Positions 1 through 64,000 of a DNA stretch of 64,000 bases are shown one piece after another. The DNA is from Candidatus Nomurabacteria bacterium. Its GTDB lineage: Bacteria; Patescibacteriota; Dojkabacteria; SC72; JAHDCA01. The notes below the pieces were generated by a model, which worked only from the letters and a program-made list of their open reading frames with translations, did not search any database and was not told the origin of the DNA. The translations under genes were made by a program, and so were the position numbers. How positions within the stretch are numbered: the stretch's first letter is position 1; every line of letters starts with the position of its first letter. The stretch lies in assembly GCA_020632395.1 (NCBI GenBank), contig JACKFQ010000001.1:226009-290008 (forward strand), written 5' to 3'.

Positions 1-436
1 TCTTAATGACCCTCAATTCCTAAGATTAGTAGACCAGCACAGGCCTATAATTGATGCACTCCGCGAATTATTTAATCAGTTATATTCGGAGAAAAAACAA
101 GAAAATACCTAATATCAATTGTAATTGTTAAGCTTACAGAGAACAATTCACATACAAGGTTGTGGATGAAGCATTTTCAGGATTCATCCTGAAAAGTGGT
201 GACCCCATTACACAACAGCAAAGAATGACAGGGGATAAAGAGAGATGGCCATCCAAATACACTCTCCAAGATACTTCTTCAAGGATGTCGCTTTGCTAGA
301 ACTTTGCACGAAGTACAAACAATTATCCTGTGATTTGATACGTTGAATATTTTTCCAATAATCTTCTAATTCTAAATATTTCCCAAAACTGGGTGTAATT
401 TACAGATCAACAATGCTGATGTCATAATTTGGATCA

Positions 437-1627
437 TCAAGAATCCTCTTGTAAAACTCTAGACATATTTATACTAACAGGAACACCGATTAACAAACCA
501 AAAATCCCAACCAAGCCAAGAGTATTCTCAACTCCTAATTTATCTATCGAATTTCCTACTAGAAGACCTAGCGGAACAAGTACCAAATTCACGAGAAGAC
601 TTACTGCAGAAAGAGATGTTGCTCGATACTTTGATTCTATATGCTCATTCTGCATGTTATTAATTATCGGCAACCGATAGCCATCCACAAACTTCCGTAA
701 ATATACTGAGGAAACAGCACCAAACCCACCTCTGACAAATGAGAATAACGAACCAACGCTCATACTGAGGATTAAAGCGATCGAAGAATACTTTGACCTG
801 AAGATCCTTTCAAACCTATCAACAAATCGAGTACCTATTGCCCGCATCAGATATGTTCCACCTATCAACCATGCGATCAGAGTGGGGTCGTCAAAAGGTT
901 TAGTGATCCGAGGCTCATATAGATACCACACCGAAACATAAGTAATGATCATAGTGATAATGGAGAACAACGAAACCCAACGGACCTTACTATTTCTGAA
1001 AATGTGCCGTACTCCATCGATATTTTGCTTCAGATAATCTTTAATGTGGTATTTCTCCGAATCAATTTTCGGTTCAATATAGAAAAGGCTCGCCAGAAGA
1101 CCGATAAATGTTATGGGAATCATCACTCCAAAAGGTAAAAACGGATCTATTTTGTATAGATATCCACTTGATATACTCGCTATTGCCATCCCCAATGTAC
1201 AAAACAAAAATGTATCAGCTTCTATTTTTTTATAAAGCTTTTTCTCTAACCCCTCTTCTTTTAGCGAATCATATAACAAAGCCGATTGAGCTCCAGAAGT
1301 AAATGAGTTGTCTACATAATAGAGTAACTGGAATACTATTACTCCAAGGAAATTATGTTGTATATAGAAAAACAGATAAGCACAAAAGAGTGCTATACGC
1401 CCAATAACAACTGTTCTTTTCCTGCCAATAATATCCGCTAATGCACCTGATGGAAGCTCCAAGATAACACTCAAGAGCAACCCTGCAGCAATTGCACTGT
1501 TTATTTGGGCGAAATCAAGCTTAAGATCGGTATTCCAGATAAGAACGTATGTCCCAATTGGAAGAAAGAACCAATTGAACACAGAATCGATCTTATAAGT
1601 AAGGATATTTCTTTGTAGATTGCTCAT
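437..1627 (-). CDS. MFS-type transporter. The ORF track extends to 1846 but the N-terminal ~73 aa probably read through toward the IS200 end; likely start at MSNLQR, ~1627
   Basis: Multi-TM hydrophobic protein with the MFS loop motif G-R-K-R (IIGRKRTVVIGR). The upstream extension overlaps the IS200 terminal hairpin region. Confidence 0.6.
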   Translation of the reverse strand: MSNLQRNILTYKIDSVFNWFFLPIGTYVLIWNTDLKLDFAQINSAIAAGLLLSVILELPSGALADIIGRKRTVVIGRIALFCAYLFFYIQHNFLGVIVFQLLYYVDNSFTSGAQSALLYDSLKEEGLEKKLYKKIEADTFLFCTLGMAIASISSGYLYKIDPFLPFGVMIPITFIGLLASLFYIEPKIDSEKYHIKDYLKQNIDGVRHIFRNSKVRWVSLFSIITMIITYVSVWYLYEPRITKPFDDPTLIAWLIGGTYLMRAIGTRFVDRFERIFRSKYSSIALILSMSVGSLFSFVRGGFGAVSSVYLRKFVDGYRLPIINNMQNEHIESKYRATSLSAVSLLVNLVLVPLGLLVGNSIDKLGVENTLGLVGIFGLLIGVPVSINMSRVLQEDS

Positions 1628-1789
1628 AAAGTGAAATAAGTCAGCAATATATAGGGAATTATATTTTATTGAATGTTTCTTAACAATGATACATATGAGA
1701 TAACCAGGTAGAGTATTTGGGTAGAGGCATAACTTTGGAGGTGTAATTGTTGAGGGGTCTTCCGCTGGAAACGCGTTGAGAGGGATGAC

Positions 1790-2310
1790 GTTAATTGAGC
1801 CGACTCCCTCGGCATGAATGCCGGGGATTCCGGCTAGGGGTGTCATTTTAGGATTGTGAAGAAATGTACCTTTTTACCACCCCCTCTTCTATCTCACCTA
1901 CTGTTACTGCAAAATAGCCGTCACACCAAAAGCTATCCCCCCATAGAAACTCATCTAGGTCTGGATACTCTTGTTTTAATAATCGACTACTCACACCTTT
2001 AATCTTATGCATTACCGATGATAAACTCTCTCGTGGTTTAATTTGGATTAACATATGAACATGATCAGTCTTGATTGCTAATTCCTCTATCCACCATTTA
2101 TTTAGTTTACAACCTTCATACAATATCTCTGTTATGCGTGTTGATATATCCTTACGAAGGATGTTCTTTCTCCTTTTGGGTATCCAGACTACATGATACC
2201 GAAGTCTGTGTTTTGTGTGAGCTCCGCTCCAATATTTCTTCACATCCTAATTATGACACTTCGCTCAGACGCCCACAACAATGCTACGCCTTGTTGTGGA
2301 TCAGTTCGCT
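1790..2310 (-). mobile_element. IS200-like minimal insertion sequence (tnpA only) with subterminal hairpins; ends approximate
   Basis: Perfect palindromes flank tnpA: ggcat-ga-atgcc (~1812-1823) and ccacaacaa-N9-ttgttgtgg (~2270-2296). No tnpB is present. Confidence 0.55.
1848..2243 (-). CDS. tnpA: IS200/IS605-family Y1 (HUH) transposase TnpA
   Basis: ~131 aa. HVHML HxH motif, YHVVWIPKRR N-terminus, and a C-terminal catalytic Tyr region typical of IS200 TnpA. Confidence 0.85.
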   Translation of the reverse strand: MKKYWSGAHTKHRLRYHVVWIPKRRKNILRKDISTRITEILYEGCKLNKWWIEELAIKTDHVHMLIQIKPRESLSSVMHKIKGVSSRLLKQEYPDLDEFLWGDSFWCDGYFAVTVGEIEEGVVKRYISSQS

Positions 2311-2595
2311 TCATCCCCATTCTTAAAAGACTTGGGGTATTCGCGTCGACTCAATAAATTTGGATTTTGTGGGATAGTGTCTAAACACCCTCTATACGGA
2401 TAAATACTACCAAGAGAGGATAATTCGAGACTTGGGGTAGGTAGTAAAACCGTAATTGAACAAATCTTCAAGTATATCGATGATTTTAAAACCACTTGGA
2501 ATTGGTTGTCTAATCCAACGATGAGGTTTGAGGGATTAGATTAGAAGAGCAATTCCTGTAAATTAGGATTCGCACTACTATATTGTGGACTAGTA

Positions 2596-3780
2596 GTGTA
2601 TAATCAAAACATGAATATAAAAAGAGACATCGAAAGTCAAATAAAAAAAGCTTCTAAAAAGATTGGTGTGATTACAATAGTAGGGCCAAGACAGTCCGGT
2701 AAAACAACAATTGCTAAGGAATTATTTCCAGACCATAAGTACTATAATTTGGAAGACATTCGACTACGAGATAGAATATCACAAGATCCAAAACAATTTC
2801 TAGATAACCATGAATCGGGTATTATCCTTGATGAGGTACAAAAATATCCTGGTTTATTATCATATATTCAGATAAAAATTGATGAAGACTTCATGCCTGC
2901 TCGTTTTATTCTAACAGGATCTGAAAACCTACTTCTCTCAGAGAAAATATCCCAGAGTCTTGCTGGAAGGACATCCATCTTTCAATTACTACCATTAAGT
3001 ATAAATGAATTAATAAACTCAAATTACCTTAAAGAGAATTATCTTGAACAAATTCTTTTTGGATTTTATCCTCGTATTTATTCTCAGAATCTTCAGCCAA
3101 GTGATTTATATCCAGATTATGTGACAACATATATTGAGCGTGACGTAAGGCAAGTCAAAAATATTGGTGACCTAACAAACTTCCAAAGATTCCTTCAACT
3201 ATTAGCCGGAAGGACAGGGCAACTATTAAATCTATCAAGCCTTGCAAGTGATGTAGGGGTTACATACAAAACTATTGAGTCATGGATTTCACTTTTAGAA
3301 GCAACATATATTGCATTCCGATTGCAACCATACTATAAGAACTTTGGAAAAAGGATTATTAAGTCTCCAAAGGTTTACTTTTATGATACTGGGTTACTTT
3401 GCTATTTATTGGGGATTGATAGTGTGAAAGAGTTAAGCACTCATTCAGCTATTGGTGCAATTTATGAGAACTTAATAGTTACAGATTTCAAAAAACAGCT
3501 TTTCAATACACGCTCTAGTTCAAAACTATATTTTTGGAGAGATAGTGAAAAAAACGAAATAGATTTATTGATCAAAAATGCAGATATATTATATCCAATT
3601 GAGATAAAAGCTGGGAGCTCATTTAACAGCGACTACCTCAAGGGGATAAAGGTATGGGATAGTTTACACCAAGAAAAGAGTTTAAGTCATATCGTTTACA
3701 ATGGTGAGAATGATAAGATTTCTAATACAAAACTCATTAATTGGGTTGAGATTAATGAATTTACTGATCTAATTTCCTAA
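2596..3780 (+). CDS. AAA+ ATPase with C-terminal DUF4143 domain (COG1373-like)
   Basis: Walker A GPRQSGKTT near the N-terminus; the C-terminal region has the YFYDTGLL motif typical of DUF4143. Confidence 0.7.
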   Translation: MYNQNMNIKRDIESQIKKASKKIGVITIVGPRQSGKTTIAKELFPDHKYYNLEDIRLRDRISQDPKQFLDNHESGIILDEVQKYPGLLSYIQIKIDEDFMPARFILTGSENLLLSEKISQSLAGRTSIFQLLPLSINELINSNYLKENYLEQILFGFYPRIYSQNLQPSDLYPDYVTTYIERDVRQVKNIGDLTNFQRFLQLLAGRTGQLLNLSSLASDVGVTYKTIESWISLLEATYIAFRLQPYYKNFGKRIIKSPKVYFYDTGLLCYLLGIDSVKELSTHSAIGAIYENLIVTDFKKQLFNTRSSSKLYFWRDSEKNEIDLLIKNADILYPIEIKAGSSFNSDYLKGIKVWDSLHQEKSLSHIVYNGENDKISNTKLINWVEINEFTDLIS

Positions 3781-4002
3781 GGATTTAGATAGTATATGAG
3801 CGATTGCTCTATAGGAAAATCCAAGTTGGGGTGGAAGATTTCAAACTTCTCCAATTTGTTGAAGAGATACTAATACCGCTATTCCAGCAAGTTAAAAAGG
3901 TTCAGGAAGAGATGAATTTGATCATAGCTGAAAATAAGTCCAAGCCTTATGTAAAGCTCGATTATAAGCTCTAACACTTAGAAGGAAGAGAGGACTCCAA
4001 CT

Positions 4003-4317
4003 TTATACAGATCTTCTCTTTGAGCCCGACATATTTTTAACTGTTCCGTGAACTTCTTTTTTACGCATGGCTGCGGCTGCTAATCCCATATCCGACTGAG
4101 GAACTTGCAAGACCTTCTGACTTGAGCGTCTATCTCCTAATCTCTGAGCCGCTTTCTCAAGAAGTTTTGGATTTCCACTTCTCTCAATTTCTGTTGCTCG
4201 AGATCCAGACTTTGTAACAGCATCTAGTCGTCTATTTCGAGATAAGGAGACCTCCTGTTTTCCCTCTTTACCTGCAGCCTTAGACTGGGCTCTTATGTGT
4301 GATTGTGTTTTAGACAT
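4003..4317 (-). CDS. small basic hypothetical protein
   Basis: 104-aa ORF, K/R/S-rich, no recognisable domain. Confidence 0.3.
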   Translation of the reverse strand: MSKTQSHIRAQSKAAGKEGKQEVSLSRNRRLDAVTKSGSRATEIERSGNPKLLEKAAQRLGDRRSSQKVLQVPQSDMGLAAAAMRKKEVHGTVKNMSGSKRRSV

Positions 4318-4456
4318 AAATGTAAATTGAAAAGTTATTAATTATTTTAGCAAACCTCAAATAGGAGTGCTAGTCCCGTTTAGAGTCAGTAGTATTTCTG
4401 TTCAAATACAGCCATTTCTGATATCCTTATAAAAGTAATTTTAGCGAGGAATTACA

Positions 4457-6133
4457 ATGCGAGACCTAGAGACTCCGTCAAAAGACAATCTTAGTAAAAT
4501 ACTAACTGCAATTGATTCTGGATTTTATGTAATTCCAGACTTTCAAAGAGAATTTGAATGGGGACCTTGGGATATACAAGCATTGTTACAATCAATATTT
4601 GCTGATTATTACATTGGTACACTACTTCTTTGGCGATCAACTCCCGAAAACTTCAACAAACTGAATTGTGAGTCTATATACGGATTTAACAAGATCAATA
4701 AAGAGAAACTAATGTATACAGCTCAACACATTGTTTTAGACGGACAACAGAGACTTAGTGCTCTACATTATGCGTTTTTTCCTCCGACAGAGCCATTTCC
4801 AAAAAGAAAAACTCGTTTCTATTTCTTTGTTAAACTTAACAGTATTTTAGAAGACGACTGGGATGAATCAATTGAATACAGAAATGACAATACTTCACGA
4901 CAAAGAACCGCAGAAGAGTTTGTAGGACCCTTAGAAAAGCAATTCGAAGAAGGGTTATTTCCACTATACCTGCTTGGTCAGGGTTTTGAATGGTATAAGT
5001 GGGTTGTACAGTATGGGAATTGGCTAGAGAAACAAGGAGATACCGAAAAAGAAGAGAAAGTACAAAAACTTGAGAAGTTCTTCCAATCATTGCTAAATAG
5101 TTATGATATTAGCTATATCGAACTATCAAAGGACATAGATGTTGCTAAGGTATGCGATATATTTACAAAGATCAACTCATCTGGATTGAAACTTACGATC
5201 TTTGACCTTCTCAACGCATTGTTGAAGCCTCACGACATTGAGCTTAAGAAAAACTGGAGAATTGCTTCTGAGAACTATAACCACAAAGAGCTGGAAAAGA
5301 TGAACATCTACCTTCTTCAGTATATGTCGATCAGACTACAAGGATACTGTTCGCCCAGATATCTTTACTACTTAGTTCCTAATACACAAAGAACAATTAG
5401 AAAAGAAGATGGATCAAAAGAGAAACGAGTAATTATGACAAGCCCAGAAGAATTTACACAATACTGGGAGGAAGCCTTGCGATATACTCAAAAGGCTTTA
5501 GCAAAAATTGAGAATCCTAGGGATTTTGGATCGCTTCAACCAAAGTTTATTCCATATCCAACTATGACGCCTATTCTCGCTGTTTTACTGAAAGAGAAAG
5601 AGTCGCTAGATTCCACAAGACAACAAGCATTTGATAAGAAAATTACACAATGGTATTGGGCTTCTGTACTATCCAACAGTTATTCAAGCAGTGTTGAATC
5701 AACAATGACGAAAGACTACTTAGATCTCAAAAAATGGATAGAAGACGATTCAATGACACCAAATGTGGTTCAAAGAGCCGTTAATACTATTGAAAATCTT
5801 GATCTGGTTAGAGAGAATCGACAGAATACCGCTATTTATAACGCAATATTCAGTCTGTTTGCTAGAAACGAAGCAAGAGACTTCTACACAAATAATCTTC
5901 CAGAGTATTCAGTATTAGAAGATCACCATATTGTTCCAGCGTCTTGGGGTAAGAAAAACGGGATAAAAGACATAAATACGATATTAAACAAAGCACCTAT
6001 TTCAAATGATACAAACAAGAAGATTAGCGACAGACTTCCAAGTGATTACCTCAATGAAATAAAGCGAAATATCGGAAATGACGAGCAATTTTATGATCTG
6101 ATGCGAACACACCTCATCGAGCATCTCATCTAG
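4457..6133 (+). CDS. GmrSD-family type IV restriction endonuclease (N-terminal DUF262 + C-terminal DUF1524 His-Me finger)
   Basis: DUF262 signature FQREFEW plus DGQQR (IVLDGQQRLSAL). The C-terminus has DHHIVPASWGKKNG...N...N, resembling the DUF1524 HNH-like motif. Confidence 0.8.
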   Translation: MRDLETPSKDNLSKILTAIDSGFYVIPDFQREFEWGPWDIQALLQSIFADYYIGTLLLWRSTPENFNKLNCESIYGFNKINKEKLMYTAQHIVLDGQQRLSALHYAFFPPTEPFPKRKTRFYFFVKLNSILEDDWDESIEYRNDNTSRQRTAEEFVGPLEKQFEEGLFPLYLLGQGFEWYKWVVQYGNWLEKQGDTEKEEKVQKLEKFFQSLLNSYDISYIELSKDIDVAKVCDIFTKINSSGLKLTIFDLLNALLKPHDIELKKNWRIASENYNHKELEKMNIYLLQYMSIRLQGYCSPRYLYYLVPNTQRTIRKEDGSKEKRVIMTSPEEFTQYWEEALRYTQKALAKIENPRDFGSLQPKFIPYPTMTPILAVLLKEKESLDSTRQQAFDKKITQWYWASVLSNSYSSSVESTMTKDYLDLKKWIEDDSMTPNVVQRAVNTIENLDLVRENRQNTAIYNAIFSLFARNEARDFYTNNLPEYSVLEDHHIVPASWGKKNGIKDINTILNKAPISNDTNKKISDRLPSDYLNEIKRNIGNDEQFYDLMRTHLIEHLI

Positions 6134-6387
6134 ATTCGGAAAAGCAAGTTTGTATCCTTGATTTATATGATAACCATTTTCTGGAATATCAAACTCTAAT
6201 CTATATTTTTTTAATAAGCTCCCTAAATGTTAGGTGATATGTAATTGCAGTAATCGCGTATTAATAGCCACGATCAACATTCGAGAGCTCTTCTAGCGTA
6301 TTTTTTATTGAGGTATATCTATTAGTACTCCCAAATCGCCTTGATAAATAAATTAGGTTCATTACTTCTTAATTTAAAACTTACTTA

Positions 6388-6768
6388 TTAACTTTCTACA
6401 TCATCCGTTTTATCAATTATTTCTAATATAAATTTGTCAGGAGTAATTTGCATCTCTTGTTCATTCTCTGGCTTGGGCTTTCCAAGTAGTCGATCTACCC
6501 AGTCTATAAGTAATTTGCTTGAACTAGACATTTTTGAGATGTATGTAAAGGCCAGCTTATCATTGATGGTAAATTGATCTTTGTGATGTTCCATATTCTC
6601 TTTAACTTCTTCAAATTCTGAAATGGTCATTCCCATATAATCAGTAATCCTATCCATAAATATTTGACTTTGCCTTTTTCTTTCCCATCCCTTTGATTTT
6701 TGATCGGGAGATGGTTGTTGCTTTGAACTGAATTGTGTTGCTTTACCGTTTTTTACGCCGTTTTGCAT
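6388..6768 (-). CDS. hypothetical protein
   Basis: 126-aa ORF with no recognisable motif. Confidence 0.35.
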   Translation of the reverse strand: MQNGVKNGKATQFSSKQQPSPDQKSKGWERKRQSQIFMDRITDYMGMTISEFEEVKENMEHHKDQFTINDKLAFTYISKMSSSSKLLIDWVDRLLGKPKPENEQEMQITPDKFILEIIDKTDDVES

Positions 6769-6829
6769 ATCATAATTATATTAGATTGAAATTTAGTTAT
6801 CGCGTAGCAATAATGTTACTTGCTATAAT

Positions 6830-7954
6830 ATGGGTATGAGAAACAAAAAACTAATTGACGATATTAACTATCTATTTAAAACACTCCCCAGAAAACATAA
6901 GGATTTGTATGCACTAATCTCAAAGGATGAGTTTATTATGATGACAGATAGAGTTGTAGCTCTTGTTGATAATAAGGACTTCAAACAAAAGGATTTTCCA
7001 ATCGTTTTGCAAATGATTTTCGCAAAGATTCGGGATGCTCATTCGATGGTTGATCGATATCAAGATCCTAAAACTCCTTTCTATTTCGAACATATCAACG
7101 GTACCTATGCCCCAGTCGTAGTAAGTAAGGAGACTAAAAAGCTACTACTTACAAAGCTTAAGTCAATAAATGGTTATAGTATAGAAGAATTTTCTAGACT
7201 AATCGACAAGTATATTATTTATGATAATCCTGAAGCTCAGAAATTGCAGATATCTCGATCGTTAAGTGATTGGAAGCTGATTAATTATGTAACCTCAAAT
7301 AAAAATAAATACATAACTTATGTTTTTGCAGATGGTACGAAGGTAAAGTCCAAGAAACGACTTAAGTCTACTATGCAAACAAGCATCTATTGGACAGAAG
7401 GACTAGAGTTTTTACGAGAAAGACCTAGCTATTTCCTATTATCAAAGGGAAATGCTTTGTATATTAAGTACTCAAGATGTAGGGAAGATCAGGATTATCC
7501 ACTTAAGCAATTCACAAGAGAGATTAGGGCTGCTATAAAAAAGAATACTCCAAGCAAAATAGTTGTCGATTTTAGAAATAATCACGGTGGTAACTCCTCT
7601 CTGTTTGACCAGATCGCTGATGTACTAAAAAGCTATATCGATAAAAACAAACCCAAAGTCTATTGTTTAATCAATAGAAAAGTATTCTCTTCTGGGACTC
7701 TTAATACATATGATGTGAAATACAAGCTTGGTGCTACGGTTGTTGGACAACCTGCTTCTCAGGGGATAAACCATTTCGGTTATACTCACTTTTTTGAGTT
7801 ACCGAATTCGAAAGTTGAAATACGTTACTCCTCTGAGTATTGGAAATTTATTGATGGAAATGATCCTGTAATTAAACCCGATGTGTACATCGAACCTACA
7901 ATTGCTGACTATAAAAACGGTAACGATCCTGTACTCCAGTACTGCCTAGACTAA
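6830..7954 (+). CDS. S41-family (C-terminal processing / tail-specific) peptidase-like protein
   Basis: DFRNNHGGNS (cf. the S41 D-x-R-x-N-x-G-G motif) and a downstream FSSGT serine region. Confidence 0.5.
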   Translation: MGMRNKKLIDDINYLFKTLPRKHKDLYALISKDEFIMMTDRVVALVDNKDFKQKDFPIVLQMIFAKIRDAHSMVDRYQDPKTPFYFEHINGTYAPVVVSKETKKLLLTKLKSINGYSIEEFSRLIDKYIIYDNPEAQKLQISRSLSDWKLINYVTSNKNKYITYVFADGTKVKSKKRLKSTMQTSIYWTEGLEFLRERPSYFLLSKGNALYIKYSRCREDQDYPLKQFTREIRAAIKKNTPSKIVVDFRNNHGGNSSLFDQIADVLKSYIDKNKPKVYCLINRKVFSSGTLNTYDVKYKLGATVVGQPASQGINHFGYTHFFELPNSKVEIRYSSEYWKFIDGNDPVIKPDVYIEPTIADYKNGNDPVLQYCLD

Positions 7955-8442
7955 AGGATTTTAAGACTATCAATCTCATCAATGTTGTGAATTTCAAGCC
8001 CGTACTTCATGCACTCTGTTTTGTAGTATTCGTTGTACATAATCACCCATTCAACCTCTATGTCCTTTATCCAATCAGGGTATTTATCACCGTCATCATA
8101 AAGCCCTCTCGTATTTATCCTGTTTCGAATTCTTTGTGCGTCTTCATCAATTAAGAAAAGATATCTAATATCATGCTTATCAGAATTCCGGAGCTTACTC
8201 ACATATTCTGGTGTAATTGCGATTCCTTCAAGAGCAATATTTTGAAACCCAAACCCTATCTCCAGAAAGGTGTCGAGGCCTCTTTGAGTTGCGATTGCTT
8301 GTTTAGTTTCGTGCTCAAATACTGTCTTTGCATCTTTATTTTTATGGTAAAATTCTACAGCATCAAGTCCGTGACCATAGAATAAATCAGGATTATCTTC
8401 AGGCTTAAGAACTTCTAGCCTTTCATTACAGAGCAAACTCAA
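7951..8442 (-). CDS. hypothetical protein (possibly a truncated kinase-like fragment)
   Basis: 163-aa ORF; resembles the lid/C-terminal half of a P-loop kinase but no P-loop is present. Confidence 0.3.
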   Translation of the reverse strand: MSLLCNERLEVLKPEDNPDLFYGHGLDAVEFYHKNKDAKTVFEHETKQAIATQRGLDTFLEIGFGFQNIALEGIAITPEYVSKLRNSDKHDIRYLFLIDEDAQRIRNRINTRGLYDDGDKYPDWIKDIEVEWVIMYNEYYKTECMKYGLEIHNIDEIDSLKIL

Positions 8443-8481
8443 CTAAGTATCAAAGACATTCTACTCTTTTGATATAATCAT

Positions 8482-9105
8482 TTGATTAAGCTGACATCAT
8501 TACTTATGAAGAGTATTATTTTCGACCTTAATGGAGTATTCATCAAGGGTGAGTATCTTACATCAAGGCTTGAGAAAAAGTACAAGGTTTCCACAGAAGA
8601 ATCCCTTACTGCACTGAAATCTATCATGGATATTGTAAGACAACCAAATGCACCTTCGATATATTCTCTTTGTGAATCATATTTCGAAGAGTGGGGTGTA
8701 GAACTTGATGAAACTGAATTCTTGGATTGGTATTTCTCGGGAGAATCACTAGATGAAGAAATGTATGAGTTTGCACTTTCATTGAAACAACAAGGTTATA
8801 ACATTTATTTTCTCTCAAACAATTTCAGAGAAAGAACAGATTACTACAGAAATAATCTCCCTAAACTGTTTCAGCTACCTAAGAAATCATATTTCAGCTG
8901 GGAAACTGGTTTGGTTAAACCTAATGTCGAAGTGTATAAACATATCTTAAATGAGAATTCACTAGATCCCACTTCAACATACTACATAGATGACTCGGAA
9001 AAGAACCTAGAAGTAGCTGGATCACTTGGTGTGAATACTTTCTTAATGAAAAATGAAACAACTGTTGATGATTTAAGAGAGTTTATAGCTAGTGCTAGCG
9101 TCTAA
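8482..9105 (+). CDS. HAD-superfamily hydrolase-like protein
   Basis: N-terminal IIFDLNGV (HAD motif I variant), YFLSNN motif II region, C-terminal IDDS motif. Confidence 0.45.
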   Translation: MIKLTSLLMKSIIFDLNGVFIKGEYLTSRLEKKYKVSTEESLTALKSIMDIVRQPNAPSIYSLCESYFEEWGVELDETEFLDWYFSGESLDEEMYEFALSLKQQGYNIYFLSNNFRERTDYYRNNLPKLFQLPKKSYFSWETGLVKPNVEVYKHILNENSLDPTSTYYIDDSEKNLEVAGSLGVNTFLMKNETTVDDLREFIASASV

Positions 9106-9232
9106 TCTCCCTCTGAGCTCATAAACACTAACAATAAAGGTAAATTAGGATTCTGGGGTCGCTATGCCTCTATCATACTAAACAGCTTATATGACAAGTT
9201 GGTTGAAGCAAAGAGTATGGTAAAGCCTGAGT

Positions 9233-9979
9233 TTAGTTACTCTTGAGGGAATTTTGATAGATCTCGACCAAAGGCTCTTCCCAATCAAAACAAGATGATA
9301 TTCCAACTAACGACTTGAAAGCTTTTATACTTTTTTCATCAAGTTTGGCATACTCTTGTAAAACACCAACACATTCTGCAATAAATCCGCCTACAGTACC
9401 ATTTGAATCATCAACACCCCCAGAAACAAGCTTCTTATCGAGTCTAATTATTAATTTTACCAGTAAGTCAGCAGTTTGATAGCTTACTGGCAATTTTGAA
9501 ACAATTGTAGATAATCTATTTGTGCCTTCTCGAAGTGAATCTTGATATGCAAACCAGATCCTTGAAGGTCCAGAATATGCTTTAATCAGTCTTACAGCAT
9601 TTGAGATCACTTTTTTGGTTTCCGCAAGTTCTTCTGTAGACAATTCTCCTAGATTCTTACTGCAAGTTGGGTGAGAAATAGTTGTCTTATCTTCTGTTGG
9701 AATTTTCTTGCCTCTCAGGATTGCATAAATAGCCACAGCAACCATATGCTTGCACAGTATGTCCTGTTCACCTAGATAACAATTGCAACGACCTCGATCA
9801 TAAGACTTGGAATGAACTACAACTTTATATGGGTGAGTACCTTGTACTGTAGCAGTATAGGTAATTCCATTGTCGTCAAATTCTTTGATCTTGCCTGATT
9901 CATATAAACCAATTGCTCGTTTATATGTTGGTTCGTCAGTTGCGTATTTAATTTTTTCTAGTGTGTATGCTGGTTTCAT
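9233..9979 (-). CDS. SWIM zinc-finger domain protein
   Basis: CxC-x(n)-CxH arrangement (RCNCYLGEQDILCKHMVAV). Confidence 0.5.
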   Translation of the reverse strand: MKPAYTLEKIKYATDEPTYKRAIGLYESGKIKEFDDNGITYTATVQGTHPYKVVVHSKSYDRGRCNCYLGEQDILCKHMVAVAIYAILRGKKIPTEDKTTISHPTCSKNLGELSTEELAETKKVISNAVRLIKAYSGPSRIWFAYQDSLREGTNRLSTIVSKLPVSYQTADLLVKLIIRLDKKLVSGGVDDSNGTVGGFIAECVGVLQEYAKLDEKSIKAFKSLVGISSCFDWEEPLVEIYQNSLKSN

Positions 9980-9984
9980 TTTGT

Positions 9985-10135
9985 TTCAGTTTTGGAACTA
10001 GAATACCTACTTAGTTCCAAGTTGGAACTAATTTTCTTTCTTAGTCCCAATTTGAGACTAAGGTTGTAACACTGGTGTTACAAAGTGCGACCCTTGTAAC
10101 AAAACGCTCTCTTTTTGTTACATATATGACTTCGT
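9985..10135. promoter_or_regulatory. cluster of palindromes (candidate operators) between the Fic and SWIM genes
   Basis: ggaacta-N10-tagttcc at ~10003-10030. Perfect 8-2-8 palindrome ttgtaacac-tg-gtgttacaa at ~10063-10082. ttgtaacaa and ttgttacat half-site repeats follow. Confidence 0.35.
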
Positions 10136-10147
10136 GAAACAAGACTG

Positions 10148-11227
10148 TTACTCCAGAATTTTAACTAATTTATTGAATCTATATGAGTTTACCTTCGTAG
10201 TATCACTTTTAGATAAAACTTTAACTTCTTCAAGATATTTCAAAATCCTTAAAGCAGTCATACGTTGGATTCCTGTTTCTTTTGTCATATCTGGTGAATT
10301 AAAAATAGGCATTGAGAATAGAAAATCCAAAACCTTGATTGCATTTTTCGGAGTAGGAATAGTTACAATTTCTTCTTTTAATGAATTATAAAGATTAAGC
10401 ACCTCCTCAACTTTCAAGATGTTCTTTTCAGACTGTTTAATTACTGCAACCAAGAAAAATAAGATCCAACTCTCCCAATCATTATCCTTGGTTATTGCTT
10501 TTAATCTTTGGTAATACTCATCACGATTGGTCTCAAAGTATTCACTAAGATAAAGCATAGGTTGTTTTAGAACCTTTTTATAATATAAAAATAATGGCAT
10601 TAATATCCTACCTGTACGACCATTACCGTCCCAGAATGGATGAATGATTTCAAACTGAGCGTGGATTATAGCAAGTTGTACAAGGTAATCCTTCTCATCA
10701 TAATGAATATATCTCTCAAAATCGGCAAAGAGATCTTCTATTTCATTCGCTTCTGGCGGAACATGACTTGCATGATCTAGTCCCAAAGCAGGGTTGCCAA
10801 TATATACTGGACCAGTTCTAAATTCACCTGGAGTTTTGTCACTACCACGGGCATCTTGCATCAGGACTTTATGATTCTCTTTGATGAGTCTAGCTGAGAG
10901 CGGTAACTCATCAAGTTTATCAATCGCCATGTTCATAGCTTTGCGGTAGTTTAAGACTTCTTGAATATCCTCATACTTATCAGTCTTTTTATTGGGGCTT
11001 GCTTCATACTTCAAAACATCTTCAAGAGAGGCTTGTGTCCCCTCAATCTTTGAAGACAATACAGCTTCTTTTGTGGTAAGAGGGGATAGAAGAATCCTTG
11101 CTTTTGGTATGCTTTGCATATAACCATCAAACTTTGCCACAGCTCTATTAGCCTCACCAATATGCTCAAGGAATTTATCCCAATCTAAATCTTTTATTGG
11201 TAATTTGTGTGGTTTGAATGGTTTCAT
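10148..11227 (-). CDS. fic: Fic/Doc-family protein (AMPylator-type) with internal inhibitory motif and C-terminal wHTH
   Basis: Canonical Fic motif HPFWDGNGRTGR; upstream SSKIEGT matches the (S/T)xxxE(G/N) inhibitory helix. Confidence 0.85.
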   Translation of the reverse strand: MKPFKPHKLPIKDLDWDKFLEHIGEANRAVAKFDGYMQSIPKARILLSPLTTKEAVLSSKIEGTQASLEDVLKYEASPNKKTDKYEDIQEVLNYRKAMNMAIDKLDELPLSARLIKENHKVLMQDARGSDKTPGEFRTGPVYIGNPALGLDHASHVPPEANEIEDLFADFERYIHYDEKDYLVQLAIIHAQFEIIHPFWDGNGRTGRILMPLFLYYKKVLKQPMLYLSEYFETNRDEYYQRLKAITKDNDWESWILFFLVAVIKQSEKNILKVEEVLNLYNSLKEEIVTIPTPKNAIKVLDFLFSMPIFNSPDMTKETGIQRMTALRILKYLEEVKVLSKSDTTKVNSYRFNKLVKILE

Positions 11228-11232
11228 TGTTG

Positions 11233-11754
11233 TTAATTCTTAAATAAATTATCTATATCGTTTTTAGTAGAGACTTTTGTTAGCTTCATCCTAGAATTCT
11301 CTATAAAAACTCTCAGTTTGCTAAGATTGAAGTTGTTTGTAACCAATACTTTGCGTTTAAGTGGTTTAATAAACTCAGGATTTTGCTTTAATAAAATCTC
11401 AAATCTAACAAACAAATTTTCATAGGTCGTATATAGAGTTACAAGATATAGAAATGGCAGAAAAAGTAAACTAAGCAAAATTGGCGTCAGTAGAGATAGG
11501 AAGTTATTAATCGTAAACAATGATTCATAATCCGCTATTAAATTTTTACTGACAAAGTAGATCAATAGTAAACCTATGACTCCAACTATGAATGAAAATA
11601 GCTTACGAACTGGTTCATACTCAGATTTCGTTTTCGAGAATGCCTCCATCATGAAAACAAAAGTAATTACTGGAACAAATACTATATCTACCCAAAAGCT
11701 AAAAGTATAAAAACTAAGTATGAATTCAATAAAAATAGAAACTTTTACTGACAC
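11233..11754 (-). CDS. hypothetical membrane protein
   Basis: 173 aa with several hydrophobic TM segments. Confidence 0.4.
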   Translation of the reverse strand: MSVKVSIFIEFILSFYTFSFWVDIVFVPVITFVFMMEAFSKTKSEYEPVRKLFSFIVGVIGLLLIYFVSKNLIADYESLFTINNFLSLLTPILLSLLFLPFLYLVTLYTTYENLFVRFEILLKQNPEFIKPLKRKVLVTNNFNLSKLRVFIENSRMKLTKVSTKNDIDNLFKN

Positions 11755-11755
11755 T

Positions 11756-12278
11756 CTATGGACTCCACTTCGTTACGCCCATAGGTTCTACTCCAACACA
11801 AACTTCGTTTGCCCCTTGTCTTGCTTTTCTTGATACTGTACATATTGTCTAATCTTCTTCTCATCCAACCCCACACTGCTTACAAAGTATCCTATGCTCC
11901 ATGTTGCAGGATTCCTCCTTATATACTCAAACTTTTTTCTTATTTCCTTTGAACTATTCGCCTTTATATCTCCCACAACTTTTGCTATTGCATATTTTGG
12001 AGGAATCACTGCTACCATGTGCACGTGGTCTTTCATTATTTTTATTTCTTCTATACTCACGTCTGGATACCTCTCCGCTATGTATGTTCTTATTACCTCT
12101 TCACAATATTTCTTAACTCCTGTCACCATGATTTTTTGTCTAAATTTCGGTATCCAGACTATATGGTACATCAGACGGTAAGCAGCGTGGGCTTGTGTTC
12201 GTATTTCCATTTCTTAATTCTACCTCAAGACAAGGGATATCTCCATCTACGGACTCCGCTTCGCTCCGCCCGTAGATT
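11756..12278 (-). mobile_element. IS200-like element with matching subterminal hairpins
   Basis: ctatggactccacttcgttacgcccatag (11756-11785) and ctacggactccgcttcgctccgcccgtag (12247-12275) are near-identical, same-orientation hairpins flanking tnpA. Confidence 0.6.
11788..12210 (-). CDS. tnpA: IS200/IS605-family Y1 transposase TnpA (second, divergent copy)
   Basis: YHIVWIPKFR, HVHMV HxH motif, C-terminal Tyr region. Confidence 0.85.
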   Translation of the reverse strand: MEIRTQAHAAYRLMYHIVWIPKFRQKIMVTGVKKYCEEVIRTYIAERYPDVSIEEIKIMKDHVHMVAVIPPKYAIAKVVGDIKANSSKEIRKKFEYIRRNPATWSIGYFVSSVGLDEKKIRQYVQYQEKQDKGQTKFVLE

Positions 12279-12896
12279 TTTGATCGGAAATATTAAATGC
12301 TCTGTATGCGGTTATACTTTAAGTCCAGAAGAACAAAGAGGCAAGAACTACTACAGATGTACACAATACGGAGGAAAGCATGGAGCTCAATATGTAAGTG
12401 AGGAAATTCTTAAGAACCAATTTGCCAAAGCTTTTAAGAATATCCAACTTGATAAAAAGACAGCTGAGAAAGTCCTCAAAGACCTAAGGGATTTAAATGA
12501 AACGAGTTATGGTATCTCAAAAGACCTAATAAAACATCTGATTTCTGAAAGAGAATCAATTAATAATAGAATGCTAAAACTACTCGATGATAAATATGAT
12601 GAAAGTATTACTAATGAATTGTATGAAAAAAAGAACAAACAGTATCAATCTCAATTAGACGAAATAGAAAGAAAATTAACAAATGTACAGAAGGTTGATA
12701 GAGCCTTCTATGTGACCGCAAACCTTATTGTAGAGCTAGCTAAGCATAGTGCAGAGTTGTTTAAACGTTCGGAACCTCATGAAGCTCAACTCTTAATCAA
12801 AACTGTACTTCAGAACGTAACATGGGATGGTAAAAAACTGCACTACGACTACTTAGAACCGTTCAATCTACTCGTAAATTTGGAAGATAGTACAGT
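12279..12896 (+). pseudogene. C-terminal fragment of a large serine recombinase (zinc-ribbon + coiled-coil region); N-terminal catalytic domains absent
   Basis: CSVCGYTLSPEEQRGKNYYRCTQY zinc beta-ribbon followed by a long coiled-coil. The ORF N-terminus is IS200 terminal sequence and the 3' end runs into tRNA-His. Confidence 0.55.
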
Positions 12897-12897
12897 A

Positions 12898-12975
12898 TGG
12901 GGTGGCAGATGGGACTCGAACCCACAACCCTCGGTACCACAAACCGATGCTCTAACCAATTGAGCTACAGCCACC
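12898..12975 (-). tRNA. tRNA-His (anticodon GTG) with encoded G-1 and CCA
   Basis: Cloverleaf folded by hand; anticodon loop TTGTGGT; T-loop GGTTCGAGTCC; extra 5' G pairs with discriminator C. Confidence 0.8.
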
Positions 12976-13311
12976 ATGACTGCATATTATATACTACCCG
13001 GATGTGTTTTCAAACGATTACTTGCAAGATCCTTATGTTCCGTCAAACAGTTGTCCGACTGATCTTATCTTCACTAAGAGAATTCTATTACGCCCCACTT
13101 GCCCTTTTACTCCATAAAAATTCATCCTCTTTCTGCCAGATCCTTATCACAGCAAAACTTGTCACCTAACACAACTGCCAACCTCATACCATTTGCATCA
13201 GTTCAGGAGGTCAACAATGGGTTCGTGCCTAGACCATCTTCACAACAAAACTTCTAGGATGGTTATCCTATAGGAGGCCATCAAATACATGCACCATGCT
13301 CTGATCTATAT

Positions 13312-14361
13312 TTATGGATAATATTCAAAGTCGATCGATAGGGTAGGTTTATCCTCTGATCCACTAAAATCTCCTGAAGTTACCGATATACCTGACCATG
13401 CATCCGATCCGTCATTTCCAACCCAGATCAAAATATCACTACCCGGAGTCCATGTAGGATCATCTATATGAGATTGGATCAAGGCAGAAATATCTGGTGA
13501 TGATATGGGAGTACCCCATCCTCCACTTGGTACAGAGTTCCAGTCGACAACAATTTCATCTAGACCAGATTCTAGCGAATTAAACGATGTAGAATTGGTC
13601 GGCGGAGAGGTGTCATGGTCCGGATATGTCATCAGATCCACATTTACGTTAGAACCACTGACAGTAGTGACCACAAGGTCAAGCGTAGCATTGGTGATCG
13701 TCGCTCCTTGTGGGATATCTAGATTTTGGAAATTTAGGAATAAATGAATTGAATTATTAAATGATGTTCCTAATGTCAATGTAGTATCGGTGCTATTGAA
13801 TGCAGTACCACCGAGTAGGGAAGTGTCGTTAGTTCCGCTACCTACAACTACTGCAATAGTGTCACTGATCAACTCAGGTGGAGTCTCTGTTGGAATTGTG
13901 ATGACCTCTTCTAACTCTGAGTCAGGCGCAGAGATCAATATCCGTTTACTTTGCTGGCCAAACAGGCAAATCCGATATCCCGTATCACCCCCAGAAGTCG
14001 CTGATGGATCACGAGGTATCTCTACGATATACGCCTGATCAGAACCCACCAATACAGCATCGAGATCTATTTGACCATCAAGGATCGTCGGAACATCCGT
14101 TATCACAGTCGTTCCATCTACACAATTCGCAATAGGTGACCCATCTCCTTCTAAGAGTGTATCGATATCATTTCCATCTATCAACCACTGTTCGATACCA
14201 CTATGGATAGCACGAACACCATTCCATCTTGAAGCATTACGAGATTTTGAGAACGCCACACTAGGATTGATCGCGAGTATAGTTGCAGCCGCAAGTATAC
14301 TGATCAGACCCACCGTCACAAGGATCTCGATCAGTGTAAAAGCATCGTATGATCTTTTCAT
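13312..14361 (-). CDS. type IV pilin-like protein (prepilin-type N-terminal cleavage/methylation helix) with large S/T/G/D-rich globular domain
   Basis: N-terminus MKRSYDAFTLIEILVTVGLISILAAATILAI matches class III signal / N-methylation helix. Confidence 0.6.
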   Translation of the reverse strand: MKRSYDAFTLIEILVTVGLISILAAATILAINPSVAFSKSRNASRWNGVRAIHSGIEQWLIDGNDIDTLLEGDGSPIANCVDGTTVITDVPTILDGQIDLDAVLVGSDQAYIVEIPRDPSATSGGDTGYRICLFGQQSKRILISAPDSELEEVITIPTETPPELISDTIAVVVGSGTNDTSLLGGTAFNSTDTTLTLGTSFNNSIHLFLNFQNLDIPQGATITNATLDLVVTTVSGSNVNVDLMTYPDHDTSPPTNSTSFNSLESGLDEIVVDWNSVPSGGWGTPISSPDISALIQSHIDDPTWTPGSDILIWVGNDGSDAWSGISVTSGDFSGSEDKPTLSIDFEYYP

Positions 14362-14930
14362 GGTTCATTATAACTAAATCGTAAAAGAATCCAACCTCGC
14401 ATTGTTTGACATATATTCTATTTAGGGTTCCGCAAAGCGAGACTGAAACCCATAAGAGTTCTCAAATAACAAAGATACCCTGACCTTATAGTCGAAGGAC
14501 TTTTTGACCGTAAGAGCCAAAAACTTATATTTTCGTATATAATCATCATCAAGGTATAGAAAAGAAAATCACATTGAACATAATGACTCTTTTTTCAAAT
14601 TAAGATATCAACATAAACCTTATCAATCATATTAATAGAGGTACCCCAGGCCTTGACAGTCCAGAAACTGAACCAGAAGGAGGTGATGTCCTCCAAGCTA
14701 TCACTCAGATTCTCTATCCTGAATCAACTTTAACTATCGAGACTTATACTCCCCAGGACATTATCGAATTACTTTACACATTTCTGGCAAAGAATAACTC
14801 ATTAGTAGAACCACCAATATCACCCTCTCATGATGCAATTATACTTGCTCAGGTAGTAGCAAAGGAGATTAGAATATATACAGAAACACATGAAAATAAC
14901 GAGGATGATCTAGATGATTCACTTGAAGAG

Positions 14931-15494
14931 ATGATCTCTGAAGCTCTTTTCTTTTGTATTATCATGGAAAGAAATATGTATGGGGGTGAAAGATCAGCTC
15001 TTAATTTCGTTGAACTGTTCCTGAGACACTCAAGCTCGTTTTTAGACATTCATAAGCTGATCAACAGTGCAATGGATCATGACATTTCACTTGGTTGGTG
15101 GATCATGAGCCTGCTTTACAGTACAGAACAAATATTCTCTGTGGGAACTAGCACTTTAAAAAGAAGACCACAAAGTGATTATCATTATCGAAACAAAAAA
15201 AACCTCATAGATCCAATTGTAGAAAATCATATACTGAGAATTTACTATTTTCACACGGTTCCTATACATTGGTTAGATCATCTTCTAGGTGTCCGATTAT
15301 GTGCCTTTACTGATATTGAAGATTTCCATGTTTATAGATTAAGTAACCATCAGACTCTCGATAAACTCAAAAAGCGAATAATCGAGTATGTGACGTTTCT
15401 GACGAGCAATCAACATGAACGAACACTGGAGAGGACAAAAAGTATCTTGAAAATATTAGAGATGTTGCAAGAACACCTTCCCGCTAACTTATAG
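14931..15494 (+). CDS. hypothetical protein. The frame is open for several hundred nt upstream without an ATG, so there may be a non-ATG start or an N-terminal extension
   Basis: ORF only; no motif recognised. Confidence 0.3.
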   Translation: MISEALFFCIIMERNMYGGERSALNFVELFLRHSSSFLDIHKLINSAMDHDISLGWWIMSLLYSTEQIFSVGTSTLKRRPQSDYHYRNKKNLIDPIVENHILRIYYFHTVPIHWLDHLLGVRLCAFTDIEDFHVYRLSNHQTLDKLKKRIIEYVTFLTSNQHERTLERTKSILKILEMLQEHLPANL

Positions 15495-15508
15495 CACTTA
15501 CATATAAG

Positions 15509-16858
15509 TTAGCTGAGTGGGCCATTGGGCATATAAACATCCATGATTGGAATCATACTATATCGTGTACCTTCAAGAATTTTTAGAAAATGATCAACTA
15601 CAAATTTATAAAATGTAATTTTTTCTTCAGGGAATTTTTGGGTTGGGAGAGGACAATTTTTAAGATGTGCTTGTAATGAAGATAGGAATGATACTAAGAA
15701 CTCCTTCGATGGATTGAATGGCACTAAAGAAGTAGTAGGCTCGTTACCTGGGGTTTGTGTGTTTGCTGAGAACCGCAGATCTGCGGTGTTGATACTGGTG
15801 CTATAAGCATTCACAAATACATAAAGTGATTTTATGAGTTTGTCTAGATAACGGATATCGCCAAAGAGAAACATAGAATATATAAGAAATGATTCTCGGG
15901 CTTTTGTCATACGATGGCGATATACTAAAGCATCAATTATATGTCCATCAATTTCAGATAAGAAATATTCACCATCAGTGAAATTTTCCTGCAGGGGTGG
16001 AATTATAGCGACATCTAAATCAAAACGCATTGCATTTTCGATGAGTTCAGTTTTTTGCATATCGTTCAACCTATCATTGTTTGTAACCAGGAATGTTCCC
16101 AAAAATCTGTTCTGTAACGAAATCATAAGATCCATACTTAACGGTATGGAGCTTAATTGATATAACTGAAATCCATCTACTGGCTTGATACATTCCAGTG
16201 AATTCATCCATACATTCCAATAGCTACCATTTTTCTGACCATCAGGGGTAAACATGCGACTAAATGCTTCCATACCCTCTGTTTCTACTGCATATAGATA
16301 ACCAACAGCAGGATCTATCTTTACCAACTCATCAAACAGAATTAAACTAACAGGATATCCCAAGCCCTCCATATTTGCTTGAAAACTCTTCATTAAAGTA
16401 AATAAGCAAGAAGGAGTTTCATCTGTTGATGTGTATCTACTCACAGCCGCTTCTAGAATATTGCATATTATGAAATTTGTTAGCGTAATGCTCTGTACGA
16501 TAAGTTCATGAGCAGTGTATGGCCAAACAGATTCATTACTTCTTGCTAATCGGTGTGCAAGATTCATGATTTCTTGAATAGACAATTCTTCCTGTGTTAC
16601 CTCATAGACTTTTTCTTTGGGAATGCGAAAATTATCACTATCAGAATTCCAGATAGCTGTTTCTAGAGGTGTCTTTTCAGTGACTTCAGAGAACCTATCA
16701 ATATCCAGAACAGCTGCCAAGATATGTTCTGGGATCAGTACTGAGAACCCCATATTTGGGGATTGTGCTAATTCTGCTGCTCTAGCTTTCCCAAGGAGTG
16801 TTTTCTGGTTCACACGGATCTCGTGACTGTCATATCCCACACCTACCTGATTATGCAT
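15509..16858 (-). CDS. hypothetical protein (449 aa, no recognisable domain)
   Basis: Long uninterrupted ORF whose codon usage looks consistent with its neighbours. Confidence 0.45.
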   Translation of the reverse strand: MHNQVGVGYDSHEIRVNQKTLLGKARAAELAQSPNMGFSVLIPEHILAAVLDIDRFSEVTEKTPLETAIWNSDSDNFRIPKEKVYEVTQEELSIQEIMNLAHRLARSNESVWPYTAHELIVQSITLTNFIICNILEAAVSRYTSTDETPSCLFTLMKSFQANMEGLGYPVSLILFDELVKIDPAVGYLYAVETEGMEAFSRMFTPDGQKNGSYWNVWMNSLECIKPVDGFQLYQLSSIPLSMDLMISLQNRFLGTFLVTNNDRLNDMQKTELIENAMRFDLDVAIIPPLQENFTDGEYFLSEIDGHIIDALVYRHRMTKARESFLIYSMFLFGDIRYLDKLIKSLYVFVNAYSTSINTADLRFSANTQTPGNEPTTSLVPFNPSKEFLVSFLSSLQAHLKNCPLPTQKFPEEKITFYKFVVDHFLKILEGTRYSMIPIMDVYMPNGPLS

Positions 16859-16958
16859 AACCTATAGTATTTTAATTTTAGACTCAATTTTCTATACTAC
16901 TACTAGACCCAAACTTTTATCTAATATACAATTCATAACGATATAATGATCATTCTCT

Positions 16959-17471
16959 ATGATGGATATTAATGAATTGATTACTAGAACAGAATATACT
17001 GTCCTCACATTACCAGAATTCGAAGACACACTTCGGAGTGTATCTTCTGATATCCCACATGATCTGCTTGGGAGCATGAAAATAAAGACTTTTGCCCAGA
17101 ATCTATATCAATCTATGATGAAGGTCGAGATCGAACCAGGTTGGATGCATACAGGTGTAGCTGCGATCCAAGTCGGAGTTCCATTAAACATCTTTTTAGC
17201 CTATGACGGAAATCGTGATGAGTATATCCCCTATATCAATCCTGAAGTTGAACTACTGGGAGGAAGAACTGATGATAAGGATGAGGCGTGCCTTAGTATT
17301 CCAAATATAGTAGGCAAGGTAAGACGTACCAAAAGAGTTCGTATCAAATATTTCGATCTTGATGGCGAACTTCAAAGGAAAAAGTTGAGTGGCTGGAATG
17401 CAAGAGTTGTACAACATGAGTTCGATCATTTGCGAGGAATACTCTTCACGGATAAACTGATCGAAGATTGA
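16959..17471 (+). CDS. def: peptide deformylase
   Basis: GVAAIQVG, EACLSIP (EGCLS motif) and QHEFDHLRG (HExxH metal site). Confidence 0.85.
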   Translation: MMDINELITRTEYTVLTLPEFEDTLRSVSSDIPHDLLGSMKIKTFAQNLYQSMMKVEIEPGWMHTGVAAIQVGVPLNIFLAYDGNRDEYIPYINPEVELLGGRTDDKDEACLSIPNIVGKVRRTKRVRIKYFDLDGELQRKKLSGWNARVVQHEFDHLRGILFTDKLIED

Positions 17472-17481
17472 AAGATAACGT

Positions 17482-19176
17482 ATGGGAAATGAAAGTTTCG
17501 GAGAGATCCGTAAGAAACAGGTTCGAAAGATCATTGCTCAATTCATTTTTGGACTAACTATCCTATTTGCTGTCGGGAGTTTTGCTTATAGAGCTACGCA
17601 AGATACACAATCGACCACTTCGACTACAGATACCTCCCAGAAAGATCCTGAACCCTCAGATGATAGTTTTGACTTAGTTTCTTCACAGGTATGCCTAGGA
17701 GAACTTCCTCCCGATCTGACAGATCTCCTTGAGAGGGAATTAAGCAATACACAACAACTCACTTCTGACGATAATTCTTGTACACTTATATTATCGTCAG
17801 GGATCGTGGATAGTAATCGATACAATTCCTTGTATCACAGGGTATACACTCTAGTATCCAGGGCTGACCAACCCATCCTGAACGTGACATGGGCTGACCT
17901 CAAGGATGGATTGAATAGAGGTAGCATAGACAAGTACAAGATCTATCTCACGGATGAAGCTTCATTTTTCATAGATGCAATGTATGGTACATCTACACGA
18001 GGTCTATCTAAAAATGTAACTGAACTGATAGACACAGTGCTCAATGATCCCAATACCTTGGCGATCTTGCCCATCGAGGAGCTACTACCCAAAGTCAAGA
18101 GTGTAGCTATCGATGGTATTACGCCATTTTCAGATGACCTATATGTATTCACATACCCTCTTTCTGGAACTATCTGGTCAACGATCCCAGATCAAGAACA
18201 ACAGGATCTATATATCAAAGTAGAGGGTTTAGTCGAAGAATACTTTGGCTCTAACTCATATGATCAGGAGAATGTTCGGAGTATCCTCCTTACGGGTAGG
18301 TCAGCTATTGGCAGTAGATCGTTATTTTCTAGTGAAAATTCGACTACTGATAATCTCTTCTCTAACATCACCACTATGATAAAGGATGCGGATATTTCTA
18401 TCCTAAACAATGAGAGTTCTTTCATTGAGAATTGCTCACAGTCACCTGAAACAAGGATCCTTTGTAGCCTACCTATAGAGCAATCACTTATCTCTGATAT
18501 TGGCTTTGATATAGTGGGCGTGTCTGGACAGAGTGTACTTGATGTCGGTAGACCTGCATTTGAAAGCACTCTTTCGGGGTATCTAGAACAAGACTTAGGC
18601 TACTACGGTGGAGGTATGGATCGTGAAGAAGCAAAAATAGGTGTCACAATAGAACAAGATAAGCTGAAAATGTTCCTCACAGGTTTTTCATTAGTAACCC
18701 CTACAAGATATCTTTCAACAGATAGATCATCAGGAACCTTAGCACCAGACAAGGTAGCAGGGGATGGGTACTATCTATCCGAAACTCTGTTAGATCGTCC
18801 ACAAGATGAGATCCAGATAGTGGATATGCAATGGGGATCAGATATTTCAAGCACGATCTCTGAGCAGGAGAAAAATTATGCTTTAAGACTTGTCGGTGCT
18901 GGTGCTGATCTGGTTTTTGGAACTAACTCAATTATTGTAAAACCTATGGAGTACATCGACAGTGTACCGGTATTTTATGGTTTAGGAGATTTTGCTTACC
19001 CACCGGACAAAGGGGTAGAGGGGAGATCTATCATGGTCAGATTATACCTATACAATGGGCAATTTCTAACTTACGAACTTATCCCCACTACTATTGATGA
19101 CTCAGGTATCATAGATATTGATATGGACAGCTACGGCGAAATATTGAATACTGTATATGAGAATACCAACTTCTAG
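17482..19176 (+). CDS. membrane-anchored CapA/PgsA-like (metallophosphatase-fold) protein
   Basis: N-terminal TM anchor. C-terminal ...GADLVFGTNSIIVKPMEYIDSVPVFYGLGDF resembles the CapA H-x-H...Y.SLGNF signature but with the His pair replaced. Confidence 0.45.
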   Translation: MGNESFGEIRKKQVRKIIAQFIFGLTILFAVGSFAYRATQDTQSTTSTTDTSQKDPEPSDDSFDLVSSQVCLGELPPDLTDLLERELSNTQQLTSDDNSCTLILSSGIVDSNRYNSLYHRVYTLVSRADQPILNVTWADLKDGLNRGSIDKYKIYLTDEASFFIDAMYGTSTRGLSKNVTELIDTVLNDPNTLAILPIEELLPKVKSVAIDGITPFSDDLYVFTYPLSGTIWSTIPDQEQQDLYIKVEGLVEEYFGSNSYDQENVRSILLTGRSAIGSRSLFSSENSTTDNLFSNITTMIKDADISILNNESSFIENCSQSPETRILCSLPIEQSLISDIGFDIVGVSGQSVLDVGRPAFESTLSGYLEQDLGYYGGGMDREEAKIGVTIEQDKLKMFLTGFSLVTPTRYLSTDRSSGTLAPDKVAGDGYYLSETLLDRPQDEIQIVDMQWGSDISSTISEQEKNYALRLVGAGADLVFGTNSIIVKPMEYIDSVPVFYGLGDFAYPPDKGVEGRSIMVRLYLYNGQFLTYELIPTTIDDSGIIDIDMDSYGEILNTVYENTNF

Positions 19177-19195
19177 ATCAAGTTATTAAAAAACA

Positions 19196-21682
19196 ATGAG
19201 GAAATTAACCGTACTTTTTTTCACAATCATTCTGTTATCGAGCTTTTCTTCACCTATCTTTTCACAAAATGATGAGGATAGTGCAGGATTACAAGAATTA
19301 CTACTACTACTGATCCCTGAAGAAACAGATAATCCCAACTATGCACTTACTTTCACAGATCCCACTGATAAGGGTGTTTTCTTGAGTATAGATGGTGCAG
19401 AGGAGAAGGAGATCAGATCACCATACGAATTACCTTCGCTTGGTATAGGAGATCATACGCTCAGAGTTCGTTTCACCGATGATACAGATACAGAAAGAAC
19501 CTATGAGGATACTATAGTGATCCTCCCTCGACCGCCTCAGATCGACACACCAACGGTTGAGGACAATGCTCTGATCGTCACTGGTACCGGTTTACCTGCT
19601 TCGAAATTAAATCTATTTGTATCAGGTGCAGACAGATCTTTTAGAGAATCAGTAAAGGTAACTGATCAAGGAGATTGGGAAGCAACGATAGAGGGAGATT
19701 TCTCAACAGGCATCTACAATGCAGTCGGTTATGTTTCCAAAAATGGTTACGGTAGCGACCTGTCCGAACCGGTTACCTTTTCATTGGAAACATCTATCAC
19801 AGAAGAAAAAGTCGATGAGCCAACCACACCGATCTTCTTTAGTTTTTCGTCGATCACAACGAGCAATATCAAGGATGTTCTTTTGGAGAACCGAGATCTG
19901 ATGATAGTAGGTGGGGGGATCTTTCTGATCGCACTTATCCTAGGAGTACTTCTATCTCGAATTATCTTCTTTAGAAGTGAGAGGAAGATAGAGAGTACAT
20001 TTAAAGCCGTCCTACAAGGAAAGAAGAGGGAGCCTATCAAAGATATCTTAAAGCTCGACAAAGAACACAAAGAAGACTCTGATAATGAAAAAGCAGAAGC
20101 GACTGCACAACAAGCCCCAGATCAACAATCAGACGAAGAAGCAGATGTAGATACTTCCGAAACGAAAGCCTCAGACGATGGAGATCAGGGATCCGACGAT
20201 AATGACGACACATCAGACAATGATCCAGACAAAGACGAGACATCAGATGCATCCACAGATGGATCCTCAGAAGACAGATCTAGCGGATCTGACACAACCA
20301 CAGCAGATGAGGCCATATCAGACGAAGATGATACAACCGACCAAACTGTAGACAAACCGTCTGAAACGGCAGAGGACACTCTCTCAGATCCATCATCTAC
20401 AGATGATGGGACAGATGAAAACTCAACACAGGATGGCTCATCTGAGGACCCTACACTTACAAATTCGGAGGCTTCAAACCCAGACCCTGCTACAGCTTCA
20501 ACTACCCCAGCAAGCAATGAAAAAGAGGAAGAGGGACAGAAAGAGGCAGATAAAAAGCCCTCTTTCCTTGATAAATTAAAAAGTATGACCTTAATAGGTA
20601 AGAAGAAAACCAATAATGCAAATGATCCACAAGTAATACCGGTACCATCAGAAACAACACGAGAAGGAGAGGAGGGCGGATTAGGGGATATCTCAGAACC
20701 TGATGACCCTGGAGGGATCACAGGATTACCTGAAGACTTACAAGAACCTGCTAGTAGTAAACCTACAGTAAAGGTATCCAAAAGTGCCGGACTGGATCCA
20801 TATGAAGATGTAGAACCCGCAGGAGATGAGATCCCTGTCTATGAAACAGAAGTCGAGACTCAAGCTTCTGAAGCCTCCGGTGATGGGTCTGAAGACACTT
20901 CTGAGGTAAATGAAACAGAAAGCGACCAGAATGATACCAATGATGAGCCTGTATCAGCTGATAGTGATGCTGAGATCGACTCGGATACAGATCCAAGCAC
21001 AGAAAACGATAGCCCGGATACAGTAAAAGAGGTTTCTGCTGAAGAATTCCTTGAGAAATTCAAAACCGCAGACCCAGATCCCGATGGTCTTGACCAAGTG
21101 GTTCCAGCAGATGAAACTTCCGGATCAGATAATGTACAGATGTCTCCAACTGAAGGTGAGGGCTCAGAAGATGAGGATACTCAACTATCTACTGGTGATG
21201 GATCAGAAGATCACGGAAACGATGAAACAGCTGCACAAACTCAAGAAGCTAGACCTAGTATGACAGAGAAGTTAGGTGCAGTAGGGATATATACTCCTGA
21301 AGAGGAAACTGAAAAGAAGCCTAAAAAGCAAGTGATCAAAGAGGAGGAGGAAGAAGATGTACCAAGAAAAACCGGTACAAAGAAAAAAGCCAAAAAGAAA
21401 ACATCCTCCAGATCAAAAACCTCCACAAAAAAAAGTAGATCTACCAAGAAGAGTAAGACCACTCGTTCAACGGCAAAAAAAAACGAAAAAAGTGAAGTAA
21501 AAGAATACGAGAGTAAGAATAGGTTCCAAGAGGTCAAAGATCTGAAAACAAAGCCACTTGGTAGGATAAAGCGTATCACTCCGACAACACCAACCAAAAA
21601 GAAAACTTCTAAAGGGAGCGCCACCCCTAAGACCAAGAAGAAGAGAAACATTACGATCAGCCTAACGAGCAAGAAAAAATAA
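19196..21682 (+). CDS. large secreted/membrane-anchored low-complexity protein: signal peptide, one internal TM, long D/E/S/T-rich acidic region, K/T/S-rich basic C-terminal tail
   Basis: Signal-like N-terminus MRKLTVLFFTIILLSSFSSPIFS. TM region LMIVGGGIFLIALILGVLL. Extreme compositional bias thereafter. Confidence 0.6.
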   Translation: MRKLTVLFFTIILLSSFSSPIFSQNDEDSAGLQELLLLLIPEETDNPNYALTFTDPTDKGVFLSIDGAEEKEIRSPYELPSLGIGDHTLRVRFTDDTDTERTYEDTIVILPRPPQIDTPTVEDNALIVTGTGLPASKLNLFVSGADRSFRESVKVTDQGDWEATIEGDFSTGIYNAVGYVSKNGYGSDLSEPVTFSLETSITEEKVDEPTTPIFFSFSSITTSNIKDVLLENRDLMIVGGGIFLIALILGVLLSRIIFFRSERKIESTFKAVLQGKKREPIKDILKLDKEHKEDSDNEKAEATAQQAPDQQSDEEADVDTSETKASDDGDQGSDDNDDTSDNDPDKDETSDASTDGSSEDRSSGSDTTTADEAISDEDDTTDQTVDKPSETAEDTLSDPSSTDDGTDENSTQDGSSEDPTLTNSEASNPDPATASTTPASNEKEEEGQKEADKKPSFLDKLKSMTLIGKKKTNNANDPQVIPVPSETTREGEEGGLGDISEPDDPGGITGLPEDLQEPASSKPTVKVSKSAGLDPYEDVEPAGDEIPVYETEVETQASEASGDGSEDTSEVNETESDQNDTNDEPVSADSDAEIDSDTDPSTENDSPDTVKEVSAEEFLEKFKTADPDPDGLDQVVPADETSGSDNVQMSPTEGEGSEDEDTQLSTGDGSEDHGNDETAAQTQEARPSMTEKLGAVGIYTPEEETEKKPKKQVIKEEEEEDVPRKTGTKKKAKKKTSSRSKTSTKKSRSTKKSKTTRSTAKKNEKSEVKEYESKNRFQEVKDLKTKPLGRIKRITPTTPTKKKTSKGSATPKTKKKRNITISLTSKKK

Positions 21683-21842
21683 GCTTCTTTTCTGTTCCTA
21701 TAAAATATTTTTCCTATTATCAGTATTGTTCTTGCGTATCTAGGATCTGTGATGAAGCCGCTCTCGCGACCTTACGGTCGGGAATTTATGTCCGAGGAGT
21801 AAAATTTCTGGAACTTGTGGGATCTGCTTCGTGGAAAAGGTT

Positions 21843-23525
21843 CTACTCAGAGAATTTCCATTCAACTATGTTTGCATAACGCTTATAAGGGAAGTCTGCA
21901 TCATTCAGATCGACGCCAGTTACGCGCTGATGGATAATATATGTGTATGAGGGTTCATAAAGCACTAATGCCGGTATTTCATTTGTAATAAATCTGTATA
22001 TCTGTCGATAATCCTCACTCCTAACAGCTCGATCGCTTTCTAATCGAGCCCTTTCCAGTAATACATCTACACGATTGTACTCATATCCGGCAATATTGAG
22101 ATCAGGATAGTTCTTCTTTGTAGAATGCCACAAGTTATATTGATCGGGATCAGCAGTTATTTCGAGTTCGATCAGGAGCAACTCAAAATTTCGTGTAGCT
22201 AATACTTCATTTATCAGGGAATCATACCCAACCCCAGTACTTATTATTGTCACTCCAACCTTCTTTAACATTTCCGTTATCATTTCTGCGATCATGCGAT
22301 TTGTATCATTATCCAGATACACAATACTTAGTGTCAGAGGTTCACCGTCTGAATTTTGATACAAACCTGTTTCTTCATCCAACACATATCCTCCTGCAAC
22401 AAGTTGTTCTGCAGATTTTTCAGTAGAATAAGGGTAAGGATTCTCAGTAGATTTATAGGCCCATGAATCCTCACTCAATGGAGTATCTGAGACCTTATAC
22501 GCTTCTGGGATATTCTCAACGATCTGCTCCCTATCTATCGCCTCCACAATCGCTGTACGCAATTCCAAACTTTGTAATTTACTATTTCTTAGATTGAAAT
22601 ATAGCATCTTCTTGCGTTGATCAATGGGTATAGTATTTATTTTGAATTTTGGATACTGTCCTCCTAATGATGAGCGAAAATCATCTACATTCGATACTGC
22701 ATCAAGCAGATTGTTTTTAAACGCTGTCAAAAGAGACTTTTCATCTGTAAAGTAGATCAACCTTAGATCCTTGATATTTGGTTTCAAAGGATACATTTCC
22801 CAACTACTGAGATCTATCGTGTCTGAATGCAATGATCGGATAAAATACGGTCCAGATCCGATCGGCAATGTGGCTCTCCCAAGATCATACATATCACGAT
22901 CATTCACATTACTTATGATATGTTCAGGAAGTATGAACACGGATAAAGACTCATACACAGAACTGACTATCTCCTCAAAGTGTATGACTATCGAATGATC
23001 GCTTTCAGAGGTGACATCTACACCTGATAGACCGAAACCAAACGTGTCCTGACCTTGATCAGATAGTTTTATCGCTTTTTTAATGGTATATTCAACATCC
23101 TGAGCTGTCACTTCCTCACCATCATGCCAATACATATCTTCACGAAGCAAGAACCGTATACCCCTACCATCTTCTGTAAGATCCCACTCATAGGCTAATG
23201 CTGGCAAGGGTTCTCCTTGGTCATCTATCTCGATCAAACGGGTATAAACGAGTTCGAAGAGAGCTCTATCTATATCGCTACCAGTTACAAACATAGGGTT
23301 GAAAGTAGAGATAGACCCAACCATACCCTCGGTGAATACATCTGATCGCTGTTTACTCATCACTGAAAAGAAAAATGGGCTTGAGAATTGAGAAACCAAG
23401 AGGATAGAGATCAGACCAGACAAAATGATAAATCCCAAGGGTCTAGTCTTGATATGTAATAACCTAAGTTTGTCCGGATATGACCAGAAGAACTCTCGTA
23501 AAGTTGAAAATATTTGAGACTTCAT
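21843..23525 (-). CDS. ABC transporter substrate-binding protein, family 5 (oligopeptide/nickel type)
   Basis: N-terminal TM/signal anchor; size and motifs resemble SBP_bac_5 (region DGRGIRFLLREDMYWHDGEEVTAQDV). Confidence 0.7.
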   Translation of the reverse strand: MKSQIFSTLREFFWSYPDKLRLLHIKTRPLGFIILSGLISILLVSQFSSPFFFSVMSKQRSDVFTEGMVGSISTFNPMFVTGSDIDRALFELVYTRLIEIDDQGEPLPALAYEWDLTEDGRGIRFLLREDMYWHDGEEVTAQDVEYTIKKAIKLSDQGQDTFGFGLSGVDVTSESDHSIVIHFEEIVSSVYESLSVFILPEHIISNVNDRDMYDLGRATLPIGSGPYFIRSLHSDTIDLSSWEMYPLKPNIKDLRLIYFTDEKSLLTAFKNNLLDAVSNVDDFRSSLGGQYPKFKINTIPIDQRKKMLYFNLRNSKLQSLELRTAIVEAIDREQIVENIPEAYKVSDTPLSEDSWAYKSTENPYPYSTEKSAEQLVAGGYVLDEETGLYQNSDGEPLTLSIVYLDNDTNRMIAEMITEMLKKVGVTIISTGVGYDSLINEVLATRNFELLLIELEITADPDQYNLWHSTKKNYPDLNIAGYEYNRVDVLLERARLESDRAVRSEDYRQIYRFITNEIPALVLYEPSYTYIIHQRVTGVDLNDADFPYKRYANIVEWKFSE

Positions 23526-23540
23526 TATTTGAGTAATGAA

Positions 23541-23786
23541 TTATTGACCAAATTTTACTATGAGGAATGATAGAACAGCAAAAACAACGCCTAATATAAT
23601 GGTTGTGTAGTACATGAATCTCTCCAATCCACGCTTAGTTCTAAAGGTTTCTCCACCTCCACCTCCGAACATTCCACTTAAACCTTCATCTCCACTCTGA
23701 AGAAGTATACTGATAACAAGTCCTATAACAACAATAACCTCAGAGATCATTAAAACTTGTGATACTGTATCCATTTTTGGAACCAA
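23541..23786 (-). CDS. secG: preprotein translocase subunit SecG
   Basis: 81 aa, two TM helices, LLQSGDEGLSGMFGGGGG...RG..E..L pattern. Confidence 0.75.
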   Translation of the reverse strand: MVPKMDTVSQVLMISEVIVVIGLVISILLQSGDEGLSGMFGGGGGETFRTKRGLERFMYYTTIILGVVFAVLSFLIVKFGQ

Positions 23787-23794
23787 TATTTATA

Positions 23795-24202
23795 TTAATC
23801 TTTCAGCTTAAGGAACAGCATATACATAAGCGCACTCAAAGCTGAGAACGTGCCGATTGTAGCATATTTTGACATTCCAATGGGGTTGATCGTAATAACT
23901 GTAAGATCTACCTCAGAAAAGTTCAACTCCTTTATCGAAAACCCTGGTAAACTAAGCTCCATTAGATATAAAAACCCCGCAGAAAGTAAACACATCACAA
24001 CAACCCTTGGAAGAAATGCCTTATCTATAGCAAAAAAGGTCAGGATATTCTCATGAAGTATCAATGCGATCGCATGACCGATAATTAGGGCTGAAAGATA
24101 CAATTTATCACTTGGTATCGACATACCACCAAAAAACATAAAGATCACCGGTAAAAAGGTCGCTGAGATAAGGAGTTTGTAGAGTGTTTTCTTAAGATCC
24201 AT
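23795..24202 (-). CDS. hypothetical small membrane protein
   Basis: 135 aa, 4 predicted TM segments. Confidence 0.4.
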   Translation of the reverse strand: MDLKKTLYKLLISATFLPVIFMFFGGMSIPSDKLYLSALIIGHAIALILHENILTFFAIDKAFLPRVVVMCLLSAGFLYLMELSLPGFSIKELNFSEVDLTVITINPIGMSKYATIGTFSALSALMYMLFLKLKD

Positions 24203-24274
24203 TAAATGTACTGCTAATTCCCTGATATAGTGTTAACTTGCGAATATCACCTAGTTAAAATATACTAAATAGAA

Positions 24275-25717
24275 TTGGATATATCAATTCTATCAACACT
24301 GCCCATGACAAAACATCCATTAACAAAGATAATTGCAACGATAGGTCCAGCTTCATGGGATGATGAAGTGTTGCTTGATATGATACGAGAAGGATTGGTA
24401 GTTGCAAGGATAAATGCATCTTTTGCTGATTTTGAGGAGTTAGATCGTGTTTCCACCCAATTACGTCGACTCTCTCCTAGAACTGCTATCATGCTGGATA
24501 CCAAGGGTCATAAGATCCGTGTCACAGGCTTTGAAAAAGAGATCACTCTAGAAACCGGCCAACAGATCTCTCTGATACCCTCCGAATCCCGCACAAGAAA
24601 AGATTATATTAAGATCACATATCAATCATTACATAAAGATATTGTCAGAGGTACAAAGATACTGATCGACGATGGTAACATAGTACTCATAGCTAGGGAC
24701 ATAGATGGAGATAAGGTCGTATGTGAGATCCTTGCTGGAGGGATACTAAAAACTAGAAAGACTGTTAATGTACCCGGAGTCCACCTGAATTTCCCCAAAT
24801 TGAGCCAGAAAGATCAAGACGATATAAGATTTGCAGTCGAAAACAAATTCGATCTAATTTCTGCATCATTTATTCGCAATACTGAAGATGTCCAGTTGGT
24901 AAGAGAGATAATGAAAGATTCGGATGCAAAACTCATAGCCAAGATCGAAGATGTCGAAGGTGTCGAGAATTTCGATTCCATCCTGGAGGTGGTTGATGCG
25001 ATCATGGTGGCCCGTGGTGACTTGGGGGTAGAATTACCTCCTGAAAAGATACCAATCTTACAGAAGCAATTCATCTACAAGTGTAGGATGAAAGGTAAAC
25101 CTGTCATAGTTGCAACACAAATGCTCGAATCAATGAGAGAGAATCTTCGTCCGACCAGAGCAGAGGTTAGTGATGTCGCAAATGCAATAATGGATGGAAC
25201 TGATGCTATCATGCTATCTGCTGAATCCTCTACGGGCAAACATCCAGTAGAATCTGTAAAAATGATGGCTACAATAGCTACTGAAGTAGAGCAGTATATG
25301 TCTCCCCAAGTTGTGACAGGTCAAACAGCCGCATCAGTAGAGACAGATACTCTCTGTAGACATGTAGATCAACTATCAAATGAATTGAAGATCGCAGGTG
25401 TGATAGTTATATCTCAAACAGGAAAGACTATCTCCTCACTTACGCGACATCGACTTAACATCCCGATCTGGAGTATTAGTAGCAATCCGATCCTCATACG
25501 ACAGCAACAATTATATCGTGGTGTGACAGGTTATTACATTCAAGATTTTAAAAAGAACAGGGATGACTTGATCCAACAAGCCATCGATATCGTTTTTGGA
25601 AATGGGCATCTTGAGTTAACAGATAAGGTGATCGTAATAAGTGGAAGCACAGTGGGGCGAAAGAAAACCAATACCATCCTTGAGATAGTGTCAGTTTCCG
25701 ATATTCTTGACCTCTAG
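24275..25717 (+). CDS. pyk: pyruvate kinase (true start probably at MTKHPL, ~24305)
   Basis: TKIIATIGPAS, MLDTKGHKIR, MVARGDLGVE signatures. Confidence 0.9.
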   Translation: MDISILSTLPMTKHPLTKIIATIGPASWDDEVLLDMIREGLVVARINASFADFEELDRVSTQLRRLSPRTAIMLDTKGHKIRVTGFEKEITLETGQQISLIPSESRTRKDYIKITYQSLHKDIVRGTKILIDDGNIVLIARDIDGDKVVCEILAGGILKTRKTVNVPGVHLNFPKLSQKDQDDIRFAVENKFDLISASFIRNTEDVQLVREIMKDSDAKLIAKIEDVEGVENFDSILEVVDAIMVARGDLGVELPPEKIPILQKQFIYKCRMKGKPVIVATQMLESMRENLRPTRAEVSDVANAIMDGTDAIMLSAESSTGKHPVESVKMMATIATEVEQYMSPQVVTGQTAASVETDTLCRHVDQLSNELKIAGVIVISQTGKTISSLTRHRLNIPIWSISSNPILIRQQQLYRGVTGYYIQDFKKNRDDLIQQAIDIVFGNGHLELTDKVIVISGSTVGRKKTNTILEIVSVSDILDL

Positions 25718-25753
25718 AACTATATTGATAATTTCATTATAATAGCCCGAAAG

Positions 25754-25830
25754 GGTGATGTAGCCAAGCTGGTTAAGGCAGGAGTCTGCAAAACTCCCAT
25801 GCGCGGGTTCGAATCCCGCCATCACCTCCA
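25754..25830 (+). tRNA. tRNA-Cys (GCA), CCA encoded, U73 discriminator
   Basis: Hand-folded cloverleaf: acceptor GGTGATG/CATCACC, anticodon loop CTGCAAA, T-loop GGTTCGAATCC. Confidence 0.85.
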
Positions 25831-25917
25831 ATATACTCTTTAGATCAGATCATTCTTACACGGAATTCCAAGAATTATTTGAATACTGGGTAAGTAATAG
25901 TAGAATGTAATGAATAT

Positions 25918-26001
25918 GCCGGGGTGGTGGAATAGGCAGACACGCGGGACTTAAAATCCCGTGCCAGCAATGGCGTGCGGGTTCAATTCCCGCCCTCGGC
26001 A
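25918..26001 (+). tRNA. tRNA-Leu (TAA), class II with long variable arm, CCA not encoded
   Basis: Acceptor GCCGGGG/CCTCGGC, anticodon loop CTTAAAA, variable arm TGCCAGCAATGGCGT, T-loop GGTTCAATTCC. Confidence 0.85.
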
Positions 26002-26055
26002 CATGATCTACACTCTCTGATAAACATTTACTCTGAAAACCGGCTTTTTGAGCCT

Positions 26056-26769
26056 TTAGGTTAAAGCATCAATGCACTCCCTATAATCACTTACCGTAAT
26101 ATCTGCCATATCCCATACAAAAGAATCATTCCAGCCAGGGTTATGTATCCCTACAGTGTAAAGACCCGCCGACTTAGCAGATCTAATGCCATTCTTCGAA
26201 TCCTCAAAAGCAATGATCTCATCTACCGGTAAGTGAAAATGGCTTATAACTGTATTGTATGGAAGTGGACTTGGCTTTGACTCCGGAACATCCCTAGCAG
26301 CAATTATGAACTCAAAATTATCGTACAATTTATAGTATTTCATCAGCTTCTCCATAAATTCCCTGGTTGATGCTGAAGCTATCGCCAAATGATAGCTTCT
26401 CTTCTTAAGGATCTGAAGGAAATCTTGAGCTCCTGGTACAACCCTGGAAAATGTCTCCGGAGGTTCTTGTAATGCTTGGCGTTTGTATTTGTGATATTCA
26501 GTACGCAATGTATCAAAATCAAATTCATCAACTCGGTCAGGAACAAGATGGCTCAATACATTTCGAAATCCCTCTCTTGCCTCTCTTCCTGCCATAGATT
26601 GACGATAGAATTCCAGATCAGGCTTCTTATGTACAAATTTCATAGTAACCTTACAGATACAGTAGAAATTCAATGACTCCAGGTTTACTAAGGTTCCATC
26701 AAAATCAAAAATACACAGTTTTGAACCGGATAATTTTTGCGTAAGTGGGTAGAGATGATCAGGGATCAT
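26056..26769 (-). CDS. HAD-superfamily hydrolase (beta-phosphoglucomutase/phosphatase-like)
   Basis: LCIFDFDGTLVN (DxDGT motif I) and a later FEDSKNG motif. Confidence 0.7.
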   Translation of the reverse strand: MIPDHLYPLTQKLSGSKLCIFDFDGTLVNLESLNFYCICKVTMKFVHKKPDLEFYRQSMAGREAREGFRNVLSHLVPDRVDEFDFDTLRTEYHKYKRQALQEPPETFSRVVPGAQDFLQILKKRSYHLAIASASTREFMEKLMKYYKLYDNFEFIIAARDVPESKPSPLPYNTVISHFHLPVDEIIAFEDSKNGIRSAKSAGLYTVGIHNPGWNDSFVWDMADITVSDYRECIDALT

Positions 26770-26774
26770 AGCGA

Positions 26775-27692
26775 TCAGTATGGATCATCAAAGTTATCAG
26801 GGTCATCATTTCCACAACGAGGACATTTTGTTAGTGGCTTTTGACCTTCATAAACATATTCGCATTTTAGACATTTCCATGAGTTCCACTTTACATCCAG
26901 ATCCTCGGGATACAATTTATCTGTGAGAATGTCGTCTGATATTGGATCCATAACCGAGGCGGATCGCTTATCTGTTGGTGTGGGTGGTGTGGAAGGTGTT
27001 GTACCTGGTGGTGTGGAGGATGTTGTATCTGGTGGTGTGGAGGGTGTTGTACCTGGTGGTGTGGAGGGTGTGGGAGCGTTTATTGTAGCTGTTGTAGGAT
27101 CTGTTATTGTAGTTGTCGTTGTAGGCACCGGAATTGAAGGATCAACGCTATATGTGGTTGTTGGATTTTGCTGATCGCTCAAGGGGATCTTAACTTGAGG
27201 TGCCGATCGTTCTACAAATGAGTTTGGCACTGCGGATGGTGATACTACGCCGGATCCCAAAGTAGTTGGTGTTTGATCTGTTTGACCTGGTACTTGACCA
27301 GTTACCTGTCCGACCGTTTGTCCGACCGTTTGTCCGTCCGCTTGTCCGAATAGTTGGGCTGATGGAGGTGTTTGAGTAGGGTTTGATGATTGAGAGGTTG
27401 GATCAGGCGTTGGGGTTGAGGTCAGAGTTGCAGGATTGATTGTAGTTGGTGAATTGTTAACATTTTGTAGACTCTGTAGGTTTTGTTGGTCAGTTGGTAT
27501 TTGTGCAGTATTCTGTGGTGGTTGTTGTGGAGTCTGGATAGCTGGATTGATATGGGGATCCTGAGTTGTTAGAGTCGGATCAGATGTCGTAGATGATGGA
27601 TCTGATGCCCCTACTGGGAGATCTTGACCTGGTGTTGATGGAGAGGTTGAATTCTGATCCGAATTTTGATTCATATCATTATTTGGGATCAA
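26775..27692 (-). CDS. proline/threonine-rich low-complexity protein with C-terminal zinc-ribbon (CxxC...CxxC)
   Basis: Tandem PPGTTPSTPP repeats from ~27-bp DNA repeats. C-terminal CLKCEYVYEGQKPLTKCPRCGN. Confidence 0.5.
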   Translation of the reverse strand: MIPNNDMNQNSDQNSTSPSTPGQDLPVGASDPSSTTSDPTLTTQDPHINPAIQTPQQPPQNTAQIPTDQQNLQSLQNVNNSPTTINPATLTSTPTPDPTSQSSNPTQTPPSAQLFGQADGQTVGQTVGQVTGQVPGQTDQTPTTLGSGVVSPSAVPNSFVERSAPQVKIPLSDQQNPTTTYSVDPSIPVPTTTTTITDPTTATINAPTPSTPPGTTPSTPPDTTSSTPPGTTPSTPPTPTDKRSASVMDPISDDILTDKLYPEDLDVKWNSWKCLKCEYVYEGQKPLTKCPRCGNDDPDNFDDPY

Positions 27693-28317
27693 GATAACCT
27701 CCTTTCTTGATCATAGATAAAAGTAGTTCCATTGTCTGCCCCTCATTTAGAGGAGAAGTATCAATGACAATATCATTATACTTTTCTGGCTTACTATAAT
27801 CAATTCCATATAGATCCTTATATCTGCTCTTATCTAAAAAATATCGGTCTCTCAACGATATCTCTGTATTTTTGTATATATTTGAGTATTTTGGTAAACG
27901 CATAGAAAGATCTATTCGCCCTTGTTTATGCAATGTTCTACGAACCCGAGTATGCAATGAAGCATTTAACCAGATCCTAACTGTACACGGGATCTGCATA
28001 TTTGTTGCTACAGCGGCAAATACCTTGCTATCTATAAGAACGTCATGCCATGAACTAGCTCTCAGCAATTTTGAATCTACTGCCTGGTCGATAACCTCTC
28101 TATTCTCCTGAAACTCCTTCGATATCAAAAAATCTCTTATATCAGTATACCCGTAATCCTCGGCATATTTTCGCAAAAAACTCCCTCCATACACATAATG
28201 CAACCCATAGTTCCTCGCTAGCATTTTCGCGATAGTCGATGACCCTGATCCACCTGGTCCTCCAACCACTATCAATAGACCCATGTCTCGTGGTCGCCTT
28301 AGTTGCAGTGCTGTCAT
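27679..28317 (-). CDS. P-loop nucleotide kinase, cytidylate kinase (Cmk)-like
   Basis: LIVVGGPGGSGSSTIAKMLARNYGLHYVYGGSFLR resembles the (d)CMP kinase P-loop and NMP-binding region. Confidence 0.55.
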   Translation of the reverse strand: MTALQLRRPRDMGLLIVVGGPGGSGSSTIAKMLARNYGLHYVYGGSFLRKYAEDYGYTDIRDFLISKEFQENREVIDQAVDSKLLRASSWHDVLIDSKVFAAVATNMQIPCTVRIWLNASLHTRVRRTLHKQGRIDLSMRLPKYSNIYKNTEISLRDRYFLDKSRYKDLYGIDYSKPEKYNDIVIDTSPLNEGQTMELLLSMIKKGGYLDPK

Positions 28318-28406
28318 TTAAAGAGTTATAGTAAGAAATGAATGTTAATTCAGTATGCCTGATATATACATAGTAACCTAATTAGCAACTTCAGTCGAAC
28401 TGTACA

Positions 28407-29603
28407 ATGCCCAAAACAATAAAGAAAAAAAATCAGAAAGCTAAAGCCCATTCCCCAAATCGCACACTAGTAACCTTCTTTTTCTTGATGCTTATTTTTG
28501 GAGCTATCATGATCTTTGATGCAAGTGTATATCAAGCTGATCAGCCACCATTCAATGACCCGTACCATTTTCTCAAACTTCATCTGTTCTTTCTAATTGT
28601 GGCAAGTCTACCAGCTACATTTATCTATTTGGTTGATTACAGAAAATTAACAAAATTTATCGTTCCTGTGTTTCTTCTCTCAATTTTCTTGTTATTTGTT
28701 GTTCTTTTTGCCCAGGACGTCAATGGCTCAAAGCGCTGGTTAAGATTAGGCTCAGATTATTTAGTGATCCAACCAGCTGAGATTATGAAACCTGTTTTCA
28801 TAATGTATCTTTCTACATGGTTGATAAAGGAACGAAAGAAATTCGACACCTTTTCCGAGGCTTTAAGAGTTGGGTTTGTTCAGAAATTGATAGGTTTTAT
28901 CGCAACTCTTAGTTTAGTGCTATTTCTGATCTTATTAGAACCAGATCTTGGAACTACACTGATCATTGGCTTCACAGCATTAGCGATCTTTCTTGCATCG
29001 GGTACTGATGTCGCTCATCTGGTAGGTTCTGCTGGTATCGCGGCAGTCATGGGTTTGATCGCGATCATCGCTGCCGTGATAGCACCATACCGCCTCAGCA
29101 GGGTACAAACATACCTCAAACTACTATTCTCAGGCGAAGTGATCGACCCACAAGGTGCTGGTTATCAGATACAGCAGATATTAATAGGTATCGGATCAGC
29201 CGGATTTTGGGGGAAAGGCTTTGGACAATCACGTCAACGTTTTGGTTACTTAGTTGAGAATACCGCGTTTACAGATTCAATATTTGCTGTCATATTAGAA
29301 GAACTGGGAATGTTTGGAGGGATCTTGTTCGTTGTGGCATGGATGATATTTCTGACAGCAGGATTACGAGTCGCACGGCAAGCACCTGATAGAGTAGGGA
29401 GGCTTATGGCAACAGGTCTAACTGTATGGCTATCAGCACAAGCTTTCTTTAATATGGGCGCAAATGTCGGATTGATACCTCTAACTGGTATACCACTACC
29501 ATTCTTTACATATGGAGGATCAAGTACAATAGCTGCCATATGCGGATTCGCTCTATTGCTTAATATCAGTAGATTTACAATCATTGAACAGAAAAAGACT
29601 TAA
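28407..29603 (+). CDS. ftsW: SEDS-family peptidoglycan glycosyltransferase FtsW/RodA
   Basis: ~10 TM protein; GSKRWLRLG and QPAE motifs; adjacent to murG. Confidence 0.85.
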   Translation: MPKTIKKKNQKAKAHSPNRTLVTFFFLMLIFGAIMIFDASVYQADQPPFNDPYHFLKLHLFFLIVASLPATFIYLVDYRKLTKFIVPVFLLSIFLLFVVLFAQDVNGSKRWLRLGSDYLVIQPAEIMKPVFIMYLSTWLIKERKKFDTFSEALRVGFVQKLIGFIATLSLVLFLILLEPDLGTTLIIGFTALAIFLASGTDVAHLVGSAGIAAVMGLIAIIAAVIAPYRLSRVQTYLKLLFSGEVIDPQGAGYQIQQILIGIGSAGFWGKGFGQSRQRFGYLVENTAFTDSIFAVILEELGMFGGILFVVAWMIFLTAGLRVARQAPDRVGRLMATGLTVWLSAQAFFNMGANVGLIPLTGIPLPFFTYGGSSTIAAICGFALLLNISRFTIIEQKKT

Positions 29604-30792
29604 AGAAAAGATCTTGTTCACAGGAGGAGGATCTGGGGGACATGTTTCTGCTGCTACAGCCATCATTAGTGGTATACGATCACAGTATGAAATGAACTTA
29701 GACCAGATCCTATATATCGGCAGTGATCTCACAATGGAGGGTGAAAGTGATGGTAAAACCAAAGGTAAAAGCCACGAAGAGAAGATTCTGTCGACAACAG
29801 ATATCCCATATAGATCTATAAGGGCAGGAAAACTACAAAGATATCTGTCTTTTCGCTCATTCAAACTACTTTTCGGTATATTGGGCGGTTTTATTGACTC
29901 ATGGAAAGTAATTTCGGAATTTCAACCAGATAGGGTGGTCTCCACGGGAGGTTATGTGACTGTTCCTATATGTATAGTCGCAAAGATCCGTGGCATACCT
30001 GTATATATACATGAACAAACCGCTGTGGTTGGTTTGACCAATAAGATCGTTGGGAAATTTGCAAAAAGAATATACATTTCATTTATCTCATCTGCATCAT
30101 TTTTCCCAAGAGAGAGAACTCTACATACAGGTAATGCTGTTAGACCAGAGATATTCAACACAACGGGAGAGGGTCCTGCACAGCAAGCGATCAGAAAAAT
30201 GTTACCTAACTCCAAAAAATACCCAATAGTTCTAATAGCAGGTGGTGGACAGGGTTCTCATCTGCTAAATATCACTGTCAGACAGATGCTTACCTATTTA
30301 ACTGAGGAATTTCAAGTAGTTCTCCAAACAGGAGACAACCAGGTTCATAAAGATCATGAGATCCTTTGGAAAGATCGCTTAAAGTTACCTGCTGATAAAC
30401 AGGATCGGTTTTTTCCAGTTAAGTTCATTACTGCTGAAGAAATTGGTAATGTGTTTTCGAATACAAATATATTTGTAGGTAGGAGTGGCGCAAATTTCAC
30501 CTACGAAATGGGTGTCCTCCAAATTCCCTCCATATTGATACCAATTCCTTGGGTGACACACAACGAACAGATGAGGAACGCACAAGCACTTGAAGAAACA
30601 GGTCTTGCAAGGATCATTCCCGAGGGCGAATTAACAGCTGAAAGGTTGTTCAATGAGCTACGAAGGCTCAGTTCTATCATAAACAAAGGCACACTAAAGA
30701 TCGATGAAGAAAAATTACACACCTCATTTCCTATAAATGCTGTATCAACGATCATAAATGACCTTACCCTGAATTCAGAACCAGTTTTATGA
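29584..30792 (+). CDS. murG: UDP-GlcNAc:lipid I GlcNAc transferase MurG
   Basis: N-terminal FTGGGSGGHVSAA (G-loop) and the C-terminal GT28 domain. Confidence 0.85.
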   Translation: MNRKRLKEKILFTGGGSGGHVSAATAIISGIRSQYEMNLDQILYIGSDLTMEGESDGKTKGKSHEEKILSTTDIPYRSIRAGKLQRYLSFRSFKLLFGILGGFIDSWKVISEFQPDRVVSTGGYVTVPICIVAKIRGIPVYIHEQTAVVGLTNKIVGKFAKRIYISFISSASFFPRERTLHTGNAVRPEIFNTTGEGPAQQAIRKMLPNSKKYPIVLIAGGGQGSHLLNITVRQMLTYLTEEFQVVLQTGDNQVHKDHEILWKDRLKLPADKQDRFFPVKFITAEEIGNVFSNTNIFVGRSGANFTYEMGVLQIPSILIPIPWVTHNEQMRNAQALEETGLARIIPEGELTAERLFNELRRLSSIINKGTLKIDEEKLHTSFPINAVSTIINDLTLNSEPVL

Positions 30793-30870
30793 ACACCGCT
30801 TAGCACTCTTGACACACCTCTGCTAATCAGTGTACCATCAAATGCTTATTTATCTTAATTTCAATGCACT

Positions 30871-33468
30871 ATGGTTTGTCAAAACTGTGGCTTAAGACCG
30901 GCAACAACTCAAATAACAACATCTCGTAATGGACAGGAGCAAACTATCCAATTGTGCTCTGCTTGTGCTTCGCAACTCCAGAGGGGTGGGATGTACGAGG
31001 GTTTCTTTGGGGACGGATCCTCTCCTGACAGATCTACAGGTGAACAGGTTGATATAACGCAATTCTTCTCCGAACGTGCAAAAGATGCAATACAATTAGC
31101 AGCAAATGAGGCTATCGAAAATGGGAATCGAAATATTGATACTGAGCATCTACTTCTAGCGATAATCCAGAGTGATGAGGTTGTAGGAAGGATCCTAAAG
31201 GAATTGAAGGTGGACAAAGGAATGCTCATGGACCAACTGAGATCACAATTTTCTATGGGTGAAGGCTCAACAACACCAGGACTCTCACCACGTGCAAAAC
31301 AAGCCCTTCAATATGCTTTTTCAGAAGCAATGGAATTAGGACATAACTATGTTGGTGGAGAACATATCTTTCTAGGTTTACTGAAAGAGGGTGAAGGTTT
31401 AGCTGCACAGATACTTACCAAATCAGGTATCGAGCATGTGACAGCCAGACAAGCAGTGCTCAAGATCGTTGGAGAAGGTGACGTGGAGGGGAAGAAAGCA
31501 GCTGAAAAGAGTGAAACTCCGACTTTGGATAAATTCAGTCGAGATCTTACACAATTGGCTAGGATCGGAAAGATCGATCCGGTGATCGGTCGCAGTGATG
31601 AGATCACAAGAGTAATTCAGATCCTTTCTCGCAGAAAAAAGAACAATCCAGTACTTATCGGAGAGCCGGGTGTAGGAAAAACTGCAATTGCAGAAGGTCT
31701 TGCCTATCGCATCTCAAAAGGCAATGTGCCAGAGATCCTTAAAGATCGTACTATCAAGGAATTGGATGTAGCATCTCTTGTAGCTGGTTCAAAATTCAGA
31801 GGAGAATTTGAAGAAAGAGCCAAAAAAATAATTGAAGAATTAAATGCCTCCGCCAGATCCATAATCTTATTCATAGATGAATTGCATACTATCGTAGGAT
31901 CAGGGGCACAAGAAGGTCAGATGGATCTATCAAACATGCTCAAACCCGCGTTGGCCCGTGGAGAGTTGCAGGTCATAGGAGCAACTACTTTAAATGAGTA
32001 CAAGAAATATATCGAAAAAGATGCTGCCCTAGAAAGACGTTTCCAACCAGTCCTCGTAAACGAACCAAGTATCGAACAAACAATTGAGATACTTAGGGGA
32101 TTGAGAGATAAGTATGAAGCGCATCACAAAGTAAAGATCGAACCCGAAGCTTTGGATTCTGCCGCAAACCTTTCATCCAGATACATCAAAGATCGTTTTC
32201 TTCCTGACAAAGCGATCGATCTGGTAGATGAAGCTGCAAGCAAGGTTAGACTCACAACATCAACAGAGCCTGAGGAACTTCGCGAGCTGAAAGACGAGAT
32301 AGAAAAAATGGAGAAGGAGCGTGAGTCTTTAAGTCGAGCTAATAAACATGAGGAAAGTGCGAAAGTAAAGATGCAGATCGAACAGGTCAGATCAGATAAA
32401 CTACAACCTCTTCTAGAAGAGTGGAATAAAGTAAAAGGCACGGGTACACCAAATGTCACTTCAGATGACATAATTACAGTAGTAGCTGCAATGACAGGAA
32501 TACCGCTTAATCAACTCCAAGAAGAGGAGAGAGATCGACTGATAAATCTAGAAGATGTACTTCACAAACGAGTTGTCGGCCAAGAAGATGCAGTCAAAGC
32601 TGTATCAGAAGCTGTCCGCAGAGCTAGGGTGGGTCTGAAAGATCCAAATAAACCCATAGCTACTTTTCTATTCCTAGGACCAACTGGGGTCGGAAAGACG
32701 CTACTGGCAAAAACCCTCGCAGAACAGATATTCGGCGATGAAGATGCGATAGTCCGTATAGATATGAGTGAATATATGGAAAAACATGCAGTTTCGAGAA
32801 TGATCGGTTCGCCTCCAGGATATGTCGGTTATGAAGAGGGTGGGCAGTTGACAGAAGCCGTTAGGAGAAAGCCTTTTTCTGTAATACTCCTTGATGAGAT
32901 AGAGAAAGCTCATCCTGATATCTTCAACACACTACTTCAACTTTTTGATGAAGGAAGGCTTACAGATTCTAAAGGTAGGACTGTAGATTTCAAGAATACA
33001 ATTATCATAGCAACTAGCAATCTAGGATCGGAAAAGATCATGGCATATATGGAATTACAAACAAAAGAGAAAAGCTGGGAATCACTCAAAGAACAGCTTA
33101 TGGAGGATCTTAAGAAAGCTTTCAAACCAGAATTCTTGAACAGACTAGACGACATCATACTATTCAAGAGTCTCGAACGAACACAACTGATAAATATAGT
33201 TAAGATCCTTTTAGAAGAGACAAAACAATTGATGAATGCACAAGATGTGGATATAGAGTTCGATGATACTATAGTGGATCATATCATCGAGCTAGGATAC
33301 GAGCCTGAGTTTGGTGCAAGACCACTAAAGAGAGTGATACAAAAGGAGATAGAAAATACCCTTGCCAACAAACTCTTAAATGGAGATCTTTCACCAGGTG
33401 AAAAGTATATCTTGAAGTACCGAGACACGAAGATCGTGATCACACAAAAGAAAAGCCAAAAGAAATGA
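30871..33468 (+). CDS. clpC: ClpC-type Clp/Hsp100 ATPase (two AAA+ modules, Clp_N repeats) with an extra N-terminal C4 zinc ribbon
   Basis: Two Walker A motifs ([18 protein letters not shown]), Clp_N repeats, short middle domain. N-terminal CQNCG...CSAC. Confidence 0.9.
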
Positions 33469-33563
33469 CCTCATCATTCAGCAACATAAAGTAAGTGAAA
33501 ACCTGAAAAAGCAGGTTACTTTGCAACTCCTTGATCGGAGAGAGATGTTGTTAGGTTGATTTA

Positions 33564-33740
33564 CTATTTCTCGGCAATGACGAGATTGACCTCAATGCCC
33601 TCATCACTTATGCGAGATATCTCTAATTCACTTCCACAAAAAGGACATTCGATGATATCTCCTACCTGATATTCCCTTGTTGTATCAAGGTCTATATCAT
33701 TCATACATTCTGGGCACGTTACTGTCTTTTTACCATCCAT
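33564..33740 (-). CDS. LysW/ArgW-like zinc-ribbon mini-protein (amino-group carrier protein family) lacking the canonical C-terminal EDWGE tail
   Basis: 58 aa, translated manually: MDGKKTVTCPECMNDIDLDTTREYQVGDIIECPFCGSELEISRISDEGIEVNLVIAEK. TCPEC...hh.ECPxCGxELEI mirrors LysW. Confidence 0.5.
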   Translation of the reverse strand: MDGKKTVTCPECMNDIDLDTTREYQVGDIIECPFCGSELEISRISDEGIEVNLVIAEK

Positions 33741-33818
33741 TCTGTAATCCTACTAATTTATGTAGAATAGTAATGTATTATATCATGTAGAAGGACTTGA
33801 ACTCATATTTTTTTAGAG

Positions 33819-34730
33819 ATGGGAGATATTATGAAAACCTACACTCCAATTACACGAATATTCATCGACGAGTTACCAGTAGTTATCAAACGTGAGGATC
33901 TTAATGAAACTGGATCACAAAAAGATCGTGGAGTACCAGTGCAGATCGATCATCACATCAAAGATGGCAAAACCCGATTTGTTATATCAAGTTCAGGAAA
34001 TTCTGCTATCAGTGCGATCAACAGATTAATAAATACAGAGTATCACCTCACAGTCTTCTTGAGTAAAAATATCAGCACATCTAAACTACTGCGGATCTCC
34101 TTAATATTAAAGAAAAACATTACACAAGAAGATACTACTATCCAAAATATCGAACTGAAGTTCACTGAAAGACCCGTATCTGATGCATTCAAATATGCTA
34201 ATTCATCTGAGAGCGTTTTACTTAGAGGCTCTATAGATCCTTATGCAACGATAGGGTACCAAGCGATCACACATGAACTAGCAGAACAAAGTCCCGGATC
34301 AACAGATATATTCATACCCACTTCTAGTGGTACAACTTTGGTAGGAATATTCAACGGTTATGAAGACTTAAAGGATAAAGACCCAAATATTTTGATCCCG
34401 AGATTTCATGTGTGCCAAACAACAGCCGTCAACACGATTGCCAGAGATTTTGATACCTCATTTCAACCTACCAAAAATTCAATTGCAGAAAGCATTGTCG
34501 ATAGGGTGGCTAAACGATATCACCAAGTCAGTGATATAATAAAGAGTACTACAGGTTCTGGATGGGTCTTAACAGATGCTGAGATCAGGAAAGCTGTGCA
34601 ACTCCAAAAAGATCTTGGTTTAGAATTATCTAATGAATCAGCACTAGCACTTGCAGGGATGTTAAGAGCAATGCGAAGCTCAAAATATAATATGGATCAA
34701 CCAATAGTATTATCAACAGGAGTGAAATGA
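33819..34730 (+). CDS. fold-type II PLP-dependent enzyme (Trp-synthase beta / threonine synthase / cysteine synthase superfamily)
   Basis: KREDLNETGSQKDRG matches the PLP-lysine motif (..NPTGSFKDRG) of this superfamily. The stop overlaps the next gene's start (ATGA). Confidence 0.65.
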   Translation: MGDIMKTYTPITRIFIDELPVVIKREDLNETGSQKDRGVPVQIDHHIKDGKTRFVISSSGNSAISAINRLINTEYHLTVFLSKNISTSKLLRISLILKKNITQEDTTIQNIELKFTERPVSDAFKYANSSESVLLRGSIDPYATIGYQAITHELAEQSPGSTDIFIPTSSGTTLVGIFNGYEDLKDKDPNILIPRFHVCQTTAVNTIARDFDTSFQPTKNSIAESIVDRVAKRYHQVSDIIKSTTGSGWVLTDAEIRKAVQLQKDLGLELSNESALALAGMLRAMRSSKYNMDQPIVLSTGVK

Positions 34731-36145
34731 GTTTATACGACCCAATCTTTTATATAACTAATGATAGCGAACGAGCCATCGGACTCGAGGAGATTGTAGA
34801 TCTTCATATACTGGCCATAGACGACAGTTGGCTTGCACGTCAGATACACAACAAGACCCACAAGGTATTTATCCTTGAGCGAGAGATAGGTATTCTTAAT
34901 CCTATTTTCCGAAATTCCAATAAACTACTTCAAGAACCACTCACACAAGAGTATATTGATCATCATTCGCAAGATATCCGTCAAGGAATGGTGTTTAAGA
35001 TCGCTCCTAATATTGAAAGAACTGCACAAGCGCTAGGTATACAACTCCTCAATACAACCTCACAACAGAATCAACGTTTCGAAAACAAGATCCCACAACT
35101 AGAATTCCTCAAAGAATTAGACAATATCCCACTACCCAAAAGTGAGATCTATCTCTTGGGAGATACTGATCACCAGAAGCTAATTTCTGAATTCTCGGAT
35201 CCTTACGTCATACAGTTCGATCGAGGACATACAGGGACAGGAACATTATTTATCAGATCTGAAGATGAGCTTGAAGACCTGAAGAGTGCGTTCCCCAAGC
35301 GACCAGTAAGGATATCCCAATACATAGAAGGCGAAGCCTGGACACTCAATGCTGTTTCTACAAGATGGGGGACTCATTACGGTGGTTTATCGTATCAGAT
35401 AACAGGGGTCGAGCCACTCACAAGAGTCTCAGGGGCAACTGTCGGAAACGATTGGAGTAGAGCGCATTCTCTTCCAGATAATACGATCTCCCAGATTGCA
35501 ATGATCACTAAAAAGGTTGGTGACGGGTTATTTGAAGAAGGGTTTAGAGGTTTATTCGGATTGGACCTGATAGTTGACGACAAAGGGAAAGCATTTCTGA
35601 TAGAGATAAATGCACGACAGCCAGCCTCTACAGGGATGCACACCAAACTTATGTTAAAAAACCAACAGATACCGTTGCAACTATTACATATCGCTGAATT
35701 CTTAGGTTTGACCGATAGTGAGCTGATTCAGTATATGACCGATCGATCAAGACCAGCTCATAGCCTAACCAAACTACAAGACCAGCTAAGCGAGCAGGAC
35801 CGATCACTTGGTAGGGATATAAATGCGTCACAGTGTATATTGAGAAATAGTGCAAGTGGAAATATTACTATAGCAGGAGATCTAGGCTCAGGGATCTACG
35901 ATCGAACAGATAGAGATTTATCTGAACAGGCAATTGATGATCGATATAGTATCGATCACTTGGATGAAGACGAGTTCCTCCTCATAACTGCTACTGAAGG
36001 AAGGATCGTCACACCTGGTACCGAGTACGCTCGGATCCAAACGTATGGAAGTGTCCTAGATAACAGTGGTAAACTCTTACCAGTACTAGTAGATATTATC
36101 AATAAGTTAAAAGGGAGTACCCATGAGGAGGCTACAACTACCTGA
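34727..36145 (+). CDS. ATP-grasp superfamily ligase
   Basis: Central ATP-grasp core with LFGLDLIVDDKGKAFLIEINARQPAS (E-x-N metal site) and a glycine-rich loop FDRGHTGTGTLF. Overlaps both neighbours. Confidence 0.6.
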   Translation: MSLYDPIFYITNDSERAIGLEEIVDLHILAIDDSWLARQIHNKTHKVFILEREIGILNPIFRNSNKLLQEPLTQEYIDHHSQDIRQGMVFKIAPNIERTAQALGIQLLNTTSQQNQRFENKIPQLEFLKELDNIPLPKSEIYLLGDTDHQKLISEFSDPYVIQFDRGHTGTGTLFIRSEDELEDLKSAFPKRPVRISQYIEGEAWTLNAVSTRWGTHYGGLSYQITGVEPLTRVSGATVGNDWSRAHSLPDNTISQIAMITKKVGDGLFEEGFRGLFGLDLIVDDKGKAFLIEINARQPASTGMHTKLMLKNQQIPLQLLHIAEFLGLTDSELIQYMTDRSRPAHSLTKLQDQLSEQDRSLGRDINASQCILRNSASGNITIAGDLGSGIYDRTDRDLSEQAIDDRYSIDHLDEDEFLLITATEGRIVTPGTEYARIQTYGSVLDNSGKLLPVLVDIINKLKGSTHEEATTT

Positions 36146-36902
36146 ACCGGCTTGGAAAGTCGTACAAGGTTATATGAAGCTAAAATTTAACGGTACAGTT
36201 GTTCGAACTCCTTACTATCGAAATGTCGAGAGGGTACGTGCAGAACTTCGCTCACTTATTGGTAAAGGTACTCCTGAAGAGATTGTCGAAGATGTCCTTA
36301 TCTTTTCAAAATTGAGGGGCTTCAATCTCCGTCGAGCAACACCTGACGAGATACGACGCTTCATGGAGAAAGAAGGTATCGGTATAGATTGTTCGGGATT
36401 TGTAGCACATGTGTATGACGGATGGCTTAGGGCTGTAAATAAAGGAAGTATAAGATCAAATCTTCTCTGGCCAAAACGCACTCTTTACAGAAAGGTTATA
36501 ACCATCCTAAGACCTATCGAGAACATCAGCTCAGAACTTCTCACAGGAGAATTGAATTGTACCACTATCGAGATCGAAGACACCCTCCCTGGCGATCTGA
36601 TAAGATTGAAGGGTGCTAAACAGGGTGATCATGTTGTACTGATAAGTACGGTCACACTTGAGGAAGACGGTACTCCCAGAGAGATCGATTATGTACACTC
36701 ATCACCACACTATGGTAATGATAATGGTGTAAAGAAAGGAAAGATCAGGATCACAAATCCCGATAGGGGATTAGAGTATCAGGAATGGTTGGAAAAAGAC
36801 CCCAATGGCCGCTGCATCACAAAAGACGGTTATCTAAGGGAACTTAGCGATAATAGGTTGGTTCGGCCTAATTTTATGGAAAAGATCAAATGGGGACAGT
36901 AA
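36123..36902 (+). CDS. cytoplasmic NlpC/P60 (CHAP-like papain-fold) cysteine amidase/peptidase
   Basis: GIDCSGFVAHVY (catalytic Cys), downstream GDHVVLI and HSSPH (His pair); no signal peptide. Confidence 0.55.
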   Translation: MRRLQLPEPAWKVVQGYMKLKFNGTVVRTPYYRNVERVRAELRSLIGKGTPEEIVEDVLIFSKLRGFNLRRATPDEIRRFMEKEGIGIDCSGFVAHVYDGWLRAVNKGSIRSNLLWPKRTLYRKVITILRPIENISSELLTGELNCTTIEIEDTLPGDLIRLKGAKQGDHVVLISTVTLEEDGTPREIDYVHSSPHYGNDNGVKKGKIRITNPDRGLEYQEWLEKDPNGRCITKDGYLRELSDNRLVRPNFMEKIKWGQ

Positions 36903-37981
36903 CCGGATGGATCTTACTATCTTTCTTGCTCACATTCGGATTAGCACCGATCATCATACATATCCTCTATCGATACAGGATCGTACGAAAAACTGATACT
37001 GATTTCTCGGCGATAGTAGGAGAACGATATCTTAAAGCAGGTACACCGATCATGGGAGGTCTGATGATGATCATCAGCATCTTGTTACTTACTATCATAT
37101 TCAATTGGCATGGGAGCACAGTAGTACCGATAGTTGTACTAATAATTTCAGCATTGTTAGGTGGATTTGATGATGTGATGAATATCTACGGTAGGAAGAG
37201 AGTTATCAGAACTGTAGATAAGCAGATCAAATTAGCGAAAGTACACAAACATCTTTCCAAAAGGATCTTTTATTGGATCACACTGCCTTGGGCTGCATAT
37301 AAGAATATCTGGTTTGCACTAGGGTCATACCCAGGAAATGGTATACACGCTGGTGAAAAGATCCTTATACAATTATTTGTGGGTTGCTTAGTTGCTTGGT
37401 GGATATTTTTCAGATTAGGATGGAGCGTTCTTTGGATCCCTGTCATTGGAGAATTTGATATAGGCATACTAATGCCTTTGGTAGTAATCGGTCTCGTGAT
37501 GATCATGACAAATGCAGTCAATATCTCCGATGGTATGGATGGCTTAGCCAGTGGAATGTTGGTACCTAGTTTTATAGCCTATCTCCTCATCGCAATACAG
37601 CAGGAACAGCACGAGATAGCGATCCTTTGCGCAATTACGATAGGAGCCTTACTCGCCTATATATACTTCAACATCAAACCAGCACGAGTTGAGATGGGCG
37701 ATGTCGGAACTCTAGCTTTAGGAGCTTTGCTTGCAACGGTAGCTCTTGCCCTTAGACGAGAATTCTTACTTCCGATAATTGGTGGGCTGTTCTTCATAGA
37801 GATCGGCTCCTCATTATTGCAGGGAGTGTATCGCAAGATCGTCGGAAGAAGGCTTTTAAAGATGGCACCACTGCACTTACACTTGCAGGTACGAGGATGG
37901 TCAGAAGAAAAGACTGTGATGAGATTTTGGTTGTTCTCAGTGATATTTGCGATTTTAGGTCTCTGGATCTCACAATTCTAA
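36890..37981 (+). CDS. MraY/WecA-family polyprenyl-phosphate sugar-1-phosphate transferase (paralog; degenerate HHH motif)
   Basis: 10-11 TM protein; NAVNISDGMDGLASG (DDxxD-type motif), C-terminal MAPLHLHLQVRGW. Confidence 0.7.
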   Translation: MGTVTGWILLSFLLTFGLAPIIIHILYRYRIVRKTDTDFSAIVGERYLKAGTPIMGGLMMIISILLLTIIFNWHGSTVVPIVVLIISALLGGFDDVMNIYGRKRVIRTVDKQIKLAKVHKHLSKRIFYWITLPWAAYKNIWFALGSYPGNGIHAGEKILIQLFVGCLVAWWIFFRLGWSVLWIPVIGEFDIGILMPLVVIGLVMIMTNAVNISDGMDGLASGMLVPSFIAYLLIAIQQEQHEIAILCAITIGALLAYIYFNIKPARVEMGDVGTLALGALLATVALALRREFLLPIIGGLFFIEIGSSLLQGVYRKIVGRRLLKMAPLHLHLQVRGWSEEKTVMRFWLFSVIFAILGLWISQF

Positions 37982-38061
37982 ATGACTCACACTGCTTACT
38001 AGTCGAACTAAGCCAACAAAGTTCTGTCTGTTATAAGAGCTATCTTATCAGAGATTTTTGA

Positions 38062-39081
38062 TCAATAACCGTTCTTCTTGCACTCCAGATACTCATACGC
38101 TCGAGTTGCATAAGCAAGTGGACTCAGAATTAGATCATGTGCGTGGATCATTTTTGTTTCTATCCCACCAAAACCTCTTTTAAATAGTGAGAGGCCATAC
38201 CAAGGATGATCAACATCCTCAGGATCTACAACTCCCCAGAGATTGAGCTCTTTGAATCCGAGTGCTCGTGAATTTCTTATAGCCTCCCAGATCAATAGGT
38301 ATGTTGATGGGATATTGCGAAATTCTGTCAATGATCCACTATGATGATAAAAAGATTTTTCATTATAATGTGTAAAGATAGCGGCTGATATATATCGATC
38401 TTGGTACTTGCTTAAATACATTGTTGCCATATCGTTCTTTGCAAATACTTCGAATTCCCTGCGCACATATTCTTTCTTGTATGCTATCCATTTATTTCTC
38501 TCTACCGCATCAAGAAAGATCTTCCAAAACTCCTCAAATTTGCTCATATCTGTAAATTTTTCAACAGTTATCCCCATCTTCTGAGCCTTCTTTATATAGT
38601 ATCTAGTGTTCTTCCTCATCTGCTTCAATATTTCGTCTTCCGATGGAAACAGATCTATTGAAAGAGTATGCTCAGCATCAGTCTCATGCGAAGTAGAACG
38701 CACTAGTCCTAATTTTTTCATTCGTCCAAGCTCGCGTGAGGAATTTTCAACCAAAGGACTCATTCTTACAAACCATGATTTCTCCTTCTTCCCAATTTCT
38801 CGCAACGATCGCATCAAGAAATTAACCAGATCATCATCCTCCCAATCACATAAAGGAGAATGTCGTAGATGAAGATACTTACCTCGGACAGCCTTGATCA
38901 TGGATATAGGTAACCCCGCCACTAATACACCATCCCGATAGATCCCATAATATCTAAAATCGTTACCGATCTCATTCTGGAACTCTCCCCACAACCAAGA
39001 ATCAATAAAGGTAACCTTAGGGAAGCCTCGGGCGAATTTATCCCATTTCTTTGAGTCTGTGATTGTTCTTAATTCATACAT
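38062..39081 (-). CDS. FemAB-family (aminoacyl-tRNA-dependent peptidoglycan interpeptide) transferase-like protein
   Basis: Size and tandem GNAT-like pattern of FemX/FemAB; W/F/Y-rich C-terminal region. Confidence 0.5.
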   Translation of the reverse strand: MYELRTITDSKKWDKFARGFPKVTFIDSWLWGEFQNEIGNDFRYYGIYRDGVLVAGLPISMIKAVRGKYLHLRHSPLCDWEDDDLVNFLMRSLREIGKKEKSWFVRMSPLVENSSRELGRMKKLGLVRSTSHETDAEHTLSIDLFPSEDEILKQMRKNTRYYIKKAQKMGITVEKFTDMSKFEEFWKIFLDAVERNKWIAYKKEYVRREFEVFAKNDMATMYLSKYQDRYISAAIFTHYNEKSFYHHSGSLTEFRNIPSTYLLIWEAIRNSRALGFKELNLWGVVDPEDVDHPWYGLSLFKRGFGGIETKMIHAHDLILSPLAYATRAYEYLECKKNGY

Positions 39082-40312
39082 GCGAATTATAGTAATTAGT
39101 TAATTCTAAAATGATCCTATCGGCATCTGAGGGTGAGATATTAGCATGCAAGGGTAGGTTGATAATATCCCTACACAGATCCTCAGCATTCGGACACGAC
39201 CCTTCATCATACATCGTGATATATGGAGAGAAAGTTGCAGGAGCTACCGGATTCCAATACCAATCCCCAAGAAGAATATTTTGTTCTTTCATATACTTCA
39301 TCAAACCCGTTCTATCTTTGACACGAAGAGCCATTCGCAAAGGTACCACATCTGGATTTTCTTCAACAATAGTGATATTTCGGTCTTCACCCAATGCTTT
39401 GATGAACTTCTGAAACAGCAAAGCTCGATATGACTGTATCTCTGAGATATCTTCTAGTTGACCCATTGCGATCTCGGCTAGAGCCCCTGGAAGTTTTGTT
39501 GGTATATGCTTCGGTCTCTCACCCTGTTTCTCTTCTTTAGTCGTTGCCCTCGAGATCAACCCACTTTTTGTATAGATCAGATGAAGAACTTTTCCAAAGC
39601 CAGAAACATACGTTGATTTTATAGTTCTCCATAGTATCGGGAAAAGTATCCTCTTGAACACCCAGCTAGAACCAGGGTAGTGAAGTGAAAGATATCTTGT
39701 ATTTAGTGTTGATGCAACATCCAGTTCAGGATCAAATACCATCACACCCCCGTCAACACCAGAAACTACTTTATCTCTTCCGAGGCTATATATGATCACA
39801 TCAGTTTCTGGTAATACCTCACTATTTGATGTGGGTATAAAATGGGTCGAATCTAGGATAAGTAGTATGCCTCTCTGCTTGCAGATCTCCCTCACTTTCT
39901 CATAGCTAGGTACACTCCCAAGAGTCACCTGGACTACAACAGCTACTGTTTGTGGGTCGATCCCAGCGATGATAGTATCCTCAGCTGGGACCAATTTACC
40001 TTTTTGGATATCTATATATCTGGGTGTCAATCCTGCCCATACGGCAGGTAATGACGCTGCAGCACAAGTAAATCCTTGATATACGACATTTCCATTTGGT
40101 TTACTTATGCTACTGAGTAGTTCGAATAAAGCTGATCTAGCATGACTATATGTCAAAACTGTCTTTCCAGGATGTAATTTCAAGAAGTGATCATTGACAC
40201 GAGATATCGATCCAGTATCAAACCATCGTCTAGGGGATAGTAGTAGACGATAGTTCAAGTTTAGATCTTTCGGACGGGTATTTGGAGAATATGAGCTATA
40301 TATCAATTTCAT
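39074..40312 (-). CDS. DegT/DnrJ/EryC1/StrS-family PLP aminotransferase-like protein
   Basis: Fold pattern of sugar aminotransferases (..VIIYSLGRDKVVSGVDGGVMVF..) with a Lys in the expected Schiff-base region. Confidence 0.45.
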   Translation of the reverse strand: MKLIYSSYSPNTRPKDLNLNYRLLLSPRRWFDTGSISRVNDHFLKLHPGKTVLTYSHARSALFELLSSISKPNGNVVYQGFTCAAASLPAVWAGLTPRYIDIQKGKLVPAEDTIIAGIDPQTVAVVVQVTLGSVPSYEKVREICKQRGILLILDSTHFIPTSNSEVLPETDVIIYSLGRDKVVSGVDGGVMVFDPELDVASTLNTRYLSLHYPGSSWVFKRILFPILWRTIKSTYVSGFGKVLHLIYTKSGLISRATTKEEKQGERPKHIPTKLPGALAEIAMGQLEDISEIQSYRALLFQKFIKALGEDRNITIVEENPDVVPLRMALRVKDRTGLMKYMKEQNILLGDWYWNPVAPATFSPYITMYDEGSCPNAEDLCRDIINLPLHANISPSDADRIILELTNYYNSHV

Positions 40313-41733
40313 TTTCTACAATGATGAGATAAATCCTGCATAACTTTGGGTGAGAAACGACCTTCCAACAAGAAAACATCTTTTTCTGTACCACTACAGA
40401 TCTTTTCGTGTACACTTTTTTCATCTACAAGTTCTGAGATCTCATCCCCTGCGATTTTGTGAAGTACAGGATCAGTTGTGATCAGATGAATATTTAATTC
40501 TCGTAGAACACTTACTATACGTTCATACGATGTTTCCAAAGTATCACCTAATTCTAACAATCCCCTTGTAATTGCGGTTCTATTCGTCTGGGAGAATTCA
40601 GAGATATAATGCAAGGCCGCAATAAATCCTTCCACGCTAGAATTATAGCTGTCATCTATCAGGATCGAACCATTATCCAATTCTCTACGAGAAAGCTTCT
40701 GTGATATTGGCTTTAGATGTTTTAATGCTTCTACTATCTGCTTCTCATCCAAGCCCAGATCGATCGCACATGCTAAAGCACCTGTTAGATTAAGAATACT
40801 ATGGTTTCCGGGAAGAACTGTGTTCAAGGATAGATTTAGATTCTTGTATGCAAAGTGGAATGAACCGTTTCCTGTCGGTTGTGAATAAGCATCTGCCTTG
40901 GGATTTGTGATCGAATAAGTGATAACAGTACAGTGAGCAGCTTTGGTCATGACCTCGTAACCGTCGCAATCCATGTTCAAATACAGTTTTCCATCCTTTG
41001 GTAGAGCAGAAGGGAGTTCAGATTTAGCTTTCAATAATGCCTCACGAGATCCAAAAATATCTACATGCTGATTTCCGAGACCAGTGACAAATCCTATCCT
41101 TGGTGGAGTGATGTTTGCTGATCGCGTGATCGTTCCAACGGTATATGCTGCCATCTCACTTATAAAATACTGTGTGTCTGGACGGATCTCGTTGAGAAAT
41201 GACATAGCTACACCAACTTCCGAGTTGTAATTCTTTTTGGTCGATGCCACCTTATATTTTTCTGACAGTAGCCGGTGAAGGATGACCTTCATAGAGCTTT
41301 TCCCATATGAACCAGTAACTCCTATCACAACGGCGTCAGAATCTTTTGCCATCTGCTCGGCTCGTTTGATGATCCTACCTCTTTTATATAGTGCAAGAGG
41401 CTCTGTCAGCAACACACCCAAAAACACCACAACCTTAGATGCCAGAAAACCTAAACCCCAAAATAGTGTATAAGAAAGATCTATCTCCTGAAATCTCAAA
41501 GCCGTCCACCCAAAATAAGCAACCATGATCAAAAAAACAAATCCTGTTATCAGAATATTACGCAAAGATCTTGCAGGCATTTTGAGCGGGATCCAAAACC
41601 CTCGATTATCTTTAATTCCGCTCAGTATTCTAGGTAAAAAATACTCCTTGATCTGAAATTGATAGAGAGTGGGTAGAGAAAAGAATGTAGACACGATCAA
41701 ACCTATTAGTGAGAAGAAGATTGTCATGATCAA
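40309..41733 (-). CDS. murF: Mur ligase, MurF-like, with N-terminal multi-TM membrane anchor
   Basis: VIGVTGSYGKSS P-loop and Mur ligase middle/C domains, preceded by ~110 aa containing 3-4 TM helices. Confidence 0.7.
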   Translation of the reverse strand: MIMTIFFSLIGLIVSTFFSLPTLYQFQIKEYFLPRILSGIKDNRGFWIPLKMPARSLRNILITGFVFLIMVAYFGWTALRFQEIDLSYTLFWGLGFLASKVVVFLGVLLTEPLALYKRGRIIKRAEQMAKDSDAVVIGVTGSYGKSSMKVILHRLLSEKYKVASTKKNYNSEVGVAMSFLNEIRPDTQYFISEMAAYTVGTITRSANITPPRIGFVTGLGNQHVDIFGSREALLKAKSELPSALPKDGKLYLNMDCDGYEVMTKAAHCTVITYSITNPKADAYSQPTGNGSFHFAYKNLNLSLNTVLPGNHSILNLTGALACAIDLGLDEKQIVEALKHLKPISQKLSRRELDNGSILIDDSYNSSVEGFIAALHYISEFSQTNRTAITRGLLELGDTLETSYERIVSVLRELNIHLITTDPVLHKIAGDEISELVDEKSVHEKICSGTEKDVFLLEGRFSPKVMQDLSHHCRK

Positions 41734-42485
41734 CTTTCCTTCAAAAAGTGAATTATATCGTTTGCCACCTCAACTGGTTCTGCTATCGGGAGATTATGTG
41801 TCATATTCTCATAAATTTTCATCTTGGAGTCTGTGATCTTCTCATTTAGATATTTCCCTTCTGCAATAGGAGTTGATAGATCATGCCTCCCCCACAATAT
41901 CAATGTCGGCAAGTGTACAGAACGTAAGATCGGCCTGAGATCCTTCTTAAGGATCTTTCTGTAGATCGATTCTAGATGGAGATATTTCAATGAATCCGAT
42001 CGTCTGTGAAAAAGTTTGTAATATAGTCTTCTCACAGGGAGGAGATAATCTCTCAGGTGATCATAGAAAGGCACGAACTTCGTGAGCTTTCCCAATCCTG
42101 AAACTTTCGGTTCCCGATAATAAGAAGCTGCTATAAGCACAAGCTTCTCAAATAGAGCAGGGTGGTTGGCAGCCAAATATATACCGATCCCCCCTCCAAA
42201 AGAGTGACCTATATAAACAAGTTTATTCAGCTTCAACTGCCTAATGAACTGCAATACCGTTTCAGGATACTGTTCTGCTTCCCAATTCATGGGGGGGTTC
42301 TGACTTTCTCCAAACCCAGGGAGATCTAATAAATAGACTTTCCGTGTTTTTGCTAATTCTCTGGCTAAAGCATCCAGACTTTGTTTGTTTCCACCCCATC
42401 CATGTACAAGTATGGTCGGGTCTCCACTCCCATAGGTCACATACGAGATCTTCAGTTCGTTTACTTTAATATTCATTGATATCAA
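41730..42485 (-). CDS. alpha/beta-hydrolase fold protein
   Basis: GHSFGG nucleophile elbow (GxSxG), LVHGWGG oxyanion region, C-terminal His. Confidence 0.7.
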   Translation of the reverse strand: MISMNIKVNELKISYVTYGSGDPTILVHGWGGNKQSLDALARELAKTRKVYLLDLPGFGESQNPPMNWEAEQYPETVLQFIRQLKLNKLVYIGHSFGGGIGIYLAANHPALFEKLVLIAASYYREPKVSGLGKLTKFVPFYDHLRDYLLPVRRLYYKLFHRRSDSLKYLHLESIYRKILKKDLRPILRSVHLPTLILWGRHDLSTPIAEGKYLNEKITDSKMKIYENMTHNLPIAEPVEVANDIIHFLKES

Positions 42486-42579
42486 TTCTATCAGATAATT
42501 TGTACTGCTTCATATACGATATGATTTGCATAAGTGCATATAGCCTTATATCATATATCAATACAATAATACGTTAAAT

Positions 42580-43875
42580 TTGAACTATAACAACGTGAAC
42601 AGAATCAAACAGATGATCCCTCAGAACATTAAGAATTATTACCATAAGGTCATGATAAGGCTTTACAACATCTACTATGATGACCCATCATCCAAACTCG
42701 CAGTGATCGGTGTTACCGGAACTGATGGTAAAACGACGACTTGTACATTGATCTACGAGATCCTAAAAGGAGCTGGATACAAAGTAGGTTTGATCACAAC
42801 CATCAGCGCTAGGATCGGTGAAGAATCAATACCCACCGGCTTTCATGTGACCACTCCAGATCCCCAAGTACTTCTCAACCTCATGAAAAGGATGATAGAT
42901 GCTGGAATGGAGTATGTAGTCCTAGAAACCACATCACATGGACTTGATCAAAATCGTGTTAGTACGATCAAGTTTCATGCAGGGATCTTCACTAACGTAA
43001 CACATGAACATCTAGACTATCACAAAACATATGAGGCTTACCTCAATACGAAAGCCACACTTATTCATCTGATCAAACCGGGTGGATTCGTGGTGATCAA
43101 TCTGGATGACAAATCAAGCGAGGTCTTATGTAAGAAAGCTTCTGATCATAAATTAAAAACCTATACATACGGCTTCACTGAAAAAGCAGATCTGTTCGCA
43201 ACTGATTATGAAGATACCACCACAACTACAAAATTTAATGTTCATAATGGGGATCAAACGTTTCCTGTCGAAATGCATCTACCCGGAGAATACAATGTCT
43301 ACAATGCTCTTGGTGCTATACAGGTTGGTCTTGAACTCGGTATATCCCAAGATGTTGTTGCAAGAGCACTGTCAGATGTTAAGACTCTAGAGGGGAGATG
43401 GGAAGTATTGCAAAAGGAGCCATACAAAGTGGTTGTAGACTTCGCACATACACCAAATGCCTTAGAAAAGATGTTAGAGTACGCACGACAGGATAATCCC
43501 ACAGGAAGATTAATTGTTGTTTTTGGTACTGCAGGTAAGCGTGATATTGAGAAGAGACCTCAGATGGGAAGGATCGCAGGGAATCTAGCCGATCTCGTGA
43601 TCCTAACCGCAGAGGACCCAAGAGGAGAAAATATTATCAATATAAACAGACAGATCGCTGTTGGTCTTGCAGAAGTAGGTAAGATAGAGGAGAAAGATTA
43701 TTTCAGCATAACTGATAGACGTAAAGCAATTGCTCGAGCTATGAAACTTGCTAAACCCGGTGACACAGTAGTGATCACAGGAAAAGGACACGAGAAGAGT
43801 ATGAATATCGATGGTGTTAACGAGATCCCTTGGAGTGACCAGATGGTTGTAAAAGAATTAATTACAAACGGATGA
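42580..43875 (+). CDS. murE: Mur ligase, MurE-like (UDP-MurNAc-L-Ala-D-Glu:diamino acid ligase)
   Basis: VIGVTGTDGKTTT P-loop. C-terminal domain has EDPRGE in place of the DAP-specific DNPR motif. Confidence 0.7.
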   Translation: MNYNNVNRIKQMIPQNIKNYYHKVMIRLYNIYYDDPSSKLAVIGVTGTDGKTTTCTLIYEILKGAGYKVGLITTISARIGEESIPTGFHVTTPDPQVLLNLMKRMIDAGMEYVVLETTSHGLDQNRVSTIKFHAGIFTNVTHEHLDYHKTYEAYLNTKATLIHLIKPGGFVVINLDDKSSEVLCKKASDHKLKTYTYGFTEKADLFATDYEDTTTTTKFNVHNGDQTFPVEMHLPGEYNVYNALGAIQVGLELGISQDVVARALSDVKTLEGRWEVLQKEPYKVVVDFAHTPNALEKMLEYARQDNPTGRLIVVFGTAGKRDIEKRPQMGRIAGNLADLVILTAEDPRGENIININRQIAVGLAEVGKIEEKDYFSITDRRKAIARAMKLAKPGDTVVITGKGHEKSMNIDGVNEIPWSDQMVVKELITNG

Positions 43876-43881
43876 GAACAA

Positions 43882-44640
43882 ATGAAGTACATATTTTCAG
43901 AATTCACCGCTACTTATAGCCAATACGAATTTCCTTATCAGATCTATGTATTTAGAGAGGAAAGTGACAAATTAGAGGATATATATTCAAAAGGAGCACT
44001 TCCTACGCGTATTGACGCCAGGTTGTTCTATGTAGCCCGAGGTGTACGAGTAGATCTTACAAAATTCTCCCCAAATAGTGAAAATCGCAGAATTGCCAGA
44101 AAGACATCCAACTTGCAACTCAAGATTGTTCCTCTCGATATGTTCGATTATCAACCACATATCGGTAAGTTAGCAAAAGACTTTTACGATACAAAATTCG
44201 GAAAAGGTACTCTCTCCGCTCAAAAGGTAAAATGGCTCTTTCGATCTGGTGCATACTCCCATGTGATAGTCTATAAGGATATCCAACAGAACAGTATCAT
44301 TGGGTACTGTATAGTAAATCTCACGGATAACATAATGCATTATGCATATCCTTTCTATCGATTAGAACTTATCAATACAAATACAGGCATAGGTATGATG
44401 ACAAGTGCCATTATGAATGCTTCAGGAAGTGATCTTGATCTTGTATATCTTGGGACATGCTATGACCAGAGAGCTAAATATAAACTACAGTTCAAAGGTA
44501 TAGAATACTTTAATGGGTGGGAGTGGTCTGAGGATATCGATGCTTTAAAGTCATTACTAAATTCCAAACATGATTCTCATCTATTATCGACACCAGGTAA
44601 ACGTACCAATTTAATTGAACATCTGACAGGAACGCCATGA
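43882..44640 (+). CDS. Bpt/ATE_C-like (arginyl/leucyl-tRNA-protein transferase C-domain, GNAT-fold) protein
   Basis: ...SIIGYCIVNLTDNIMHYAYPFY...VYLGTCYDQRAKYKLQFKGIEYFNGWEW resembles the ATE_C signature YLGYwI...M.YK..F.P.E.l..W. Confidence 0.4.
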   Translation: MKYIFSEFTATYSQYEFPYQIYVFREESDKLEDIYSKGALPTRIDARLFYVARGVRVDLTKFSPNSENRRIARKTSNLQLKIVPLDMFDYQPHIGKLAKDFYDTKFGKGTLSAQKVKWLFRSGAYSHVIVYKDIQQNSIIGYCIVNLTDNIMHYAYPFYRLELINTNTGIGMMTSAIMNASGSDLDLVYLGTCYDQRAKYKLQFKGIEYFNGWEWSEDIDALKSLLNSKHDSHLLSTPGKRTNLIEHLTGTP

Positions 44641-46061
44641 AAAAAGTACATTTTATCGGCATTGTAGCTTCTGCTATAGCTCCTATCGCAATTATGATGA
44701 AGGAGAAAGGCTGGGATGTGACTGGTTCAGACGAAGGTGTCTTCGAACCGGCTCTATCTCTACTCAATAATGCAGGAGTGAAGTGGTATGAAGGATACTC
44801 AGCAGAAAGGGTACATGGATGCGACCTGGTGATAATTGGAGGAGGACCATTGATGAAAGACCCTAATAATCCAGAATATCTTGAAGCCCTCCGATTAGGC
44901 TTGCCTACGAAAGGGTACTACTACGCCCTACAGGAATACGTTATCAAAGACAGATCGATTGTCATCGCTGGAAGCTACGGTAAAACAACAACATCTGGAA
45001 TGGTCAATTGGATACTTGAATGTGCTGGGATGAACCCTTCTTTCATGATAGGTGGCAAACCAGGAAATTTCACAACAGGAGTACGCAGTACAGATTCTGA
45101 TATCTCATGTTTAGAGGGTGACGAGTTTGTCTCGGTATTCAACATGGATATGGAACCAAGATTTATCTATTACAAACCCAAATATACCTTGGTTAGTGCA
45201 TCAAAGTGGGATCATATGAATGTGTACCCTACGGAAAAGTCATACACAGATGCATTTCTCAAGTTGGTCAAGCTGACTAAGCAGAACGATGGAGTACTAT
45301 ATCTTTGTGGCTCAGGTACGAATAACGATCTGCTAGAGAGATCTGCAAGTGTGATAGACCTTAGAGTTGTGACATATATGATAGACGGAAAAGAAGCTTT
45401 ACTCGAACAAGACCCTGAATACAGGGCAAAAATATCAGATGTTAGTATTAAAGGAACTACGTTTGAGGTATATCATAAGGCATTATCACTTGGGGAATTC
45501 ACAACAACACAGATTGGCACACACAATGTCGAGAACTCTCTTGGGGCAATAACAGTTTGTCATGATCTAGGGGTACCACTAGAAAAGATCAAAGAGGGTA
45601 TCAAGAGTTTTAAGGGAATTAAGCGAAGATTGGAGATTATTGGTAATAATTCAAAAGGTGCATTAGTAATAGATGATTTTGCTCACTCAGCTATGAAAGC
45701 TGAGGCGTCGCTTAGTGCATTACGTCAAAGTTATCCTGATTCGAAGATAGTCACAGTATACTTCCCTAGGCAATCTGCTAGAGAGAACAGAGAAGAACTA
45801 GATTTTTATCCTGGTGCTTTTGATGCAGCCGATCTTGTGATCATCCCACGCATACAAGTGAAACGTTCAACACCTAAAGAGCAACGGATATATGGGAAGG
45901 ACATTATCGAGGCGATCGCTCATACGCAACCAAATGTCGAGTACATTCCAGTAGAGGAAGATCTTGTTAGTAGATTGGTCAACGAATCCTCCGATAACAC
46001 AGTAATTGTATTCATGTCGGCTAGTGGGTGGGGTAGGGTGATTGATGAGGTGTTGAGGTAA
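44637..46061 (+). CDS. murC: Mur ligase, MurC/Mpl-like (UDP-MurNAc:L-Ala ligase)
   Basis: N-terminal HFIGIVASAIAPIAIMMKEKGWDVTGSD Rossmann region and GSYGKTTTSGMV P-loop. Confidence 0.7.
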   Translation: MKKVHFIGIVASAIAPIAIMMKEKGWDVTGSDEGVFEPALSLLNNAGVKWYEGYSAERVHGCDLVIIGGGPLMKDPNNPEYLEALRLGLPTKGYYYALQEYVIKDRSIVIAGSYGKTTTSGMVNWILECAGMNPSFMIGGKPGNFTTGVRSTDSDISCLEGDEFVSVFNMDMEPRFIYYKPKYTLVSASKWDHMNVYPTEKSYTDAFLKLVKLTKQNDGVLYLCGSGTNNDLLERSASVIDLRVVTYMIDGKEALLEQDPEYRAKISDVSIKGTTFEVYHKALSLGEFTTTQIGTHNVENSLGAITVCHDLGVPLEKIKEGIKSFKGIKRRLEIIGNNSKGALVIDDFAHSAMKAEASLSALRQSYPDSKIVTVYFPRQSARENREELDFYPGAFDAADLVIIPRIQVKRSTPKEQRIYGKDIIEAIAHTQPNVEYIPVEEDLVSRLVNESSDNTVIVFMSASGWGRVIDEVLR

Positions 46062-46275
46062 TACTCCATATTAGTAGAAACACAATACACCCTTTCCATA
46101 CTATAAGTCTAATGGTATAATGAATAATTATGCAACACAGATTCGAGCAACAAAATAAAAGAAAACTCTCACACACCGAAACATGGGTGAAACCTTGTTA
46201 TATGATCGGTGTCATCAATTACCCTATCTTGGAGAGCTTTTCAGTAATGTAATTTTTATAAATGTTGAAACAGAA

Positions 46276-46299
46276 GGCCTCCAAACGGAGGCCTTTTTC
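46276..46299 (+). terminator. rho-independent terminator
   Basis: GGCCTCC-AAAC-GGAGGCC stem-loop followed by TTTTTC. Confidence 0.6.
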
Positions 46300-46411
46300 A
46301 TTTTCACCAAATATATAAGTCCAATGTTTGGAAGCGATCTGTCTCAATAGAGGTTTAACCTACCGGAAGTATTGGGAAAGTTCGTTAATAAACTGAACAA
46401 GGAGAATTGTC

Positions 46412-47596
46412 ATGAAAAAAATTAGTAAACTTTTCATCATCGCAAAGTTCATCGAAAGAATACCTGCTGCATTCTTTGGACCAATCTATTCGGTCTATCT
46501 ACTGCAGAACGGCTTGTCACTCTTTCAGGTGAGCTTAGTGAATTTTACATATATGATCACCTTAGCTTTGATAGATCCTTCAACAGGACGGTTAGGTGAT
46601 AAATATGGTCATACTCGTATATACATCTTAGGTACAGCAATTTTTGGTTTGGCTGACCTAATATATGGATCGGGTTCTATGATCATGATATTCATCATTG
46701 CAGAGATCACTGCTTCAATTGGAAAAGCACTGATGTCAGAAGCTTTAGAAGCAAAGCTAAAGAATTCCGTACGAGATGATTCAGAAGTTCATAAAGCGAA
46801 AGCAGACGCTAAGCTACTCAGTCAGATAGGAAAGTTAAGCCTATCAGCTGTGTCTACTTTAGTACTAGCAAGATTTGATAATCTATCAATTGGCTGGTAC
46901 ATAGCCGCTGCGATTAGCTTAGGTGGATCTGGAATTCTACTCTTCCTTCTACGACATGAGGTTGTAGAAGAGAAGGAGATACGTCGGAATGGCACCGCAA
47001 CGAGATCAGAGATGAGCTACAAACAGGCTTTTCGGATCATCCGTCATAACCCGAAATTGTCGTTCATAGCGATGCTCACTTTCATCTCATATCTAGCGTT
47101 CCAACCACTAAACATGTATTGGAGTCCTCTGTTAGAACAGAAGACTGGTGGAATAGAATTGCTAGGAAGTTTCTGGGTTGCTGTTTCACTAACTATAGTC
47201 GTGGGTCAGCTACTTGCAAGACGGATAAAAGTAGCAAAGATCGATAGACAAATGAACCTCATCATGTTGGCTGTTACAGCAGTAATGATACTGCTCGCAA
47301 CCATCTCAAGTAATGTCGTGCTGATTGCCTTAGCTTTTCTGTTACATGAGATCCCCAGAAGTATGCAACAAACTGTTTTGCATACAATGACTAACCGCTC
47401 AGATGATGAGGATGAGATCCCAGATGAAGATAGGGCTTTCATTAACTCGATCTTCGGGTCATTGACCACACTGGGATCAGCGATAGGATTGCTTGGACTT
47501 GGCGCTCTGACCGAGTTCTTGACCATTCAACAGGTTTGGAGTGTTTCAGGGGGTATCCTTCTGATCACAACACTCCTGTTATGGCGAAAAAAGTAA
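46412..47596 (+). CDS. MFS-like multi-TM transporter
   Basis: ~12 hydrophobic helices; loop motif GRLGDKYGHTR. Confidence 0.5.
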   Translation: MKKISKLFIIAKFIERIPAAFFGPIYSVYLLQNGLSLFQVSLVNFTYMITLALIDPSTGRLGDKYGHTRIYILGTAIFGLADLIYGSGSMIMIFIIAEITASIGKALMSEALEAKLKNSVRDDSEVHKAKADAKLLSQIGKLSLSAVSTLVLARFDNLSIGWYIAAAISLGGSGILLFLLRHEVVEEKEIRRNGTATRSEMSYKQAFRIIRHNPKLSFIAMLTFISYLAFQPLNMYWSPLLEQKTGGIELLGSFWVAVSLTIVVGQLLARRIKVAKIDRQMNLIMLAVTAVMILLATISSNVVLIALAFLLHEIPRSMQQTVLHTMTNRSDDEDEIPDEDRAFINSIFGSLTTLGSAIGLLGLGALTEFLTIQQVWSVSGGILLITTLLLWRKK

Positions 47597-47598
47597 AT

Positions 47599-47650
47599 AA
47601 ACACCTCGGAGGTTCATTCCGGTGAGCCTCTGGGGTGTTTACTTTTTCTC
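47599..47650. terminator. bidirectional intrinsic terminator between convergent MFS gene and murB
   Basis: AAACACCTCGGAGG...CCTCTGGGGTGTTT imperfect hairpin with T-runs on both strands. Confidence 0.5.
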
Positions 47651-48788
47651 AGACGATCACAACCTCACTCTTTAGATCGATCCCATAGGCATCTTTTACG
47701 TTCTTCTTCATTGCTTCTGTGTATTCAAAGACCTCTTTACCAGTTGCTTTCTTATTTGTTATGACACAAAGTGCATGGCGATCGAATGTACCGACATTCC
47801 CATCCCACTTACCTTTCCAACCAAGCTCATCAAGTAAACGACCAGCAGGGATCTTTACGATCTCTTGATCACCAGTATCCTCCCAAGAAGTATTGTGATA
47901 ATCCATCTTGTTGACCGGATACTGTTGTAATTCGTCGATCTTGGTCGCTAACTCTTTAAACTGATCAACTGTCAAAAACGGATTCGTAAAGAAGCTTCCA
48001 CAGGTACCATACTCATCCATCCAAGGAAGCTTATATTTTCGTAATTCGGTGACAGCACGAACCACATCAATTGGTTTATAAGGGGGAGTAGCTATCTTCT
48101 TTAACCACTCTTCTAAACTCTCGTTCTTATATCGGGAATGATAAGAGGTGTCAAACTCAGCATGCTTAGACAACCGCAATGTGACTGAAACTATAGCGTA
48201 ATGCTCAAAACCTTTCTCCTTGAAGATACTGTGACGATATTTGAAATTCATATCATCATGTTTGAAAACTTTCAGTTCACCGTTATATAGATCTACAGCC
48301 TCAAGCTCTACGAAAACATCTTCAGTCACTTGACCGTAAGCGGCAATGTTACCCACAGGTGCAGCACCAACTGTACCAGGTATGTAGGCAAGATTTTCTA
48401 CACCACTGTATTCCTGCTCTGCCAACCAGACAACTACATCCCTCCATATCTCACCAGCACCAAATTTAAAGTCTGTATAGTCCCCATTCGTATGGAGTTT
48501 TTCCCTTCCTCTAATTTCCATCTTTATCAACAGACCCGTAAGATCCTTTGTAAATAAAGTGTTACTTCCTTCTCCTAAGATAAAAAACACCTTCTCTTTG
48601 AAAGGGTATTGTTTCGTAAGTTCGATCAGATCATCTTTAGAAGAAATAGCTATAAATTGGTCAGCAAATGCTTCGATAAACAATGTGTTCAATGACTTCA
48701 GACTTTTATCCTTTGTTATTTTCATTATCCGTTCCTTACAGTTTATCTGTTTACATATTACCCTCACTCGCACTGATAATAAAGACAT
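47649..48788 (-). CDS. murB: UDP-N-acetylenolpyruvoylglucosamine reductase MurB (probable true start MKITKD, ~48725)
   Basis: FAD-binding region IPGTVGAAPVGNIAAYG and C-terminal CGSFFTNP motif. Confidence 0.8.
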   Translation of the reverse strand: MSLLSVRVRVICKQINCKERIMKITKDKSLKSLNTLFIEAFADQFIAISSKDDLIELTKQYPFKEKVFFILGEGSNTLFTKDLTGLLIKMEIRGREKLHTNGDYTDFKFGAGEIWRDVVVWLAEQEYSGVENLAYIPGTVGAAPVGNIAAYGQVTEDVFVELEAVDLYNGELKVFKHDDMNFKYRHSIFKEKGFEHYAIVSVTLRLSKHAEFDTSYHSRYKNESLEEWLKKIATPPYKPIDVVRAVTELRKYKLPWMDEYGTCGSFFTNPFLTVDQFKELATKIDELQQYPVNKMDYHNTSWEDTGDQEIVKIPAGRLLDELGWKGKWDGNVGTFDRHALCVITNKKATGKEVFEYTEAMKKNVKDAYGIDLKSEVVIV

Positions 48789-48855
48789 TTATCGGATAAC
48801 TAATATTTGTAGCAATACTGATCGTACAACGTGGGTGTACTTTCAAAAAGTAGGG

Positions 48856-49003
48856 CTTCACAGACCGAGCTTCACAGACCGAGCTTCACAGACCGAGCTT
48901 CACAGACCGAGCTTCACAGACCGAGCTTCACAGACCGAGCTTCACAGACCGAGCTTCACAGACCGAGCTTCTCAGACCGAGCTTCTCAGACCGAGCTTCT
49001 CAT
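48856..49003. repeat. 14-bp tandem repeat array, ~10.5 copies (8x cttcacagaccgag, 2x cttctcagaccgag, 1 partial)
   Basis: Read directly; lies in the divergent murB/murA intergenic region; no unique spacers. Confidence 0.9.
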
Positions 49004-49211
49004 ATTGGTTCCCATACACTCAACCCTTTGAGTTCTCCCGATCTGGTCAGAGAGCTTCAACTTTTTTGCAGGATCCACAAGTATAAAAATTGTCAGGAAA
49101 TCTTAAGTATTTTTAATGATCAAAAATGTTACCTTTTTCAAATATTTCGGTATAATGAAAGTATAGGCTTATAGCCGACCTAGTCATTAAATTGTCACTA
49201 GAAATAACAAA

Positions 49212-50507
49212 ATGGCAAATTTGGTAGTACATGGAGGTATACCTCTATCTGGTGAAATTACACCATCAGGGTATAAGAATTCGATAGTAGTCATCATCGC
49301 CGCATCATTACTTACCGACCATCCTGTCATGATCAGCAATGTCCCTGATATTACTGATGTTCAGCGTTTGACGGATTACTTGATAAGTCTAGGCTCAAAG
49401 ATCGAATGGAACAAGGATGCTGAAACTTTAAGGATCGATAATTCCGGAATCCCTGAAACAGTTCTTTTAGGTGACTTCCCATCCACAATGGGAGCCTCTA
49501 ATCTACTTTTTCCCCCTTTGATACAAAGACTCAAGGATGTCACCTTTCCCCGTCGTATGAAAGGTTGCTCACTTGGTATCCGCGAACTTGATGATAGGCT
49601 GGATGTACTACAAGTTCTTGGAGCAAAATTAGATGCGACCGATGAGGATCTCAGGATCAGTATCGATGGCAGATTTAGAGGAGGCGATGTATGGCTCGAT
49701 TATCAAGGGGTAGGGGCAACCGAGAATTTCGTAATGGCAGCTGTCTTAGCAGATGGCGTCTCGACTTGTATCAACTCTGCTTCAGAACCTCAGGTAGAAG
49801 ATCTGTGTAAATTCCTTGTAACCCTCGGTGCACAGATCGAAGGTATTGGTACGAATAAGTTAAAGATCACAGGTGTTGGAGAATTAAGAGGAGGAGAATA
49901 CAGGATAACAGATGATTACTACGAAGTAGCTACCTTCCTAGCCTTAGGTGCGATGACAAATGGAGATATAAAAGTATATACAAAGAACAAGGAGTATTTT
50001 GGAATAATTAAAAAGAACTTCAAGAGATTAGGGGTAGAATTGGAAGACAAGGATAATTATTACAGGGTCACGCCTGGGCAAAGTATGGAAATACTACAAC
50101 CATTTACCACCAACTTCACTCCAAAGATCGAAGCTGCACCGTGGCCATATTTCCCTGTGGATCTAACACCTGTATTTGTTGCTTTATCAACAAGATCAAA
50201 AGGTACAACATTGCATTGGAATAAAGTTCACGAAGGACAACACCTATGGATAACCGAACTTATGAAGTTTGGTGCTCATGCGCTACTGGCCGATCCTCAT
50301 AGAATGCTGGTATTTGGTGATAAACCCACAAAACCCGCAGTTGTAGTCGCTCCAAACATTATCCGAGTTGCTGTTGCTCTTTATATGATGGCAGCAAGTA
50401 TTGAAGGTCAAAGTACAGTAAGGGATGCAGATACTATCAAACGTGCACATCCTCTCTTTGTACCAAACTTACAAAAATTAGGTGCAATAGTGGATTGGGA
50501 GATCTAA
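49212..50507 (+). CDS. murA: UDP-N-acetylglucosamine 1-carboxyvinyltransferase MurA
   Basis: N-terminal LVVHGGIPLSGEITPSGYKNS and EPSP-synthase-fold repeats. Confidence 0.9.
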   Translation: MANLVVHGGIPLSGEITPSGYKNSIVVIIAASLLTDHPVMISNVPDITDVQRLTDYLISLGSKIEWNKDAETLRIDNSGIPETVLLGDFPSTMGASNLLFPPLIQRLKDVTFPRRMKGCSLGIRELDDRLDVLQVLGAKLDATDEDLRISIDGRFRGGDVWLDYQGVGATENFVMAAVLADGVSTCINSASEPQVEDLCKFLVTLGAQIEGIGTNKLKITGVGELRGGEYRITDDYYEVATFLALGAMTNGDIKVYTKNKEYFGIIKKNFKRLGVELEDKDNYYRVTPGQSMEILQPFTTNFTPKIEAAPWPYFPVDLTPVFVALSTRSKGTTLHWNKVHEGQHLWITELMKFGAHALLADPHRMLVFGDKPTKPAVVVAPNIIRVAVALYMMAASIEGQSTVRDADTIKRAHPLFVPNLQKLGAIVDWEI

Positions 50508-50562
50508 CTAGCTTTGGTATGATACACTTCATTAAAAACTTGTAATTTTTCATTATGTACAT

Positions 50563-51591
50563 ATGAACGATGCTCTCATACAAACATTTCATTCACTTTT
50601 TATTGCATTTGTAATTTCTATACTTTTTGCACCTTTAATGATCCGCTACCTTTACAGATTCAACCAGGTAGCCGCACATAAAAAAACTAAGCTTGGTGGT
50701 GGTATTGAGGAAGACAACACTCTCTACCTTCGGATAATGAATGTATCTGGTAAGAATGGGATACCTAACATGGGAGGGATCATGGTCTGGGTAGTAGTTC
50801 CATTTACGATCCTCCTCACATTAGACTTGACTCCTCTTATTGTTGTATTGATCTGGTCTTTTGTTCTCTTTGGTGCATGGGGATTCCTTGATGTATTGTT
50901 CACGAATATGATCAAGAACAATCCCGACCTTAAGACTATTCAAGAACGATTTGGTGTGCGTTTATTACGCTTCTCTATAGCAGTCCTTATCAATATTGTG
51001 ATCACATATATGCTATGGAATAGTGGTGTACTCAAAGATCTATCACTAGGTATGATCTCAATATCATTCTCCCTGGTGATGGTGCCTGTACTGGCTATCC
51101 TAGGTCAATTCGCAATATATGCATCTGAACTGACCGATGGACTAGATGGATTGATGATCGGGATATTCGGGATAATCTATACAGCATTAGGATCAATGTT
51201 GCTGATCCAGGGGAAATATGAGCTTCTTCCCGTAATTGGGATCATCATTGGAGTGATACTTGTCGACCTATATTTCAATATCAACCCTGCAAGATTTTAC
51301 AACGGTGGCCCTAGCGCTATGCCTCTAGGTCTAGTTGCTTTTCTGATAGGATTAGCAACAAACAATCTAATACCGTATTTTGTTGCTTCTTCTATAACAT
51401 GGGTAATACTGGCATCTAGCATGATACAGATAATCAGTATGAGATTCTTTAAGCGGAGAGTTTTCAAAATGGCACCGTTACATCACCATTTCCAAACCAT
51501 CGGTTGGCCAGAGACAAAGGTCACTATGCGATTCTGGTTGGTAACGATGGTTTTTTCTGTTATCGGGATATATCTATCGATAGTACTATAA
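50563..51591 (+). CDS. mraY: phospho-N-acetylmuramoyl-pentapeptide transferase MraY
   Basis: ASELTDGLDGLMIG and intact C-terminal MAPLHHHFQTIGW motif. Confidence 0.8.
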   Translation: MNDALIQTFHSLFIAFVISILFAPLMIRYLYRFNQVAAHKKTKLGGGIEEDNTLYLRIMNVSGKNGIPNMGGIMVWVVVPFTILLTLDLTPLIVVLIWSFVLFGAWGFLDVLFTNMIKNNPDLKTIQERFGVRLLRFSIAVLINIVITYMLWNSGVLKDLSLGMISISFSLVMVPVLAILGQFAIYASELTDGLDGLMIGIFGIIYTALGSMLLIQGKYELLPVIGIIIGVILVDLYFNINPARFYNGGPSAMPLGLVAFLIGLATNNLIPYFVASSITWVILASSMIQIISMRFFKRRVFKMAPLHHHFQTIGWPETKVTMRFWLVTMVFSVIGIYLSIVL

Positions 51592-51825
51592 ACAGAGCGG
51601 TCTTTTTCTCAATCCACTTAGGAGACTTTGATATAAGCATTCGATCTGGCTTTCACGTTGACTATAGGGTCACTATATCTAATAGTAAAGCTCGTAAAGA
51701 GGATAAAACCCTGAAAATTCACACTACAAGACAATCACTATTTTGACATAGATTTAACTTGCGTGCTACTTTGTTAGTGGTGATTGGTGGCACTGAGTGG
51801 TGATTTCTGATATGCTCATTGTAAT

Positions 51826-52263
51826 ATGCTAATCGGAGAATATACAAGTAGGGTAGGAGAGAAGAAAAGAGTTGCCATTCCCAAAAAATTGCGTGGACAG
51901 CTTGGCGACGGGCTGATCCTGACCAGAGGATACGAACACTCACTTGTCTTGGTCGATCAGACAAGATGGGAGATCATCGCAAAAGAGGTGATCGACGGCT
52001 CATTTATAAACAAAGATATCCGTGACACCACGAGATTTCTAGTCGGAAGTGCCGTAGAAATATCTCCAGACCCCCAAGGAAGGGTGGTGATACCCGATAA
52101 TCTTTTTAGATATGCTCAGATCGAATCTGAGATCGTATTTATCGGATTGGTTAATTGGGTAGAGATCTGGGATAGATCAAAATGGGAGGAACGATTAGTA
52201 TATTTGGATCAACACAGTTCGGAGATAGCAGATAGTTTAGGGCGGAAAGGTAAAGATGAGTGA
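51826..52263 (+). CDS. mraZ: transcriptional regulator MraZ
   Basis: Duplicated MraZ half-domains (YTSRVGEKKRVAIPKKLR ...). Confidence 0.85.
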   Translation: MLIGEYTSRVGEKKRVAIPKKLRGQLGDGLILTRGYEHSLVLVDQTRWEIIAKEVIDGSFINKDIRDTTRFLVGSAVEISPDPQGRVVIPDNLFRYAQIESEIVFIGLVNWVEIWDRSKWEERLVYLDQHSSEIADSLGRKGKDE

Positions 52264-53128
52264 AAATTATCATATTCCTGTACTACTTTCCGAATCCATC
52301 GAGTTTTTGATCACCGATATTGATGGTGTATATGTCGATTGTACACTCGGTGAAGGTGGACATAGCAAAGCAATACTAGAAAAGTTATCCCCAAACGGAC
52401 GACTGATAAGTTTGGATCAAGATCCTGAGGCTATAGAGTTTGTTAACAGACACATCAATATCCCAAAAGATCCCAGATGGAAGATAGTCAACAAGAACTT
52501 CGAAAAAATATCAGAAGAGGTTGCCGATGGATCGGCTACAGGAATTCTGATGGATATAGGATTCTCATCACGACAGATCGATATTCCAGGGAGAGGGTTC
52601 AGTTTTCATAATGGATCAGACCCTTTGGATATGCGAATGAGTGATAAGACAGGTGTCACAGCGAGTGATCTATTAAACGCATTAGACAAGAAACAACTAG
52701 CCAGGCTGTTCTTCATGTATGGAGAGGAAAGGCGCTCGAATCGGATAGCTGAGGAGATCAAACGATCTATACCAATAAATACTGTTGAGGAATTAAACCA
52801 AGCAGTGAACAGAGCGTTGCCGGCAGCAACCGCCAAAGAAGCTATCCGTAGAGTGTATCAAGCATTGAGGATCGCAGTAAACGATGAACTTCATGTGCTT
52901 GAGGACTCCATTGGACCCGCATTTTCATGCCTACGGTCGAACGGCAGGTTAGTTATCATCACATTTCATTCGCTAGAGGATAGGATCGTGAAAAGATCCT
53001 TCAGATCACTTGTTCAGAGTGGCAAAGGCATATTACTTACAAAAAAGCCAATGACACCTTCTGACAGAGAGTTGGAAACCAATCCAAGATCTCATAGTGC
53101 AAAAATGAGGGTGATAGAAAAGATCTAG
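52256..53128 (+). CDS. rsmH: 16S rRNA (cytosine1402-N4)-methyltransferase RsmH/MraW
   Basis: HIPVLL...DCTLGEGGHS SAM-binding motif. Confidence 0.9.
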   Translation: MSENYHIPVLLSESIEFLITDIDGVYVDCTLGEGGHSKAILEKLSPNGRLISLDQDPEAIEFVNRHINIPKDPRWKIVNKNFEKISEEVADGSATGILMDIGFSSRQIDIPGRGFSFHNGSDPLDMRMSDKTGVTASDLLNALDKKQLARLFFMYGEERRSNRIAEEIKRSIPINTVEELNQAVNRALPAATAKEAIRRVYQALRIAVNDELHVLEDSIGPAFSCLRSNGRLVIITFHSLEDRIVKRSFRSLVQSGKGILLTKKPMTPSDRELETNPRSHSAKMRVIEKI

Positions 53129-53150
53129 TTCGAATCCCATTATTATCCAA

Positions 53151-53585
53151 ATGAGAATAGAAGCGAGTAAGTTGATTGATACCTTCCCGATCAACTTACC
53201 CACTTCTGCTTTTATTGGACAATTGATAGAAATGAACAAATATAAACGATTGATACGAAATTTAATAAACAAGAATCAACCTTCGAGTAAGCTTCCTGAC
53301 CTTGAAGCGATCGTACGGATCGTATTTCTACTAAGCTTCTTGTTTTTCCTGGTATCACAGCTCTATACAAACGCAAAGTTAAGTCCTCTCGGTAGGGATC
53401 TACAGACACTAAACACAGAAAAGGATCTTTTAATTGAAGATAACAGATTGCTTGAACAGGAGATCGCAAAAGATAATTCGTTGATCATCATTAGAGAATA
53501 TTCAGAGAAGCAGTTCAATATCAGCTCTAAGGCTGATTATGATACGCTCTTTGTGACCGACGCGTCGATACAGGCATTAAGATGA
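53151..53585 (+). CDS. ftsL: FtsL-like small bitopic division protein
   Basis: Single TM followed by a coiled-coil; located between rsmH and ftsI. Confidence 0.45.
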   Translation: MRIEASKLIDTFPINLPTSAFIGQLIEMNKYKRLIRNLINKNQPSSKLPDLEAIVRIVFLLSFLFFLVSQLYTNAKLSPLGRDLQTLNTEKDLLIEDNRLLEQEIAKDNSLIIIREYSEKQFNISSKADYDTLFVTDASIQALR

Positions 53586-53603
53586 CCCATATCCACTGCC
53601 AAT

Positions 53604-55424
53604 ATGACTTTTAAAGCTGACCGAAAACGCCAGAAACCTCAGGAAAATGGTGAAAAGCTATTCACTATCTCAACCGCGATCATTTATGCTGGTTTGACGA
53701 TATTTGCGATTGGGATAATCTTACAAATGAGCCGATGGCAGATCATAAATGGTGAATATTTCAAAGCCCTAGCTCAATCCCAATACATTGATTCTGATCG
53801 CCAAGCCTCTGCAAGAGGTATGATATATGCGTCAGATGATACGATACTAGCAACTGACCAACCATCGTGGGACATCTATATATCCTTAAGCACTATCGAA
53901 AACGAACGAACCGAATTCTTTGCAGAAAAGGATAAATTTGTTGCCGCCGTCGCAGGGATCTTACAATTAGACAAAGAAAGTGTTTCAGAGAAGATAACAG
54001 ATGATATAAGATTTGTCCCTATCGCTAAGGATGTAGATACACAAACAAAAAAAGCCCTTGAGGAAACTCAAATATTTACGAAAAAGTCTCCGGGATTCGG
54101 CTTATATTTTATACAAGGAGAAAAGCGTGTATACCCAAATGGAACTCTAGCCTCACATATACTAGGCTTCATGGGACAAGACGAAAACGGAGAGGAAAAG
54201 GGTGTTTATGGCATCGAGGGATACTATTATGGAGATCTGATCGGAGCTGAAGGATTTACCTACGAAGAGAAAGATGCTTTGGGCAATGTGATTCTCACAT
54301 CAGAATATGAGCCTGTACTACCTCGCAGGGGTAAAGATATCAAACTGACGATAGTACCTTCGATCCAGACCAAAGTCGAAGAGGTGCTAAAGGAGGGCGT
54401 GACAAAATATCAGGCGAAAAGTGGTAGCACGATCGTGATGGATCCAACAACAGGTGCCATCCTTGCTATTGCAAATTACCCAAATTACAACCCAAATGAG
54501 TATTGGAGAACACAAGAGCCGTGGATATTCAGCAACAAGGCTGTCTCTGATGTATACGAACCCGGTTCGATCTTCAAACCGATCACAGTAGCGATCGGAC
54601 TGGAGACAGGATCGATAACACCAGAGACTGTCTGTGATGATCTGACTGGTTATTTCACAATGTATGAAGGTAGAACAGATGAGGTGAAGATCCGTACTTG
54701 GGATGGTATGCCAGACGGTTCGATAACACCAGAACAATATCTACAGTATTCCAACAATCCATGCATTGCACAAACAGCCTTGAAAGTAGGATTAGAGAAG
54801 TATTATCCGTTAATGACACAATTTGGAATAGGTGAATATATTGGACTTGGACTACAAGAAGAAAGTAACAGCTATCTCAAACCACAAAAGGATTGGATCG
54901 AACTCGATCTAGCAGTGACATCATTTGGTCAATCTGTTGCTTCATCACCTATGCAAATGATCTCAGCCCTAAGTACCATAGCGAATCATGGAGTTAGAAT
55001 GAAACCGTATCTCGTCTCATCAGTGATCGATGAGGATGAGACAATTGAGTTCGAACCACAACAAATAGCAAATCCCATAAGTGCTGAAACTGCCGATACT
55101 GTAGCAGCGATGCTTCGATCTGTAGTAAGGAAGGGGGATGGATCAGCTATCTTTGCACAATATCTCCCGGATTATGATGTCGCTGGTAAAACCGGAACAG
55201 CACAGATCCCTTATAAAGATCGAGCCGGATATTATGATGACAGGATAAACACAACATTTGTTGGCTTCGCACCAGTCGATGATCCACATATGATCATGCT
55301 AATTAGGCTCGAAGAACCCGGTTTGGGACAGTATGCTGCAACAACAGTAGTACCTGTCTGGATAGATACTTTCAACAAGATCGCAGGCGATCTACAGATC
55401 CCAAAGCAGATAGTTCCAAATTAG
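53604..55424 (+). CDS. ftsI: class B penicillin-binding protein / FtsI transpeptidase
   Basis: SxxK (GSIFKPIT), SxN (YSNN) and KTGT (AGKTGTAQ) motifs; N-terminal TM anchor. Confidence 0.85.
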   Translation: MTFKADRKRQKPQENGEKLFTISTAIIYAGLTIFAIGIILQMSRWQIINGEYFKALAQSQYIDSDRQASARGMIYASDDTILATDQPSWDIYISLSTIENERTEFFAEKDKFVAAVAGILQLDKESVSEKITDDIRFVPIAKDVDTQTKKALEETQIFTKKSPGFGLYFIQGEKRVYPNGTLASHILGFMGQDENGEEKGVYGIEGYYYGDLIGAEGFTYEEKDALGNVILTSEYEPVLPRRGKDIKLTIVPSIQTKVEEVLKEGVTKYQAKSGSTIVMDPTTGAILAIANYPNYNPNEYWRTQEPWIFSNKAVSDVYEPGSIFKPITVAIGLETGSITPETVCDDLTGYFTMYEGRTDEVKIRTWDGMPDGSITPEQYLQYSNNPCIAQTALKVGLEKYYPLMTQFGIGEYIGLGLQEESNSYLKPQKDWIELDLAVTSFGQSVASSPMQMISALSTIANHGVRMKPYLVSSVIDEDETIEFEPQQIANPISAETADTVAAMLRSVVRKGDGSAIFAQYLPDYDVAGKTGTAQIPYKDRAGYYDDRINTTFVGFAPVDDPHMIMLIRLEEPGLGQYAATTVVPVWIDTFNKIAGDLQIPKQIVPN

Positions 55425-56140
55425 GGGTATTTACTCAGTTTGATGTATTGAAAAGTACGACCGATTTCTTCCCACTTCTTGTAGTAGTGCGTTTCGATCA
55501 GATTGAGCAGTTTGGGACTATAAACTCCCTTTTCAATTTTACAATCTACCCTGTACGTAGCAAATTTGCTTACCTCCGCATCTACAAAACCATAGTACTC
55601 ATCCCAATCAGTGACAAAGAGTATTTCGCCTCCTTCTTGTAAAACCGACCAGATAGAATACAACCATCTACTCGTGATCGGTCTTCGTTTATGATGTCTT
55701 TTCTTGTGCCACGGGTCGGGAAACAAAATATAGATCTTGGACACAGTGTTTTTGTCGAACAATTTTGATATAAACGGATACGCATCTGCTTTATAGACCA
55801 ATGCGTTAGACTGATCTTTGATCTTCTTCTCAGTCCTACGAGTATATTCACTCGATATCTCAAAACCAATAGATACAGCATCTTCATTGACAGTGGCAAG
55901 ATGATGTAAAAGCTCACCATGACCAGAACCAATCTCGACCAATATCCTTTTGGTATCAAAATACCTATCCCACCTTACTGGATAGGGTAGACGATCTACA
56001 CCAAACGAGCCTACTATCCGAGGATCTATCTGCCAAAATATCGATCTTACTTTTTTGATGAAGATAGAGATACTTTTAGTAAGAATCTTGTATGATAGAT
56101 AACTATACTTCTTTATTTGATGTTGCATTACCTGTAACAT
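55421..56140 (-). CDS. trmB: tRNA (guanine46-N7)-methyltransferase TrmB
   Basis: EIGSGHGELL SAM motif and FPDPWHKKRHHKRR. Confidence 0.8.
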   Translation of the reverse strand: MLQVMQHQIKKYSYLSYKILTKSISIFIKKVRSIFWQIDPRIVGSFGVDRLPYPVRWDRYFDTKRILVEIGSGHGELLHHLATVNEDAVSIGFEISSEYTRRTEKKIKDQSNALVYKADAYPFISKLFDKNTVSKIYILFPDPWHKKRHHKRRPITSRWLYSIWSVLQEGGEILFVTDWDEYYGFVDAEVSKFATYRVDCKIEKGVYSPKLLNLIETHYYKKWEEIGRTFQYIKLSKYP

Positions 56141-57387
56141 TCTACAAATTGAAAACTCGCAATCTTACCACAATTATATTATTGATCCTCGCACTACTCA
56201 CTGTCGTGGGCATATTTTACTATGATTACACTATCAGAACCAATTCATCAACGGAAATTAAAGAAGACGACATAGAAAGTATCAAGCAACTATATACCAA
56301 CGACCAAAGAGAAGAACAACCCATACAATCACCAGACGAGAGTGATCAAGCATCTGATCGATCACCCGATAAATTACCCCAAGTAGAGCCGAAACCAGAT
56401 ACAAACATATCACAACCTGAGCCAATACAGAGCGGAGATCAACTCAAGTATACTGCCTGGATACCTTCATGGGGTCACACTGCCGGAGTTGCATCATTAC
56501 AGAAACAGCCAGAGATATTCGGATCCATATCTCCAGTTTGGTATTCTCCGACACCTGACGGCTCACTTGATATCAAATTCCCCAGTGGGTACAAAACATT
56601 CCTACAGTTCTGTAAAGACAATGATATACGCGTCATACCCTCCATCGCTATGTTCGATGCGGAAGTATTAACCCAGATCCTGAATAGCAATACAAACTTC
56701 TCAAGACATATCAACCAGATCATCGACCAGGTCGCTATTAATGATTTTGACGGGATAGACATCGATTATGAGATGATCTATCTATCCGACAAAGATCGAT
56801 TTCTCACTTTTGTAGACGAGCTTAGTACTCGCTTGCAAAAAGACAACAAGATCCTATCAATAACTATCCTGGCACAATGGGGAGACAATGTGATATACCC
56901 TTCATTGAAAGAAACACGTGCAGTTCAAGAACTCGAACTGATAGGCAAGCTTGCTGATGAGGTTAGGATCATGACATACGATTACACACCGAACAGTTCA
57001 CGCGAACCAGGACCTATTGCCCCGATCGATTGGATGGAAAATGTACTGAAATACACCGTGACAAAGATCCCGTCAGAAAAGATATGGCTTGGCACACACC
57101 TATATGGATACGAATGGATCTCAACAGGTGGGGTAAGTGCGACAACATTTTCTGATCTATCACAATTACGATCGATAGAGGACTTCCAAGTCACCCATAA
57201 CTATACATACAATGAGGGTGTTGCAAATTATACTTGTGCGACAGACCTCAAATGTACATTATTCTTTCAAGACCAGAAAGGTATCGAAGCCAGAAGATCA
57301 CTAGCAGAGAAGTATCAAATTGCTGGATTGGCATTTTGGAGATTGGGAGATGAAGCGGATCTCTTGACACCACTACTTTCCGATTGA
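56092..57387 (+). CDS. membrane-anchored glycoside hydrolase family 18 (chitinase-like / YaaH-type) protein
   Basis: N-terminal TM; FDGIDIDYE catalytic DxxDxDxE motif. Confidence 0.6.
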   Translation: MIDNYTSLFDVALPVTFYKLKTRNLTTIILLILALLTVVGIFYYDYTIRTNSSTEIKEDDIESIKQLYTNDQREEQPIQSPDESDQASDRSPDKLPQVEPKPDTNISQPEPIQSGDQLKYTAWIPSWGHTAGVASLQKQPEIFGSISPVWYSPTPDGSLDIKFPSGYKTFLQFCKDNDIRVIPSIAMFDAEVLTQILNSNTNFSRHINQIIDQVAINDFDGIDIDYEMIYLSDKDRFLTFVDELSTRLQKDNKILSITILAQWGDNVIYPSLKETRAVQELELIGKLADEVRIMTYDYTPNSSREPGPIAPIDWMENVLKYTVTKIPSEKIWLGTHLYGYEWISTGGVSATTFSDLSQLRSIEDFQVTHNYTYNEGVANYTCATDLKCTLFFQDQKGIEARRSLAEKYQIAGLAFWRLGDEADLLTPLLSD

Positions 57388-57633
57388 GGCATTTATGAAT
57401 TCCAATAGGGGCGCGATCACAGGGATATCACCTATCTGTCGTATCAATCTATCGATCAAGATGATCATTATCGCAAAGATCAGTGTTGCTCCGACAGCAG
57501 AACCTAATCCAGAATACACACCTTTGATAAACTGATATCTAAGCGATGTAAGCTTCTCCAACGATCTATTCAGAGTATTTATCTGATCTTGCAGTTGATC
57601 TTTCTTATCGATCTTCTGATCTGGTTCTTTCAT
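57373..57633 (-). CDS. small hypothetical membrane protein
   Basis: 86-aa ORF with a C-terminal TM helix. Confidence 0.3.
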   Translation of the reverse strand: MKEPDQKIDKKDQLQDQINTLNRSLEKLTSLRYQFIKGVYSGLGSAVGATLIFAIMIILIDRLIRQIGDIPVIAPLLEFINASIGK

Positions 57634-57647
57634 GATCTCACAGAGAT

Positions 57648-58574
57648 TTGATGTTTAAGTTAAGATATAATAACAGAAATATTAGTTTGGGAAATAGTAT
57701 GTACGATTCACACACACACATATCCTCAGAGGAATTGGTAAGTGACATTGATAGATTAGTCAGAAGATTTATAGAAGTAGGAGGGAAGGGGATCCTCAAT
57801 GTAGGCTATGACCCCGAAACATCATTCGAGTCTGTAGAATACACCCGAAAGAATCTGACTCGAAAAGATATCCTAATACGATCCGCAGTTGGATTACACC
57901 CTACATTGATAGGTGAGCATTCTCCATACTCCAAACCCCTGAAAAGTCTTACATCTGCAACTCATATGTTCAAGATGATAAATTCGCTTCTAGAAAGAAA
58001 TAGAAGATATATTATTGCAATAGGTGAAACTGGTCTTGATTACTTTCACCTAGATACTACAGATCAATATTCGCTTGTTGAAAAAAGCGAGATCAAACAG
58101 CTTCAAAAACAGTTATTCAGAGACCATGTCCACCTTGCTTTGGAACATGATCTCCCGATCACGATCCACACAAGAGATGTTGCAGAGTCGACTGAATGTA
58201 TCACTGATGCTCTTGAGATATGTGCTGAGGTGGGGATGGGTAATCTGACCGGATCATTTCACAGTTATACTGGAAATAAGGAGTTTTCATCAGATATCAC
58301 CAACTTAGGCTTTGCTATTGGTGTAAATGCGATAATCACATACAGATCTGGTGAAAGCGTAAGAGATATGATCCATAGCCTGCCGATCGAAAACATCCTA
58401 TTAGAAACTGATGCTCCATATCTCCCGATACGAGGTAAAAAACCAAGGAGCGTTTATGGAGAACCTGCTGATCTGACTGAGATAGCGAAAGCTGTCAGTG
58501 AAGTTACCAAAACACCTTTAGATAAAGTCATCCTTCAGACCTCAGAGAATTTTGAGAAGATCTTTAGGATATAA
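57648..58574 (+). CDS. tatD: TatD-family metal-dependent hydrolase (true start probably MYDSHTH, ~57699)
   Basis: DSHTHI and GETGLDYFH motifs. Confidence 0.8.
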   Translation: MMFKLRYNNRNISLGNSMYDSHTHISSEELVSDIDRLVRRFIEVGGKGILNVGYDPETSFESVEYTRKNLTRKDILIRSAVGLHPTLIGEHSPYSKPLKSLTSATHMFKMINSLLERNRRYIIAIGETGLDYFHLDTTDQYSLVEKSEIKQLQKQLFRDHVHLALEHDLPITIHTRDVAESTECITDALEICAEVGMGNLTGSFHSYTGNKEFSSDITNLGFAIGVNAIITYRSGESVRDMIHSLPIENILLETDAPYLPIRGKKPRSVYGEPADLTEIAKAVSEVTKTPLDKVILQTSENFEKIFRI

Positions 58575-58723
58575 CGATACATCAAGATCATACCGAAAGA
58601 TCATACCGATAACTCCGGAACTGATCATTTCATAAGTTCATGTAATAGCAACAGAATTTGAAGTGGATCACAGTGGTATGAACCAACTTTTACATGGAGT
58701 AAATATTGATCTCTATCGAGTAA

Positions 58724-59407
58724 TTATGTATTGAACCCAGCTTTTGCAATGCAGACAACGTATTCACCTTTGAGATCTTTTTCTTTTAGGGATTCATATA
58801 GCTCGTTTGCGGTACCAAACATTACTTTTTCGTGAAGCTTGGTTAGATCTTTACATATCACCACTATACGTTCCTGATCTATGGTCACTATCTCCTGAAG
58901 CAACTTTATCACACGATAGGGTGATTCGAACAAGACTACTGTAGCTTCATGTTCCATATGATCGGTCAACATCCGGATACGTGCAGAAGGTTTTTTTGGA
59001 AGAAATCCTAGGAAGAAGAATCTATCTGTTGGAATTCCCGAAATTGAAAGTGCCGCAATAACTGAACTCGCCCCAGGTATCGCAACAACATCAATACCAT
59101 CATGACGAAAGGCTCTTATCAGTTTGAAACCGGGATCACTGATCAAAGGTGTTCCGGCATCAGACACTAATGCGATATTCGATCCTGACTTTACAGAATG
59201 TAGTATATCTGAGTAAACACGATCATGATTCTGATCTCGATAGGATAGTAAAGGTACATTTATCGAATAATGATCTAACAATTTCTTGGTATGACGAGTA
59301 TCTTCAGCAAGTATGATATCGACCTCCTTCAGAGTTTCTATAGCTCGTACAGTTAGATCACCCAAATTCCCTATAGGAGTCGCTACTACATAACATTTTC
59401 CTTCCAT
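58724..59407 (-). CDS. rsmI: 16S rRNA 2'-O-ribose C1402 methyltransferase RsmI
   Basis: YVVATPIGNLGDLTVRAIETLKEVDIILAEDTR (tetrapyrrole-methylase fold). Confidence 0.85.
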   Translation of the reverse strand: MEGKCYVVATPIGNLGDLTVRAIETLKEVDIILAEDTRHTKKLLDHYSINVPLLSYRDQNHDRVYSDILHSVKSGSNIALVSDAGTPLISDPGFKLIRAFRHDGIDVVAIPGASSVIAALSISGIPTDRFFFLGFLPKKPSARIRMLTDHMEHEATVVLFESPYRVIKLLQEIVTIDQERIVVICKDLTKLHEKVMFGTANELYESLKEKDLKGEYVVCIAKAGFNT

Positions 59408-60084
59408 GTAGGTGTCGGTAATAATTTATCTGCCAATTCTATTCTATCTAATAATTTTGAAGGTACGGCATCAGTCACAGCATAGTCACCTATGAAAGTT
59501 CTTCTCAGTGCTGTTGTAGTCGCATAGGACCCTAAAGCCCGTCCTATGTCAGATGCTAGACTTCTGATATATGTTCCACTTGATACTGTCGCTTCAAATG
59601 TGTGTTGTGATCCTTCTCCAGAAATGTGTTCTAATTTATAGATATTGACCTTTATTGGCTCTAAGACCGGCGTTCCTCCTTTTCGTGCTATATCATATGC
59701 TCGTTTACCCTTTACTTTCTTTGCAGAATATATCGGAGGGATTTGGGTTTGCTCACCTCTAAAACTAAGTAAAACACTTTTGATCTCAGTCGGAGTGAAG
59801 TTATGCTGATCAGTATCAATAAAGATCTTTTCCCCAGTAGGATCAAGCGTGTCTGTTTCATACCCAAACTCGACTGTGAAACTATATCCTTTTCTCATTT
59901 TGTGAAACATATCCATCGTTTTCGTTGCCCTACCCAAAAGTATCACAAGAAGCCCTGACGCAAACGGGTCCAAAGTCCCTGCATGTCCTATCTTTAATTT
60001 TTCAACAGAATGATGTTTGATCCTGCGGATAACATCAAAAGAGCTGATTCCCGGCTCTTTATCTATAAGCAAAATTCCATTCAT
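59386..60084 (-). CDS. truB: tRNA pseudouridine55 synthase TruB
   Basis: GILLIDKEPGISSFDV...GHAGTLDPFASGLL. Confidence 0.85.
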   Translation of the reverse strand: MNGILLIDKEPGISSFDVIRRIKHHSVEKLKIGHAGTLDPFASGLLVILLGRATKTMDMFHKMRKGYSFTVEFGYETDTLDPTGEKIFIDTDQHNFTPTEIKSVLLSFRGEQTQIPPIYSAKKVKGKRAYDIARKGGTPVLEPIKVNIYKLEHISGEGSQHTFEATVSSGTYIRSLASDIGRALGSYATTTALRRTFIGDYAVTDAVPSKLLDRIELADKLLPTPTWKENVM

Positions 60085-60129
60085 AAGATTTGGTTTGAGA
60101 TTCGAATATCTTTGCTATAATAACACATC

Positions 60130-60648
60130 ATGACAAAAGGATTATTTTTATCATTTGCAATTCTTGGTGGACTTTCAATCAGCACCATCATTTTAAGTTT
60201 GCTTATCAGGACAAGGTATTCGAAAGACCCTGACACACCAACCGAGTTGATACCAAAGATCATTAAGTTGATGGATCTTCAGCCCTCTGATAAGTTCATA
60301 GATCTAGGGGCTGGGGATTTTAGAATGGTGAACACAGCAGCAAAGTACTGCCAAAGCTACGGAGTCGAATTATCCCCTGTACACCTTGTCACAGCACAGC
60401 TATTACGACTTCTCAATAGACGAAGATCACATATACTTACAGAAAACTTACTAAAGACCGATCTAACAAAGTACAATAAGATCTATCTCAACCTTGATAG
60501 TAAGATCATCCGTGCACTCGCAACCAAATTACCCACAAAAGCAGGAGTTATCATTTACAGCTTGAACGACAAATTAGAAAATATTGAAGCCACAAAGGTA
60601 CACGAACTAAATAATAGTTACACACTATTCGAATATCAATTTAAGTAG
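60130..60648 (+). CDS. small class I SAM-dependent methyltransferase-like protein
   Basis: N-terminal TM; FIDLGAGDFRMV (motif I). Confidence 0.4.
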   Translation: MTKGLFLSFAILGGLSISTIILSLLIRTRYSKDPDTPTELIPKIIKLMDLQPSDKFIDLGAGDFRMVNTAAKYCQSYGVELSPVHLVTAQLLRLLNRRRSHILTENLLKTDLTKYNKIYLNLDSKIIRALATKLPTKAGVIIYSLNDKLENIEATKVHELNNSYTLFEYQFK

Positions 60649-60654
60649 TAGCCG

Positions 60655-60903
60655 ATGGACGAACCATTAGCATCTAAGTATCGCCCACTGACCCTATCTG
60701 ACATGATCGGTCAAGAACACTTGATAGGGGATCAAGGACCAATACGAAAACTTATGGAGAGCAACAAGCTTCCTTCTATGATCTTTTGGGGACCTCCCGG
60801 TACAGGCAAAACAACTCTAGCATACGTGATATCACAAGATCTAAGGTACGACTTTTACAAACTGCAAGCGGTATCGAGTGGAAAGAAAAAGCTCATGGTA
60901 AGG
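60655..60903 (+). pseudogene. rarA: rarA/mgsA (recombination-associated AAA+ ATPase) N-terminal fragment, interrupted by IS3-family element
   Basis: YRPLTLSDMIGQEHL...GPPGTGKTTLA Walker A; ORF terminates 2 codons into the IS. Confidence 0.8.
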
Positions 60904-60967
60904 TGAACCCCATTCTTTGGACACGATTTGCCCAAAGTTAAGGTGGATTAACCTCCTTTCCCTTGAT

Positions 60968-61795
60968 TTAATAATTAAAGTATACATCAGCAGGAGTTCT
61001 CTTCTCAAGTGAGCTATGTCTCCTCTGATGGTTGTAGAACAAAAAGTACTTCTCTAGTCGATCTCGAGCTTCGTTTCCGTCAGCATAATCATACAGGTAC
61101 ACTTCCTCATATTTCACAGTTCTCCACAACCTCTCGATGAAGATATTGTCAAATGCCCGACCCCTCCCATCCATGCTGATCTTTACACTGTAAATTTTCA
61201 GAAGATCCGTGTACTCCTGACTGGTATACTGGCTTCCCTGATCTGTATTCGAAATCTGTGGCCGGCCTTGGTTTAAAGCCTCCTGTAGAACACTGACACA
61301 ACCTGACTTATGCATTGTATTTGTCAATTTCCAGCTGATTACATATCTTGAATACCAATCCATTTCGGCTATCAGATACAAGAATCCATGTCGCATTCTG
61401 ATGTACGTAATGTCACTGCACCAGACCTGATTTGGTTTCGTTATCTCAAGATCTTTGAGCAAGTACGGATATTTCTGGTCAACCTCATTGAATTTGCTGA
61501 GATTCTTTTTGGGCACTACTGCCGATATGCCCAACAGATTCATCAGTCGTAGAACCTTCTTGTGATTCACATCGTCTCCTGTGGTATTAAGTTCGTCCGT
61601 AATTGGTCTATACCCGTAAAAGGGTCTTTTTGTGTAGATCTCATCGATTCGATTAAGTAGGTATTGGTCATATTCACTGACTTCTACTGGTTTGTAGTAG
61701 TAAGTACTTTTGTTCAACTGTAAAAGAGCTATTTGATCCTTTTTCGTCAGTACACTATTTTTTTCTACAAGTCGTCGTTTCTCCTCATTCGTCAA
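60968..61795 (-). CDS. IS3-family transposase OrfB (DDE integrase core, rve domain)
   Basis: WCSDITYI...D...HSDQGSQYTS...E catalytic DDE spacing typical of IS3. Confidence 0.85.
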   Translation of the reverse strand: MTNEEKRRLVEKNSVLTKKDQIALLQLNKSTYYYKPVEVSEYDQYLLNRIDEIYTKRPFYGYRPITDELNTTGDDVNHKKVLRLMNLLGISAVVPKKNLSKFNEVDQKYPYLLKDLEITKPNQVWCSDITYIRMRHGFLYLIAEMDWYSRYVISWKLTNTMHKSGCVSVLQEALNQGRPQISNTDQGSQYTSQEYTDLLKIYSVKISMDGRGRAFDNIFIERLWRTVKYEEVYLYDYADGNEARDRLEKYFLFYNHQRRHSSLEKRTPADVYFNY

Positions 61796-62078
61796 TTCCC
61801 ATCTTTTTTTTTAGCCAGTCCAAACTATACTCCAGTTTGCCTATCTTTCTATACAGGTCTTCAATGAGCCTCTCTTTTTCCTTCAGTTCTAAGCTCAGGT
61901 CTTTTTTGTCAAATCCGGCTTTCAGAATCTCCTCTGCCTGGGTTTTCCATTTTGCGATTTGATTTGGGTGTATCCCAAACTTTGACCCTAGTTCAGCCAT
62001 TGTTTCATTTTCTGCCATTGCTGTCTTTGCAACCGTGGCCTTAAATGCCGCTGAGTGTTTTCTTCTTATTTTTCCCAT
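61785..62078 (-). CDS. IS3-family transposase OrfA (HTH); -1 frameshift site A9G at the orfA/orfB overlap
   Basis: HTH N-terminus plus leucine-zipper-like C-terminus; T9 run at 61804-61812 on + strand. Confidence 0.8.
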   Translation of the reverse strand: MGKIRRKHSAAFKATVAKTAMAENETMAELGSKFGIHPNQIAKWKTQAEEILKAGFDKKDLSLELKEKERLIEDLYRKIGKLEYSLDWLKKKMGIDE

Positions 62079-62126
62079 ACCTCATTTTACACCTTAACCT
62101 CGTGTCCAGTTTTTGGGGTTCACCTC

Positions 62127-63095
62127 ATGGAAATAACCAAGATCGCATACCAAAACTATCAATTCAACAAAAGGACCATCGTGTTCTTAGACGAGATCCA
62201 TCGATGGAACAAAGCCCAACAAGACACACTACTTCCGTATGTAGAGAAGGGGATCATCACACTTATCGGAGCAACGACAGAAAACCCCTCGTTCACTATC
62301 AACAATGCACTTCTATCTCGGACCAGGGTATTCACTTTTAAAGCATTGGATGCAAGATCTATAGCACAGAAACTCGAACAGGTATTGAAACTAGAGTATT
62401 CGGATATCACATATAAGAAAACAACTCTCCTCAAACTTTCCAAACTAGCCGGGGGAGACATGAGAAGTGCCTACAATATAGTTGAGATCGCAATATCAAT
62501 TCTTCTATCAGAGATCTCCGATAAGAAAAAGAAGAAGGTCTTGAAGCTCGAACATATCTTATCAGCAAGTCAGAGACCTTTAATGTATGATCGCAACGGT
62601 GAAGAGCATTTTAACCTGATATCAGCAGTGCACAAATCTCTTCGATCCTCAGATGCAGATGCCGGAGCATACTGGGTTGCTAGAATGTTAGCCGGAGGCG
62701 AAGACCCTTTGTATATTGCTAGACGCTTAGTTCGCTTCGCTTCTGAGGATATAGGAAATGCAGATCCTAACGCACTGATACTTGCTAATGCAGTTTTTGA
62801 TACTTGCCAGAGGATAGGGATGCCCGAATGTGAAGTGGCACTGATCCAATTATCACAATATCTAGCTGATGCGCCGAAAAATAATTCCGCATACACAGCC
62901 TCAAACAACATCAAAGACGATATACGCAAATATGGAGAACTTGACGTCCCTTTACATATCCGCAATGCACCAACAAAACTTATGAAAGAGCTAGGATATA
63001 GTAAAGGGTATATTTACGATCACGACCTGCCTAATAAAAGATCTGGACAACAATGTCTGCCTGATGTTTTGAAAAAAAGGAAGTATTTCAAGTGA
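62127..63095 (+). pseudogene. rarA: rarA/mgsA C-terminal portion (continues the reading frame interrupted by the IS)
   Basis: LMEITKIA...FLDEIHRWNKAQQDTLLPYVEKGIITLIGATTENPSF (Walker B/sensor) and the MgsA C-terminal helical domain. Confidence 0.8.
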
Positions 63096-63096
63096 A

Positions 63097-63633
63097 CTAG
63101 ATCTTATCCTGCTTGAGACCCAGATAGTATCCGATGATCGTAGCCAGAGGATGCATCAGACCATATATCAAAACGATCCAAAGATATACCAACAGACCGA
63201 CATCAGTGAAAAGCAATACCACAATGCAACCACCTATCAAGAAATCGATCTGGTCGAAGGGAACCCAAGAAGAACCAGGTTGCACACCAACCTGACGCTT
63301 GAAAAAACTTTCAATGGAATCACCCAATAAAGCTCCAAATCCAAGAACTGCTCCAAACAAAAAAGCTGACCCAGAATATCCACTATCTATGAGTTGTGGA
63401 AACCCAGCAACATCAAAGAGAAGGTATGATGTCGAGGCACCAGCGACAATTCCAACTAGATAACCCCTAAAAGTTTTATGATCACCGAAGATCCTCTTTC
63501 CTCGAACAGTAAGCCTAAGATCGATCGGAATATCTAGAAAGCGAAAGATTTTTAGTTTCGAGGCAACGATCGGAGAAGAGTTTGAGATAGCAGCCGGAAA
63601 GAAGATTGCGAGAGCTATTAGAAAACTTTCCAT
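63097..63633 (-). CDS. CarS/DUF46-like (CDP-archaeol synthase family) small membrane protein; start taken at MESFLIAL
   Basis: PIDLRLTVRGKRIFGDHKTFRG resembles the CarS cytidylyltransferase loop; 4-5 TM helices. Confidence 0.45.
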   Translation of the reverse strand: MESFLIALAIFFPAAISNSSPIVASKLKIFRFLDIPIDLRLTVRGKRIFGDHKTFRGYLVGIVAGASTSYLLFDVAGFPQLIDSGYSGSAFLFGAVLGFGALLGDSIESFFKRQVGVQPGSSWVPFDQIDFLIGGCIVVLLFTDVGLLVYLWIVLIYGLMHPLATIIGYYLGLKQDKI

Positions 63634-63643
63634 TGGTTTCTGA

Positions 63644-63979
63644 TCATCCGACAATTTTATGTATAAAGCGTTTTGCAGATTCGATCGTGATCTCAGGTAT
63701 AAATAAACCCCTTTGTACAAAATTACCCTTCAGATCCCACAACCATCTTGTATCCACAAAAAATACCTCTGTATCATTGACGATCACATTATCTGTTAAA
63801 CCAAACCAATCTCTAGATTCACCCATCATATAGCGAGGTCTCATATCCGGAACCTTATCTTCCAACATTGCCATGACCAGAACTAACACTGCAACCAGAA
63901 GCAACTTCGCCTGAACGATATCCGGTGCTTCGAGCTCATCGGCATCATGGAATAGCTCACCTCTGACATATTCCTGCAC
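63644..63979 (-). CDS. C-terminal part of a hypothetical protein continuing beyond the window end
   Basis: ORF open to the window edge on the minus strand. Confidence 0.3.
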   Translation of the reverse strand: MQEYVRGELFHDADELEAPDIVQAKLLLVAVLVLVMAMLEDKVPDMRPRYMMGESRDWFGLTDNVIVNDTEVFFVDTRWLWDLKGNFVQRGLFIPEITIESAKRFIHKIVG

Positions 63980-64000
63980 AATGTAGTAGGTGTCATTCCC

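Follow-up and report, generated by a model that had tools for sequence, protein, structure and literature searches.

A rearranged peptidoglycan-precursor super-cluster in a patescibacterial genome that may direct synthesis of a Lys-type, branched stem peptide

What type of stem peptide is to be expected where genes for Mur ligases are interleaved with genes for a FemAB-like transferase, a DegT-like enzyme, an alpha/beta hydrolase and a Bpt/ATE_C-like transferase? The question is raised by a 64-kb stretch of DNA (64,000 nucleotides; the window) from a member of the Patescibacteria (CPR) whose nearest relatives carry the Dojkabacteria label. The order there is ftsW-murG-clpB-PALP-ATPgrasp-NlpC/P60-like-mraY, then in reverse femX-degT-murF-abH, then murE-ATE_C-murC-MFS-murB(reverse)-murA-mraY2-mraZ-rsmH-ftsL-ftsI. 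This differs from the canonical dcw order, as the initial annotation had pointed out for murF, murE and murC, and no published description of such a cluster was found in the literature. The four intervening genes that it had named are all present as open reading frames with matches to the respective families. The seven open reading frames of 38062-46061 constitute two divergent, translationally coupled operons in which neighbouring genes overlap by 4-8 nt, the minus-strand one proceeding from the hydrolase through a MurF-like ligase and the DegT-like enzyme to a FemX-like transferase, and the plus-strand one from MurE through the ATE/Bpt-like transferase to MurC. The 94 bp between them (42486-42579) presumably house promoters for both, and consensus promoter-like sites are present there on both strands, with such sites across the region overall being not above shuffled expectation. 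A terminator-like hairpin with 11 pairs and a trailing T run (46272-46297, plus strand) ends the murE-ATE_C-murC operon. Neither MurD nor Ddl is encoded within the window. The reading somewhat favoured here, from sequence comparison, is that the super-cluster directs synthesis of a Lys-type, branched (A3-like) stem peptide by means of tRNA-dependent transferases.

Sporadic, unrelated insertion of the intervening genes, the possibility that the initial annotation had set against its own proposal, fares badly in the relatives because these genes prove to be conserved partners of the Mur pathway. In the related genome L092, at 32-69% amino-acid identity, all 18 genes are kept and their order is unchanged. 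The hydrolase-MurF-DegT-FemAB operon is retained, in order, in three other Patescibacteria lineages (L092, L095 and L099). The ATE_C-like gene is followed on the same strand by MurC, at most 3.5 kb downstream, in 58 of the 68 related loci with enough flank (median gap 48 nt), and has MraY upstream in 54 of 72, with canonical Ddl and MurD-like genes being found beside the module in relatives. Chance alone would not account for the arrangement.

The ATE/Bpt-like protein (43882-44640, plus strand) is only faintly recognized by family profiles, its scores with Pfam ATE_C (20.8 bits, cut-off 25) and the NCBIfam arginyltransferase model (40.6 bits) both being below cut-off. In the PDB its AlphaFold (AF2) model (pLDDT 90.8) is matched best by human and yeast ATE1, and the top Foldseek matches are ATE1, Sba18/Sbb17, A-PGS/MprF, FemX and L/F-transferase, from which an aminoacyl-tRNA-transferase fold is predicted. 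With bacterial arginyl/leucyl transferases (Bpt) and ATE1 as its nearest named families, and ClpB encoded 10 kb away, the protein could be thought of as a conventional transferase of the N-degron type, concerned with protein turnover, whose position among mur genes is without functional meaning. This is highly improbable given the tight linkage to MurC and MraY just described, the distance of 40.6 bits from Bpt equivalog cut-offs of 205-267, and the absence of conserved N-terminal cysteines among the invariants of alignment A1. Also pertinent are single open reading frames in three diverged genomes (L062, L072 and L086; 55-59% identity among themselves) in which ATE_C is fused to MurC, with the Pfam domains confirmed on L072. 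Since natural Mur-pathway fusions are reported between enzymes of non-successive steps (PMC10214165), the fusion shows membership of the pathway and not which step is involved. The family (377 homologues; 840 cluster representatives at E<=1e-3) is almost confined to Patescibacteria-labelled records.

The second transferase, FemX-like and predicted to be aminoacyl-tRNA-dependent (38062-39081, minus strand; Pfam FemAB 117 bits), is encoded by the last gene of its operon. Its best PDB match is Staphylococcus aureus FemX (6snr, 61 bits), followed by FemA and Weissella viridescens FemX; at 339 aa it is similar in size to the latter (335 aa), whereas S. aureus FemX is longer (420 aa). Transferases of the Fem type are characteristic of Lys-type peptidoglycan, and the acceptor of W. 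viridescens FemX is the MurF product. One relative, L094, has two Fem paralogues after its gene for a membrane-anchored MurF.

The amino acid that MurE (42580-43875, plus strand; NF001126 415 bits, cut-off 373; TIGR01085 414 bits; P-loop at residue 44) adds bears on the type of peptide. The initial annotation had drawn attention to EDPR in place of the DNPR of DAP-adding enzymes, and the motif is there (residues 345-348, window 43612-43623), though as a family trait and not a peculiarity of this genome, being shared by 113 of the 120 best homologues. The best PDB match is the Lys-adding MurE of Thermotoga maritima, which also has the closest motif, DDPRGE as against EDPRGE. The roles of the DNPR, DNPA and DDPR motifs have been described (PMC3829189, PMC9434261); the Asn of DNPR, which binds the distal DAP carboxylate (PMC3829189), is Asp in EDPR, as in the T. 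maritima motif, and the Arg is common to both. DAP is nevertheless a possible substrate, since EDPR retains this carboxylate-binding Arg and the DDPR enzyme of T. maritima takes DAP in vitro (PMC9434261). The two aminoacyl-tRNA-transferase-fold enzymes together with EDPR would fit a branched, Lys-type stem peptide, so that the unusual peptide envisaged by the initial annotation gains from them, with the retained Arg leaving room for DAP.

A further feature of MurE is that it is without domain 1, the N-terminal UDP-binding domain. Alignments to the T. maritima, Mycobacterium tuberculosis, S. aureus and Escherichia coli enzymes begin at about their residue 90, there is an in-frame stop 12 codons upstream of the start, and 109 of the 120 best homologues are of 460 aa or less. 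The MurF-like ligase (40309-41733, minus strand; Mur_ligase_M 112 bits; P-loop at residue 138) has a counterpart to this, its N-terminal UDP-substrate-binding domain being replaced by about 130 helical residues with three predicted membrane helices. Its match to TIGR01143 (200 bits, below the cut-off of 288.6) covers model positions 64-363, hydropathy identifies three TM segments that are kept in homologues, and the AF2 model (pLDDT 91.3) has helices at 2-27, 29-41, 57-80 and 86-131, with the ten best Foldseek PDB matches all being MurF. These domain traits, together with the family-wide EDPR, are new points.

Directly upstream, as first gene of the operon, is that for an alpha/beta-fold serine hydrolase (41730-42485, minus strand; Pfam Abhydrolase_1 92 bits) with its nucleophile motif, GHSFG, at residue 93. 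It has this position next to the membrane-anchored MurF in L092, L095 and L099 and also in L096, L097 and L098, three non-CPR-type contigs in which a canonical Ddl adjoins the pair, and is thus a conserved partner. A canonical Ddl is likewise found in L016, there beside a more divergent MurF-like gene (23% identity).

Mur ligases bind their UDP-MurNAc-peptide substrate through the N-terminal domain (PMC10214165), the loss of which from MurE and MurF, lineage-wide in both and left unexplained by a Lys-type branched peptide as such, brings to mind late assembly at the membrane. By analogy with MurT/GatD acting on lipid II, MurE and MurF might function with the hydrolase, Fem and ATE enzymes in a complex with MraY, tethered to the membrane, on substrates not recognized via UDP and possibly lipid-linked. 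Retention of the N-terminal domain by MurC and the presence of two MraY paralogues in the window are in keeping with this. However, the ordinary pathway is to be expected in the non-CPR-type contigs where the anchored MurF also adjoins canonical Ddl, the anchor may merely channel product to MraY, and the central domains of the ligases contact substrate too, making such an assembly quite unlikely.

The MurC/Mpl-clade ligase (44637-46061, plus strand), whose start overlaps the ATE/Bpt-like stop by 4 nt, retains the three domains of a Mur ligase (Pfam N, M and C). It scores 244 bits with TIGR01082 (below the cut-off of 335) and 198 bits with Mpl, and in the PDB 134 bits with MurC and 130 bits with Psychrobacter Mpl (3hn7), and on these scores appears equidistant from the two. 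Near-equality with Mpl is relevant to the possibility that the cluster serves supply, salvage or proofreading, with host muropeptides and D-amino acids being recycled, or wrong intermediates edited, and the stem peptide possibly ordinary. Candidates for involvement would, in addition to the hydrolase, come from the adjacent plus-strand module, which accompanies MraY and MurC in related genomes. Its first member, a fold-type II PLP enzyme that is threonine-synthase-, serine-dehydratase- or racemase-like (33819-34730; Pfam PALP 102 bits; in 55 of 80 related loci), is about equally near to Ser/Asp racemases and Thr synthase, the family profile giving 68 bits with Thr synthase, 54 with Ser dehydratase, 51 with Ser racemase and 48 with Asp racemase. 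Next is a divergent ATP-grasp ligase (34727-36145; Pfam ATP-grasp_3 32 bits; in 43 of 80 loci, in 40 of those directly upstream of the NlpC/P60-like gene), the family profile of which has only weak C-terminal matches (ITPK1, propargylglycine-Glu ligase, TTL). It is not Ddl-like, and the bearing on an unusual stem peptide initially attributed to it is not supported. The third, an NlpC/P60-like cysteine hydrolase or transferase (36123-36902; Pfam NLPC_P60 19 bits, below cut-off; in 47 of 80 loci), has its Cys-His-His triad intact (DCSG Cys90, His170 and His192 being invariant in alignment A2) and is evidently cytoplasmic, with no TM segment predicted and no hydrophobic N-terminal stretch in that alignment. 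MraY itself (36890-37981; TIGR00445 170 bits) follows, the paralogue whose linkage with the module extends to related genomes. An oligopeptide-binding protein is encoded at 21843-23525. Salvage would also make sense for a parasite poor in amino-acid biosynthesis, CPR-type bacteria being, according to reviews (PMC13293708), generally unable to make amino acids yet retaining peptidoglycan genes. It would, though, leave unexplained the ATE_C::MurC fusion and two aminoacyl-tRNA-transferase-fold enzymes in Mur operons; MurA, MurB, MurE and MurF are all present, and therefore de novo assembly is encoded, and the canonical Ddl and MurD-like genes adjoining the module in relatives point the same way. 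An explanation in terms of salvage is unlikely.

A glycan modification or an attached secondary polymer, the latter also entertained initially, would have as its basis the DegT-like gene and the second MraY. The DegT/DnrJ/EryC1-family PLP enzyme (39074-40312, minus strand; Pfam DegT_DnrJ_EryC1 93 bits) keeps its catalytic Lys (SLGRDK, Lys181), which aligns in the best PDB matches, TlmJ and a sugar 4-dehydrase-type enzyme, and could make an amino sugar. The second MraY-family paralogue (50563-51591, plus strand), kept in L092 at 69% identity, might start a separate lipid-linked precursor, with Fem or ATE aminoacylating the sugar amine, and Sba18/Sbb17, among the structural matches of the ATE_C-like model, are aminoacyl-tRNA enzymes with small-molecule amines as acceptors. 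The proposal is improbable: the operons contain no NDP-sugar dehydratase/dehydrogenase, polymerase, flippase or LCP-type ligase, and the second paralogue is nearer MraY (116 bits) than WecA/TagO (WecA 26 bits). Also, the DegT-like gene, though identically placed in L092, L095 and L099, is absent from L013, L017 and L094, close relatives in which MurF and Fem are retained.

Returning to the Lys-type, branched peptide, the gene identities, folds, domain losses, synteny and gene fusion seen here would accommodate the following pathway. MurA, MurB and MurC would yield UDP-MurNAc-L-Ala, to which MurD, encoded outside the window, would add D-Glu, and MurE, with its EDPR resembling the DDPR of its Lys-adding Thermotoga counterpart, would add L-Lys or another amine-terminated residue. 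The ATE/Bpt-like enzyme would then transfer amino acids from aminoacyl-tRNA to the free side-chain amine, a task that in this lineage it may share with the FemX-like enzyme, and MurF would add D-Ala-D-Ala at the membrane, beside MraY. The acceptor, the transferred amino acids and the MurE substrate are as we infer them, and the same applies to whatever the hydrolase, the DegT-like enzyme and the ATP-grasp/NlpC-P60/PLP trio would contribute. If the reading is true, a bacterium with a tiny genome uses an unusual variant of the pathway to build its wall peptide.

Seven open reading frames in two divergent groups occupy 38062-46061, and the initial annotation described all seven genes correctly. 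In the minus-strand group, where adjoining genes overlap by 4-8 nt, transcription runs from an alpha/beta hydrolase (41730-42485) through a MurF-like ligase (40309-41733) and a PLP enzyme of the DegT/DnrJ/EryC1 family (39074-40312) to a FemAB-family transferase (38062-39081). On the plus strand MurE (42580-43875) is followed by an ATE_C/Bpt-like protein (43882-44640), here called ATE/Bpt-like, and by a MurC-like ligase (44637-46061), the first 4 nt of which are shared with the end of the ATE/Bpt-like gene, with a strong terminator-like hairpin downstream at 46272-46297. Nearly the whole lipid II pathway is packed into ~27 kb, in the order ftsW, murG, clpB, a fold-type II PLP enzyme, ATP-grasp, NlpC/P60-like, mraY, the two divergent operons, an MFS transporter, murB (reverse), murA, a second mraY paralogue, mraZ, rsmH, a putative ftsL (product of 144 aa with one TM helix, without a Pfam match) and ftsI. 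Permuted and with genes inserted, this arrangement departs from the canonical dcw order, mraZ-rsmH-ftsL-ftsI-murE-murF-mraY-murD-ftsW-murG-murC-ddl, and neither murD nor ddl is found within the 64 kb. The cluster has two MraY-family translocases (36890-37981 and 50563-51591), the second scoring 116 bits to MraY as against 26 to WecA and sharing 69% identity with its counterpart at L092, a related locus. The MFS transporter and murB genes converge on a 20-pair hairpin (47598-47641), likely a bidirectional terminator. Rfam shows no riboswitch or other RNA element in the intergenic gaps, its only matches in the window being three tRNAs, and a scan for promoter-like sites gave no excess over shuffled expectation.

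G+C is ~40% throughout the window, and the nearest relatives of its proteins are in records labelled Candidatus Dojkabacteria and other Patescibacteria/CPR groups. Defense- and mobile-element-type genes lie at 2596-12974 (a DUF4143 ATPase, a GmrSD endonuclease, Fic and a SWIM-finger protein), together with a recombinase zinc-ribbon ORF abutting tRNA-His (12898-12974), and the stretch may be an integrated element at that tRNA gene; an rve-family integrase (IS-type transposase) is at 60968-61795(-). Envelope-related genes near the cluster encode a CapA/PGA_cap-like protein (17482-19176), a family-5 oligopeptide-binding protein that is possibly a component of peptide or muropeptide uptake (21843-23525), and a GH18 chitinase-like protein (56092-57387). 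An 828-aa ORF without a Pfam match (19196-21682) begins with a signal-like hydrophobic segment, continues in a long, acidic, low-complexity middle rich in Asp, Thr, Glu and Ser (each ~11%) and ends in a Lys-rich tail; the AT-skew peak at 20-22 kb (0.325) is due to it.

The initial annotation saw in the genes interleaved with murF, murE and murC, together with the adjacent ATP-grasp cassette, a hint of an unusual stem peptide or an attached secondary polymer, and comparison with related genomes shows in three lines that the interleaved genes are not sporadic. At L092 (GCA_020632375.1) the same 18 genes are present in the same order and orientation at just 32-69% protein identity. The order hydrolase-MurF-DegT-Fem is repeated in a Roizmanbacteria assembly (L095) and another Patescibacteria genome (L099), where the four-gene operon stands outside the murE-murC context. 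Thirdly, the hydrolase-MurF pair crosses phyla, since it is also present in three contigs of non-CPR type with many glycoside hydrolase genes, in all three of which the gene for a canonical D-Ala-D-Ala ligase (Ddl) comes next, giving stretches with the hydrolase upstream and Ddl downstream at L096:9235-12770, L097:4219-7816 and L098:4135-7796. Ddl is also adjacent to the MurF-like gene of a Dojkabacteria locus, L016. Its adjacency in the three contigs supports the view that the MurF-like ligase is a working MurF and the hydrolase its conserved partner. In a complete Dojkabacteria genome (L094), MurF is followed by two Fem paralogues. The DegT-like gene, missing in L094 and two other related loci (L013 and L017), is a conserved yet dispensable operon member, conserved because its operon position is kept in L092, L095 and L099; its being a sporadic insertion was rejected on the same ground, despite its absence from all 80 loci fetched with the ATE_C-like query.

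The ATE/Bpt-like protein gives a marginal ATE_C match (20.8 bits, below the Pfam cut-off of 25) and reaches 40.6 bits with NCBIfam arginyltransferase models, below their cut-offs of 205-267; many of its relatives carry PF04377. Of 377 homologues at E<=0.001, those with a name are nearly all from Patescibacteria, and a search of 1.84 billion cluster representatives gave 840 matches at E<=0.001 and 130 at E<=1e-30. One distant family member from the latter search, P0477 (809 aa), is fused to PPDK_N and PEP-utilizer domains, a fusion of another sort than that with MurC. An AlphaFold (AF2) model built on 28 sequences (pLDDT 90.8) predicts an aminoacyl-tRNA-transferase (GNAT-like) fold, and all the PDB matches listed are aminoacyl-tRNA-dependent transferases, in the order human and yeast ATE1, Sba18/Sbb17, alanyl- and lysyl-phosphatidylglycerol synthases, FemX and L/F-transferase, the top match being human ATE1 8tzv (E 5e-9, TM 0.63). 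What it shares with the Bpt/ATE1/L/F-transferase group is thus the two ATE1 enzymes as best structural matches, with weak sequence similarity to ATE_C and arginyltransferases. It differs in scoring below all the family cut-offs, in having no conserved N-terminal cysteines, in the setting of its gene between mraY/murE and murC and in being fused to MurC in three genomes.

That setting was followed in 80 related loci from species-representative genomes, fetched with the ATE_C-like query, in which a module of ATP-grasp, NlpC/P60-like, MraY, ATE_C-like, MurC and PLP enzyme genes recurs, often with murB upstream on the opposite strand. Of the 68 loci with sufficient flank, 58 have MurC downstream of the ATE_C-like gene, on the same strand and within 3.5 kb, at a median distance of 48 nt, and MraY lies upstream in 54 of 72. 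Three loci have ATE_C::MurC as a single ORF of 680-713 aa that includes a complete MurC (L062:5620-7761, L072:9950-11992 and L086:386-2443); Pfam finds ATE_C and three Mur ligase domains in the L072 fusion. The three proteins have diverged to a mutual identity of only 55-59% and kept the fusion throughout. Natural chimeras of the Mur pathway include MurE-MurF, MurG-MurC, MurC-Ddl and MurB-MurC (PMC10214165), and the ATE_C::MurC ORFs, being of the same kind, mark their partner as Mur machinery; the difference is that this partner is a protein of aminoacyl-tRNA-transferase fold, and the literature search found no report of a chimera between such a protein and a Mur enzyme. This is strong evidence that the ATE/Bpt-like protein is part of the Mur pathway rather than of protein turnover, and genomic context favors a wall precursor over a protein N-terminal Asp or Glu as its likely acceptor. 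That it is an N-degron enzyme unrelated to the neighboring genes is very improbable, as MurC linkage and fusion place it in the Mur pathway. Fusion marks pathway membership and is silent on the step, since known natural fusions also join enzymes of non-consecutive steps (PMC10214165). Replacement of MurD, whose slot between mraY and murC the gene occupies, was rejected, as MurD-like genes adjoin the module in eight loci and an aminoacyl-tRNA transferase is unable to extend a free carboxylate. At L093:13353-14732(-) and in seven other module loci, all of one sublineage, a MurD-like ligase stands tail-to-tail with the module PLP enzyme.

Though MurE scores above curated cut-offs (NF001126, 415 bits against 373; TIGR01085, 414 bits against 257), it does not have the three-domain architecture of its class. 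Alignments to the MurE enzymes of T. maritima, M. tuberculosis, S. aureus and E. coli begin at ~residue 90 and there is no PF01225 match. The N-terminal domain of Mur ligases binds the UDP-MurNAc-peptide substrate (PMC10214165). That this UDP-binding domain is missing here follows from the start of the alignments, a P-loop already at residue 44 and an in-frame stop 12 codons 5′ of the start, and the same stop together with the 94-bp intergenic gap rules out a longer frame or upstream exon supplying it. The short form is usual, 109 of the 120 best homologues being of <=460 residues. The EDPR that the initial annotation had pointed out (residues 345-348) is present in 113 of the 120, among them 12 proteins of >460 aa, some of these with the N-terminal Mur ligase domain, and is therefore a subfamily signature and not a peculiarity of this genome.

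DAP-adding MurE enzymes hold the distal carboxylate of DAP through the Asn and Arg of their DNPR; the S. aureus motif is DNPA (PMC3829189). The departure from standard residues held with respect to both types: in EDPR an Asp replaces the Asn of DNPR with the Arg kept, and retention of that Arg separates it from the S. aureus Lys-type D(D/N)P(N/A), which is without Arg. It did not extend to the T. maritima enzyme, whose DDPR is the closest motif. In vivo that enzyme incorporates lysine in both its L and D forms, and in vitro it also takes DAP (PMC9434261). It is also the best solved relative of the window MurE (261 bits), DDPRGE and EDPRGE both having Asp for the second-position Asn and both keeping the Arg; the window enzyme differs in having Glu as first motif residue and in being without the ~90-residue N-terminal domain. 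The EDPR motif favors lysine or a similar amine-terminated residue, DAP being the less likely substrate.

The MurF-like ligase also lacks domain 1. It is below the curated cut-off (TIGR01143, 200 bits against 288.6), and its central and C-terminal domains have the MurF fold, the ten best Foldseek PDB matches all being MurF (E 1e-27 to 1e-22). In place of domain 1 are three predicted TM helices, conserved across homologues, and the model (pLDDT 91.3) has an all-helical N-terminus, residues 1-131, leading into the central domain. The MurF of L096-L098, of ~525 aa, has about five N-terminal membrane helices. Central and C-terminal domains only, as in the window MurE and MurF, are also found in MurT/GatD, CapB, FolC and cyanophycin synthetase, and the substrate of MurT is membrane lipid II. 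As a counterpoint, the two window enzymes score 17.9-20.9 bits against the 800-bit MurT cut-off, MurE is above its own cut-off and the best fold matches of MurF are to MurF. A reading on which these helices bear, and which would have late assembly itself membrane-bound or lipid-linked, appears improbable.

Membership of the Fem family is clear for the product of 38062-39081 (Pfam FemAB, 117 bits against a gathering threshold of 24), its best PDB match being S. aureus FemX, and it falls well below the FemX equivalog NF047883 (54 bits against 500). Weissella viridescens FemX acts on UDP-MurNAc-pentapeptide and S. aureus FemX/A/B on lipid II. The ATE/Bpt-like protein has the same aminoacyl-tRNA-transferase fold as these systems, and the position of the Fem gene after MurF in the operon fits the MurF product as acceptor. 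The difference is in the conserved operon partners, the DegT-like enzyme and the alpha/beta hydrolase, neither of which, to our knowledge, is familiar from known Fem systems; the literature search found no description of such a partnership. For the DegT-like enzyme (Pfam, 93 bits against 19.8; no equivalog cut-off reached), Lys181 aligns with lysines of TlmJ and 2po3. Modification of the glycan or a secondary polymer, the latter also raised by the initial annotation, is a reading to which this sugar-aminotransferase-like gene is pertinent, and we regard it as quite improbable.

The MurC-like ligase keeps its N-terminal domain, with all three Pfam domains present. Its scores of 244 bits to murC (below the curated cut-off of 335) and 198 to mpl, and in the PDB of 134 bits to MurC and 130 to Mpl 3hn7, give no clear separation, so that sequence comparison places it no closer to MurC than to the recycling ligase Mpl.

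In the adjacent cassette, the NlpC/P60-like protein (36123-36902; Pfam score 19 bits, below the cut-off of 23) has a Cys-His-His triad, Cys90 (DCSG), His170 and His192 being invariant in 22 sequences. It has no predicted TM segment, nor any hydrophobic stretch at its N-terminus, on account of which it would be a cytoplasmic papain-like hydrolase or transferase. The family profile of the PLP enzyme is at about equal distance from threonine synthases, serine dehydratases, and serine and aspartate racemases, and that of the ATP-grasp has weak similarity to amino-acid ligases. Simple replacement of Ddl by the ATP-grasp is not supported, its profile having no similarity to Ddl and canonical Ddl adjoining the MurF and hydrolase genes in L016. 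Enterococcus faecium Aslfm, a D-aspartate ligase with a racemase, is an ATP-grasp branch ligase, and the window ATP-grasp with a possible PLP racemase beside precursor genes could similarly add a D-amino-acid branch. Against the parallel, the ATP-grasp has no detected sequence similarity to any characterized branch ligase, the PLP enzyme is of fold-type II and there is an obligatory third partner, the cytoplasmic NlpC/P60-like protein. Plausible roles for the cassette are that of a D-amino-acid branch ligase plus racemase, or precursor salvage. That supply, salvage or proofreading is what the additional enzymes serve, the final structure being ordinary, is unlikely.

The account toward which we lean, with modest confidence, is that of a Lys-type stem peptide with tRNA-dependent branching and a membrane-tethered last ligation. 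The cluster would build lipid II de novo with lysine or a related residue at stem position 3, the side-chain amine of which would then receive one or more amino acids from aminoacyl-tRNA. The adding enzyme across much of Patescibacteria would be the ATE/Bpt-like protein, here joined by a FemX-like enzyme acting after MurF, and a membrane tether would keep the final ligation beside MraY.

A broader proposal, tentative and on balance doubtful, is that a large part of Patescibacteria use a variant Mur pathway that combines two features. In one, a previously unrecognized aminoacyl-tRNA transferase of the ATE/Bpt family, coupled or fused to MurC, would install a stem-peptide residue. In the other, MurE and MurF would have given up UDP recognition, with MurF membrane-anchored and paired with a dedicated serine hydrolase, which would move the last peptide-building steps to an assembly line at the membrane that includes MraY and may use lipid-linked intermediates. 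The superfamilies of all the parts are already known, as is tRNA-dependent branching as a principle. The literature search found nowhere described the MurC-linked or fused ATE/Bpt-like family, a MurE without domain 1, a membrane-anchored MurF with a hydrolase partner, or the ATP-grasp/NlpC-P60/PLP trio; it also found no measurement of muropeptide or wall chemistry in Patescibacteria, which appears never to have been made.

Few bacterial pathways have been studied as thoroughly as peptidoglycan precursor synthesis, a major antibiotic target, and few bacterial groups are as large and as poorly understood as Patescibacteria. If the proposal is true, an arginyltransferase-like enzyme would be a second family of tRNA-dependent wall builders beside Fem, Mur ligases would be able to work without a UDP-binding domain, and MurF would have a conserved hydrolase partner that is found outside CPR too.

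Follow-up and report, generated by a model that had tools for sequence, protein, structure and literature searches.

Why does a perfect 14-bp tandem repeat stand between the divergent cell-wall genes murB and murA of a CPR/Patescibacteria bacterium, and does its length matter to either gene? We studied this array in a window of 64,000 nucleotides, by which we mean the whole stretch of DNA analysed; the host has a G+C content of approximately 40%. The array has the form described in the original prediction, about 10.5 copies that consist of eight identical units, two one-base variants and a partial copy. At positions 48856–49002, eight perfect units of CTTCACAGACCGAG (A-type units, 48856–48967) are followed head-to-tail by two units of CTTCTCAGACCGAG (T-type units) and a 7-nt partial unit, CTTCTCA (48996–49002), so that the T-type end of the array covers 48968–49002. 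The 14-bp unit has a G+C content of 57%, and the array is bordered by the unique flanks AAGTAGGG...CTTCTCATATTGG. Tandem Repeats Finder (TRF) called a repeat of period 14 at 48855–48999, with 10.4 copies, 99% matches and a score of 276, far above any other tandem repeat in the 64-kb window, the runner-up being a repeat in a coding region with a score of 157. Allowing up to two mismatches, the 14-mer occurred ten times in the window, each time within the array, against an expectation of 0.37, and none of 100 shuffled sequences reached ten occurrences.

Mis-assembly is common at tandem repeats, and in one public scaffold (GCA_020429305.1) an N gap falls within the array; both would fit an assembly or sequencing artefact. 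However, the same array with its flanks was seen again in at least ten assemblies or runs that are independent of one another and used different assemblers, and two megahit contigs built with k=141 span arrays shorter than k, both unique flanks included. Logan contigs (k=31) from at least eight runs stop inside the array, entering it from the left or from the right, which is how a perfect repeat that exceeds k should behave. That the array breaks short-k assemblies in so many runs itself indicates that the repeat is real. We therefore give an artefact next to no probability and regard this explanation as already effectively refuted.

The identity of the flanking genes as murB and murA, which had been read from the sequence, was upheld by Pfam domains and by the names of homologues and identical NCBI entries. 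murB (UDP-N-acetylenolpyruvoylglucosamine reductase, 358 amino acids) lies at 47649–48725 on the minus strand and contains FAD_binding_4 and MurB_C domains, in agreement with public gene calls and NCBI names. murA (UDP-N-acetylglucosamine 1-carboxyvinyltransferase, 431 amino acids) lies at 49212–50507 on the plus strand and contains an EPSP_synthase domain. The surroundings form a chromosomal dcw-type cluster, with mraY, mraZ and rsmH downstream of murA, and mur ligases and an MFS transporter gene beyond murB. The start of murB is most likely the ATG at 48725 (MKITKDK...) and not the ATG of the longest open reading frame (ORF) at 48788, because a Shine-Dalgarno sequence, AAGGAA (48737–48732), stands 6 nt upstream of the former, all public gene calls give a protein of 358 amino acids, and the N-terminal extension of the longest ORF is not conserved in the second spacer allele described below. 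With this start, the array begins 130 bp upstream of murB. The distance of 68 bp given in the original prediction applies to the longest ORF and should be revised, whereas the distance of about 210 bp to murA holds (209 bp to the ATG at 49212). The array thus sits roughly at the centre of a spacer of 486 bp.

A separate observation concerns murA itself. Two contigs (L062, positions 734–2028, from ERZ27309388; and L063, positions 296–1590, from ERZ28655585) carry the same 1-bp deletion, ACCTTCC to ACTTCC, at about window position 49933. The deletion shifts the reading frame after approximately codon 241, and the gene is called there as two pieces of 242 and 184 amino acids. It may be a real pseudogene variant in strains with the array allele, or a shared error.

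We then compared the array between strains. All comparative evidence on the spacer is within-species; exact-protein look-ups yielded many contigs of this species. Three contigs span the array with both unique flanks, and the copy number, determined by regex and TRF, differs in each of them: 10.4 in the window (eight A-type and two T-type units, unit string AAAAAAAATT), 9.4 in L062 (ERZ27309388, megahit k=141; seven A-type and two T-type units, AAAAAAATT) and 6.4 in L039 (ERZ27248703, a 44.7-kb contig, megahit k=141; four A-type and two T-type units, AAAATT). In a fourth, L001, the piece of GCA_020429305.1 to the right of the N gap, the sequence begins, with one mismatch, in the left flank, and the count is ambiguous, with five A-type and two T-type units and probably 7.5 copies. 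These numbers were taken from assemblies, not reads; because the arrays of L062 and L039 are shorter than the megahit k of 141, their counts must rest on real reads. The variation was confined to the homogeneous A-type units, whereas the two T-type units and the partial unit, which form the ancestral-type end of the array, were constant in the spanning contigs. The flanks of these contigs are 99.4–99.9% identical, and L039 differs from the window at seven positions in about 12 kb outside a small cassette described below.

Variation in the A-type units alone, next to constant T-type units and near-identical flanks, marks the array as a slipped-strand-mutable VNTR. Its mutability had been proposed, together with a comparison of copy number across strains that might have shown it to be invariant; instead, the number differed in every spanning assembly. 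The array is thus a real VNTR, with a copy number that is polymorphic among near-identical strains, and its high-identity head-to-tail units and variable copy number between conserved flanks are those of a VNTR or minisatellite. The N gap within the array of GCA_020429305.1 may hint at heterogeneous lengths inside one clonal population. In this respect it closely resembles the VNTR loci used for MLVA typing in Burkholderia, Francisella and Mycobacterium (PMC1853098, PMC3037875), which are likewise intergenic and made of perfect head-to-tail units of 10–60 bp. Both vary in copy number between close strains while the flanks are conserved, and in both the variation lies in the most homogeneous part. 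The array differs in belonging to an uncultured CPR bacterium, whose genome is about 1 Mb in size, and in being present on only one of the two spacer alleles.

The second allele is found in near-identical genomes. In GCA_020632435.1 (contigs L002, L010, L033 and L038), the segment at 48745–49126 of the window, which includes the array (allele A), is replaced by a divergent sequence (allele B), giving a spacer of 363 bp that has no tandem repeat. Allele B was also present in many other contigs (L003, L011, L012, L029–L031 and L040). The two alleles are 64% identical over 255 aligned columns, compared with 99.99–100% in the flanks. The murA and murB coding sequences of the window and L002 are 100% identical, and outside the spacer GCA_020632435.1 differs from the window by one mismatch in 21,092 bp (26890–47981), by three over the roughly 11.8 kb that follow the spacer on the right, and by one IS insertion. 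Both alleles occur in the same sample: in ERZ27248703, L039 carries A and L011 carries B, and in SRR15882951, L013 carries A and L040 carries B. Because allele B is found in near-identical, co-occurring genomes, the array is dispensable. The spacer is hypervariable, and no other non-coding stretch in the roughly 45 kb compared between strains is. The gene-adjacent regions on both sides are more conserved between the alleles than the centre of the spacer, and the part nearest murB has 15 mismatches in about 80 bp (48745–48823).

A second polymorphism lies to the right of this segment. At 49140–49209, in the putative murA promoter and 5′ leader, two states (x and y) differ at ten positions in 70 bp; seven of the ten are in the 12 nt directly before the murA ATG (cactagaaataacaaa versus cagtagtgattttgaa), and eight of the ten are A in the state of the window. 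This cassette assorts independently of the A and B alleles. The window is A with x, contigs L001, L039 and L062 are A with y, and L002 is B with x, whereas L003 is a mosaic with allele B, the x state at 49140–49165 and the y state at 49198–49209. All combinations of A/B and x/y were observed, and allele A was found on two MurB and MFS backgrounds. Alleles that are only 64% identical in otherwise near-identical genomes point to a switched intergenic region, and the spacer shows the hallmarks of one: divergent alleles between the same gene pair, distributed incongruently with linked polymorphisms. The spacer is thus a recombining switched intergenic region. Such switching, or horizontal regulatory transfer, is known from Escherichia coli, as cited in the paper on the Piggy tool (PMC5890482), and from Staphylococcus aureus (PMC5890482; see also PMC9944727). 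There, as here, one gene pair carries two divergent alleles in near-identical genomes, with incongruent polymorphisms next to them. The likeness extends over the whole spacer segment of about 380 bp; the array would be a secondary event inside one allele.

A further observation near the spacer is a segment of about 900 bp (46500–47400) within the MFS gene (46412–47596), which in GCA_020429305.1 and SRR17907851 is approximately 77% identical to the window between flanks that are about 100% identical. It is another recombination-swapped segment.

Comparison of the alleles also suggests how the array may have arisen. Where the last unit and the partial unit of the array align, allele B reads GAGATTCTCAGTTTGAGCCTC, that is, a single proto-unit followed by a degenerate partial copy. 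The proto-unit, ATTCTCAGTTTGAG, has T at unit position 5, as do the T-type units, which indicates that the T-type is ancestral. The eight A-type units would then be a recent expansion of a mutated unit. In architecture the two alleles are homologous: with a single unit, allele A would be about 360 bp long, compared with 363 bp for allele B.

Does the array carry any signal that could act on the neighbouring genes? We scanned the region with a custom hexamer search for promoters. The array contained no −35/−10-like pair on either strand, and no good σ70 match was found between the array and murB. The murB promoter is presumably in the murB-proximal 100 bp. A candidate murA promoter, TTACCT-16 nt-TATAAT, lies at 49129–49156 on the plus strand; this is a consensus match only, and according to the alignment it is the same in alleles A and B. 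The array ends 126 bp from its −35-like box, almost as far as it lies from the murB ATG (130 bp). There was no dyad symmetry or palindrome in the unit. Neither the array, as DNA on both strands, nor the putative murB leader folded more stably than shuffled sequences (z = +0.9 to +2.6), and Rfam gave no match at the gathering score or at E ≤ 1.

The array also has no sign of a coding function. The plus strand is open in all frames only owing to the repeat, and no conserved small ORF in the spacer is common to alleles A and B. A search with the array peptide against 5.8 billion proteins returned a single match, an ORF called on the array of GCA_020429305.1. These results bear out the view that the array lies outside any gene and that the ORFs overlapping it are artefacts of the repeat. 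The two-unit pattern CAGACCGAGCTTCNCAGACCGAG had no match in 185,579 GTDB species genomes, JGI metagenome contigs or IMG/VR. The suggested search for other copies of the 14-mer likewise came back empty: beyond the array there was none in the 64-kb window, and the 9-mer core and the junction motif were also confined to the array.

Several classes of repeat locus were considered and set aside. In CRISPR arrays, repeats of 23–50 bp alternate with unique spacers that are about as long; the units here abut without spacers, in accord with the earlier dismissal of CRISPR. For a mobile element or MITE, there were no notable flanking inverted repeats and no copies in viral contigs. A DGR target, in which changes would be limited to adenine positions of a template repeat, does not fit, as the 91 substitutions between alleles A and B (41 transitions and 50 transversions) fall on all bases, with the allele A base being A in 25, C in 22, G in 18 and T in 26 and thus no base bias, and the neighbourhood contained no reverse-transcriptase gene. 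A replication origin with iterons lacks a Rep or DnaA context at this chromosomal locus. The array is also not the MraZ operator, as the boxes belonging to mraZ itself (GTGGTG/GTGGCA, 10-bp spacing) are found upstream of mraZ at 51777–51806 and are unlike the 14-mer. Those boxes are a minor observation in their own right: directly upstream of the mraZ start (51826), three direct repeats, GTGGTGATTG GTGGCACTGA GTGGTGATTT, recur with a 10-bp period, with TTGACA at about 51745, and look like a classical MraZ operator.

Taken together, these data suggest that the array is probably a young hypermutable minisatellite in a switched spacer and that it is close to neutral, with no more than a modest influence on promoter spacing. 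On this account, a 14-bp stretch with a degenerate partial copy would once have stood at the centre of the murB–murA spacer, within one of two old, divergent spacer alleles that recombination shuffles between near-clonal Dojkabacteria strains found together. Amplification of this stretch, by slipped-strand mispairing or unequal exchange, would have yielded T-type units first. A T-to-A change in the leftmost unit would then have created the homogeneous A-type unit, which would have expanded and contracted repeatedly. Slippage and unequal exchange are established for units of this size and are largely independent of mismatch repair. The number of units would alter only the distance between the divergent promoter regions, by 14 bp or approximately 1.33 helical turns per unit, and any consequence for the transcription of murB and murA would be quantitative and modest. 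The argument for near-neutrality or a modest spacing effect is that the array is dispensable, unconserved and free of signals. We infer the slippage mechanism, the order of events and the (near-)neutrality from sequence comparison, and neutrality specifically from the lack of conservation.

One possible alternative, which we hold to be doubtful although worth weighing, is that the array is a contingency locus or rheostat in which slippage in the number of units tunes the transcription of murB, murA or both. The route, which we put forward just as tentatively, would be a change in the distance and helical phase of upstream sequences relative to the promoters, or a change in the coupling of the divergent promoters, leading to heterogeneous synthesis of peptidoglycan precursors. 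The position of the array in a divergent promoter spacer and its highly variable copy number among near-identical strains are consistent with this idea, as is the unusual diversity of A/B and x/y spacer states on a clonal background, which suggests selection on regulation. Upstream repeats are also known to exert graded control elsewhere (PMC12721329, PMC12817950; reviewed in PMC3899988): repeats upstream of or within promoters tune the expression of hmw1A in Haemophilus influenzae (PMC12721329) and of genes in Mycobacterium tuberculosis (PMC12817950). However, the array is neither between predicted −35 and −10 boxes nor beside a recognizable core promoter, and allele B manages without it. Contingency loci typically act on surface, antigenic, restriction–modification or similar niche-adaptation functions and occur several to a genome; murB and murA are housekeeping genes, and TRF found no comparable repeat elsewhere in the 64-kb window, and so no sign of a genome-wide contingency strategy. 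The M. tuberculosis promoter repeats (dop, lpdA and cysG–efpA; PMC12817950) are similar to the array in lying upstream of genes, in having a polyphyletic copy number that varies between near-isogenic genomes and in being hidden by short-read assembly. By contrast, their units are 54–58 bp long, include a functional promoter and lie 12–29 bp from the gene, whereas the unit here is 14 bp long, contains no promoter element and lies 130–209 bp from the gene starts.

That two deeply divergent spacer alleles persist together hints at selection on the regulatory region, which makes an effect of array length on regulation conceivable. Carried further, this hint leads to a bolder proposal that we consider improbable, namely that in this episymbiotic-type CPR bacterium balancing or diversifying selection keeps the two ancient spacer haplotypes side by side in the same communities and that the array serves as a slippage rheostat or a promoter insulator, making peptidoglycan-precursor synthesis heterogeneous from cell to cell. 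Were both selection and the rheostat real, essential cell-wall genes would be subject to a contingency mechanism of a kind that has not been described in this lineage.

It is also very unlikely, in our view, that the array acts post-transcriptionally from inside a long 5′ leader of murB, in the manner of the hmw1A repeat (PMC12721329). A candidate minus-strand promoter near murA, ATGACT-16-TATACT (49187 to 49160), is identical in alleles A and B and would generate such a leader, and the array and murB have no convincing σ70-like promoter between them. However, promoter-like matches in the region are at the level of shuffled sequence (three versus 2.7 expected), the fold of the minus-strand RNA that contains the array is no more stable than that of shuffled sequences (z = +0.94), and a leader of 430 nt would be unusual for a 1-Mb genome. 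The comparison with hmw1A and hmw2A is instructive. Their (ATCTTTC)n repeat is, like the array, a short upstream repeat with a copy number varied by slippage, and hmw expression is graded, not on/off (PMC12721329). But the hmw repeat is part of the transcribed 5′ UTR and pairs with a G-rich partner into a long hairpin, which RNase III processes, whereas the array has no such structure and its repeat has no complementary partner in the spacer. The hmw target is, moreover, an adhesin, whereas the neighbours of the array are housekeeping genes.

We assign an equally slim chance to an iteron-like function, one of the two put forward in the original prediction, in which a DNA-binding protein would occupy the units and the array would serve as operator, decoy or nucleoprotein structure. 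Ten identical direct repeats could offer many identical sites, and MraZ, which binds direct repeats, is encoded 2.6 kb downstream; iterons and MraZ-type operators are also non-coding arrays of identical direct repeats beside promoters. Yet neither allele B nor the remainder of the 64-kb window contains the unit, and GTDB, JGI and IMG/VR have no tandem copies of it; it has no dyad symmetry; its period of 14 bp is out of helical phase (approximately 10.5–11 or 21–22 bp); and no regulator or Rep gene is adjacent, MraZ having its own, dissimilar boxes. The proposal is therefore not supported, for want of conservation, other copies, dyad symmetry, helical phasing and an adjacent gene for a binding protein.

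The array is thus an intergenic VNTR, a known kind of locus, here in a CPR genome and within a noteworthy switched spacer. As an ordinary and well-documented type of repeat, it could help to tell strains of this Dojkabacteria population apart at high resolution, and it illustrates the breaks and collapses that short-read assembly produces at loci of this kind. The spacer itself is of greater interest, with its two deeply divergent alleles and a mini-cassette that recombine freely in near-clonal genomes. If the length of the array or the choice of allele changes the expression of murB or murA, the CPR would offer a rare example of essential cell-wall genes with a regulatory polymorphism at the population level. 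Our literature search found nothing linking Dojkabacteria or CPR bacteria with tandem repeats or repeat-mediated phase variation.

Proteins identical to MurA and MurB are deposited once under Candidatus Dojkabacteria bacterium (GCA_020429305.1) and twice under Candidatus Nomurabacteria bacterium, one of the latter entries being the 1.09-Mb contig of GCA_020632435.1. The lineage is isolated: the next relatives of MurA in a protein search share 70% identity, on a 1.5-kb contig that provides no context, and 58% identity, in a genome in which the gene order differs and murA is divergent from mraY. A MurA-based search for related loci in GTDB representatives and JGI metagenomes returned only Verrucomicrobiota (51–53% identity); the species of the window was missing from the JGI metagenomes, and the search of the GTDB representatives did not return it either. 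Besides the two relatives just named, which are poorly sampled, the closest MurA homologues with a named source were also from Verrucomicrobiota (Opitutaceae, Lacunisphaera and others, 51–57%), not from other Patescibacteria. This Verrucomicrobiota-like MurA may reflect an old horizontal transfer or a sampling bias.

We also noted other variable features in the window. An IS3-family element of about 1.2 kb (60902–62123) is present in the window and absent from GCA_020632435.1 and from other contigs. It has a transposase ORF at 60968–61795 on the minus strand, with rve and HTH_21 domains, and terminal inverted repeats TGAACCCCATTCTTTGGACACG / CGTGTCCAGTTTTTGGGGTTCA, and it interrupts an mgsA/rarA AAA+ gene that encodes 402 amino acids where intact and leaves a 346-amino-acid remnant at 62055–63095. 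Within the species, the GH18 gene at 56092–57387 is called as 431, 412 or 401 amino acids depending on the contig, and the methyltransferase next to it as 235 or 239 amino acids, which suggests a variable junction. Finally, the minus-strand ORF at 26775–27692 holds a 24-bp repeat in 3.7 copies (26983–27071, score 157) and a 12-bp repeat in 3.6 copies (27307–27349), and a public gene call gives it a weak match to RUBY_RBDX.
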